A stretch of 37,889 nt of DNA from Gaiellaceae bacterium. GTDB lineage: Bacteria > Actinomycetota > Thermoleophilia > Gaiellales > Gaiellaceae. Below the pieces are notes generated by a model. The model was given only the letters and a program-made list of their open reading frames with translations. It was not told where the DNA came from and searched no databases. Position 1 is the first letter of the stretch; every line of letters begins with the position of its first letter. The stretch lies in contig JBOGZW010000001.1 in NCBI GenBank assembly GCA_050697575.1, forward strand, positions 1 through 37,889, written 5' to 3'. Of this stretch, positions 1 to 37,889 are shown piece after piece. The position numbers and the translations under genes were made by a program.

Positions 1-886
1 GGGCAGAGAACACAAAACCCGGGCGTCCTTTCTTCATGTGGGCCGGCGCCGTCCACACGTCGAGCGCGCCGGCGCCGAAGCATCGTTCGACAGCGTCCGG
101 AACGAGCTCGGGGCTGAAGTCGTCCAAGTTGGTCTCGATCAGGACGACCTCGGGTGCCGGGGCGGCGAGTTCCTCCCCGATGAGCACACGCACGACGTTG
201 GGGCGGTGCGGTACGTCGCGCGTCCCCGCACCGTAGCCCGCTCGCTCGAGCCTCAGCGGAGGCAGCTCAGCGAAGCGGTCGGCGAGCGTGGCTGCCAGAG
301 CGGCACCCGTGGGCGTCACCAGCTCGAGATCGCCCTCCACCCCGTAGAGAGGTGCACCCTCGAGCAGCGCGACGGTCGCGGGCGCTGGAAGCGGGAGCAG
401 GCCGTGCTCCGCGGCAACGATCCCGCGTGCAACAGGAAGCGGCGAGCACACGACCCGTTCGACGCCGAGATCCTCGAGCAGCGCGACCGCGCCGCAGACG
501 TCGAGCAGCGTGTCGGCGGCGCCGAGCTCGTGGAAGTGCACATCGTCGGGATCGATGCCGTGCACCCGAGCCTCCGCGTGGGCCAGGCGCTCGAACACTG
601 CGAGCGACGAGTCACGGACGGACGTCGTCAGGTCGGCTGCGGCCAGCAGCTCGCGGATCAGCTGCCAGTCGCGCTGACCCGCGTCTTCCGGCACTCCAAA
701 TTCGACATGCAGCGCCGCAACGCCCTGGCGCTCGACGCGCGCGACCTCAACTGACACGGAGCCGAGACCGAGGCGGCTCGGGAGCGCTAGCAGTTCTTCG
801 AGCTCGCCTCCCGCATCGAGCAGCGCGGCGACCAGCATGTCTCCGGCGAGACCCCCGACGCAGTCGAGATACGCCGTGCGCGTCAT
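1..886 (-). CDS. larC: Nickel-pincer cofactor biosynthesis protein LarC (nickel insertion, DUF111 family); partial, 3' end runs off the window
   Basis: Absent from the ORF track because no stop lies inside the window. My minus-strand translation from ATG (complement of 884-886) reads MTRTAYLDCVGGLAGDMLVAALLDAGG...HFHELGAADTLLDV...LVTPTGAAL...ETNLDDFSPE...VWTAPAHMKKGRPGFVFSA, open to position 1. The CxGGxxGDM N-terminus and MKKGRPG motif are typical of LarC. ATGA overlap with the larB stop. Confidence 0.85.
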   Translation of the reverse strand, partial: MTRTAYLDCVGGLAGDMLVAALLDAGGELEELLALPSRLGLGSVSVEVARVERQGVAALHVEFGVPEDAGQRDWQLIRELLAAADLTTSVRDSSLAVFERLAHAEARVHGIDPDDVHFHELGAADTLLDVCGAVALLEDLGVERVVCSPLPVARGIVAAEHGLLPLPAPATVALLEGAPLYGVEGDLELVTPTGAALAATLADRFAELPPLRLERAGYGAGTRDVPHRPNVVRVLIGEELAAPAPEVVLIETNLDDFSPELVPDAVERCFGAGALDVWTAPAHMKKGRPGFVFSA

Positions 887-1650
887 GGCCGGCGCGCTTC
901 ACTGCCGCGGGCGATACGAGCGGCGATTGTGCCCGCGCCGAACCCGTCGTCGATGCCCACTACAGCGAGGCCCGCCGCGCACGAGCAGAGCATGGCATTC
1001 AGCGCCGCACGCCCCCCTTCGGCGGTGCCGTAGCCGACGCTCGTCGGAACGCCGATCACGGGCGCCGGCGCCAAGCCGCCGACGACGCTCGCGAGCGCTC
1101 CGTCCATCCCGGCCACGACGACCACGCAGTCCGCGCGCTCGATGTCGGGCAGCACCGGGGCGAGCCGATGTAACCCGGCCACCCCGACGTCCTCGTGTAC
1201 CACGACCTCGGTCCCGAGCAGCTGAGCGCGAATGCGCGCTTCGTGCACGACGGGCCCGTCTGACGTTCCCGCCGAGACCATCGTCACGAGCCCGCGGCTA
1301 TCTGGCAACGACCGCTCGACCCAGACCGACCGCGCGCGCTCGTCGTCCCGAGCATCGGGCACTGCCGTCGTCACCGCCTTGCGCACTTCCTCGGTCGCCC
1401 GTGTCACGAGCACGCTGCTCGCTCCCGCCTCGAGGAGCGCTGCGACGATCCCCACCACCTGATCGGGCGTTTTCCCCTCGGCGAGCACTGCCTCCGGCGC
1501 CCCTTGGCGCAGCTCGCGATGCGCATCCACGCGGGCATAGACGAGGTCACGCGCTGGGAGCGAGGCGAAGCGCTCGAGCGCCTCGGCGGTGCTCACCTCG
1601 CCTCGCCGAACGCCCTCGAGCAGCCCTTCGAGCTGATCGCGAAGGCTCAC
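883..1650 (-). CDS. larB: Nickel-pincer cofactor biosynthesis protein LarB (PurE/AIR-carboxylase-like NaAD carboxylase/hydrolase)
   Basis: 255-aa ORF with GTG start. N-terminal helical part ...ARVDAHRELRQGAPEAVLAEGKTPDQV, then PurE-like core VSAGTSDGPVVHEA...VVVVAGMDGALASVVGGL...PVIGVPTSVGYG. Stop overlaps the larC start. Confidence 0.85.
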   Translation of the reverse strand: MSLRDQLEGLLEGVRRGEVSTAEALERFASLPARDLVYARVDAHRELRQGAPEAVLAEGKTPDQVVGIVAALLEAGASSVLVTRATEEVRKAVTTAVPDARDDERARSVWVERSLPDSRGLVTMVSAGTSDGPVVHEARIRAQLLGTEVVVHEDVGVAGLHRLAPVLPDIERADCVVVVAGMDGALASVVGGLAPAPVIGVPTSVGYGTAEGGRAALNAMLCSCAAGLAVVGIDDGFGAGTIAARIARGSEARRP

Positions 1651-1661
1651 GGGCGCCAGTG

Positions 1662-1667
1662 TAAGTT
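1662..1667 (+). promoter_or_regulatory. Possible -10 hexamer (TAAGTT, TANNNT type) 7 nt upstream of ATG 1675; suggests a leaderless transcript
   Basis: Only 24 nt separate the divergent larB and Mo-hydroxylase starts. There is no convincing Shine-Dalgarno, but a TANNNT hexamer sits at leaderless spacing. Motif-only call. Confidence 0.25.
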
Positions 1668-1674
1668 AGGTCCG

Positions 1675-3978
1675 ATGGCGGTCACGGCGGGTCGTGAGAC
1701 CTGGCTCGGCAAGGCGCTTCCGCGTCTCGAGGACGAGGCCCTGCTTCGCGGGCTCGGCCGCTTCATGGATGACATCCAGCCCGTACCGCATGCCGGCCAT
1801 GCCGCGATCCTTCGCTCCCCGCTGGCGCATGCTCGCATCGTCCGCCTGGACCCTGCGAAGGCGCTGGACCTGCCCGGCGTGCTCGGGGTCCTGACGGGCG
1901 CAGACGTCGTCAAGCTGTCCCGTCCCTTCCCGGTCGGCGTCGAGGGCGCCCGCCACTACTACGCCGCTGCACACGATGTCACACGGTACGTCGGCGAGCC
2001 GCTGGCCGTCGTCGTGGCACGCGACCGTTACACGGCCGAGGACGCACTGGAGCTGATCGAGCTCGACTACGAGCCGCTCGACCCGGTCATGGATCCCGAG
2101 CAAGGAGAGGTCGTGTCGGACCGCGCCTTCACGTACGGCGACGTCGACGCGGCATTCGCGCAAGCGGACGTGGTCGTCGAGGGGACGTACGAGTTCCCGC
2201 GCTGGACGGCCTGCCCACTCGAGGCGTACGGCGTCGTCGCCGACTGGAACGCCGCCGACGGGACCCTTACTGCCTGGTCGAACTTCCAAGGCCCCTTCAC
2301 CCTCCACTCCGTCGCCGCCTCGGCACTCGGGCTCTCCGGGTCGAGGCTGCGGCTGATCAGCCCTCCCCACTCCGGCGGCAGCTTCGGGATCAAGGCCACG
2401 GTGTACGTGTACGTCGTACTGCTCGGGCTCGCGTCGAAAAAGCTCGGTACCCCCGTCCGCTGGACGGAGGACCGGCTCGAGCATCTCACCGCCAGCTCGG
2501 CCTCGACCGCTCGCCGTACGACCGTACAGGCCGCGCTCTCGTCCGATGGCGAGCTGCTCGCGCTCCGCTACGACGTCCTCGAGGACGTCGGGGCGTACAT
2601 CAGGGCGCCCGAGCCCGCGACGCTCTACAGGATGCACGGCTCGCTCGGCGGCGCCTATCGCGTGCAGAACATCGGCACGCGCAACCGCGTCGTCCTCACG
2701 AACCGGTGTCCCACCGGCCTCAACCGCGGCTTCGGTGGCCCGCAGCTCTACCTCGCCCTGGAGCGGACAATGGACGTCGCAGCCCGTCGCCTGGGGCTCG
2801 ACCCTGCCGAGCTTCGCCGGCGCAACCTCATCGAGCCGGACGACTTCCCGTACCGCACACCGTCGGGAGCGCTCTACGACTCGGGTGACTACGAGTCCTG
2901 TCTCGACGCCGCGCTGGAGCTTGCGGGCTACGACGAGCGACGTGAGGAACAGCGTGCGGCGCGTGCGGACGGACGGCTGGTCGGCCTGGGTCTTGCGTGC
3001 GTCGTCGAGCCGTCCATTTCCAACATGGGCTACATCACCCTGGCGCAGACTGCCGAGGCGCGCGCGGAAACCCTGCCCAAGTCGGGCAACGTCGAAGGGG
3101 CAACTGTCTCGGTCTCGCCACTGGGAGGCGTGACGGTTCGCGTCGCGACGACGCCGCAGGGACAGGGTCACGAGACTGTGTGCGCGCAGATCGTCGCCGA
3201 TGCACTGGGCATCAGTCCCGAGGACGTTCAGGTGGTGACGGACATGGACACCTCCACGAGCGCCTGGTCGGTGTCTTCCGGGAACTACTCGTCGCGCTTC
3301 TCCGGCGTGGCCGCCGGAGCCGTCCACCTCGCAGCGGAGAAGGTGGCGGCCAAGGCCGCCGCGATACGGGAGCACCTCGGAGACGAGTCGCTCTCGCTGC
3401 GGCGCGTGTCGGGCGTCGCGCACTGGCACCCTGCCGGCCTGCCCCCCGGCATGGAACCCGGCCTCCACGAGACGGCGTTCTGCGCCATACCGAACCTCGA
3501 CCCGCCGGACGAACAGGACCGGGTCATGTCCTCCGGCGCCCACGGCTTCATCGCCGACGTGGCCGTCGTCGAGGTCGACCGGCAGACGGGCGAGGTACGG
3601 GTGCTGGACTACGTGACGGTCCACGACGCCGGCCGGCTGCTCAACCCGCTGCTCGCGGAAGGTCAGATCCGAGGCGGCTTCGCGCACGGTGCCGGCGCGG
3701 CACTCTTCGAGCGCATCGTCTACGACGAGGACGGCGGGCTGCTCACGGGGACCTTCATGGACTACCTCTGTCCGACCGCCCCCGACCTGCCGGCACCCAG
3801 GATTTCTCACCGAGAGACGCCCTCGCCGTTCACGCCACTCGGTGCGAAGGGTCTTGGCGAAGGGGACACGATGAGCGTTCCGGCAGCCATCGCCAATGCC
3901 GTGGCCGATGCGATCGCCAGCGACGAAGTCGACCTCCCGCTCACGCCGGGCCGCACGTGGGAGCTGCTCGCGCCGTGA
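1675..3978 (+). CDS. Molybdopterin-binding large subunit of an xanthine-dehydrogenase-family hydroxylase (HmfA-like; candidate acyl-CoA hydroxylating dehydrogenase)
   Basis: Frame of ORF 1504..3978. I prefer ATG 1675 (MAVTAGRETWLGKALPRLEDEALLRG...) because the upstream 57 codons overlap larB. Family motifs: PRLED, HSGGSFGIK, TNRCPTGLNRGFGGPQ, PQGQGHETV, GAKGLGEG. 767 aa. Confidence 0.88.
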   Translation: MAVTAGRETWLGKALPRLEDEALLRGLGRFMDDIQPVPHAGHAAILRSPLAHARIVRLDPAKALDLPGVLGVLTGADVVKLSRPFPVGVEGARHYYAAAHDVTRYVGEPLAVVVARDRYTAEDALELIELDYEPLDPVMDPEQGEVVSDRAFTYGDVDAAFAQADVVVEGTYEFPRWTACPLEAYGVVADWNAADGTLTAWSNFQGPFTLHSVAASALGLSGSRLRLISPPHSGGSFGIKATVYVYVVLLGLASKKLGTPVRWTEDRLEHLTASSASTARRTTVQAALSSDGELLALRYDVLEDVGAYIRAPEPATLYRMHGSLGGAYRVQNIGTRNRVVLTNRCPTGLNRGFGGPQLYLALERTMDVAARRLGLDPAELRRRNLIEPDDFPYRTPSGALYDSGDYESCLDAALELAGYDERREEQRAARADGRLVGLGLACVVEPSISNMGYITLAQTAEARAETLPKSGNVEGATVSVSPLGGVTVRVATTPQGQGHETVCAQIVADALGISPEDVQVVTDMDTSTSAWSVSSGNYSSRFSGVAAGAVHLAAEKVAAKAAAIREHLGDESLSLRRVSGVAHWHPAGLPPGMEPGLHETAFCAIPNLDPPDEQDRVMSSGAHGFIADVAVVEVDRQTGEVRVLDYVTVHDAGRLLNPLLAEGQIRGGFAHGAGAALFERIVYDEDGGLLTGTFMDYLCPTAPDLPAPRISHRETPSPFTPLGAKGLGEGDTMSVPAAIANAVADAIASDEVDLPLTPGRTWELLAP

Positions 3979-4769
3979 AGCCGGCGCCCCTTCGCTACGA
4001 ACGCGCGGAAAGCGTCGAGCACGCAGTCACGCTGCTCGCCCAACACGGGGAAGAGGCGAAGGTGCTCGCAGGAGGGCAGAGCCTCGTGCCGGCGCTGAAC
4101 ATGCGGCTGATTCGTCCGGTCGTGCTGGTAGACATCGAGCGTGTTGTCCAACTTGACAACGTGGAGAGCGAAGACGACCTGCTCCGTGTGGGAGCCCTGG
4201 TGCGCCAGGCTGATCCGGAGCTGCGGCGCCATCCGCTGCTCGCGGACGCGATTCCCCACGTGGGTCACTTCGTCACGCGTAACCGCGGCACCGTGTGCGG
4301 ATCCGTGGCGCATGCCGACCCGGCCGGCGAGCTGCCGCTCTGCCTCACAGTGCTGGGCGGCTCGGTCCGGGCCGCGTCCGTGCGCGGCGAGCGCGAGATC
4401 ACCGCCTCCGACTTCTTCGTCGGCCACTTCAGGACCACTCTTCAGCCGGACGAGCTCGTCGTCGAGACGGGCTGGCCGCAGCCGAGGGACGGCTGGGGCT
4501 ACGGGTTCAGCGAGTTCGCGCAGCGCCGCGGCGACTACGGCCTATGTATGGCCGCAGCTGCAGCCGGCGAGGGGCAGCTCGTAGTGGGGCTGGGGTCGGT
4601 GCTCGACCGCCCGACCGTCGTCGACGTCGACCCCGAGCGACCCGGCGACTCGGCCGCCGCGCAGGTCGAACCGTGGGGCAACCTCCACGCGTCGCCCCGT
4701 TACTTGAAGCAGCTCGTGCGGGTGCTCGTCGACCGCGCTGTCGCCGCCGCGAGGGAACGGGCAGCGTGA
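3975..4769 (+). CDS. FAD-binding medium subunit of the Mo hydroxylase (CoxM/HmfB-like)
   Basis: GTG 3975 overlaps the preceding stop (GTGA). VKPAPLRYERAESVEHAVTLLAQHGEEAKVLAGGQSLVPALNMR... is the typical FAD_binding_5 N-terminus. 264 aa. The long 5' part of ORF 2997..4769 is out-of-frame overlap with the large subunit. Confidence 0.88.
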   Translation: MKPAPLRYERAESVEHAVTLLAQHGEEAKVLAGGQSLVPALNMRLIRPVVLVDIERVVQLDNVESEDDLLRVGALVRQADPELRRHPLLADAIPHVGHFVTRNRGTVCGSVAHADPAGELPLCLTVLGGSVRAASVRGEREITASDFFVGHFRTTLQPDELVVETGWPQPRDGWGYGFSEFAQRRGDYGLCMAAAAAGEGQLVVGLGSVLDRPTVVDVDPERPGDSAAAQVEPWGNLHASPRYLKQLVRVLVDRAVAAARERAA

Positions 4770-5227
4770 TCGCCGTCTCGGTGACGGTCAACGGTGTGAC
4801 CTACCGCGAGGCGGTGCAGGACCGTTTGCTGTTGTCCGACTTCCTGCGCCATACCCTGGGGCTCACAGGAACCCACGTAGGTTGCGAGCACGGCGTGTGC
4901 GGCGCGTGCACGGTGCTCCTCGACGGTGTCTCCGTCCGCTCCTGCCTGGCGCTTGCGGCACAGGTGGACGGTCGTGAGCTGCGAACCGTGGAAGGGCTTT
5001 CCGACGGCAGTGAGCTCAACCCCCTCCAGCAGTCCTTCAAAGCCTGCCACGCCCTGCAGTGCGGCTTCTGCACGCCCGGCATCCTGATGGCGGCCACCGA
5101 CCTACTTTCCCGCGACGAGTCTCCAGAGCGCGCCGAGATCGAGGACATGCTCTCCGGGCACCTCTGTCGCTGTACCGGCTACACGCCGATCGTCGACGCG
5201 ATCGAGAAGGTGGCCGCCTCAGCATGA
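4766..5227 (+). CDS. [2Fe-2S] small subunit of the Mo hydroxylase (CoxS/HmfC-like)
   Basis: GTG 4766 (GTGA overlap). Both cluster motifs are present: CEHGVCGACTV and CGFCTPG...CRCTGY. 153 aa. Confidence 0.92.
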   Translation: MIAVSVTVNGVTYREAVQDRLLLSDFLRHTLGLTGTHVGCEHGVCGACTVLLDGVSVRSCLALAAQVDGRELRTVEGLSDGSELNPLQQSFKACHALQCGFCTPGILMAATDLLSRDESPERAEIEDMLSGHLCRCTGYTPIVDAIEKVAASA

Positions 5228-6588
5228 ACCTCGCGCAAAGCCTGCTCGACGCTTCGGAACGGCATCCCGACGCAGAGGCACTGCCCGGCATGACGTACGC
5301 CGAGCTGCGGGTCACCGCTGCGCGCATCTCGGGCGGTCTTGCGCTCGAGCCGGGCGAACGGCTGGCCGTCGTGCTCGACAACCGCGTCGAGACCGCGCTC
5401 CTCTACTGGGCCACACAATGGGGCGGAGGCGTGTTCGTGCCCCTGTCCTGGCGCTCGTCCGACGCCGAGTTGCAGTACTGCATCGACGACTGCGGCGCCC
5501 GAACCGTCCTTCGAGACGGGGACCCCATTCCCGAGGGCGCCGAGCACCCCGGCGCCCTGGACCGCGACGACTCCGAGCCGAGCCTCATGCTCTACACGTC
5601 GGGGACGACCGGCATGCCGAAAGGCGTTCCGCGCTCACACCGCGCAGACCGAGCGGCCGCCCTGTCCCAGGCGCTCCAGCACGGCTACCGCTTCGGCGAC
5701 CGAACGCTCGGAGTCATGCCCCTCTACCACACGATGGGCATCCACTCCCTGCTCGCGATGCACGTACTCGGCGGGTGCTTCGTCTCGCACGCGCGATGGG
5801 ACGCCGGCGAAGCGTTGTCGCTGATCGAGAGCGAGCGGATCACGAGCCTGTACCTCGCTCCGACCCTGTTCTACGACCTCGTCCACCACCCGCGAGCCCA
5901 GGAGGCGGACCTCTCGTCTGTCGAGACGCTCGCGTACGCCGGCGCCGCGATGCCGAGCGCGCTCGTCGAGCGCTGCGCCGAGGTCTTCCGGCCGCGGTTG
6001 TTCGTCAACCACTACGGCTCGACGGAGATCTACACGTTCTCGGTGCATCGCGACCAGCAAGCCAAGCCCGGCTGCGCCGGCCGGCCGTCGCTGAATGCTC
6101 GCCTCATGCTGGACGCCCAGGGCGAGATCCTCTGCCACATGAGCTCGGAAGAGGCGTTCGCGGGGTACTGGGAGAGACCGGATGCCGACGAGCGGGCGAT
6201 CGTCGACGGCTGGTACCGCACCGGCGACGTCGGTCACCGTGATCAGGACGGCGACCTCTGGATCGACGGGCGGGTCGACGACATGATCATCTCCGGAGGA
6301 GAGAACATCCATCCGCTCGAGGTGGAGGACGTCCTCGTCCGCCACGAGGACGTGCGAGAGGTGGCCGTGATCGGCGTCGCCGACGAGCGTCTCGGCCAGC
6401 GAGCGGTCGCTGTGGTCGTGGCCGCCGGCGACGTCACGCCGGCCGAGCTCGATGCGTGGTGCCTGGCGTCAGAGAGGCTGGCCCGCTTCAAGCGGCCGCG
6501 CGAGTACCGCTTCGTCGACGAGCTGCCGAAGAGCGCCTCGGGCAAGATCCTGCGCCGGATGCTCCGGGAGCCGAAGGGAGTCGCGTGA
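5224..6588 (+). CDS. AMP-dependent acyl/aryl-CoA ligase (HmfD-like / 4-chlorobenzoate-CoA-ligase-like)
   Basis: ATG 5224 (ATGA overlap). Adenylate-forming motifs LYTSGTTGMPKGV, YGSTE, YRTGDVG, ISGGENIHP, KSASGKILRR. 454 aa. Confidence 0.9.
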   Translation: MNLAQSLLDASERHPDAEALPGMTYAELRVTAARISGGLALEPGERLAVVLDNRVETALLYWATQWGGGVFVPLSWRSSDAELQYCIDDCGARTVLRDGDPIPEGAEHPGALDRDDSEPSLMLYTSGTTGMPKGVPRSHRADRAAALSQALQHGYRFGDRTLGVMPLYHTMGIHSLLAMHVLGGCFVSHARWDAGEALSLIESERITSLYLAPTLFYDLVHHPRAQEADLSSVETLAYAGAAMPSALVERCAEVFRPRLFVNHYGSTEIYTFSVHRDQQAKPGCAGRPSLNARLMLDAQGEILCHMSSEEAFAGYWERPDADERAIVDGWYRTGDVGHRDQDGDLWIDGRVDDMIISGGENIHPLEVEDVLVRHEDVREVAVIGVADERLGQRAVAVVVAAGDVTPAELDAWCLASERLARFKRPREYRFVDELPKSASGKILRRMLREPKGVA

Positions 6589-7355
6589 CCGCGTACGAGG
6601 GCTTCCGCGTCGAGCGGGGGAGCCCCGTCGCAACGATCACCCTCGACGTTCCCGGCAAGATGAATCGTGTTGCGTACGCCGCGCGCGCGCAGCTCGCCGA
6701 GGTGTTCGAGGAGCTGGGCGCGGACGAGTCGGTGCGTGTCGTGGTGCTCGGGGGCGCAGGCGGCAACTTCACTGCGGGGGGAGACATCGCCGGCTTCCTG
6801 GCGGTGTCGCCCGAAGACCTCTCGAAGCTCGCGTGGCACGTCGCCGCGCCGGAGCGCTGCCCGAAGCCCGTCGTGGCGCGGATCGAGGGCTACTGCCTCG
6901 GCGTCGGCCTCGAGCTGGCCCTCGCCTGTGATTTCCGGGTCGCGACAGACAGCGCCCAGCTCGGGCTGCCGGAGATCGGGCTGGGCATGATCCCCGGCTC
7001 CGGGGGGACGCAGCGGCTTGCGCGGCTCGCCGGGCTGGGCCGCGCCAAGGACGTGGTCATGCGCCGAAAGCGTATCTCGGCCGCCGACGCGCTCGTGTGG
7101 GGCCTCGTGTCGGAGGTCGTGCCCGAGGCGGAGCTCGACCGGACGGTCGCAGCCATCGCGACGGAGCTCCAGGCGCTGTCGCCGCTCGCCCTGGCCGTCG
7201 CCAAGCGCGTGCTGAACGAGGCATACGAGCTGCGGCTAAGCGACGGGCTTCAGCTGGAGGGCCAGGAGTACGGCTACCTCCGCACAACGCATGACTTCCG
7301 CGAGGGCGTCGAAGCCTTCGTCGAGAAGCGGGCCCCGAGGTTCGAAGGGCGCTAG
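6585..7355 (+). CDS. Enoyl-CoA hydratase/isomerase (crotonase) family protein (HmfE-like candidate acyl-CoA hydrolase/hydratase)
   Basis: GTG 6585 (GTGA overlap). Crotonase motifs FTAGGDI, GYCLGVGLELALACD, PEIGLGMIPGSGGTQRL. 256 aa. Confidence 0.9.
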   Translation: MTAYEGFRVERGSPVATITLDVPGKMNRVAYAARAQLAEVFEELGADESVRVVVLGGAGGNFTAGGDIAGFLAVSPEDLSKLAWHVAAPERCPKPVVARIEGYCLGVGLELALACDFRVATDSAQLGLPEIGLGMIPGSGGTQRLARLAGLGRAKDVVMRRKRISAADALVWGLVSEVVPEAELDRTVAAIATELQALSPLALAVAKRVLNEAYELRLSDGLQLEGQEYGYLRTTHDFREGVEAFVEKRAPRFEGR

Positions 7356-8461
7356 CCGGCTTCCCAGGCGAGACCTGCCGCCAGCACGGTCTCGTCCCGA
7401 GGCGCGATCAGCTGGAGATTGCCGATTGCGAGGCCCGCCCAGCCGATCATGTTCACCCAGCGGAGGTACGCGGAGATCGGAAATCGCACCTCGGGCTCGG
7501 GGACATCCTCCTGCGGCAAGTCGATCGTCATGCAGGGGCCGACGTAGAGATCGACGTCCGGCTCGAAGCGACGCCACTCGTGAACCGCCGCATACGCCGC
7601 CTCTACCTGGTCCGGCTTCACGTCTTGCGCACGCTCGAGCTTGTCACGGATCGTGTAGCCGTACTCGTCCGCCCGCGAGGGATAGGTCTCACGATGGGAC
7701 GTCGCGGCCTCGTGGTCGAACAACGGCCAGGTGTTGGCGCCGGGCTCCGGAATCTCACACTCCACGACACGCGCGCCGAGCCGCTCGAGGTCGGCGACCC
7801 ACTGCTCGGCGAGGTCGCTCGGATCCGGCACGTGCGGACCGCCGACGGCCGGCACACGCCGCAGCAGGCCCACTGTGAGCCCTGCCAACCGCGGCTCGGG
7901 CACTGGTCGCTCGGCAAGCACCGACCACATGACCGCGGTGTCGACAACTGTCCGCGCCATCGGTCCCGCGGTGTCGAGCGTCGGGCAGAGCGGATAGGTC
8001 CCGTCCAGTGGAATGAGCCCCCACTGCGACTTCAGCCCAACGGTTCCGCAGCACGCCGACGGCAGCCGGATCGAGCAGCCCGTGTCGGAGCCGAGGGCGA
8101 GGTCGCAAAGCCCTGCCGCGATGGCCGCTGCGCTACCACTCGAAGAGCCGCCGGTCGTCTTTCCCGGATGCGCCGGGTTGTGACAGGTGCCGTACCACTC
8201 GTTCTGTCCGAGCACGCTCCATGCGAACTCGGGTAGGTGCGTCTTCCCGACGACGACGCCGCCCGCATCGACGAGCCGTTGCACCGCGAGCGCGTCGCGG
8301 TCCGGCACGTGATCGGCGTAAATCTTCGAGCCGTACGTCGTGCGAATGCCGGCCGTGTCGAACAGATCCTTGACGGCCAGCGTGCGCCCCGACAGCGGGC
8401 CCGGCCGCGCTGTCCCGGGGTCGACGCGTGTGATGAACGCGTTCCAGCGGTCGTCGCTCAT
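7352..8461 (-). CDS. Amidase-signature (AS) family amidase, short form
   Basis: Within ORF 7352..9040. ATG at 8461 (MSDDRWNAF...) overlaps the RidA stop (ATGA). Motifs: Lys in LAVKDLFD, GGSSSGSAAAIAAG, GSDTGCSIRLPS. 369 aa. The 193 Arg-rich codons upstream are rejected. Confidence 0.85.
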   Translation of the reverse strand: MSDDRWNAFITRVDPGTARPGPLSGRTLAVKDLFDTAGIRTTYGSKIYADHVPDRDALAVQRLVDAGGVVVGKTHLPEFAWSVLGQNEWYGTCHNPAHPGKTTGGSSSGSAAAIAAGLCDLALGSDTGCSIRLPSACCGTVGLKSQWGLIPLDGTYPLCPTLDTAGPMARTVVDTAVMWSVLAERPVPEPRLAGLTVGLLRRVPAVGGPHVPDPSDLAEQWVADLERLGARVVECEIPEPGANTWPLFDHEAATSHRETYPSRADEYGYTIRDKLERAQDVKPDQVEAAYAAVHEWRRFEPDVDLYVGPCMTIDLPQEDVPEPEVRFPISAYLRWVNMIGWAGLAIGNLQLIAPRDETVLAAGLAWEAG

Positions 8462-8847
8462 GAGGGCAGTATCGCCACAGCTTCCACCTCGATCTTCGCA
8501 CCGGGCACGGCGAGTCGGCTGATCTCGACGAGCGTGGATGCGGGCCGCGCGTCGCCGAAGAACGCCTGACGGACCGGGTTGATCCGGCTTCGATCGTCGA
8601 CATCGGTGAGAAAGACCGTCACCTTCACGACGTCCGCCGGAGCTGCACCGGCGGCCGCCAGCACGCGCCGGAGGCTCTCGAAGACCGCCGTCGCCTGCGC
8701 GACGACGTCCTCGCCGCCCACCAGCCGGCCCTCCACGTCGACCGGCACGATCCCCGACACGAACAGAAGCTCGCCGGCACGCACGGCATCCGTGTAGTGG
8801 CTGAGCGGCTCGGGCAGCCCATCGACGCGGTACTCCTCGCGGGTCAC
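8458..8847 (-). CDS. RidA/YjgF/UK114 family enamine-imine deaminase-like protein
   Basis: Last 129 codons of ORF 8458..10362. GTG 8847 overlaps the ThDP-enzyme stop (GTGA). VTREEYRVDGLPEPLSHYTDAVRAGELLFVSG...VKVTVFLTD...PASTLVEISRLAVPGAKIEVEAVA is typical of RidA. Confidence 0.85.
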   Translation of the reverse strand: MTREEYRVDGLPEPLSHYTDAVRAGELLFVSGIVPVDVEGRLVGGEDVVAQATAVFESLRRVLAAAGAAPADVVKVTVFLTDVDDRSRINPVRQAFFGDARPASTLVEISRLAVPGAKIEVEAVAILPS

Positions 8848-10493
8848 GCGGCCCCCTCGCGTAGCTCGGAGATCGTCCACCGTGGGCTGATCGCCTCGGG
8901 ATCGACCCGGAGCGCCAGCACCGCCGGCCGCCCGGACTCGAACGCCCGCTCGAAGGCAGCCTCGACGTCCTCCGTGCGCTCGACTGTCTCCGCGAAGCAC
9001 CCGAACGACTGAGCGAAGGCGGCGAAGTCGGGATTGGCAAGGTCCGTGCCGGACACCCGGCCGGGAAAGAGGCGCTCCTGGTGCATGCGAATCGTCCCGT
9101 ACATGCCGTTGTCGACGACGAGCACGATAACGGGCAGATCGAACTGGATCGCTGTAGCGAGCTCGGACGACGCCATCATGAAGTCCCCGTCGCCGGCGAG
9201 GCAGACGACCATCCGGTCCCGGAGCAGGGCCTTCGCCGCGAGCGCGGCCGGAATGCCGTAGCCCATCGCGCCTGAGCGCGGTGCGAGCTGCGTGTGGTAC
9301 TGCGAGAACTCGTAGAAGCGGTGCGCCCAGACGGTGAAGTTCCCGGCGCCGCACGTGAAGACCGCGTCGCCGGGAAGGCGCCGGCGTAGAAACGCCACAA
9401 CCTCCGCGAGGTCGAGCTCGCCAGGCAACGGCCGCGGTTCGAGGTTGCGGAGATAGTCGGCGCGCGCCGCCTGCGCCCATTCGCTCCAGCGCGGAGCTTC
9501 CAACGGCAACAGCCGGCGCAGGCCGGCCGCGAACTCCGTCAGATCGGACACGATCGGCAGATCCGTCTCGTACACGCGGCCGAGCTCTCCGGGATCGGGG
9601 TGGACGTGCACGAGGGTCTGCCGAGGCCGCGGCACGTCGAGCAGCGTGTAGCCGCGGGTGGTCACGTCGCCCAGCCGTCCGCCGACGGCGACGACGAGAT
9701 CGGCGTCCTCCACCCGGCGGGCAAGAGCCGGGTCCATGCCGATCGTCAGGTGGCCGACGTAGGCATTCGAGGTGTTGTCCACGTAGTCCTGGCAGCGAAA
9801 CGATGCCGCGACGGGGATCACATTCGCCTCGCAGAAGAAGACGACATCCGCGCCGGCCTTGGCCGACCAGCCGCCCTCGCCGACGACGACGAGCGGCCGC
9901 TCGGCTCCCGCCAGAAGCTCTCCCAGCCGCCGCAGCTCCTCCTCCCCGGGCCCCGGTCGCGGGATCTCGGTCGCGGCGGCGTCCTCGGCGTCCGTCTCCT
10001 CGTCGAGGACGTCCTCGGGCAACGCGAGCACGATTGGCCCAGGGCGCCCCGAGGTGGCGACGGCAAACGCCCTGGCTACGTGCTCGGGGATCCGCGACGC
10101 GTCGTCGACCTGAGCCGCCCACTTCACTATCGAGCCGAACACCGCCGGGTAGTCGAGCTCCTGGAACGCCTCGCGGTCGACGTGGCCGCGAGGGACCTGA
10201 CCTACGAAGAGGATCATCGGCGTCGAGTCCTGGTCTGCCGTGTGCACTGCTACGGACGCGTGCGTGGCACCGGGCCCGCGTGTGACGAAGCAGATCCCCG
10301 GGCGACCGGTGAGCTTGCCGTACGTCTCCGCCATGTTCGCGGCGGCAGCTTCGTGGCGGCACGAGATGAGGCGGATCGGCGAGTCGTGGAGCGCGTCGAG
10401 CACCGGCAGGTAACTCTCGCCCGGCACGCAGAACGCGAGCTCGACACCGTGCAGCTCCAGCTGGTCGACGAGCGCTCTGCCGCCGCTTCTCAT
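8844..10493 (-). CDS. Thiamine-diphosphate-dependent enzyme (acetolactate synthase large subunit / 2-hydroxyacyl-CoA lyase-like family)
   Basis: Within ORF 8844..10682. ATG 10493 (MRSGGRALVDQLELHGVELAFCVPGESYL...) overlaps the upstream stop (ATGA). ThDP motif GDGDFMMASSELATAIQFDLPVIVLVVDNGMYG. 549 aa. Confidence 0.9.
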   Translation of the reverse strand: MRSGGRALVDQLELHGVELAFCVPGESYLPVLDALHDSPIRLISCRHEAAAANMAETYGKLTGRPGICFVTRGPGATHASVAVHTADQDSTPMILFVGQVPRGHVDREAFQELDYPAVFGSIVKWAAQVDDASRIPEHVARAFAVATSGRPGPIVLALPEDVLDEETDAEDAAATEIPRPGPGEEELRRLGELLAGAERPLVVVGEGGWSAKAGADVVFFCEANVIPVAASFRCQDYVDNTSNAYVGHLTIGMDPALARRVEDADLVVAVGGRLGDVTTRGYTLLDVPRPRQTLVHVHPDPGELGRVYETDLPIVSDLTEFAAGLRRLLPLEAPRWSEWAQAARADYLRNLEPRPLPGELDLAEVVAFLRRRLPGDAVFTCGAGNFTVWAHRFYEFSQYHTQLAPRSGAMGYGIPAALAAKALLRDRMVVCLAGDGDFMMASSELATAIQFDLPVIVLVVDNGMYGTIRMHQERLFPGRVSGTDLANPDFAAFAQSFGCFAETVERTEDVEAAFERAFESGRPAVLALRVDPEAISPRWTISELREGAA

Positions 10494-10990
10494 CGCTCCA
10501 ACGGGTGCTCGAGGAGGATGGTCGCCCGCTGGAGCTTCGGCTTCTCCTCGTCGGCCGGATCGAGGTAGCGGATCGTACGCCTGCCCGCCCATTCGGCTGG
10601 CAAGAGCATCACCCGCACGAAGGCTGTGTTCTCGGAGGCGGAAGCCGTGGCCAGCACCGGGTGCTCGGCGCCCTCGAGCCACGATGCGCCGGCGCGGTAG
10701 GTGTGTTCCCCATCAGGCGAGTCGATCGTCAGCTCCCCGTGGAGGAGCCGGCGGATGCCAGGGCCTGGATGGACGTGTCGGTATGCAACGCCGCCCGGTG
10801 GGAAGTCGACGCGGTCGCAGCGCAGGATCCACTCCCCCGGGCCGGGATCCCCCGTCAGCTCCCAGACGAGCGCAGGACCGGCGACGCGGGCGGCGCCGTA
10901 GTACGCCTCGTTGCGCCCGAGGTCGTAGACGATGCGGTTGCCCGCGTCGGTCTCGACCCCCGTCGGGTGCTCCGTCAGGACGAGGGTCAA
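10490..10990 (-). CDS. Cupin-domain protein of unknown function
   Basis: Frame of ORF 10490..11056. I propose TTG at 10990, which overlaps the SDR stop (TTGA), giving LTLVLTEHPTG... Cupin-like core VAYRHVHPGPGIRRLLHGELTI...HTYRAGASW. 166 aa. The start is uncertain. Confidence 0.6.
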   Translation of the reverse strand: MTLVLTEHPTGVETDAGNRIVYDLGRNEAYYGAARVAGPALVWELTGDPGPGEWILRCDRVDFPPGGVAYRHVHPGPGIRRLLHGELTIDSPDGEHTYRAGASWLEGAEHPVLATASASENTAFVRVMLLPAEWAGRRTIRYLDPADEEKPKLQRATILLEHPLER

Positions 10991-11706
10991 TGAAAGTATT
11001 GGCCCCCGTCGATGACGATCGTCTGGCCGGTGATGAAGTCGGCGGCGGGCGTGCACAGGAAGACGACCGCGCCGGCCACGTCCTCGGGCACCTGATCGCG
11101 CTTGATCGTGCGGGCAGCAATGGACACGTCACGAAGCTTCTCCACGACCTCGGGGTGCGCCTTGACGCCCTCGGACATGGTGAATCCGGGTGCGACGCAG
11201 TTGACGTGGATTGCGTCCTTTCCCAGCTCCTTCGCCAGCGCGCGGGTGAAGGCGACGATCGCGCCCTTGCTCGTCACGTAGTGGAGCAGGAACGGCACAC
11301 CGCGGAACGGCGTGCCCGAGGAGATGTTGACGATCTTCCCGCCGCCCTGCTCGCGCATCACGGGCACGACCGCGCGGCAGGTGAGGAACATCGACGCGAC
11401 GTTCACGTCCATCACCTGGCGCCACTCGTCGAGGGGAATCTCCTCGAACGAGCGCATTGCAAGAGACGCGTAGAGGCCGGCGTTGTTGACGAGCACGTCG
11501 ATCCTGCCGTGCCGGCCGTGCACTTCCTTGACCATGTCAGCCACGTCCGCTTCGGATGAGACGTCGCAGCGGATCCCGCCGTCGGGCGGCGCCAGGTCGG
11601 CGACGACGACCGTGGCTCCAGCCGCCGCCATCCCGTCCGCGATCGCGGCGCCGATCCCTCGCGCGCCGCCGGTGACGATCGCCACCTTGCCGTCCAGCGC
11701 GCTCAC
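10987..11706 (-). CDS. Short-chain dehydrogenase/reductase (FabG-like)
   Basis: GTG start overlaps the NIPSNAP stop. TGGARGIGAAIA, NNAG, catalytic S...YxxxK (YVTSKGA), PGFT. 239 aa. Confidence 0.92.
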   Translation of the reverse strand: MSALDGKVAIVTGGARGIGAAIADGMAAAGATVVVADLAPPDGGIRCDVSSEADVADMVKEVHGRHGRIDVLVNNAGLYASLAMRSFEEIPLDEWRQVMDVNVASMFLTCRAVVPVMREQGGGKIVNISSGTPFRGVPFLLHYVTSKGAIVAFTRALAKELGKDAIHVNCVAPGFTMSEGVKAHPEVVEKLRDVSIAARTIKRDQVPEDVAGAVVFLCTPAADFITGQTIVIDGGQYFH

Positions 11707-12017
11707 TGCAACGGAGAGAACGAGGTCGGGACGAGGATGCGGTTGTGCTGCGTGTGGATGAGCGGCTGGATCTTCGCGAGGAACGCGACCCAGCGCGGAT
11801 CGGCCTGCAGGCGGGCGCGCCGCTGCTCCCGCTCGGCGTACGAGTCGTAGCGCCAGAGCGACGTGTACGTGGAGAGCGCTCCGATGTCCGTCGTGAAGGC
11901 GCCTACGAAGCCGCCGAGATACTCCTCCTGGATCGCGATCCCCTCATCGTCGTATAGCCGCACGAGCTCCGGCAGCTTGCCGGTCGTCACGTGGTAGTCG
12001 CGCTGCTCGAGGATCAC
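11703..12017 (-). CDS. NIPSNAP-family protein (small alpha/beta dimeric barrel)
   Basis: 104 aa with GTG start. MILEQRDYHVTTGKLPELVRLYDDEGIAIQEEYLGGFVGAFTTDIGALSTYTSLWRYDSYAEREQRRARLQADPRW matches the NIPSNAP pattern. First gene of the coupled operon. Confidence 0.75.
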   Translation of the reverse strand: MILEQRDYHVTTGKLPELVRLYDDEGIAIQEEYLGGFVGAFTTDIGALSTYTSLWRYDSYAEREQRRARLQADPRWVAFLAKIQPLIHTQHNRILVPTSFSPLQ

Positions 12018-12056
12018 GCGCCAAGCCTATGCCCTGAAAGGTCGGTCTTGTTCGAC

Positions 12057-12062
12057 GATAAT
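12057..12062 (+). promoter_or_regulatory. Possible -10 hexamer GATAAT, 6 nt upstream of ATG 12069 (leaderless-type)
   Basis: Lies in the 51-nt AT-richer divergent spacer 12018..12068. No Shine-Dalgarno precedes the ATG. Motif-only call. Confidence 0.3.
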
Positions 12063-12068
12063 CGGGTC

Positions 12069-12422
12069 ATGGCCGAGCCGCGCTTCGTTCAGCTCGACGG
12101 GATCCGCGCGTTCGAACTCGCAGCCGGCGTGAAGGGACGGCCGCTGTTCGGGGAGGGAGCGATGCTCAACCTCATCGAGTTCGAGCCCGGCGCCACCGTG
12201 CCGCTGCACAGCCATCCCCACGAGCAGCTCGGGCTCGTCCTGCGCGGGATGCAGGCGCTCGTGATCGACGACGAGCCGCACGAGATGGGGCCGATGGAGG
12301 GCTACGTGATCCCCGGCGGCATCGAGCACTCGGCCTATTGCGGCGCCGACGGCGCTCTTGTCCTCGACGTCTTCCAGCCGGTCCGCGAAGACTACCGCGA
12401 GCGCTGGCACGCCGAGGGCTAG
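12069..12422 (+). CDS. Cupin-domain protein (small, single domain)
   Basis: ATG 12069 within ORF 11991..12422 (MAEPRFVQLDG...). Cupin metal motif HSHPHEQLGLVLRG...IPGGIEHS. 117 aa. Confidence 0.75.
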   Translation: MAEPRFVQLDGIRAFELAAGVKGRPLFGEGAMLNLIEFEPGATVPLHSHPHEQLGLVLRGMQALVIDDEPHEMGPMEGYVIPGGIEHSAYCGADGALVLDVFQPVREDYRERWHAEG

Positions 12423-12796
12423 CCGCTCAGAGCTGCTCGCTCGCGATCGGTTAGCGGCGTCGGCCGGCCGTCACCGCCTACGCGGACGACGACCAGGCGT
12501 CCGTCGACGCACAGCTCGCCGTCGCGCGTGATCTCGAAGCGCCACGTGATGGACGTCGTGCCGACACGCTCGGGCGTGATGCGCACGTCGATCTCGTCCT
12601 CGAAGCGGAGCACCTGGTGGAACTCCGCTTCCGCACGCTTGCGCGGATAGTCGACCCAGCCTTCGAGAAGTCCGAGCCGGCGGCGAAGCCCCGTCTCCGC
12701 CTGCTCGGCCCAGCGGAACACGTTCGAGAAGTGGATGCGACCGCCGGCGTCGGTGTCCACCCACGTCACGCGGAGGCGTTCGACGTGGTCGATCAC
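12419..12796 (-). CDS. Hotdog-fold acyl-CoA thioesterase (4-hydroxybenzoyl-CoA thioesterase/YbgC family)
   Basis: 125 aa. GTG overlaps the upstream stop. RVTWVDTDAGGRIHFSNVFRW carries the family's catalytic Asp motif. Confidence 0.8.
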   Translation of the reverse strand: MIDHVERLRVTWVDTDAGGRIHFSNVFRWAEQAETGLRRRLGLLEGWVDYPRKRAEAEFHQVLRFEDEIDVRITPERVGTTSITWRFEITRDGELCVDGRLVVVRVGGDGRPTPLTDRERAALSG

Positions 12797-13683
12797 AGCT
12801 CGAGGAGGGCCGGCGCGAGCTCGCGCAGCTGCTCGAGCTGGAAGTCCGCGGCCGGCAGCGGCTGGATGCAGACGTGGTCCGCGCCGGCAGTCAGGTGCTC
12901 GCCGACGCGAGTGCAGATCGCTTCGACGTCGCCCCAGGCGACGAGCGCGTCGAGCACGCGGTCGGAGCCGCTTCCGGCGAGATCCTCGTCCTCGAAGCCG
13001 AAGCGGCGCAGGTTGTTCGTGTAGTTCTCTAGCGCCAGATACGTGTCGAGGTAGCCCTGCGCCGCCTCGCGCGCAAGCGCTCGGTCGGACGCAATGACAA
13101 CGGCGACTTCCGGCGCCAGCAACCGGTCCGGGCCGAGCCGCTTCCGCGCGAAGGCCGTGTGCTCGACGGGCACGAAGTACGGGTGCGCTCCGTCGGTGCG
13201 CTCCGCCGCGAGCTTCAGCATCAGCGGCCCGAGCGCCGCGAGCAACGTCGGAACGGGCTCAGGCTCGGGCGGCCGGTAGGCCGCTCCCTCCATCGCGTCG
13301 AGGTACGCGCGCATCGTCGGGACGGGACGCCCGTAGTCGTGACCCCTGGCGCCGACGGAGGGTGCATGGCTGACGCCGAGGCCGAGCACGAAGCGGCCGG
13401 GATGCGCGTCGGCGAGAGTTCGGGCGCCGTTCCGTGTCGCCATCGGATCGCGGGCGTAGACGCTGAGGATGCCGGTGCACGCGACGAGGTTGCTGCTCTC
13501 GGAGAGGATGAAGGCCGCCGTCGTCAGCGACTCCCGACCGCCCACGCTCTCCGGGAACCAGAGGGCGCGAAAGCCGAGCTCTTCGACGGCGGCGATTCCG
13601 GCACGGACAATCTCGACAGGACTGAACACGGGCGCGTTGCACCAGAGGCCGACACGGCCCACTCGTGCGGCAAGCTCGCTCAC
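12793..13683 (-). CDS. Luciferase-like monooxygenase family, probable F420-dependent oxidoreductase
   Basis: 296 aa. LWFPESVGGRESL..., GRFVLGLGVSH, AAERTDGAHPY and the C-terminal ...VAWGDVEAICTRVGEHLTAGADHVCIQP are typical of the LLM F420 class. GTGA overlap with the ADH stop. Confidence 0.82.
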   Translation of the reverse strand: MSELAARVGRVGLWCNAPVFSPVEIVRAGIAAVEELGFRALWFPESVGGRESLTTAAFILSESSNLVACTGILSVYARDPMATRNGARTLADAHPGRFVLGLGVSHAPSVGARGHDYGRPVPTMRAYLDAMEGAAYRPPEPEPVPTLLAALGPLMLKLAAERTDGAHPYFVPVEHTAFARKRLGPDRLLAPEVAVVIASDRALAREAAQGYLDTYLALENYTNNLRRFGFEDEDLAGSGSDRVLDALVAWGDVEAICTRVGEHLTAGADHVCIQPLPAADFQLEQLRELAPALLEL

Positions 13684-14774
13684 GGCACGACGAGCACGCG
13701 GCCAGGGACGCCGGCCAGCGCAGCCTCGACGGCGTCGTTCGCATCGTCGAGCGAGAACCTCGGGCCGAGCTGCGTTCCCAGCTCGAGGGCACCCGAACGG
13801 ACGTGGCCGAGCAGAATGGGTAGTGCGACAGCAGGGTCCTCCGAGCCGTAGATCGTCCCGGTCAGCGCCTTCTCGCGGCGGATGAACTCCGTGGGATCGA
13901 GCTCGAGCTTCGCGCCCAGTGCGGGCAGGCCGACGATGACAGTGAGCCCGCCGTTTCGAGTCCAGCGAAATGCCGTCTTCGTCGTGGCCGGATCGCCGAC
14001 CGCGTCGAAGGCGTAGTCGACGCCGTCAGGGAGGCTCTCCTTCATGAGCGACGCGAGCCCGTCCGGCTGGACTACCCGCGTGGCTCCAAGCCGCTCCGCG
14101 AGCTCGAGCCGCTCTTCGAGCGGATCGACGCAGACGATCTCGATGGCACCCGCAATCCGTGCTCCTTGAACGATGAACTGCCCTACGCCCCCCGATCCAA
14201 CGACGAGCACCGTCGAGCCCTGCTCGACGCCTGCCGCGAACAGCACCGCCCCGACGCCCGTCAATGCGGCGCAGCCGAGCAGGGCGGCTTCCTCCAGCGG
14301 CACGCCGCCACCGAGTGGCAGCGCCACCTGCTCGGAGACGACGAGTCGCTCCGACAGGGCGCCCGTCGCCGTCCCGCGATAGAGCGTCTCGCCGTCGAGC
14401 CGCATGCCGGTCTCGCCGTCCAGCAGCGTCCCACCGGCGATCGCGTACTGCAAGGACATGCACGCCGCCGGCCGGCCGCGCCGGCAGTCAGGGCACTCGC
14501 GGCAGGACGGAGCCCACGAGAGCACGACCTCGTCGCCGGGCGTGAGCCCTTCGACACCCTCGCCGACCGCCTCCACCACGCCGGCCCCTTCGTGGCCGAG
14601 CACCATCGGCGTCGGCCGCTGCCACTCGCCCTTGACGACGTGCAGGTCGGTGCCGCAGATGCCGACCGCGGCCATGCGGACAAGCACCTCGCCGGGCCGC
14701 GGCTCGTCCAGCTCGATCTCGCGGACCTCGAGCGGCCGTCCCTGCTCCCAGAAGACGGCCGCCCGCGTGTTCAC
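13680..14774 (-). CDS. Zinc-dependent medium-chain alcohol dehydrogenase
   Basis: Within ORF 13680..15101. GTG 14774 (VNTRAAVFWEQG...) overlaps the upstream stop. GICGTDLH, GHEGAGVVEAVG, structural-Zn cysteines SCRECPDCRRGRPAAC, VVGSGGVGQ. 364 aa. Confidence 0.9.
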   Translation of the reverse strand: MNTRAAVFWEQGRPLEVREIELDEPRPGEVLVRMAAVGICGTDLHVVKGEWQRPTPMVLGHEGAGVVEAVGEGVEGLTPGDEVVLSWAPSCRECPDCRRGRPAACMSLQYAIAGGTLLDGETGMRLDGETLYRGTATGALSERLVVSEQVALPLGGGVPLEEAALLGCAALTGVGAVLFAAGVEQGSTVLVVGSGGVGQFIVQGARIAGAIEIVCVDPLEERLELAERLGATRVVQPDGLASLMKESLPDGVDYAFDAVGDPATTKTAFRWTRNGGLTVIVGLPALGAKLELDPTEFIRREKALTGTIYGSEDPAVALPILLGHVRSGALELGTQLGPRFSLDDANDAVEAALAGVPGRVLVVP

Positions 14775-15391
14775 GCGTCGAGCGCTTCCGCCACCTCGCC
14801 GCAGTTGGTGACCGTGGCGACGTTCTGGAGGGCGTAGTTGATCGAGGCGTTGTGCCAGTCGGCGTTCATGGTCGAGCAACCGTCCTCGGGCACGACCATG
14901 TAGTAGCCCTTGTCGGCGCCCGTCCGCGACGTGTGCTCGATGGACATGTTCGTCCAGGCGCCGGTGACGATGACCGTGTCGCGTCCCAGCTCCTCGAGCA
15001 GGCTCTCGAGGTTCGTTTCGTGCCAGGCGCTCATGCGCATCTTCTCCACCACATGATCGCCGTCCTGCGGCTCGAGTCCCTCGGCCGCCGCCGCGCCCCA
15101 CGAGCCGCGCACGAGCGCGTCCGTCTCCTTCACGCCCTCGAACAGCGGCGCGTTCAGCTTCAGTCCGGGACAGCCCTTCTCGACGATGTAGTGCACGTGG
15201 ATGACCGGGACGCCCTTCTCCCGCGCCTTCGCCGCAAGTGCCTTCACGTTCTCGACGACGTTCTGCTCCTTCGCGTGCTCCGGCGAGCCCGAGTCCGCAA
15301 AGGCACCGCCTTCGATGATGACGTCGTTCTGCAGGTCCTGGACGATCAGGACACAGCGGCTCGCGTCGAGCTTCAGCGGTTCGTCAGCCAT
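14771..15391 (-). CDS. Isochorismatase-like hydrolase family protein (Ser at the usual nucleophile Cys position)
   Basis: 206 aa with ATG start. It is preceded by TAAGGAGGAGAG, i.e. the lactonase stop followed directly by a strong SD. Family Asp (IVQDLQND), Lys (VEKMRMSAW), and TNMSIEHT where cysteine hydrolases have TDxCVxxT. Confidence 0.82.
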   Translation of the reverse strand: MADEPLKLDASRCVLIVQDLQNDVIIEGGAFADSGSPEHAKEQNVVENVKALAAKAREKGVPVIHVHYIVEKGCPGLKLNAPLFEGVKETDALVRGSWGAAAAEGLEPQDGDHVVEKMRMSAWHETNLESLLEELGRDTVIVTGAWTNMSIEHTSRTGADKGYYMVVPEDGCSTMNADWHNASINYALQNVATVTNCGEVAEALDA

Positions 15392-15400
15392 CTCTCCTCC
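15392..15400 (-). promoter_or_regulatory. Shine-Dalgarno (GGAGGAGAG) filling the whole 9-nt spacer between the lactonase stop and the isochorismatase-like start
   Basis: The reverse complement of 15389..15403 reads TAAGGAGGAGAGATG. Confidence 0.7.
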
Positions 15401-16312
15401 TTATCGCATGTAGGGCTCGCGACGCGGCCCAACGATCGTCCGAATCGAGTAGAGCGACGTCGAGCTCGGGATGAAGAGCGTGTGCCAGTCCTCGCCGCCC
15501 CACGCGAGGTTCCCGGTGTTCTCGGGGACGAGGATCGTCCCGAGATGCTCCCCGGCAGCCGAGAGCACCCAGATCCCGCCCGGTCCGGTCACCCAGATGT
15601 TCCCGCGCTCGTCGCACTTCATGCCGTCCGGGATGCCTTCCTCGATGACGCCGGAGCCGATGCCCTCGAAGAACATCCGGCCATTCGAGATGTTTCCGTC
15701 CGCATCCGCATCCCACACCTTGATGTGCGCGCGCGGCGTGTCGTTGATGTACAGCAGCGACTCGTCGGGCGAGAAACAGAGGCCGTTCGGCATCTCGAAC
15801 TCGTCACGGCCGACGACGAGCTCGAGGTCGCCGCCGCCCGGCGGGACGCGATAGACGCCCTGGAAGCCTAGCCGCCGCTTCCGTGGGAGGCCGAAGACAG
15901 GCATGCGGCCGTACCACGGGTCGGAGAAGTAGATGGCGCCGTTCGAGTGGACCATGACGTCGTTCGGCGAGTTGAGCTCGTCGCCCTCGAACTCCTGGGC
16001 GATGATCTCGCGCTCGCCGTCCGGGCTCTCGCGCACGAGACAGCTCGTGACGTGCTCGCAGACGAGAAGGTTGAGGTCGGCGTCGTACGTCATGCCGTTG
16101 CACCTGTTCGCGAAGTTCTTCACCTCGACGACGCCGCCGTCTGCACTCCATCTGCGGCGGACATCGCCGGGCATGTCGCTGAACAGCAGATGGTGCTCTG
16201 TCGGGTGCCAGATCGGGCCTTCGGTGAACGTGAAGCCCGTCGCCAGCTGCTCGACCTCGACGTTCGGATCGACGAGCTCGGTGAGTTTGTCGGACTTGAC
16301 GTCTACGGCCAC
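15401..16312 (-). CDS. SMP-30/gluconolactonase/LRE-family lactonase (six-bladed beta-propeller)
   Basis: Frame of ORF 15401..16369. I prefer GTG 16312 (VAVDVKSDKL...) because GGAAAGGAG lies 5 nt upstream. Motifs: TEGPIW, NRCNGMTYD, LNSPNDV, PNGLCFSPDE, PDGMKCDERGNIWV. 303 aa. Confidence 0.85.
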   Translation of the reverse strand: MAVDVKSDKLTELVDPNVEVEQLATGFTFTEGPIWHPTEHHLLFSDMPGDVRRRWSADGGVVEVKNFANRCNGMTYDADLNLLVCEHVTSCLVRESPDGEREIIAQEFEGDELNSPNDVMVHSNGAIYFSDPWYGRMPVFGLPRKRRLGFQGVYRVPPGGGDLELVVGRDEFEMPNGLCFSPDESLLYINDTPRAHIKVWDADADGNISNGRMFFEGIGSGVIEEGIPDGMKCDERGNIWVTGPGGIWVLSAAGEHLGTILVPENTGNLAWGGEDWHTLFIPSSTSLYSIRTIVGPRREPYMR

Positions 16313-16369
16313 ACCGGCTCCTTTCCGTATCAACCGTGAACGGCGCGAACCTAACAGAGAATCCGCCAC

Positions 16370-16375
16370 TAAGAT
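16370..16375 (+). promoter_or_regulatory. Possible -10 hexamer TAAGAT, 9 nt upstream of ATG 16385
   Basis: Lies in the 72-nt divergent spacer 16313..16384. Motif-only call. Confidence 0.2.
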
Positions 16376-16384
16376 CCTCGATCC

Positions 16385-18070
16385 ATGGCCGAACGGAAGC
16401 CAGTACTCCTCGCCGTGGACGACGACAGGGAGGTCGTCCGGGCGGTCGAGCGCGATTTACGCAATCACTTTGCGCGCGACTTCACGGTGCTCGCCGCAGA
16501 GTCGGGCGAGGAAGCACTCGAGCTCATCCGTCGTCTCGTGCCGCGAGGGGACCCCCTGGCGCTCGTCGTGACGGATCAGCGCATGCCCAGAATGACGGGC
16601 GTCGAGCTGCTCGCCCACGTCGCGGCCGAGGCGCCTGACGCGAAGCGCGTCCTCCTGACGGCGTACGCCGACACCGAGGTGGCGATGCGCGCCATCAACG
16701 AGATCCGGCTCGACCACTACCTCATGAAGCCCTGGCATCCGCCCGAGGAGCGGCTGTACCCGGTGCTCGACGATCTGCTCGAGGACTGGCACGCCGCCGC
16801 ATCGCGCGCACCGCTCCTGGCGGACGTGGACGGCGACGCCGTGTGCGTGATCGGCCATCGGCTGTCGGAGGACTCGCAGCGGGTGCGCGACCTGCTGGCG
16901 AACAACCAGATCGCGTACCGCTGGCTCGACGTGGAGGACTCCCGCGCCGGGAAAGTGCTGTCGGAAGCGTCGCTCACCGCGGACCGGCTTCCGGTCGTGC
17001 TCGTCCCGGACGCCGAGCCGCTCGTCAACCCCGATCCGGCCGAGGTCGCAGAGCGGATCGGCCTCCAGACCGACGAGGAGCTCGCGTACTACGACCTCGT
17101 CGTCGTCGGCGCCGGCCCCGCCGGGCTAGCAGCCGCGGTCTACGGGGCATCCGAAGGATTGCGAACGGTCGTCGTCGAGCGGCAGTCGTTCGGCGGACAG
17201 GCCGGAATGAGCTCGCGCATCGAGAACTACCTCGGCTTCCCGGCCGGGCTCTCCGGAGCCGACCTCGCGCGCCGCGCGACGACGCAGGCGCGCCGCTTCG
17301 GCTGCGAGCTCCTGACCGCTCAGGAAGCGGTCGGCATCGACGTGCTCGGCTCGACGCGAGTCGTTCGGCTCGCCGACGGCTCGTCCATCGCCTCCCACAC
17401 GGTGCTGCTCGCCCCGGGGGTGTCGTACCGGCGGCTGGATGCCGTGGGCGCCGAACGTCTCACGGGCCGCGGCATCTGGTACGGCACGGCGTCGACGGGC
17501 GACGCGGCGATGCTCAACGGCAACGAGGCGTTCGTCGTCGGCGGTGCGAACTCGGCGGGACAGGCGGCGCTCCATCTTGCGCGCGCGGCGCACGTGACGA
17601 TCCTCTATCGCGGCTCGAGCCTCCAGAAGTCGATGTCGCAGTACCTCGTCGAACGCATCGAGTCCATGCCGGACGAGATCACGGTACTGCTGAACACGGA
17701 GGTCCGCGAGGCCCACGGCGAGAACCAGCTGGAGGAGATCGCGATTGACGAGGCCGGCACCCTGTCGCGCATTCCGGCCACAGCGATGTTCGTCTTCGTC
17801 GGCGCCGAGCCGCACACCGACTGGCTCGGCAACGCGCCGGCGCGCTCGGACCGCGGGTTCATCCTCACCGGCGATCAGGTGCTGAACGTGCCCAGGGGCT
17901 GTCCACCCTGGCCGATGAAGAGCCGGGAGCCGCTTGCGCTCGAAACGAGCATCCCGGGCATCTTCGCCGCCGGCGACGTCCGCGACCAGTCGATCAAGCG
18001 CGTCGCCTCGGCGGTGGGAGAGGGCTCGATGGCGGTTCTGCTCGTCCACCGGTACCTCGGGGGCCTGTAG
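16385..18070 (+). CDS. Response-regulator receiver fused to a glutaredoxin-like linker domain and a thioredoxin-reductase-like FAD/NAD(P)H oxidoreductase lacking the CxxC redox centre
   Basis: 561 aa. REC: LAVDDD, VVTDQRMP, LLTAYAD, YLMKPW. Flavoprotein: DLVVVGAGPAGLAAAVYG, FVVGGANSAGQAALHL, GIFAAGDVRD. The position of the TrxB CATC reads GTASTG. Confidence 0.9.
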   Translation: MAERKPVLLAVDDDREVVRAVERDLRNHFARDFTVLAAESGEEALELIRRLVPRGDPLALVVTDQRMPRMTGVELLAHVAAEAPDAKRVLLTAYADTEVAMRAINEIRLDHYLMKPWHPPEERLYPVLDDLLEDWHAAASRAPLLADVDGDAVCVIGHRLSEDSQRVRDLLANNQIAYRWLDVEDSRAGKVLSEASLTADRLPVVLVPDAEPLVNPDPAEVAERIGLQTDEELAYYDLVVVGAGPAGLAAAVYGASEGLRTVVVERQSFGGQAGMSSRIENYLGFPAGLSGADLARRATTQARRFGCELLTAQEAVGIDVLGSTRVVRLADGSSIASHTVLLAPGVSYRRLDAVGAERLTGRGIWYGTASTGDAAMLNGNEAFVVGGANSAGQAALHLARAAHVTILYRGSSLQKSMSQYLVERIESMPDEITVLLNTEVREAHGENQLEEIAIDEAGTLSRIPATAMFVFVGAEPHTDWLGNAPARSDRGFILTGDQVLNVPRGCPPWPMKSREPLALETSIPGIFAAGDVRDQSIKRVASAVGEGSMAVLLVHRYLGGL

Positions 18071-18075
18071 ACATC

Positions 18076-19449
18076 GTGGAGCCCGGCGAGCTTCGCAAGA
18101 TCGCCCTCCTCGCAGACTTGCCCGACGCGCGGCTCGAGGAGCTCGCCCGGCACGGCCGCGAGCTGATCCTCGGGCCCGGGGAGTACCTCTTCCGTGAGGG
18201 CGAGGAGGCCACATTCCTGTCCCTGCTGCTCGAGGGAGAGCTCGAGACGACGCGCACGGTAGGCGGCGACGAGCTTCCGATGATCCATCACGAGCCCGGC
18301 GGCTTTCTCGGCGCGATCTCTCTCGTCACCGGCGGGGTCTACGGCGGCTCGACGCGCTCGGTCGGCATGAGCCGCCTCTTTCTCCTCGAGCCCGAGGCAT
18401 TCCGGGCACTGCTCGTCTCGGAACCGGCGGTATTCACCGCCGTCATGGACGTTTTCGTCCCCGTGATCACGAATTACACGGCCATCGAGCGCGACCGCGA
18501 CCGGCTTCTGTCCTTGGGCACGCTCGCGGCGGGGCTCGCACACGAGCTGAACAACCCCGCTGCCGCTGCACAGCGAGCTGCCTCGGAGCTCCGGTCGGCC
18601 GAACGGCACGCCCAGGCAGCGCTCTCGCAACTCGCCGGCAGCGGCCTCGATTCGGACGGAATGGGACGGCTCTGCACGCTCACGGCTGAGGCTCTCGCGG
18701 CATTGGAGTCTGCGCCGCCTCTCGACAGTCTCGACCGAGCCGATCGTGAGGCGGAGCTTGCAGCATGGCTCGCCGAGCGTGGAGCTCCGGCGGACAACGG
18801 AACAGCCGAACTCGTCGACGCCGGCCTCGATGAGGAGTGGCTCGAACGGCTGCTCGCAATCGCCCCGGGAGAGCCCGGCTCCGTCGTCGCATGGATCACC
18901 TCACGCCTGACAGCGACGCGGATCACGCGCGAGCTCGAGGATTCGACCGGGCGCATCTCGCAACTCGTCCAGTCGGTCAAGCAGTACTCGTATCTCGACC
19001 AGACTCCGCAGCAGGAGGTGGATGTCCACGAGGCGCTCGAGAGCACGCTCGCGATCCTCGGCCACAAGATCGCGGAGCGTGGGATCGAGATCGTGCGGGA
19101 GTACGACCGCTCCCTGCCGCGCATCGATGCCCACGCCGCGGAGCTCAACCAGGTATGGACGAACCTCATCGACAACGCCGTCGCCGCCGCGAACGCCCGG
19201 GTGACGATCCGGACGTATCGGTCGGTCGAATTTCTGATCGTCGAGGTCGAGGACGACGGCCCCGGCGTTCCTCCCGAGATCGCAGAGCGCGTCTTCGACG
19301 CGTTCTTTACGACGAAGGAGCCGGGTGAGGGCACCGGCCTGGGGCTCGACATCGCTCGCAGGATCGTCGTTCGGCACCACGGCGACCTCCGGCTCAAGCC
19401 GGTCGAACGCGGAGCCTGCTTTCAGGTGTCGCTGCCGCTCGGCCGCTAG
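18076..19449 (+). CDS. Cyclic-nucleotide-binding-domain sensor histidine kinase
   Basis: 457 aa. GTG start 5 nt after the upstream stop. N-terminal CAP-effector-type domain (LLADLPDARLEELARHG...LFREGEEA...STRSVG). H-box LAHELNNP. N/G1/F/G2 boxes NLIDNA, VEDDGPGVP, FDAFFTTK, GEGTGLGLDIA. Confidence 0.9.
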   Translation: MEPGELRKIALLADLPDARLEELARHGRELILGPGEYLFREGEEATFLSLLLEGELETTRTVGGDELPMIHHEPGGFLGAISLVTGGVYGGSTRSVGMSRLFLLEPEAFRALLVSEPAVFTAVMDVFVPVITNYTAIERDRDRLLSLGTLAAGLAHELNNPAAAAQRAASELRSAERHAQAALSQLAGSGLDSDGMGRLCTLTAEALAALESAPPLDSLDRADREAELAAWLAERGAPADNGTAELVDAGLDEEWLERLLAIAPGEPGSVVAWITSRLTATRITRELEDSTGRISQLVQSVKQYSYLDQTPQQEVDVHEALESTLAILGHKIAERGIEIVREYDRSLPRIDAHAAELNQVWTNLIDNAVAAANARVTIRTYRSVEFLIVEVEDDGPGVPPEIAERVFDAFFTTKEPGEGTGLGLDIARRIVVRHHGDLRLKPVERGACFQVSLPLGR

Positions 19450-19667
19450 GACTCGCCCGTGAGGAGCCTCTGCGTCTGAGCCGCGTGCCACACGAGGCTC
19501 ATCGCCTCGAAACGGTCGATCGCCTGCCTGAGCAGCTCGTCGTCCTCCCGGGCGAAGCCGAGTGCACGCAGTGCAAACGGTTCGACGTACGTCTCCGGCT
19601 GGATCAGACGCGGCGCCTCCCGCTCGATCTCCTGGCGCCGATCCAACGCAGCATTTCTCCTGGTCAA
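19446..19667 (-). pseudogene. Orphan 3' fragment (or small ORF) resembling the C-terminal end of a helical-repeat regulator
   Basis: Last about 73 codons of minus ORF 19446..20243: ...NAALDRRQEIEREAPRLIQPETYVEPFALRALGFAREDDELLRQAIDRFEAMSLVWHAAQTQRLLTGES. The composition looks protein-like. By my hand count about 84% of codons end in G/C, versus about 69% for the overlapping plus frame. Only TTG starts are available (19667, 19646). Its stop shares CTAG with the kinase stop. Confidence 0.3.
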
Positions 19668-20357
19668 CGTGTCCTCGACGTAGCCGCCGGGACCGGAAAC
19701 GTCGCGATCCGTGCGGCGGAGGCCGGGGGACACGTCGTTGCGTTGGACATCACCCCAGAACACTTCGAGTCGGGGCACGCGGAGGCCGAGGCTCGCGGAG
19801 TCACGGTCGAATGGGTCGAGGGGGATGCGCAGTCGCTGCCGTTTGGCGATGACGAGTTCGATGTCGTGACGTCGTCGTTCGGGGCCATCTTCGCTCCTGA
19901 TCACCAGCAGGTTGCGGACGAGTTCCTCCGTGTGTGCCGCCCCGGAGGCACGGTCGGTATGACGTGCTTCCCGCCGGTTGGCCTGGCTGCGGACTTTTTC
20001 GGTGTCGTCGCGCCGTACATGCCTGCGCCGCCACCCGAAGCGTTGTCGCCGCTGCTTTGGGGTACCGGGCAGCATGTGCGGGAACTTTTCGGCGACCGCG
20101 TCGAGTCGTTGGAGATGACCGAGGGGACGTACACCGAGGGCGCACCGAGCCCGCAGGCATACGTCGACCTGTACAAGGAGACGTTCGGACCGGTGATCAG
20201 CCTCTACGAGGCCCTCCATGACGAACCCGACCGCGTTGCACAACTCGACCGTGAATTCCTCGACTTTGCCGAGCGCGCAAATCGAGGTGCCCCGGACGGC
20301 TCGGCGGAGTACCCCTACGAGTACGTTCTCGTGGTGGCGCGAAAACGGGACGCGTAG
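19485..20357 (+). CDS. Class I SAM-dependent methyltransferase; N-terminus doubtful (possibly 5'-truncated)
   Basis: Core from about 19660: PGQRVLDVAAGTGNVAIRAAEAGGHVVALDITPE..., FDVVTSSFGAIFAPDH, VCRPGGTVGM. The only canonical in-frame start upstream of motif I is GTG 19485. The 60 aa it adds look like antisense noise (Cys/Arg-rich, lower GC3). Confidence 0.65.
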   Translation: MPHEAHRLETVDRLPEQLVVLPGEAECTQCKRFDVRLRLDQTRRLPLDLLAPIQRSISPGQRVLDVAAGTGNVAIRAAEAGGHVVALDITPEHFESGHAEAEARGVTVEWVEGDAQSLPFGDDEFDVVTSSFGAIFAPDHQQVADEFLRVCRPGGTVGMTCFPPVGLAADFFGVVAPYMPAPPPEALSPLLWGTGQHVRELFGDRVESLEMTEGTYTEGAPSPQAYVDLYKETFGPVISLYEALHDEPDRVAQLDREFLDFAERANRGAPDGSAEYPYEYVLVVARKRDA

Positions 20358-20391
20358 TCAGGCTCGACCGTCGGTCGACACGCCCTAACCC

Positions 20392-20793
20392 CTACTCGTC
20401 GGCCGGCTCGAAGTCCAACGCCAGGCTGTTGATGCAGTAGCGCAGGCCCGTCGGCTGCGGGCCGTCGGGGAAGACGTGGCCGAGGTGGGAGTCGCAGGCT
20501 GCGCACCGCACCTCCGTCCGCCGCATGCCGTGGCTCAGGTCTTCCTCCGTCTCCACCGCATCCTCCGCCAGCGGTGCGAAGAAGCTCGGCCAGCCGGATC
20601 CCGAGTCGAACTTCGTGTCCGACCGGAAGAGCTCTGCTCCGCAGGCGCCGCAACGGAAGACGCCGTCGTCGTGCACGAGGTTCAGCTCGCCCGACCAGGG
20701 CGCCTCGGTCGCACCGCACCGCAGCACCTGGTAGCGATCGGGGTCGAGCTCGGCCTGCCACTCCCCTTCCGTTTTCTCAACCCGCTCCGTCAT
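20392..20793 (-). CDS. msrB: Peptide-methionine (R)-S-oxide reductase MsrB
   Basis: ATG 20793 within ORF 20392..21261, with ATGA overlap of the XdhC stop. Zn CxxC pairs ([10 protein letters not shown]; [13 protein letters not shown]), GSGWPSF, RYCINS. 133 aa. Confidence 0.92.
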
Positions 20794-21548
20794 CCGACTA
20801 CCTCCTCCGCGTGGATGCGTTTCCTGGACTCCTTGAGCTTGCCTCCGTCGCGACTCATGCGAACGGCGAGCACCTCGGCGAGGATCGAGAGCGCCGTCTC
20901 CGGCTGCGACTCGGCGCCGATGTCGAGGCCGCACGGGCCTTGGATCCGCTCGAGCGCTTCCTCGTCCACGCCGGCCTCGAGCAGCCGCTCGCGGCGGCGC
21001 TCCTGGTTGCGGCGCGAGCCGAGCGCCCCGATGTAAAACGCCTCCGTCTCGAGCGCCGCCTTCAGCGCGGGCACGTCGAACTTGTCGTCGTGCGTGAGGA
21101 CGACGATCGCCGTCGCGTGGTCGGGCGCGACCTGCGCGAACGCCTCCTCCGGCCACTCGACAATGATCTCGTCTGCGCTCGGGAGCCGCTCCCGGGTCGC
21201 GAACTTCTGGCGGGCGTCGGCGACGATCGCGCGCCAGCCGAGCAGCTTCGCCGCCTTGCACATCGCCTCGGCCGTGTCGACGGCGCCGTAGACGAGCAGG
21301 CGCGGCGGCGGGCCGTAGATCTCGGCGAAGACCTTCGTCTCGCCGAGGTCGAGGATCCGGTTCCGGTGGCCGCGGATCAGCTGCTCCGCCTGGGAGAGCG
21401 CGACCTCGGGGACACCGTCGCCGTGACGCTCGCCGCCCTCGAGCACGAGGGCGTGCGCGCCGAGGGGGTCCCCCTCGATGACGGTGAAGAGGACGGCCCG
21501 CTCCTCCTCGCCCTCGACGACCTCGAGCAGCCGATCAGTGACCGTCAT
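20790..21548 (-). CDS. XdhC/CoxI-family molybdenum-cofactor insertion chaperone (degenerate N-domain plus Rossmann-like C-domain)
   Basis: 252 aa with ATG start. [33 protein letters not shown]...[18 protein letters not shown]...[10 protein letters not shown] is typical of the XdhC C-terminal domain. Confidence 0.8.
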
Positions 21549-21617
21549 GTCAGGAGCCTAGCCCGCCATCGGACATCGGCGGCGCGGCCAGAGCGAGCCG
21601 GGGAGGTTCGAGCGCAC

Positions 21618-24600
21618 CTACACGGCCTCGAGGAACGCACGCGCGCGTTTGACGCCGACCAGATTGCCCTTCTCCTCGTAGAGGCGGAGCGCCTCCTCCA
21701 CGGCGGAACGCTCCTCCCTCTCGCCACGAGCGCGGTGAATTTCGGCAAGGATGAGCCACGCATCGGCCGCCCACTCGACGTAGCCGATTCCGAGGGCGAC
21801 GTCCGCAGCCTTACGAGCTGCCTCCTCGGCCGCCGCGAAGTGGCCCCGCGCGAGGGTTAGCCTCGCGCGCAGCAGGGCGAGCTGCGCCTCGTGGTCGAGA
21901 TCGTCGCTCGCGCTGAGCTCATCGCCCACGCCATAGAGACGCTCGGCCTCGTCAAGCCGGCCCTGCCTCAGGGCCGCGTCGGCGAGATCCAACGCAACGT
22001 TCGACAGCAAGGCCTTGTTGCCTCTTCGCTCGAACTGCTCGTAGGCCTCGCGGAGTGCTGCCTCGCCGTGCTCCCAGTCGCCGGACCACGAGCAGACGTC
22101 CCAGACGCAAACCGCGGTGACTGCGTACTCTCGCTCCTTGCCGAGCTCGCGTAGGCCGCGCCGGTACTCGCCCATCGCCTCGAGCGCGCCGTCGAACTCG
22201 CCCAGGCGCGCCTGCATGTGGGCGTGGAGGTGGAGCGCGAACTGCTGCATGCCCGGGACGTGGCCGAGCCGCTCGACGATCTCCTGCGCGTACTGCAATC
22301 CCTCCTCGACCCGCCCCGGCCCCCAGATGAAGTCAGGGGCCCGCATCCCCGCGAGGCTCACCTCGAGCTCCAGACTCCCTGCCAGCCGAGCGTGTGTCAG
22401 CGCGCGCTCGAGAGCCTCCATGTACTCGCTCCTCGCCCCGCGCGAGGTGTGGACGGCGGCGATGCGCCCCCACGCCGTCGCCAGCACCTCGTGGTCGGCT
22501 GCGGCTTCGCGCGCTGCGACTGCCGCCGTCGCCTCCTCGAAGATGCGCTCGCTCGCGCCCTCGGGATCTCGCAGCGCTCGGACGAGGGCGAGCCAGACGC
22601 GTCCGAGCCACTCGGCGTGGTCGTCCCGCGCTTCGCGCGCGAGCGTGACCCCCTGCTCCAAGGCTGCCTGCGACCGCTCGAGCTCGTCGGCGTCGTTCAG
22701 CGCCTTGCCGAGCCGGACGAACAGCAGCGGGCGGTCGGCGCCGCCGGTGGCGAGCTCGACCGCGCGGTCGAGGAGGTTCACGGCAGCGGCGACGTCCGAC
22801 CGCCCGGTCGCGGCACGCGCAGCCGCAGCGAGCCGCTCCGCAGCGCGGTTCCCCACAGAGCGATCCGGCATGCCGAGCTCCGCGCCGTACAGGTAGGCCT
22901 GCTCGAGGTGGTAGCCGACGACCTCGTCCGCAGCGTCGTCACCGAGCCTCGCCTCGAGCCAGTCCGCGAACCGCTCGTGGAGCGCCGCCCGCTGGCGCTT
23001 GGGGATGGCGTCGTACGCCGCGTCGCGGATGAGGATGTGGCCGAAGCGGAACGCGTCGTCACCCGGCAAGGTGGCAAGGTCGGGCCGGATCAGCTCCTTG
23101 CGGACGAGCGACAGCAGGTGCGCACCGACCTCCGCTCGCTCGGGCTCGGACAGGAGCGCTGCGACAGCTCCACGGTGGAACAGCCGTCCTTCGACCGAGC
23201 CCCGCTGCGCGGCCGCGCGCTCCTGCTCGCCGAGGCGGTCGATGCGGGCGGAGAGAAGCGCCTGCAGCGTCGGCGGCACCTCGAGCACATCGCCGCTCTC
23301 GGCCTGCATCGCGACGAGCTGCTCGACGAAGAGGGGGTTGCCCTCCGCAGCCTGGACGATGCGCTCCCGGGTCTCATCCGGGAGGTCGACGAGTTGCTCC
23401 ACGAGCGTCTCGCTGTCTGTCTCCGAGAGGGCCTGGAGCGTAATCACGGTGGCGTTGAGCTTCGGTGCCGTCCAGGTCGGCCGCAGGTCGAAGACGTCGG
23501 GCCGCGCCGTGCAGAGAACGAGTAGCGGGACGTCGTGCGCGAACGAGGCGACGTACTCGATGAGATCGAGGAACGCCGGCTCCGCCCAGTGGATGTCGTC
23601 GAAGACGGCAACGAGCGGCGCTTGAGCCGCAAGCGCTTCGAGCAGCCTGCGGACACCCCAGGCGATCTCTTCGGGCGAGACCGGCGTATCCCTCGTACCG
23701 AGCGCCGCCTCGATTCGGATAGCGGCGAGCTCCGCGTCGCTCGCTCCCTGCAGCGCGGAACGGAGATCCCCGACCTGAGATGCGATCTCCTGCAGCGGCC
23801 AGTACGTGATCCCCTCGCCGTATGAGAGGCAACGGCCGACGACTACGCGCGCCTCCACGCGTCCGAGCAGCTCGCGCGCCAGGCGCGACTTCCCGATGCC
23901 CGGCGCCCCGACGATCGTCGCCAGCTGCGGCGTCCGGGTTTCGGTGGCGGTGGCGACCGCGGCCTCGAGCGACTCGAGCTCTTCCGAGCGACCGACGAAC
24001 GGCGCGTCGATCGGGCGCGTGAACGCAGGGACCCGGTCGCCCAGCCCGAGCACCCGAAAGGCAGGGACGGGCTCCTGCTTGCCCTTCAGCGTCAGCGGTT
24101 CGACCGGCTCTGCGAGGACCAGGTCGCGCACGAGGTGCTCGGTGGCGGCGCCGATGAGAATCTCGCCTGCACCTGCCGACTGCTCGAGCCGGGCGGCGAC
24201 GTTCACGGCGTCACCCGTGGCGAATGTCTCACCGGTGCCGGCGACGACCTCGCCGGTGTTGACGCCGATGCGCACCTCGAGTCCCATGGTCAAGACGGCA
24301 TCCCGCATCTCGATCGCCGCACGCACCGCACGGAGCGCGTCGTCCTCGTGCACCTGCGGCAGGCCGAAGACGGCCATCGCCGCATCGCCCACGAATTTCT
24401 CGACCGTACCGCCGTGACGCTCCAGGGTCACGCGGAGCTCGGCGTGGTAACGAGCCATGACGTCGCGTAGCACCTCCGGATCAGTGCGTTCGCCGAGCGC
24501 CGTCGAGCCGACGAGGTCGCAGAAGACGACGGTCACGATCTTTCGGACGTCGCCCTGTGCCTCGGGTGCGAGGGGTGCGCCGCAGTTACCGCAGAAGCGG

Positions 24601-24641
24601 AAGCCCTCTGGATTCTCCTGGCCGCACGAGGCGCAGATCAC
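21618..24641 (-). CDS. Multidomain regulator: zinc-ribbon + class III adenylate/guanylate cyclase + AAA (P-loop) ATPase + TPR/helical repeats
   Basis: 1007 aa with GTG start. CASCGQENPEGFRFCGNCGAPL. Cyclase motifs VVFCDLVGST, KFVGDAAMAVFG, RIGVNTGEVV, GDAVNVAARLE. Walker A GAPGIGKS. Long C-terminal Ala/Leu/Glu-rich repeat region. Confidence 0.9.
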   Translation of the reverse strand: MICASCGQENPEGFRFCGNCGAPLAPEAQGDVRKIVTVVFCDLVGSTALGERTDPEVLRDVMARYHAELRVTLERHGGTVEKFVGDAAMAVFGLPQVHEDDALRAVRAAIEMRDAVLTMGLEVRIGVNTGEVVAGTGETFATGDAVNVAARLEQSAGAGEILIGAATEHLVRDLVLAEPVEPLTLKGKQEPVPAFRVLGLGDRVPAFTRPIDAPFVGRSEELESLEAAVATATETRTPQLATIVGAPGIGKSRLARELLGRVEARVVVGRCLSYGEGITYWPLQEIASQVGDLRSALQGASDAELAAIRIEAALGTRDTPVSPEEIAWGVRRLLEALAAQAPLVAVFDDIHWAEPAFLDLIEYVASFAHDVPLLVLCTARPDVFDLRPTWTAPKLNATVITLQALSETDSETLVEQLVDLPDETRERIVQAAEGNPLFVEQLVAMQAESGDVLEVPPTLQALLSARIDRLGEQERAAAQRGSVEGRLFHRGAVAALLSEPERAEVGAHLLSLVRKELIRPDLATLPGDDAFRFGHILIRDAAYDAIPKRQRAALHERFADWLEARLGDDAADEVVGYHLEQAYLYGAELGMPDRSVGNRAAERLAAAARAATGRSDVAAAVNLLDRAVELATGGADRPLLFVRLGKALNDADELERSQAALEQGVTLAREARDDHAEWLGRVWLALVRALRDPEGASERIFEEATAAVAAREAAADHEVLATAWGRIAAVHTSRGARSEYMEALERALTHARLAGSLELEVSLAGMRAPDFIWGPGRVEEGLQYAQEIVERLGHVPGMQQFALHLHAHMQARLGEFDGALEAMGEYRRGLRELGKEREYAVTAVCVWDVCSWSGDWEHGEAALREAYEQFERRGNKALLSNVALDLADAALRQGRLDEAERLYGVGDELSASDDLDHEAQLALLRARLTLARGHFAAAEEAARKAADVALGIGYVEWAADAWLILAEIHRARGEREERSAVEEALRLYEEKGNLVGVKRARAFLEAV

Positions 24642-24723
24642 GACGGACAGCGTTCAACAGGGCGCCGCAATAATCAAGCGCATCACGGCGGGCTCTCAGT
24701 TGGACGCGCCTCCGGTTAGCGCC

Positions 24724-25035
24724 TCAGTCCAGCGGCTCGACGAAGACGTCGATCTCTCCACCGCAAGGGAGGCCGACTTCCCACGCCTCGTCGTCGGCGA
24801 TGCCGTACGACACGAGCCGCGGCGTCCCCGTTTCGAGCACTTTGCGAGCGCACTCGTACACGTCGGACTCCACGCAGCCGCCCGACACGGACCCGCTGAG
24901 CTCGCCGGCGTCGGATACGGCGAGCTTCGCCCCGACGGGGCGCGGAGCCGAGCGACGGGTGGCGACGACGGTGGCGATCGCAACCTTCTTGCCTTCCTCA
25001 CGCCATCGCTCGACGTCTTCCAGGATCTCTTTCAC
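24724..25035 (-). CDS. Stand-alone XdhC/CoxI N-terminal-domain protein
   Basis: 103 aa. GTG overlaps the upstream stop (GTGA). ATVVATRRSAPRPVGAKLAV...SGSVSGGCVESDV...GLPCGGEIDVFVEPL is the canonical XdhC_CoxI domain. There is no Rossmann-like C-domain. Confidence 0.8.
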   Translation of the reverse strand: MKEILEDVERWREEGKKVAIATVVATRRSAPRPVGAKLAVSDAGELSGSVSGGCVESDVYECARKVLETGTPRLVSYGIADDEAWEVGLPCGGEIDVFVEPLD

Positions 25036-26162
25036 GCTGCATGCCTCCTCTCGATTCCGGTGAGGACTTCCGCCAGTTCTTCGAGGCTGGCCAGATTGTG
25101 CCCTGACAGGAACCGGTCAACGTAGGGTAGGGCCGCCCGCATTCCTCCCGCCAGCGGCTGGTAGTCGGGATGGCCTTTGAGCGGGTTGACCCAGACGACC
25201 GCGTACGCCTGACGCGCTAGCCGCGCCATCTCGTGGCCAACCACGGCCGCGTCTTCCCGCTCCCAGCCGTCCGACACGATGACGACGACGGCGCCGCGGG
25301 TGAGGGCACGTCTCCCCCACTCGTCGTTGAACGTCTTCAGCGAGTGGCCGATCCTCGTGCCCCCGGACCAGTCGACGACCCGCTCCGCGGCCGCTCTCAG
25401 CGCCCCTTCCGGGTCGCGGATGACGATCTCGCGCGTGAGACGCGTCAATCGGGTCCCGAACGCGAACGTCTCCACGCCGCGCCCCGAGCGGGCGAGCGCG
25501 TGCAGGAAGAGGATGAGCGCGCGCGAGTACGCCTCCATCGAGCCAGACACGTCACAGAGCACGACGAGCTTCCGCGGAACGTGGACTCGGCTGCGAAACG
25601 CCCGCTCGACCGCCTCGCCGCCTGTGGCGAGCGATGCGCGCACGAGCCGCCGCATGTCGAGGTCTCGGCCGCGATGGTGTGGACGCAGACGCCGCGACTT
25701 CCGTCGTGGGCGACCCGATGCGATCGCGCAGATGAGCTTGCCGACGTTCTCGAGCTCCTCCGGTGTCATGTCTGCGAAGTCGCGCCGCCGCAGGAGCTCG
25801 TCGGGGCTGTAGCCGAGCGACGTCTGATCCTCCTTTGCCTCGCCGCCGCCCGCTTCATCCCGCTTCGTCTCCGAGGTGCGCCGCAGGAGCCGCAACGACG
25901 TGGTCTCGGTGCCCTGGCGGAACACCGGCGCGGTCGGTGCACGGAGGAACCAGGCCGCGAAGGCCGCATCGAAGGCATCGAGGTCTTCCCAGCGGGAGAC
26001 GAGCGTCTGGCGCAAGGTCCAGTACACGTCGTCGCGCCTCGAGAGATTGACGAGGTCGAGGCCGGTGAGCGCGTCGGCAAGGCGGCCCGGCCCAACCTCC
26101 AGCCCAGCCTCGCGCAGCACGCGGCCGAACGTCACGACGTGCCTCGCGACGGCGTCGGCCAT
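25032..26162 (-). CDS. VWA-domain protein, CoxE-like (Mo-hydroxylase maturation)
   Basis: 376 aa. MIDAS VVLCDVSGSM, WSGGTRIG, VVIVSDGWE. Follows the MoxR gene with a 1-nt overlap (TGATG). Confidence 0.85.
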   Translation of the reverse strand: MADAVARHVVTFGRVLREAGLEVGPGRLADALTGLDLVNLSRRDDVYWTLRQTLVSRWEDLDAFDAAFAAWFLRAPTAPVFRQGTETTSLRLLRRTSETKRDEAGGGEAKEDQTSLGYSPDELLRRRDFADMTPEELENVGKLICAIASGRPRRKSRRLRPHHRGRDLDMRRLVRASLATGGEAVERAFRSRVHVPRKLVVLCDVSGSMEAYSRALILFLHALARSGRGVETFAFGTRLTRLTREIVIRDPEGALRAAAERVVDWSGGTRIGHSLKTFNDEWGRRALTRGAVVVIVSDGWEREDAAVVGHEMARLARQAYAVVWVNPLKGHPDYQPLAGGMRAALPYVDRFLSGHNLASLEELAEVLTGIERRHAA

Positions 26163-27079
26163 CAGGTGGTCGCGGCGCGGGCCTCTTCGAGCAGGCCCTG
26201 GAGGGTCTCATCGCGCACGGCGAGCACGTCTTCGTGGTACTTGAGCACCGACCCGAGTGTCTGCTCGACGACCTCGGCGTCGAGCTCCTGCCGCCCGAGC
26301 GCCGTCAGGGCGTTCGCCCAGTCGATGGTCTCCGCCACGCCGGGAGGCTTGGCGAGGTCGAGCCCGCGAAGCCCCTGGACGAAGGCGGCGGCCTGGGCGG
26401 CGAGCCGTTCCGGCACGCCGGGAACGCGCAGTTTCACGATCGAAACCTCTCGCTCGAGCGCGGGGTGTCCGATCCAGTGGTAGAGGCAACGGCGTTTGAG
26501 CGCGTCGTGCAGCTCTCGCGTGCGGTTGGACGTGAGGACGACCGCAGGCTTGTGCTCTGCCGCGGAGATCGTCCCGATCTCGGGAATCGTGATCTGGAAG
26601 TCCGAGAGCACCTCCAGGAGGAATGCCTCGAACTCCTCGTCGGCGCGGTCGATCTCGTCGATCAGCAGCACGACCCGCTCCGGGCTCTCGATCGCCTCGA
26701 GCAGTGGTCGCCTGATGAGGAACTCGGGCCCGAACAACTCCGCCTCGGACACCGTCCCCTCCTGTGCGGCACGGATGTGCAGCAGCTGGCGCGAGTAGTT
26801 CCACTCGTAGACGGCATGCGCGACGTCGAGGCCCTCGTAGCACTGGAGCCGGATCAGCCTCGTGTCGAGGATGCGCGCGAGCGCCTTCGCGGCCTCGGTC
26901 TTGCCGACCCCCGCCTCGCCCTCGAGCAACAGCGGCTTCTCGAGCTGAAGGGACAGGAAGAGCGCCGTGGCCAGCCCGCGATCGGGCAGGTACCCGGCGT
27001 CCCGAAGGCCGCTCTCCAGCTCGTCAATGGAGGAAATCGCCACGTGCTTACTGTACGCGCTGTGCGAAAGTAAGCTCAT
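26162..27079 (-). CDS. MoxR-type AAA+ ATPase, CoxD-like
   Basis: Walker A LLEGEAGVGKT, Walker B VLLIDEIDRA, TSNRTRELHDALKRRC. The start is ambiguous: ATG 27079 (GGAG 10 nt upstream) or GTG 27043. Codons between them are atypical (TTA, CTT, AGT), so the shorter form is plausible. Confidence 0.85.
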   Translation of the reverse strand: MSLLSHSAYSKHVAISSIDELESGLRDAGYLPDRGLATALFLSLQLEKPLLLEGEAGVGKTEAAKALARILDTRLIRLQCYEGLDVAHAVYEWNYSRQLLHIRAAQEGTVSEAELFGPEFLIRRPLLEAIESPERVVLLIDEIDRADEEFEAFLLEVLSDFQITIPEIGTISAAEHKPAVVLTSNRTRELHDALKRRCLYHWIGHPALEREVSIVKLRVPGVPERLAAQAAAFVQGLRGLDLAKPPGVAETIDWANALTALGRQELDAEVVEQTLGSVLKYHEDVLAVRDETLQGLLEEARAATT

Positions 27080-27170
27080 GGCGGCTTTGCTCCACGACGA
27101 GCTCAAGGCTTTGCTCGACGCGCCGAACTTCTGGCACGTCGCGACGTGTCCATCCAGGGCACGCCGCTAG
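27078..27170 (+). pseudogene. Relic of the 5' end of a PPOX-class (pyridoxamine-5'-phosphate-oxidase-like, F420-type) gene
   Basis: The 30-codon ORF MAALLHDELKALLDAPNFWHVATCPSRARR* carries LLDAPNFxHxAT. I recognise this as the usual N-terminal signature of PPOX-class F420-dependent enzymes. Similarity stops after about 23 aa and a stop follows. Confidence 0.3.
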
Positions 27171-27226
27171 TCGATGACCGGCGCGACGTTTGACACCCGC
27201 CGGCGGCCTCCGAGAGAATCGAGGAC

Positions 27227-27997
27227 GTGACCGGGGGTACCGTGGACGTCGTGATCCCGACCACACCCGAGGAGGCTGTCCAAGCCTTCGGCGACGGCGA
27301 CGGCATTACCGTGCTGGCGGGAGGCACGATCGTCATGCCGGAGCTCACGCACGGCCGCGTGAAGCCCGGCAAAGTGCTCATGCTCGGTCGCAGCGGCCTC
27401 GACAAGATCACGCGCGAAGGAGGAACGGTGACGATCGGCGCAACAGTGCCCGTCAGCGAGCTGGAAGAGCTCGACGAGCCGCTGGCGAGCGCCGCCAGGC
27501 ACGTCGCCGACGGAGAGATCCGCGCGCAGGCGACCCTCGGCGGGAACGTCTGCGCCCCGCCCGGCAGCGACGCGCCACGCGGCGACCTCCAGGCGCCGCT
27601 GATCGCGCTCGGCGCCCGCGTCCGCTCTACGGGCACGGGCGGAGAGCGGACCGAGCCGGTCGAAGAGTTCCTCGCCGGCGGAGTCAAGGGCCGGCTCGTG
27701 CTCGACGTCTCGTACGACGAAAAGGACCGGAAGGCCGCATACGCCGCTGCCTGGCGGCCGCACACGCACCACTACTCGATCCTCGCCGTCGCCGCGACCA
27801 AGACCGACGGCGAGCTGCGAATCGCAGCGACCGGCGCGGGGCCGCATGGCGTTCGGCTAACCTCGGTCGAGCAGAGCGGCGAGGCGGCCGATGCCCTCAA
27901 CGACGTCGACCCGCCGGACGACGCCCTCGCCTCGGCCTGGTATCGCAAAACTGTCCTGCCCAAGCTCGTGACACAGGCGCTCGACGATCTCGCCTGA
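27227..27997 (+). CDS. FAD-binding subunit of a second Mo hydroxylase (CoxM/NdhF-like)
   Basis: 256 aa. GTG 27227, with GTG 27242 as an alternative. ...PTTPEEAVQAFGDGDGITVLAGGTIVMPEL..., TLGGNVC. Followed by the SD GAGGAGG and the 2Fe-2S gene. Confidence 0.85.
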   Translation: MTGGTVDVVIPTTPEEAVQAFGDGDGITVLAGGTIVMPELTHGRVKPGKVLMLGRSGLDKITREGGTVTIGATVPVSELEELDEPLASAARHVADGEIRAQATLGGNVCAPPGSDAPRGDLQAPLIALGARVRSTGTGGERTEPVEEFLAGGVKGRLVLDVSYDEKDRKAAYAAAWRPHTHHYSILAVAATKTDGELRIAATGAGPHGVRLTSVEQSGEAADALNDVDPPDDALASAWYRKTVLPKLVTQALDDLA

Positions 27998-28010
27998 GGA
28001 GGCCAACCGG

Positions 28011-28526
28011 ATGAAGCTGCACGTCAACGGAGTCGACTACGAGATCCAGTCCCCACTGCTCACACCACTCCTGCACGTCCTACGCGAGGAGCTCGGGATC
28101 ACGAGCCCGAAGGCAGGCTGCCAGCAAGGGGGATGCGGGGCGTGCACCGTGCTCGTGGACGGTGAGCCGCGGCGCTCGTGCTTGCTGCCCGTCGCTGCGA
28201 TGAACGGCGCCGGCATCACGACGCTCGAGGGCCTCGGCGTGCCGGAGCGCCTCGCGCCCGTGCAGCAGGCGTTCGTGCATCACTACGGCATGCAGTGCGG
28301 CTTCTGCACTCCCGGGATCCTCTTGGCCGCGCACGCGCACATCGAGCGCGGCGCCGGGGACGATGAGAAATCGATCGCGGAGTCCCTGGCCGGCCATGTC
28401 TGCCGCTGCACGGGGTACGTGAAGATCATGAGTGCCGTCGGTGCGGCCGTACGCGGCGAGAGCTTCGACCTGACGACGACGTCGGGGACACCTTCGACGA
28501 CGCTCGTGACGGGAGGTGCGGAATGA
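28011..28526 (+). CDS. [2Fe-2S] subunit of the second Mo hydroxylase (CoxS/NdhS-like)
   Basis: 171 aa. CQQGGCGACTV and CGFCTPG...CRCTGY. Confidence 0.92.
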   Translation: MKLHVNGVDYEIQSPLLTPLLHVLREELGITSPKAGCQQGGCGACTVLVDGEPRRSCLLPVAAMNGAGITTLEGLGVPERLAPVQQAFVHHYGMQCGFCTPGILLAAHAHIERGAGDDEKSIAESLAGHVCRCTGYVKIMSAVGAAVRGESFDLTTTSGTPSTTLVTGGAE

Positions 28527-29893
28527 AGGCTGTCGGAGCACGGCTCCCGCGCTACGACGGCGTCGCGCACGTCACGGGGCGCACGACCTTCGTCGACGAC
28601 GTGCGAGTCTCCGGGACGCTCTGGGCCAAGGCGCTGCGCTCGCCGGTGCACCACGCGGACATCACGCGTCTCGACACGTCCGCGGCTGAGGCATTGCCCG
28701 GCGTACACGCGGTGATCACGTGGGAGGACGTGCCGCTCCTCTCCTACGGGCATCTCTCTGCGCTCGGCATCCCGGAAGACGAGCCGCTGCTGGCAAAGGA
28801 GGACGTCCGCTACAAGGGCCAGCCGATCGCCGTCGTCGCAGCCGAGGACGAGGAAACGGCGATGGCGGCCGTCGACGCGATCGAGATCGACTTCTCGGAG
28901 AAGCCCGCGCTCTTCGACATCCGGCTCGGCGCGGATCCCGATGCCCCCGTCATCCACCAGTGGGGCAACTGGTATCCGCATTTCGAGGGCGAGATGGACG
29001 TCCGCCAGATCCGGAAAGGCGATGTCGACTGGGCCTTCGACCGCGCCGACGTCGTCGTCCAAGGCGTCTATAGGCCGGCCGCCATCGAGCACTGCCCGCT
29101 CGAGACGCAGGTCTGCCAGGTCGTTCCGGAGCCGGACGGCCGGCTGACGATCTACACCTGCTCGCAGGCTCTCTACTTCTCGATGGGCGTGGTGGCCGCT
29201 CACCTGCAGCTGCCACTGAGCAAGCTCAAGCTAGTCGGCGGCACCGTCGGGGGCGGCTTCGGCGGCAAGGTGGACACGGCCACGGAGACGATGACGGCGC
29301 TGCTCGCGACGAAGTCGAGCCGTCCCGTGAAGTGGCGCTGGACGCGCGAGGAGGAGTTCCTCTGCTCCTCGACGCGCGCGCCGTGGCATATGGAAATCGC
29401 CGACGCGGTGACGAGCGACGGCTGGATCCTCGGCCGCAAGATGCTCACGCTCCACGACTCGGGCGGGTACGCCCGCTTCTCGCCGTATGGCCTCACAAAG
29501 CACTCGTTCCACCACACGGGCGCGTACACGATTCCCAATCTCCACTTCGACGGCTACGTCGTGTTCACGAACCGGGTGCCAACGACTGCCATGCGGGGCT
29601 TCGGCGTCACGTCGGTTTCGTTCGCGGTCGAGACGCACATGAGCCGCATCGCGGACGTGCTCGGCATGGACCCCTTCGAGCTCCGCCTCAAGAACGCAAA
29701 CCGCATCGGCGACACGTCGCCGAACGGCATCGTCTATACCGATCCATCTACCGTCCCCACGATCCAGGCCATCGCCGATGCGGTCGGGCACGAACTGCCG
29801 GCCGACTACCGGACGATGACCCGCGACCCACGCGAAGGCGAGTGGCTTCCCGACCACCTCGCCGCACAGGTCGGCGACCCGGAGGCTCACTGA
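28523..29893 (+). CDS. Molybdopterin-binding subunit, N-terminal half (NdhL-like)
   Basis: 456 aa. ATGA overlap with the S subunit. RLPRYDGVAHVTGRTTFVDD, GGGFGGK, TNRVPTTAMRGFGVTSVSF. It ends where single-chain large subunits continue into the second MPT-binding half. Confidence 0.9.
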   Translation: MKAVGARLPRYDGVAHVTGRTTFVDDVRVSGTLWAKALRSPVHHADITRLDTSAAEALPGVHAVITWEDVPLLSYGHLSALGIPEDEPLLAKEDVRYKGQPIAVVAAEDEETAMAAVDAIEIDFSEKPALFDIRLGADPDAPVIHQWGNWYPHFEGEMDVRQIRKGDVDWAFDRADVVVQGVYRPAAIEHCPLETQVCQVVPEPDGRLTIYTCSQALYFSMGVVAAHLQLPLSKLKLVGGTVGGGFGGKVDTATETMTALLATKSSRPVKWRWTREEEFLCSSTRAPWHMEIADAVTSDGWILGRKMLTLHDSGGYARFSPYGLTKHSFHHTGAYTIPNLHFDGYVVFTNRVPTTAMRGFGVTSVSFAVETHMSRIADVLGMDPFELRLKNANRIGDTSPNGIVYTDPSTVPTIQAIADAVGHELPADYRTMTRDPREGEWLPDHLAAQVGDPEAH

Positions 29894-31008
29894 TGGCCAA
29901 GCACACTGGCAGGGGCTACTCAGCGATCGAGTACCCGACGGGCATGAACCAGAACGGCGACCCGTCGCAGGCGTGGATCAAGATCAAGCCGGACGGGCGC
30001 GTCGACGTCTTCTCCGGCACGGCCGACATCGGCAACGGCTCGAAGACGATCCAGACGCAGATCGTCGCCGAGACGCTCGGCGTCCCCTACGACTGGATCA
30101 CGTACGACAATTCGAACACCGACTCGTCGCCGCTCTGCACGGGGACCTTCGCGTCGCGCGCGACCTTCGTCGCCGGCAACGCCGTTCGCAAGGCGGCACT
30201 GAACGCGCGTGAGAAGCTGCTCGAGATCGCCGGTAAGGAGCTGGAGATCGACCCCGCCGACCTCGAGGTCGTCGACGGCGAGGTGATCGCGAAGGGCGCT
30301 CCGCAGAAGAAGATCTCCGTCCCGGAAGTGGCCGGCGCCGCGACGTGGACGTACGGCGAGCTGATCACCGGGACAGGCGCGCAGCTGAAGCCGTACGCAG
30401 CCATCGCCGATCCCGAGACGGGCCAGGTGGACCTCCCTCCGCACTCCGCGATCTCCTATGCCGCGTGTGCGGCCGAGGTGGAGGTGGACGACAATACGGG
30501 CGAGGTGCTCGTGAAGCAGCTGTGGCAGTGCTTCGACGTGGGCCGCGCCATCAATCCGACGCTCGTCGAGGGGCAGATCGAGGGCGGCGCGATCCAGGGG
30601 CTTGGGCTCGCAGTGCTCGAGAACTGCTACCCGTACTACCCGAGCGTCGAGCACCGCGGGGCCGAGTTCGGCTCGTATCCCGCACCCGGGATCGAGAACT
30701 TGCCGAAGGTCACCACGATCCTCATCGAGAACCCGTCCGCGGACGGTCCGTACGGCGCGAAGGGCTGTAGCGAGATGGCGAACAACCCGCAGCCGCCGGC
30801 CATCGCGGCGGCCGTCTACGACGCCGTAGGCGTCTGGGTGACGGAGCTGCCGATCACGCCCGAGCGCGTGCTCAGGGCGCTCGAGCGGAAGGCTGCCGGC
30901 GAGAACGGCCCCAGACGCGAGGGGAAGGTAGTCGTGTTCGACGAGGAGCTCTCGGTGAACGCGGTCGCCCACGCAGACAGCAGGTTCCGCTTCGAAGTCC
31001 CGGCGTGA
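29893..31008 (+). CDS. Molybdopterin-binding subunit, C-terminal half (NdhM-like)
   Basis: ATG 29893 inside ORF 29332..31008, with a 1-nt overlap of the preceding stop (TGATG). GRGYSAIEYPTG, DIGNGSKTIQTQIVAE, DVGRAINPTLVEGQIEGG, PYGAKGCSEMAN. 371 aa. Confidence 0.9.
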   Translation: MAKHTGRGYSAIEYPTGMNQNGDPSQAWIKIKPDGRVDVFSGTADIGNGSKTIQTQIVAETLGVPYDWITYDNSNTDSSPLCTGTFASRATFVAGNAVRKAALNAREKLLEIAGKELEIDPADLEVVDGEVIAKGAPQKKISVPEVAGAATWTYGELITGTGAQLKPYAAIADPETGQVDLPPHSAISYAACAAEVEVDDNTGEVLVKQLWQCFDVGRAINPTLVEGQIEGGAIQGLGLAVLENCYPYYPSVEHRGAEFGSYPAPGIENLPKVTTILIENPSADGPYGAKGCSEMANNPQPPAIAAAVYDAVGVWVTELPITPERVLRALERKAAGENGPRREGKVVVFDEELSVNAVAHADSRFRFEVPA

Positions 31009-31031
31009 GTCGCTCGCCTTTGGCTCGCTCC

Positions 31032-31058
31032 CGTGGGGGAAACCATGTTTCCCCCACG
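31032..31058 (+). terminator. Perfect 12-bp stem / 3-nt loop hairpin 24 nt after the Mo-subunit stop (I-shaped terminator candidate)
   Basis: CGTGGGGGAAAC-CAT-GTTTCCCCCACG, followed by TGCCCCCTTCTTCC (no clean U-tract). Confidence 0.45.
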
Positions 31059-31087
31059 TGCCCCCTTCTTCCAGAAGCCGATCTTGC

Positions 31088-31110
31088 TGGGGGAATCTCC
31101 CGGTTCCCCA
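31088..31110 (+). repeat. Degenerate second copy of the G5/C5 hairpin
   Basis: TGGGGGAATCTCCCGGTTCCCCA resembles the 31032 hairpin (GTGGGGGAAAC...GTTTCCCCCAC), but with only about 7 pairs including a G-U. Confidence 0.3.
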
Positions 31111-31122
31111 CGGCCCCTCCCC

Positions 31123-31149
31123 CTCACGGGCCAGTGACTGGCCCGTGAG
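31123..31149 (+). promoter_or_regulatory. Perfect 12-bp stem / 3-nt loop hairpin that contains the proposed GTG start of the downstream cupin gene
   Basis: CTCACGGGCCAG-TGA-CTGGCCCGTGAG. GTG 31145..31147 lies in the 3' arm. Confidence 0.35.
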
Positions 31150-31534
31150 CTCGCCGTTCCGCTCGTGGTCCGACCGCGAGCCGTATCGGATCTTCCCCAC
31201 GGTCGAGATCCACGCGATCGGCGGAGACCAGGTGCTCCTGTGTCGCGTGGTCTACGAGCCCGGCACGACGGTTCCGCGGCACGCCCACGAGCACACGGAG
31301 CAAGTGATGGTCATCCTCGAGGGTGACGTGACGATGACGATCGGCGACGAGACGCGAGAGCTCGGCCGGGGCGACGTGGTGGTCGTCAACCGTGGCGTCG
31401 ACCACGAGCTCCATTCGAAAGGCGGGCTCGTCTTCTTCGAGGCGCTCGCTCCCGTGCCGCTCGACCACGTGCCCGATCGCGAGCGCGACCTCGTCCTCGG
31501 GGCCGACGCGGGCTCCGGCCATGTCGACCGGTAG
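31145..31534 (+). CDS. Cupin-domain protein
   Basis: Frame of ORF 31058..31534. GTG 31145 is the first start downstream of the hairpins. Cupin motif PRHAHEHTEQVMVILEGDV...GVDHEL. 129 aa. The start is uncertain. Confidence 0.65.
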   Translation: MSSPFRSWSDREPYRIFPTVEIHAIGGDQVLLCRVVYEPGTTVPRHAHEHTEQVMVILEGDVTMTIGDETRELGRGDVVVVNRGVDHELHSKGGLVFFEALAPVPLDHVPDRERDLVLGADAGSGHVDR

Positions 31535-31538
31535 GCCG

Positions 31539-31961
31539 ATGGAAGTCACCCTCCTGCTCTGCGACTTCGCCGAGGCCGTCAACGGGAAGCTCTACGTCAT
31601 GGGCGGGGGCTGGAACATCCTGTTCGCGCCCGGGCAGCCGGTGACGATGTCGGTCGCCGCGGTCATCGCCGTGCCCTGGGACCGGACCAACCAGCAGCAC
31701 GACCTCTCGCTCGCGCTCCTTACTGACGACGGCGCCGCCGTCGAGATCGAGGGACAGGCGGTCGAGGTGACGGGCGAGTTCGAGCTGGGACGCCCGCCGG
31801 GGATCAAGCCCGGCAGCTCGCTCAACGCGCCGTTCGTGTGGACGTTCGCAGGCCTCGTGCTGGACGCGGGCGGCTACGAGTGGAAGCTGAGGGTCGGCGG
31901 CGAGCCCGTCGCGAGTCGGCCCTTCACCGTCGCTCACCCGCCCGGCTACACAGCCGAGTGA
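31539..31961 (+). CDS. Hypothetical protein (conserved-looking, beta-rich; MEVTLLLCDFAEAVNGKLYVMGGGW N-terminus)
   Basis: Frame of ORF 31392..31961. ATG 31539 lies 4 nt after the cupin stop; ATG 31521 is an alternative. High GC3 and balanced composition. I cannot name a family with confidence. Confidence 0.55.
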   Translation: MEVTLLLCDFAEAVNGKLYVMGGGWNILFAPGQPVTMSVAAVIAVPWDRTNQQHDLSLALLTDDGAAVEIEGQAVEVTGEFELGRPPGIKPGSSLNAPFVWTFAGLVLDAGGYEWKLRVGGEPVASRPFTVAHPPGYTAE

Positions 31962-32356
31962 TCGTCGCGATGCACGTCGCCGCAGGTGCGGCGGTCGGCG
32001 CGCTCACCGGCTCGCGAGCGGTTGCGGTGGCAGCGGGGCTAGTGCTCCACGCGGTCCAGGACGCGGTGCCGCACGAGGACATCCCATCGCGCCACTTCGA
32101 GGCGGCCTCCGGCGTGCTGCTGCTCGCCGTGCTTGCGCGCCGGCGCGGGCTGCTCGACCCGGCGGTTCTCGGAGGTGCGTTCTGCGCGGCGCCCGACCTC
32201 GAGCACGTGCTGCCCTTGCCCCGGCCGGGCGGCCGCGAGCTCTATCCCTCCCACCGCGTGGAAGGCTGGCACCGCGAAGGGCACCTCCCCGCATGGGCGC
32301 AGCTCGCCGCGGCAGGCGCTATCGTCGCCGCTCTGGCACGAAGACGAGAGGAGTAG
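31958..32356 (+). CDS. Hypothetical small membrane protein with conserved-looking His/Asp residues
   Basis: GTG 31958 overlaps the preceding stop (GTGA); ATG 31970 is an alternative. Hydrophobic segments HVAAGAAVGALTG..AVAAGLVLHAVQDAVPHED..., SGVLLLAVLA, AQLAAAGAIVAALA. Distantly reminiscent of membrane-bound metal-dependent hydrolases (unverified). Confidence 0.45.
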   Translation: MIVAMHVAAGAAVGALTGSRAVAVAAGLVLHAVQDAVPHEDIPSRHFEAASGVLLLAVLARRRGLLDPAVLGGAFCAAPDLEHVLPLPRPGGRELYPSHRVEGWHREGHLPAWAQLAAAGAIVAALARRREE

Positions 32357-32358
32357 CG

Positions 32359-32565
32359 ATGCCGCTGATCAGGGTCGAGCTGTTCGACTTTCGGATGAAC
32401 GACGAGACGAGCGCGAAGCTCATCGCCGGCCTCACGGACGCGCTCTGCGAAGCGACGACCGAGGGTCTCAGAGAGCACACGTGGGTGATAGTCGAGGGTC
32501 ACTCGCCGAAGAACTGGGGGTTTGGCGGCGTGCCCTGGCCTATTGAGAAGACGCCCCCCGGCTAA
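32359..32565 (+). CDS. 4-oxalocrotonate-tautomerase-family protein (Pro-1 tautomerase)
   Basis: ATG 32359, preceded by GAGAGGAG. MPLIRVELFDFRMNDETSAKLIAGLTDALCEAT...VIVEGHSPKNWGFGG fits the 4-OT pattern with catalytic Pro after the initiator Met. 68 aa. Confidence 0.78.
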   Translation: MPLIRVELFDFRMNDETSAKLIAGLTDALCEATTEGLREHTWVIVEGHSPKNWGFGGVPWPIEKTPPG

Positions 32566-34790
32566 AGACGGCGGAGCTCCACCGGTGGCGCGCCCGGAAC
32601 GACCTCCGCCGTCTCGCGCGCGTGGAGCAGCGTCGTCTTGACGATCAGCTTGGCGCGCGCGAAGTTGTCCATCATCGTCGGCACGGGACCGACCTCCCGG
32701 CCGAGCGCGTAGCCGGCAGCGTTCCGGCCGATTGCCCGGTACGACTCGAGCGTGTACAGCGGTGACATGCCGAACAGCTCGAGGTTGTCCAGCGGCTCGA
32801 GGTCGGCGCGGTGGATCACCGCCGTCCCCTTCGACTGGATGCCCACCGCGATGCTCGAACCGGACAGCGCCGCGCCGTCGTGGCCGATGAAGGCAACGTC
32901 GGCTGCCCGCCTAACGCGGACGAGCCTCGGTCGCCCTCCCGCGTCGCGGACACCCTGCTCGAGCGCGACCAGCACATCGGCGTGCGCGAGGCCGTTGATC
33001 GTCCGGCGGATCGCGTCACCGAACGCCGGCCCGACGGCGATCACGACCTCGTCCGGCTCGTTCTGGATCTTGGCAACGTACAGCTCTTCCACCGCCTTCT
33101 CTGCGTCCTCGCTTTCGTCGAAGTCGCGTGGGTCGAGCGTCTGCGGCAGCGCCTGCAACAGCTGCCAGCGTTCGCCGTCCAGCACGTAGCCGGTGCCCGG
33201 GCCGGAGTAGCGGTTGGGATCGTTGACAGCCGACCTCACTCCCCAGTCTTCGCCGATCACGGCCGAGGTCTGGAGGTAGTCGGCGCAGACGCGCTGGCGC
33301 TGCATGCCGATGACCGCGGCAGCGACGTCGTGGAAGCCGGCGTCGTCGAGCACGCGGGCGACGTCGAGGCCGCTGATGCGCTCGTCGAGCACCCTGTCGG
33401 CGGCGGCGACGTCGGCGGCGCGGTCACGCTCGGGGAGGTCGTCGCTCGAGTAGCCTCGTGTGGCGGCCTCGACCTCCGCGTCCGACACGTCGGGGAAGCC
33501 GAGCGCCTGGAACACGGCTTGCACGGCGCGTGCAGCCCGTTCCCGGACGCGCAGTGCGTCCTCCTCGGTGATCGGCTCGATGCCGGCGTCAACCTGCCAG
33601 TCCCGCTGTACCGTCAGCCACTCGTCGAGGTCGTCGGCGTCGTAGTTGCCTCCCCCGAACATGTTGTCCTTCCGAGGCATGACCGAGTAGCCCGAGGTCA
33701 CGAAGTCCGTTCCGGGCAGCAGTTGCCCCATGAGCTTCGCCGTTTTCCGGACCTCGGAGTGTGACGCGATCGCGTCGTTCCCGGACGCAACCTCGAGATC
33801 GAGCCAAGCGGCGAGGAGGTTCTCGGCGAGGATCTCACGCGTTCCGCCGGGCACGGCCAGCACGAGGGCTACGCACGAGATCGACCCGTTCTGCACGCCC
33901 TGAGAGCCGGCCGCGCGGACGACCGCGAGGCACCGCGCCTCGAGGTAGAGCATCGACTTGCCCTGCGCGTGGCCCATCAGCGCCTCGGAGCCGCCGCCCG
34001 AGGTGAACCGCACCTTCACCCCGCGCGAGGCGTACGCGGAGGCGAGGAACCCCTTCGACCAGGGCGTGTCGTCCCCGTCGACGAACACCGGCTCGGTGCC
34101 GTACACCGACAGCGTCTCGGCGTACGCGACGAGGCCCTGCATCGCCAGCTGGAGGTTCCGGCGCTCCTCCACGGCACACTGCGTCATGACACCGGGGCGG
34201 CCCGTCTGGGAGCCCACGAGCAGGGCAATCGCATTCAGCGGCGCGTAGCGGGAGACGCCGACGGTCGTCTCCAGCTCGGCGAAGCCGCGGGCGGCTGCCT
34301 CGGCGGCATCGGCGGCGAGGAGGGCGGGGCTCTCCTTGAGATTCGTGACGTGCGCCTGGTTGGCCGGCGCTCGCCGGGCGCGCAGCTTCTTGAGGGCGAA
34401 CATCATCTCGACCGGGTCGAGGCCGCTCACGATCCGCGCCAGCCGCGCGGGAGTCAGGCCGCGGCTCAATCGGACGAGCTCGTCCCGCGCGTGATCGACG
34501 TCGACCAGGCGACGCGCGAGGTCGTCGTCGGAGAGCGCCGCCGCCTCGGCCGCCGCCTCGAGATCGATTCCCCGGCGCGCGATGAACGCGTCTAGTACGT
34601 CGAAGTCCTGCTCTCGCGCTCCGTCGATCTCGACGACGCGCCCTTCCTCGATCGTGAGGCTGGGCTCCGGATCGTCCGGGCCGTCCATGGCGACAAGCCC
34701 GAGCTCGGGATAGGGCGCGATCAGCAGCTCGCGCCGGAGCTCGCGTTCCTCCCGCGAGCGAAAGCGCCTAGACCCTGTCGCGGTCTCCTG
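32562..34790 (-). CDS. Coenzyme-B12-dependent diol/glycerol dehydratase, fused large (alpha, PduC-like) and medium (beta, PduD-like) subunits
   Basis: Frame of ORF 32562..35114. I propose TTG 34790 (AGGAGAGGG upstream), giving MQETATGSRRFRSREE..., comparable to the PduC N-terminus MRSKRFE. Alpha motifs NQAHVTN, ELETTV, TQCAVEE, YGTEPVFVDGDDTPWSKGFLASAYASRG, GVQNGS, ASGND, FVTSGYS. Beta part VVIAVGPAFG...IAVGIQSKGTAVIH...LDNLELF...YRAIGRNAAGYA. 742 aa. Confidence 0.9.
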   Translation of the reverse strand, partial: QETATGSRRFRSREERELRRELLIAPYPELGLVAMDGPDDPEPSLTIEEGRVVEIDGAREQDFDVLDAFIARRGIDLEAAAEAAALSDDDLARRLVDVDHARDELVRLSRGLTPARLARIVSGLDPVEMMFALKKLRARRAPANQAHVTNLKESPALLAADAAEAAARGFAELETTVGVSRYAPLNAIALLVGSQTGRPGVMTQCAVEERRNLQLAMQGLVAYAETLSVYGTEPVFVDGDDTPWSKGFLASAYASRGVKVRFTSGGGSEALMGHAQGKSMLYLEARCLAVVRAAGSQGVQNGSISCVALVLAVPGGTREILAENLLAAWLDLEVASGNDAIASHSEVRKTAKLMGQLLPGTDFVTSGYSVMPRKDNMFGGGNYDADDLDEWLTVQRDWQVDAGIEPITEEDALRVRERAARAVQAVFQALGFPDVSDAEVEAATRGYSSDDLPERDRAADVAAADRVLDERISGLDVARVLDDAGFHDVAAAVIGMQRQRVCADYLQTSAVIGEDWGVRSAVNDPNRYSGPGTGYVLDGERWQLLQALPQTLDPRDFDESEDAEKAVEELYVAKIQNEPDEVVIAVGPAFGDAIRRTINGLAHADVLVALEQGVRDAGGRPRLVRVRRAADVAFIGHDGAALSGSSIAVGIQSKGTAVIHRADLEPLDNLELFGMSPLYTLESYRAIGRNAAGYALGREVGPVPTMMDNFARAKLIVKTTLLHARETAEVVPGAPPVELRRL

Positions 34791-35214
34791 CAAGCAGCCC
34801 TCTCCTCGCGTACACCTCGATCGCCTCCCGCACGAACGCGGCGGACATCGGTGCCCCAGCCTCGTCGAGCCTCGAGGACCAGGCTTCGAGCTCGGCCTCG
34901 CTCGAGCGGTGCGGCCGCAGCGCCGTGTAGATCTCGAGGATCGTCTCGGACGGGATGGCCGCCAGCTCCGCGGCGCGCCGGAGATTGTGGGCGAGCGTTG
35001 TCCGCCCGACCCCCTCCGCGACCGCTGCCTGGCGGCGAAGCGTCTCGGGGGTCGCTCGCAGATCTTCCGACGCGAGCTTTCCATCGCGCATGCCCTCGAC
35101 AGTAACGTCGTCAAGCGGGATGCCGGATGGCGTGGCGACGGTGTCCGGTCGGTTCTGGCCTAGCGGATAGTCCGAAACGGTATCGGCGGCCACGGGGCAA
35201 GCATACGTAGCCAC
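34768..35214 (-). CDS. Diol/glycerol dehydratase small (gamma, PduE-like) subunit
   Basis: Frame of ORF 34768..35319. GTG 35214 is preceded by GAGGGTGA. SDYPLGQNRPD...DLRATPETLRRQAAVAEGVGRTTLAHNLRRAAELAAIPSETILEIYTALRPHRSS...AFVREAIEVYARRGLL closely matches the PduE pattern. 148 aa. Confidence 0.85.
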   Translation of the reverse strand: MATYACPVAADTVSDYPLGQNRPDTVATPSGIPLDDVTVEGMRDGKLASEDLRATPETLRRQAAVAEGVGRTTLAHNLRRAAELAAIPSETILEIYTALRPHRSSEAELEAWSSRLDEAGAPMSAAFVREAIEVYARRGLLAGDRDRV

Positions 35215-35339
35215 GCCGTCACCCTCTATTATCGGGTGCGTCGTGACCGAAGTCGTGTCTCGACCGTGGGCGGACGGTCTTCCTGTATCCCGCATGTCGG
35301 GTGGGTCGTCGACCTCCAACCTTTAGAAAGGGCGTGAAA

Positions 35340-36713
35340 ATGGTGAAACGTCGCGCATTACTTGCTGTCGCAGGATCCATCGGCGCCTTGGCTCTCGTCG
35401 CCTCGCTGGCTATCGCGGCGGCTGGGAGCGCAGGCACCGCAAGCACCGCAGCCACCGCATCGACCGCCGAGTCGCTGGTGGCGACGATCACACCGCCGCG
35501 CGTACCGAATGCGGCAGCCATCAAGAAGCAGTACGGCGGCCGGAGCATCACGTTCCTCGGCGACGGACCTGTTGGCAAGTCGCATACCCGCGACCAGCTA
35601 CTGGTCAAGAAGTTCTCCCAGGACACGGGCATCAAGGTCAAGCTCGTGCCCCACCCCGTCGACTCCAGCGCCGCCTATTCCCAGCTGGCACGGACGTTCT
35701 CTGCAAACTCGTCCGCCTTCGACGTCGTGATGCTGGACGTCGTCTGGACCGGCGCTTTCGCACCGTACCTCTACAACCTGAAGCGGGTCATGGCAAAGCA
35801 GGCCAAGCTACACGCCAAGGGGATCATCCTGAACAACACCGTCCGCGGAAAGCTCGTCGCGATGCCGTGGTTCGGGGACTTCGGGATCCTCTACTTCCGC
35901 AAAGACCTCCTCACGAAGTACGGGTACAGCGGGCCCCCGAAGACGTGGGCCCAACTCGGACAGATGGCCCAGAAGATCCAGGACGGCGAGCGTGCGAACA
36001 ACACGAACTTCTACGGGTTCGTCTACCAGGGCAACGCGTACGAGGGACTGACATGTGACGCGCTCGAGTGGCTCGCGTCGTCCGGAGGTGGCCAGTTCAT
36101 CGACGGCGGCAAGGTCACGATCAACAACCCGAGAGCCGCGGCGATTCTGAACCTCCAGCGAAGCTGGGTGGGCAAGATCACCCCGCGCGGCGTGACGACC
36201 TACCAGGAAGGCGAATCGGAGAAGGCCTTCACGGCCGGCAACGCTGCCTTCATGCGCAATTGGCCCTACGCGTACGCGATCGGCCAGGAAGGGCCGATCA
36301 AGGGCAAGTTCGACGTGACGGTGCTCCCGCGGACCGGTGCCAACGCGTCCGTCGGAACCGTCGGCGGCTGGCAGCTCGGAGTCTCGAGCTTCTCGAAGCA
36401 GCCTCTGGCCGCCGTCGAGCTCGTCCGGTATCTGACCAGCCCAGCGGTCGAGCGGTTCGACGCGATCTACAACAGCAACGTGCCGACCATCCCGTCGGTC
36501 GCGCGCCTTCCGGCCGTACGCAAGGTGAACCCCTGGCTCAAGCCCGAGGTCGCAGGCGTGACGCGGGTCACGCGGCCGTCGCGCTATCTCGGCACGAAGT
36601 ACAACCAGGGCTCACAGATCATCTACCAGGGCATCAACCAGATCCTGAACGGGCAGGACGCGACGAACGTGCTGCCCGGAGTGGCACAGCGGCTGGAGCG
36701 GGCCTTGCCGTAG
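35340..36713 (+). CDS. ABC transporter extracellular solute-binding protein (family 1, sugar/polyol type)
   Basis: ATG 35340 within ORF 35301..36713 (MVKRRALLAVAGSIGALALVASLAIAAAGSAG signal-like N-terminus, no lipobox Cys). MPWFGDFGILYFRKDLL, FMRNWPYAY, GGWQLGVSSFSK are typical of the maltose/trehalose-type SBP family. Confidence 0.85.
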   Translation: MVKRRALLAVAGSIGALALVASLAIAAAGSAGTASTAATASTAESLVATITPPRVPNAAAIKKQYGGRSITFLGDGPVGKSHTRDQLLVKKFSQDTGIKVKLVPHPVDSSAAYSQLARTFSANSSAFDVVMLDVVWTGAFAPYLYNLKRVMAKQAKLHAKGIILNNTVRGKLVAMPWFGDFGILYFRKDLLTKYGYSGPPKTWAQLGQMAQKIQDGERANNTNFYGFVYQGNAYEGLTCDALEWLASSGGGQFIDGGKVTINNPRAAAILNLQRSWVGKITPRGVTTYQEGESEKAFTAGNAAFMRNWPYAYAIGQEGPIKGKFDVTVLPRTGANASVGTVGGWQLGVSSFSKQPLAAVELVRYLTSPAVERFDAIYNSNVPTIPSVARLPAVRKVNPWLKPEVAGVTRVTRPSRYLGTKYNQGSQIIYQGINQILNGQDATNVLPGVAQRLERALP

Positions 36714-36755
36714 TAGGAGCAATCGGACGAACCTGAGGGAGACGGGACGATCGGA

Positions 36756-36784
36756 GAAGATGGGGGCCAAGCGCCCCCATCTTC
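36756..36784 (+). terminator. Intercistronic 12-bp stem / 5-nt loop hairpin between the SBP and permease genes (attenuator / mRNA-stabiliser candidate)
   Basis: GAAGATGGGGGC-CAAGC-GCCCCCATCTTC, followed by GCTTTCG. Confidence 0.45.
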
Positions 36785-36806
36785 GCTTTCGCCGGAGGAC
36801 GAGACG

Positions 36807-37736
36807 ATGAGCGCCAACCAGCCGACCACCGTGGCGGCGCCGCGGCCGAAACGCCGCCGGTCGACTCGCCTGCAGCGCAAGCAGACGCGGCTGGCGTGGC
36901 TGATGCTCACGCCCGCGCTCGCCGTCGTAGCCTTCGTCGCCTTCTATCCGCTCGGCCAGACGGTCTACGACAGCTTCACGGACCGCCAGTTCCTCGGGGG
37001 GCTCGAGCCGACAAGGTGGGTCGGCCTGCAGAACTACCGCGACCTCATCCACGACACGGTCTTCCGGGACGCAGTCGTCGTGACCGTGAAGTTCACGGTG
37101 ATCACCGTGTCCATCGAGCTCGTGCTCGGCATGATCATCGCGCTCGTCGTCAACTCGGGCTTCAAGGGCCGCGGCGTGATGCGCGCGGTGATGCTAGTGC
37201 CGTGGGCGATTCCGACCGTGGTCGCCGCGCAGATGTGGAAGTGGATGTACGACGACGTCTTCGGTGTCGTCAACGACTCACTCGTCCGCCTCCACGTGAT
37301 TGACCGCCCGGTGGCGTGGGTCTCAGAGCAGCCGCTCGCGGCCGTCGCGGCGGTCGACATCTGGAAGACGACGCCGTTCGTCGCCCTCCTGCTGCTCGCG
37401 GGCCTCCAGGTGATCCCGCAAGAGCTCTACGAGGCGGCGGACGTCGACGGGGCGAGCAAGTGGCACCAGTTCTGGCGGATCACCTTGCCGCTCCTCGTCC
37501 CGGCCATCCTCGTCACGCTCATCTTCCGCACGCTCGACGCGCTACGCGTCTTCGACGTCTTCTACGTGTTCTTCGGCTCCCGTGTGGACACGCAGACGAT
37601 GGCGATCTACGACCAGAACACGATCGTCGCATTCGGCGACGTCGGTTACGGCGCGGCCATCAGCGTGGCCATCTTCCTCATCATCGGCCTCTTCGTCGTG
37701 ATCTACACGACCTTCATGCGGGTGCAGCAGCAATGA
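36807..37736 (+). CDS. ABC transporter permease (MalF/ThuF-like, sugar type)
   Basis: 309 aa. Multiple TM segments and the EAA-type loop QELYEAADVDGASKWHQFWRITLP. Confidence 0.9.
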   Translation: MSANQPTTVAAPRPKRRRSTRLQRKQTRLAWLMLTPALAVVAFVAFYPLGQTVYDSFTDRQFLGGLEPTRWVGLQNYRDLIHDTVFRDAVVVTVKFTVITVSIELVLGMIIALVVNSGFKGRGVMRAVMLVPWAIPTVVAAQMWKWMYDDVFGVVNDSLVRLHVIDRPVAWVSEQPLAAVAAVDIWKTTPFVALLLLAGLQVIPQELYEAADVDGASKWHQFWRITLPLLVPAILVTLIFRTLDALRVFDVFYVFFGSRVDTQTMAIYDQNTIVAFGDVGYGAAISVAIFLIIGLFVVIYTTFMRVQQQ

Positions 37737-37889
37737 GCGTCGTCGCCGAGCGAGCAGATCGGGCCGCGCGCGCGCAGGCGCTCGCGAGGCGTAAGCGGCG
37801 GGAGCGACGCAAGTTCAGGAGCGTGATTCGGCGCTTCCCGTTCTATTTCCTGATCACGCTTATCTTCATCTACGCCCTGTTCCCGTTCT
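37733..37889 (+). CDS. Second ABC transporter permease (MalG-like); partial, continues beyond the window
   Basis: ATG 37733 overlaps the preceding stop (ATGA). MSVVAERADRAARAQALARRKRRERRKFRSVIRRFPFYFLITLIFIYALFPF is a basic N-terminus followed by the first TM helix. Confidence 0.75.
   Translation, partial: MSVVAERADRAARAQALARRKRRERRKFRSVIRRFPFYFLITLIFIYALFPF

Follow-up and report, generated by a model that had tools for sequence, protein, structure and literature searches.

A response regulator whose glutaredoxin-like and thioredoxin reductase-like output lacks the redox cysteines, paired with a histidine kinase in a Gaiellaceae bacterium

Closest described systems

Low-Mr thioredoxin reductases (TrxR; TrxB, EC 1.8.1.9) follow a canonical route in which electrons pass from FAD to a CxxC dithiol and on to thioredoxin. 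Two other groups of TrxR-fold flavoproteins, Bdr/YpdA and TRLF FNR, are active without a CxxC. In Bdr/YpdA, the high, O2-dependent NADPH oxidase activity is kept in a triple Cys-to-Ala mutant, and bacilliredoxin reduction is abolished once all Cys are removed (PMC8113031). The combination of a receiver (REC) domain with a TrxB-type output has been catalogued as the 'TrxB' response-regulator family (Galperin, P2CS), exemplified by S. coelicolor SCO7298, which is treated as 'trxB3' in the literature and whose inducers include polysulfide and acid shock. A further relative, ATII-TrxR, is by sequence comparison a cNMP-fused cassette of Grx-like and TrxR-like parts without the CATC of TrxB. It is the only member of this cassette family with published biochemistry, which corrects the earlier note's statement that no functional study was known. 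ATII-TrxR is reported to be a dimer with bound FAD, to use both NADPH (Km about 5 uM) and NADH (Km about 4 uM) as electron donors, and to reduce DTNB directly at 5.6 s-1; in the insulin assay, reduction of a thioredoxin is reported with a Km of 1 uM and a kcat of 28 s-1 (PMC6544261). The protein was expressed in E. coli, no Cys mutants were made and no controls are described, and the authors overlooked the missing CxxC (PMC6544261).

We analysed a window of 37,889 nucleotides from a Gaiellaceae bacterium, in which the protein encoded at 16385-18070 belongs to the 'TrxB' response-regulator class. It shares with SCO7298/SCO7297 the REC plus TrxB output, the pairing with a kinase and the regulator-kinase gene order, and the architecture is identical. 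The architecture was already known as a class. The later census papers (the original censuses, PMC1482966 and PMC3086695, apart) mention neither the redox-dead Grx fold, nor the missing Cys, nor the shared cassette.

Domains and cysteines of the response regulator

The response-regulator gene (16385..18070, + strand) is an ORF of 561 aa with an ATG start, supported by Pfam and NCBIfam matches and by homology, and its limits reproduce exactly those given in the earlier note. The domains run from REC through a linker helix and a Grx-like domain to a TrxR-like FAD/NAD(P)H module. Orthologues from at least seven phyla (Cyanobacteriota, Chloroflexota, Actinomycetota, Acidobacteriota, Gemmatimonadota, Bacteroidota and Pseudomonadota) align with it end to end over residues 5-558, with a full-length identity of 47-55%. 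The AF2 model of the full-length protein has a pTM of 0.64.

The REC domain spans residues 1-120 (16385..16744, +), with a Pfam Response_reg match at residues 9-120 (E=2.7e-16) and PDB matches to HupR and RpfG/HD-type receivers. It is modelled with (beta-alpha)5 topology at a pLDDT of about 88-93. The phospho-acceptor D64 (codon at nt 16574-16576), the acidic pocket D12/D13, T92 and K115 show no variation across 106 relatives. The Response_reg match and these invariant phosphorelay residues agree with the earlier description of residues 1-120 as a complete receiver. A conserved linker follows (residues 121-149; 16745..16831, +), consisting of the PPEERLYPVLDDLLEDW helix, at 124-139 in the AF2 model, and then a disordered stretch (pLDDT <50 at 141-149). 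The segment P119-W135 is nearly invariant.

Residues 150-232 (16832..17080, +) were assigned to a Grx fold from the AF2 topology, Foldseek, profile comparison with the PDB and conservation. In the AF2 model, residues 121-235 show a b-a-b-a-b-b-a topology with a pLDDT of 72.7 and a core in the 80s. The best Foldseek matches are mycoredoxin-1, an archaeal Grx, the TGR Grx domain, NrdH-like BC3987 and GST N-domains, with probabilities of 0.99-1.0 and E-values of only ~1e-3; the sequence profile matched mycoredoxin-1 (E=4e-9) and BC3987 (E=6e-7). In the profile alignment, W-C-G-Y-C of mycoredoxin-1 (Mrx1) aligns with the family motif W-S-P-x-[S/T], which places the CxxC equivalent at S161-E-D-S164 (nt 16865-16876), with no Cys. 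The Grx/NrdH-like fold that had been proposed from the sequence is thus upheld, but the HRLS (H158-R-L-S161) named as its CxxC site is three residues off. The family-consensus Trp ahead of the Grx active site is Leu in this protein, and position 161 is distributed as S74/D24/A11/C6 among the representatives. L202-P203, presumably cis, occupies the cis-Pro position and is invariant. Mycoredoxin-1 and NrdH glutaredoxins have this fold and cis-Pro position in common with the domain, and the homology is detectable; however, they carry CxxC in place of SxxS/T (SEDS) and stand alone, whereas the domain sits between REC and the flavoprotein. These data indicate that the domain is homologous to mycoredoxin/NrdH but redox-dead, as judged from its residues. 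The Grx-site motif G-H/S-R-W-S is well kept in REC-type members and variable across the wider family, and may therefore have no role in ligand binding.

The remainder of the protein, residues 236-561 (17090..18067, +), is a low-Mr TrxR-type two-Rossmann module, as identified by Pfam Pyr_redox_2 (residues 236-547, E=5e-33) and by its PDB relatives. Its closest solved relatives are low-Mr TrxRs (7jyp, E=3e-38; 5uth, E=8e-37). Foldseek matched the module to AhpF and TrxR, and the best superposition was on 5mh4, a TrxR in the flavin-reducing (FR) conformation (TMt 0.84), an observation that we counted in favour of an NAD(P)H flavoenzyme. The FAD motifs are GxGxxG (242-247), GGQ (270-272) and GD (530-531), and the NAD(P)H dinucleotide motif GGANSAGQ lies at residues 386-393 (17540..17563, +) in invariant or nearly invariant columns. 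Downstream of it, the invariant R409 occupies the place of the TrxR HRR. GxGxxG, GGQ, GGxNSAGQ, R409 and GD are all invariant or nearly so across the ~50%-identical orthologues of seven phyla, and GAGPAGLAAAVYG, GGANSAGQ and GIFAAGDVR stand out as nearly invariant motifs. A family-specific insertion at residues 497-518 (17873..17938, +) was delimited by conservation and by aligning the protein to both E. coli TrxB and the cNMP-fused relatives. It is modelled with confidence (pLDDT 87-91), contains the invariant W509, R514 and P516, lies directly ahead of the TS.PG.FAAGD FAD motif and has no counterpart in E. coli TrxB.

In the alignments, the loop equivalent to C135-A-T-C138-D139 of TrxR reads G367-T-A-S-T-G372-D373 (17483..17503, +), so that the acid is kept, in D373, and both Cys are absent. 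This confirms the TrxR-type module with GTASTG in place of CATC that the earlier note had read from the sequence. No Cys was found at this loop in any register by HMMER, MAFFT or Foldseek-supported alignments, and a Cys pair there occurs in 0/150 diverse representatives, all 150 of which have [VIL][YFW]Y[GAS]xxxx-E/D instead. We considered whether a shifted register might bring a CxxC or CxxxxC to the flavin, and rejected this on the basis of HMMER, MAFFT and the family columns; the six CxxC/CxxxxC occurrences in 80 orthologues fall at unrelated, unconserved positions (residues about 425-475). The alignment and model comparison that the earlier note had suggested as a check thus finds neither a dithiol at the flavin nor one in the Grx-like domain. 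The protein has three Cys (C154, C307 and C506), none of which is kept even in close relatives, and Cys is missing altogether from 17 of the 133 full-length cassettes and from several whole proteins. The loss of Cys is ancient and family-wide.

Cys is frequent at a single position of the family. Column 377 is Cys in 66 of the 81 best genome orthologues, in ATII-TrxR (Cys376) and in 33 of 49 cNMP-fused representatives; it is L/M/F/V in most REC-type representatives and Leu in the protein studied here. A catalytic thiol at this column was rejected, given the Leu in our protein, the alternation with L/M/F/V and the existence of Cys-free cassettes, though the Cys may matter in the cNMP branch. Taken together, the lack of a Cys pair at the CATC position, the Cys-free cassettes and the shifting column 377 argue that thiol chemistry is not the conserved function of the cassette. 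Since the flavin site and the Grx-like domain are both devoid of a dithiol, the canonical TrxR mechanism is impossible in this protein. The earlier verdict that it cannot be a thioredoxin reductase is sustained to that extent, but not beyond the canonical mechanism, as ATII-TrxR is reported to reduce thioredoxin.

We compared the module with the known TrxR-fold families. TrxB is about 26-31% identical, shares the fold, the FAD and NAD(P)H motifs and the D139-equivalent acid, and ends at the same C-terminal point. The protein differs from TrxB in having no CATC, a single Arg in place of HRR, an extra 12-19-residue insertion ahead of GD, and REC and Grx-like domains at its N-terminus; its TIGR01292 score of 200.2 bits is below the cutoff of 343.45. 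AhpF, which Foldseek ranked first among multi-domain structures (4o5q, E=3e-28), also has a Trx-fold N-terminal part followed by a TrxR-like module. However, AhpF contains two tandem Trx folds with CxxC plus a CxxC in the TrxR module, in contrast to one SxxS Grx fold and no CxxC here; the predicted domain arrangement does not superpose on that of AhpF (rmsd 17-28 A), and the TIGR03140 (AhpF) score of 151 bits is below the cutoff of 503. The similarity to the groups that work without CxxC is limited. The TIGR04018 (Bdr/YpdA) score of 60.7 bits is below the cutoff of 339.9, and Bdr has a Cys14 that is missing from our protein, which has no conserved Cys anywhere. Kinship with FNR is weak (2zbw, E=4e-14; 5xhu, E=3e-13; versus ~1e-38 for TrxRs), and the C-terminal extension that covers the flavin in TRLF FNR is absent from the protein, which ends level with E. 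coli TrxB. Neither Bdr/YpdA nor TRLF FNR is signal-regulated or fused to a Grx domain.

Partner kinase and spread of the cassette

The ORF of a cognate cytoplasmic histidine kinase of 457 aa (18076..19449, +), identified from Pfam matches, its boxes and its linkage, begins 5 nt after the response-regulator stop codon. Its sole recognisable input domain is a cNMP-type sensor at residues 1-135 (nt 18076-18480; Pfam cNMP_binding, E=6e-11), followed by the H-box AGLAH156ELNNP (His codon at nt 18541-18543) and HATPase_c at residues 355-456 (E=9e-23). The H, N, G1, F and G2 boxes are kept across 46 kinase orthologues. As the phosphate-binding cassette (PBC) of the sensor is non-canonical, with Glu replaced by Ala and a longer loop, the identity of the input signal is uncertain from the sequence. 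The survey of kinase co-occurrence that the earlier note had called for gave a positive answer: of 80 orthologous loci from seven or more phyla, 76 have an orthologue of the kinase no more than 5 kb away, and in 70 it is directly upstream or downstream. Together, the invariant REC residues, the intact kinase boxes, the linkage and the 5-nt spacing support a functional phosphorelay, as far as sequence and gene order can indicate.

No third gene is conserved beside the pair across the 80 loci, none of the neighbouring methyltransferase, MsrB, XdhC and cyclase genes being a recurrent companion, and no thioredoxin gene is conserved beside the REC-type pair. A scan for promoters and terminators found nothing and is uninformative at 69% GC. 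We also considered a 'same sensor, two wirings' relationship, in which the kinase cNMP domain would be specifically akin to the cNMP domains fused to cassettes. A plasmid search looked supportive, its two sole matches being an orthologous kinase and a cNMP-cassette protein. By bit score, however, E. coli CRP (72) is level with the median cassette cNMP domain (73), and no more than a subset of these domains reaches 99-109; the idea was left as weak.

The domain preceding the cassette is REC in 64 of the 150 representatives and a cNMP-binding domain in 49, while in 34 the N-terminal part is short or missing; the cassette thus also occurs with no sensor domain that could be detected. Less common fusions involve SnoaL plus REC, or EF-hands. 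The ATII-TrxR group, labelled 'cyclic nucleotide-binding domain-containing thioredoxin-disulfide reductase', has the same cassette, with 36-49% identity over residues ~150-558 of our protein, and shares the motifs GGQAGxSSRIENYLGFP, GGxNSAGQ and KRVASAVGEG. It differs in its input, which is a fused cNMP-binding domain rather than REC plus kinase, and in its gene contexts. The protein studied here has all the cassette motifs: the CATC-substitute loop, GGQAGxSSRIENYLGFP, GGxNSAGQ, the W/R/P insertion and the SxxS Grx fold. The cassette's position behind both REC and cNMP-binding domains marks it as an output of general use in signalling, directed at redox/NAD(P)H metabolism and not at transcription or c-di-GMP. 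Apparent 'REC-less' (394 aa) and 'cNMP-only' (191 aa) relatives were discarded, as their contig neighbours are also split by frameshift-type errors, and P0124 (REC-cassette-cNMP), a candidate Rosetta-stone fusion, was set aside as probably an artefact of the same kind.

Possible functions of the cassette

We consider that the protein is probably a signal-gated NAD(P)H-oxidising flavoenzyme that works without a protein dithiol in a two-gene kinase/regulator module. Purifying selection is strong on the cofactor motifs for FAD and NAD(P)H and on those of REC, which fits the phosphorylation-gated NAD(P)H/FAD enzyme envisaged in the earlier note. Only for the sister protein ATII-TrxR have binding of FAD and turnover of NAD(P)H been shown, and they would apply here by analogy. 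In the proposed mechanism, the soluble kinase (18076-19449) would phosphorylate D64 of the regulator, whose output is predicted to be an enzyme and not a DNA-binding domain. NAD(P)H would reduce the FAD, and the reduced flavin would give its electrons straight to an acceptor with no protein dithiol in between; the acceptor could be O2, a redox protein, a compound of the quinone or dye type, or else a polysulfide or reactive disulfide. Phosphorylation of REC may shift the linker helix and the Grx-like domain, which could act as a lid or a docked-substrate mimic and so govern how the NADPH domain rotates and how accessible the flavin is; this gating role is pure inference. The cassette may descend from an AhpF-like fusion of a Trx-fold carrier with a TrxR, whose four relay Cys would have been lost as it took on a new function. 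Counted against this reading were the fast thioredoxin reduction reported for ATII-TrxR (28 s-1), a gene context that, with no conserved third gene, offers no acceptor, the variability of the Grx-site motif in the wider family, the non-canonical PBC of the kinase sensor and, for the gating role, a model pTM of only 0.64.

The published reading of ATII-TrxR, carried over to the REC-fused branch, would make the protein a true, phosphorylation-regulated reductase of thioredoxin, low-Mr disulfides or polysulfides that works directly from the flavin or through a single thiol. We regard this as unlikely, although ATII-TrxR is reported to reduce DTNB and thioredoxin without CATC, Bdr/YpdA can reduce disulfides on a TrxR fold without CxxC, the E/D373 equivalent of D139 is retained, SCO7298 responds to polysulfide and acid shock, and a cNMP-fused member adjoins trxA in Rhodococcus. 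The protein has no conserved Cys and lacks the column 377 Cys of ATII-TrxR, the Cys-free cassettes (17/133) speak against a thiol, Bdr without Cys loses bacilliredoxin reduction, and the REC-type pair has no conserved neighbouring thioredoxin gene. The ATII-TrxR preparation came from E. coli, and its thioredoxin-dependent signal could stem from host TrxB carried over with it. If that activity is real, the cNMP-fused branch at least would be a genuine, mechanistically unexplained thioredoxin reductase. The ATII-TrxR report touches on what the earlier note held would count against its view, published biochemistry showing an ordinary thioredoxin reductase, but falls short of it, having no Cys mutants or controls and concerning a protein with the column 377 Cys. 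An ordinary thioredoxin reductase, or a decaying, non-functional relic of one, is highly improbable. The best sequence and fold matches are indeed TrxRs, and names such as the JGI label and 'trxB3' say the same, yet no CxxC is found in any register and TIGR01292 reaches 200 bits against 343; a relic is excluded by the ~50% full-length identity across phyla, the invariant cofactor and phospho-acceptor motifs and the conserved partner kinase.

The loss of both catalytic dithiols with the cofactor sites kept would also suit a sensor of the NAD(P)H/NAD(P)+ ratio, oxygen or redox state with little or no turnover, in line with the redox-sensor alternative raised in the earlier note, which would act by modulating phosphotransfer (REC as a kinase sink or feedback) or through protein-protein contacts. 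There is no conserved gene for a substrate or partner, and a second, metabolic input would make sense for a kinase whose own input is a single, divergent cNMP-type domain. This possibility seems quite unlikely to us, since the cassette comes after REC or cNMP, both classic input domains, in the place where outputs are usually found, NAD(P)H turnover by ATII-TrxR reaches several per second, the strictly kept insertion by the flavin (W509/R514/P516) suggests a substrate site, and the two-gene module would be left without any output. The flavoenzyme reading can also be extended. We speculate, tentatively, that the cassette represents an unrecognised class of signalling-output enzyme, in which REC phosphorylation, a cyclic nucleotide or possibly Ca2+ (EF-hand) switches electron flow to O2, giving an H2O2/superoxide signal, or to another acceptor, or else the first thiol-free disulfide reductase of the TrxR fold. 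Were the class real, bacteria would have in it their own counterpart to the signal-gated NADPH oxidases.

Thousands of genes in at least seven bacterial phyla, and reportedly in some archaea, are labelled as thioredoxin reductases without the defining chemistry, under names such as 'trxB3' and the KEGG-style 'thioredoxin reductase (NADPH)'. For the present family the database entries read 'FAD-dependent oxidoreductase' (NCBI) or 'thioredoxin reductase (NADPH)' (JGI), and the label given in the earlier note, 'fused response regulator/thioredoxin-disulfide reductase', was not seen among them. Papers that place cassette genes in the thioredoxin system (Streptomyces stress, sulfane-sulfur) probably misassign them. 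Finding the acceptor would establish a new branch of signalling through two-component systems and cNMP, and would extend or correct the family's only biochemical report. The system is tractable, with soluble proteins, a two-gene unit and model hosts in S. coelicolor (SCO7297/7298), Nostoc and Cupriavidus metallidurans, and Streptomyces orthologues are included among the 80 loci.

Domain anatomy of the regulator

The response regulator is encoded by an ORF at 16385..18070 (+) that begins with ATG and specifies 561 aa. Pfam places a receiver (REC) domain on residues 9-120 (E=2.7e-16) and, over residues 236-547, a class-II pyridine-nucleotide-disulfide oxidoreductase module of full length (E=5e-33), which bears out the receiver plus thioredoxin reductase (TrxR)-type flavoprotein that the earlier note had read from the sequence. 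Residues 121-235 gave no Pfam match. TIGR01292, the NCBIfam thioredoxin-reductase equivalog, matches the protein end to end at 200 bits, short of its curated cutoff of 343, and the AhpF and YpdA models score far under their cutoffs. The closest solved relatives are low-Mr TrxRs (7jyp, E=3e-38; 5uth, E=8e-37), whereas TrxR-like ferredoxin reductases are more distant, with E only about 1e-13. The full-length AlphaFold2 model (pLDDT 81.9, pTM 0.64) superposes best on a TrxR in the flavin-reducing conformation (5mh4, TMt 0.84), and its top multi-domain match is AhpF. The lowest pLDDT of this model, only 42-49, falls on residues 270-291 (window 17192-17257), where GGQAGxSSRIENYLGFPxGxSG forms the family's most conserved stretch, probably since the loop needs FAD to become ordered and the model contains none.

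For residues 121-235, an AlphaFold2 model built on a 60-sequence alignment has an initial helix and then beta-alpha-beta-alpha-beta-beta-alpha, with a mean pLDDT of 72.7 and a core of 78-88. Its top Foldseek matches in the PDB are all glutaredoxin-type folds (mycoredoxin-1, A. fulgidus Grx, the Grx domain of thioredoxin-glutathione reductase, NrdH-like BC3987 and GST N-domains), with a probability of 0.99-1.0 and TM up to 0.77 on the target, but E only about 1e-3. A sequence profile made from 38 diverse copies matches mycoredoxin-1 (Mrx1) at E=4e-9, BC3987 at E=6e-7, a Grx at 9e-5 and NrdH at 9e-3. In the profile alignment, W-C-G-Y-C of Mrx1 falls on the family consensus W-S-P-x-[S/T]; S161-E-D-S164 stands where CxxC would be in the regulator, and Leu-Pro 202-203, at the cis-Pro position, is invariant. 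The Grx/NrdH-like fold without CxxC proposed in the earlier note is thus upheld by Foldseek and by the profile, but the residues replacing CxxC are SEDS, three residues on from the HRLS named there.

Redox cysteines and the shared cassette

Both in alignments with solved TrxRs and in a MAFFT alignment with E. coli TrxB, C135-A-T-C138-D139 of TrxB aligns on G367-T-A-S-T-G372-D373 of the regulator. The register of this loop moves by one or two residues depending on the method; no cysteine occupies the CATC-equivalent loop in any register of these alignments, and the acid of D139 is kept as D373. The claim that no dithiol lies at the flavin therefore withstood the alignment check, and identity as a canonical TrxR is excluded. 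The three cysteines of the regulator (154, 307 and 506) are all unconserved, even in relatives at 57-94% identity.

The family is large, with at least 8000 matches listed in a word-indexed search and 2614 cluster representatives at E<=1e-30 in an exhaustive search with residues 121-561. Among the best 150 of these representatives (all <=1e-81), none has a Cys pair at the loop equivalent to CATC; this loop follows the pattern [VIL][YFW]Y[GAS]xxxx-E/D throughout. Seventeen of 133 full-length cassettes, comprising the Grx-like and TrxR-like parts, are cysteine-free, and several whole proteins likewise have no Cys at all. The sole frequent Cys lies at alignment column 377, four residues past the conserved acid: it is present in 33/49 cNMP-type but 6/64 REC-type representatives and is otherwise L/M/F/V (Leu in the regulator), a sequence pattern more in keeping with a buried site than with a conserved catalytic thiol.

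Scanning a single genome for each species gave at least 600 matches, of which we analysed the best 80 loci. These come from Cyanobacteriota, Chloroflexota, Actinomycetota, Acidobacteriota, Gemmatimonadota, Bacteroidota and Pseudomonadota, and each is 47-55% identical over residues 5-558. Across the sets compared, the phospho-acceptor residues (D12, D13, D64, T92 and K115) and the cofactor motifs (GxGxxG, GGQAGxSSRIENYLGFP, GGxNSAGQ, R409 and GD) are invariant or nearly so. Unlike TrxB, the family carries an insertion of 12-19 residues with invariant W509, R514 and P516 directly before the GD flavin motif.

Searching annotated plasmids by tblastn, we found that residues ~150-558 are 45-49% identical to proteins of Rhodococcus, Paraburkholderia, Deinococcus, Streptomyces and Nocardia annotated as 'cyclic nucleotide-binding domain-containing thioredoxin-disulfide reductase'; these cNMP-fused proteins likewise lack CATC. 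Of the best 150 representatives, 64 have a REC domain, 49 a cNMP-binding domain, 34 a short or absent N-terminus (a class that includes some fragments) and 3 are unclassified. Rarer forms combine SnoaL-like and REC domains or carry C-terminal EF-hands. With this range of fusions, the cassette acts as an output module that serves input domains of several types.

Some apparent variants were set aside. Close relatives that seem 'REC-less' (394 aa) or 'cNMP-only' (191 aa) are artefacts of a contig with many frameshift-type gene splits. At this locus (L087, ENA contig_43058), gene splitting affects the isochorismatase, SGL, the response regulator (394 aa, REC lost) and the kinase (191 + 263 aa) alike, as is typical of long-read assembly frameshift errors; spurious database entries of this kind are P0090, P0092 and P0288-P0298. 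A REC-cassette-cNMP protein, P0124, is probably a read-through of adjacent genes. On Rhodococcus pyridinivorans plasmid pA (L081, 1-6699), a cNMP-fused cassette gene lies inside a co-directional run in the order J-domain protein, CbpM, ClpB, thioredoxin TrxA, UBP-type zinc finger, cassette protein and DUF1931, a chaperone/stress setting quite unlike the REC-type loci. On a Deinococcus sp. QL22 plasmid (L084, 3998-8369), such a gene is followed by that of a large EAL-domain (c-di-GMP phosphodiesterase) protein.

Partner kinase and proposed mechanism

A soluble histidine kinase is encoded at 18076..19449 (+), starting 5 nt past the regulator stop; Pfam recognises a cNMP-type domain at its N-terminus (E=6e-11) and a HATPase_c domain. 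In the survey of co-occurrence suggested in the earlier note, 76 of the best 80 loci have an orthologous kinase core (36-58% identity) no more than 5 kb away; it lies directly downstream of the regulator in 61 and directly upstream in 9. The H, N, G1, F and G2 boxes are conserved. A profile of the sensor gives E. coli CRP 72 bits, which marks it as a genuine domain of the CAP/cNMP type. In its phosphate-binding cassette, however, the canonical Glu is missing and the loop is longer, which leaves the ligand uncertain. In the plasmid collection, the sole non-kinase match to the sensor is the cNMP domain of the Deinococcus cassette protein. Residues ~165-290 (window 18568-18945) form a ~120-residue insertion that separates the H-box helix from the second dimerisation-domain helix and in which several positions (D, E, W, L) are kept; an insertion here is unusual for the HisKA-type DHp hairpin.

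The REC plus TrxB architecture is already catalogued as a response-regulator class: reviews based on P2CS list a 'TrxB' family in which S. coelicolor SCO7298 pairs with kinase SCO7297 (PMC9739842), and one member occurs in a thermophilic cyanobacterium (PMC9953108). Acid shock (PMC2631018) and, independently of AdpA, polysulfide (PMC9952706) are reported to induce SCO7298 ('trxB3 / putative thioredoxin reductase'). We found no published biochemistry on REC-fused members. The earlier note knew of no functional study, but one on a sister protein, ATII-TrxR, claims TrxR activity (PMC6544261). This protein of 552 aa joins a cNMP domain to TrxB and shares 87% identity with C. metallidurans WP_011516654 (PMC6544261). 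The single homologue in C. metallidurans CH34 belongs to the cassette family, reading GVYYW-ASPVEAKLC without CATC, and its Cys 187, 204 and 357 correspond to Cys206, 223 and 376 of ATII-TrxR at a constant offset of 19; by this correspondence, ATII-TrxR is assigned to the cysteine-less family as a cNMP-fused member. What is new here is this recognition, together with the family-wide and sometimes total absence of Cys, the tie by sequence of the middle domain to mycoredoxin/NrdH with SxxS for CxxC, the common cassette behind REC or cNMP domains, and the pairing with a cNMP-type-sensor kinase across phyla.

ATII-TrxR is reported to be dimeric and FAD-containing, with a Km of 5.2 uM for NADPH and 4.2 uM for NADH, to reduce DTNB directly at 5.6 s-1 and to reduce insulin via thioredoxin (Km 1 uM, kcat 28 s-1) (PMC6544261). 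These activities were reported without Cys mutants, cAMP assays or described controls; the protein was classed as a high-Mr TrxR on size, redox centres were proposed from a model, and the missing CxxC went unremarked (PMC6544261). We regard the flavin and the NAD(P)H/DTNB turnover as credible evidence for a catalytically competent cassette. Replication is needed for the thioredoxin result, since we infer host TrxB carry-over as one trivial explanation.

The best-supported reading is a two-gene module in which the kinase would pass a phosphoryl group to D64 of the regulator, gating an NAD(P)H-oxidising flavoenzyme that works without a protein dithiol. Its anatomy, family-wide lack of Cys, cofactor and phosphorelay conservation, kinase linkage, varied input domains and sister-protein turnover are established; the nature of the electron acceptor and the sign of regulation are parts of the scheme that we infer. 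The Grx-like domain and linker helix may act as a lid or docked-substrate mimic shifted by REC phosphorylation. A relevant precedent is Bdr/YpdA, a TrxR-fold flavoprotein without CxxC, whose triple Cys-to-Ala mutant kept NADPH oxidase activity and lost bacilliredoxin reduction (PMC8113031). Going by the models, the regulator is consistent with descent from an AhpF-like fusion of a Trx-fold carrier and TrxR in which all four relay cysteines were lost.

That mutant and the cassettes free of any Cys weigh against a non-canonical disulfide reductase, a possible though improbable reading to which the ATII-TrxR thioredoxin assay lends support. We consider an NAD(P)H/redox sensor with little turnover unlikely: the conserved cofactor motifs would suit it, and the turnover of ATII-TrxR speaks for catalysis. 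An ordinary or decayed TrxR, to which the solved relatives might point, is highly implausible given the sub-cutoff score, the loop free of Cys pairs and the intact motifs. The earlier note's interpretation thus holds in part: canonical TrxR can be ruled out, and a phosphorylation-gated flavoenzyme stays the most probable reading, but its class was catalogued before and TrxR activity has been claimed in print for a sister member.

Gene neighbourhood

No conserved third gene accompanies the regulator-kinase pair in the best 80 loci. A 1007-aa protein (window 21618-24641, minus strand; zinc ribbon, class III adenylate/guanylate cyclase, AAA_16 and TPR) is encoded 2.2 kb from the kinase and may supply the kinase's ligand locally. 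A cyclase is likewise found close to the pair in two orthologous loci, the close relative L087 and L033, and in none of the other 78. A UbiE/COQ5-like SAM methyltransferase gene (19485-20357, plus strand) begins 36 nt past the kinase on the same strand; it is missing there in L087 and in 80/80 orthologous loci, so it was probably inserted locally and does not belong to the module. Genes for MsrB (SelR) (20392-20835, minus strand) and an XdhC-type accessory protein (20790-21548, minus strand) overlap by ~46 nt; this pair also lies behind the kinase in L087 and is not more widely conserved. MsrB is a thioredoxin-dependent methionine sulfoxide reductase.

Upstream of the regulator, window 11703-16369 holds a series of genes for small-molecule metabolism, most of it syntenic with L087: NIPSNAP, cupin, 4HBT thioesterase, luciferase-like monooxygenase, Zn-dependent alcohol dehydrogenase, isochorismatase and SMP-30/gluconolactonase. 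Apart from the cupin, these genes are on the minus strand. The listed gluconolactonase ORF begins just 15 nt from the regulator ATG, so the real start probably lies further in.
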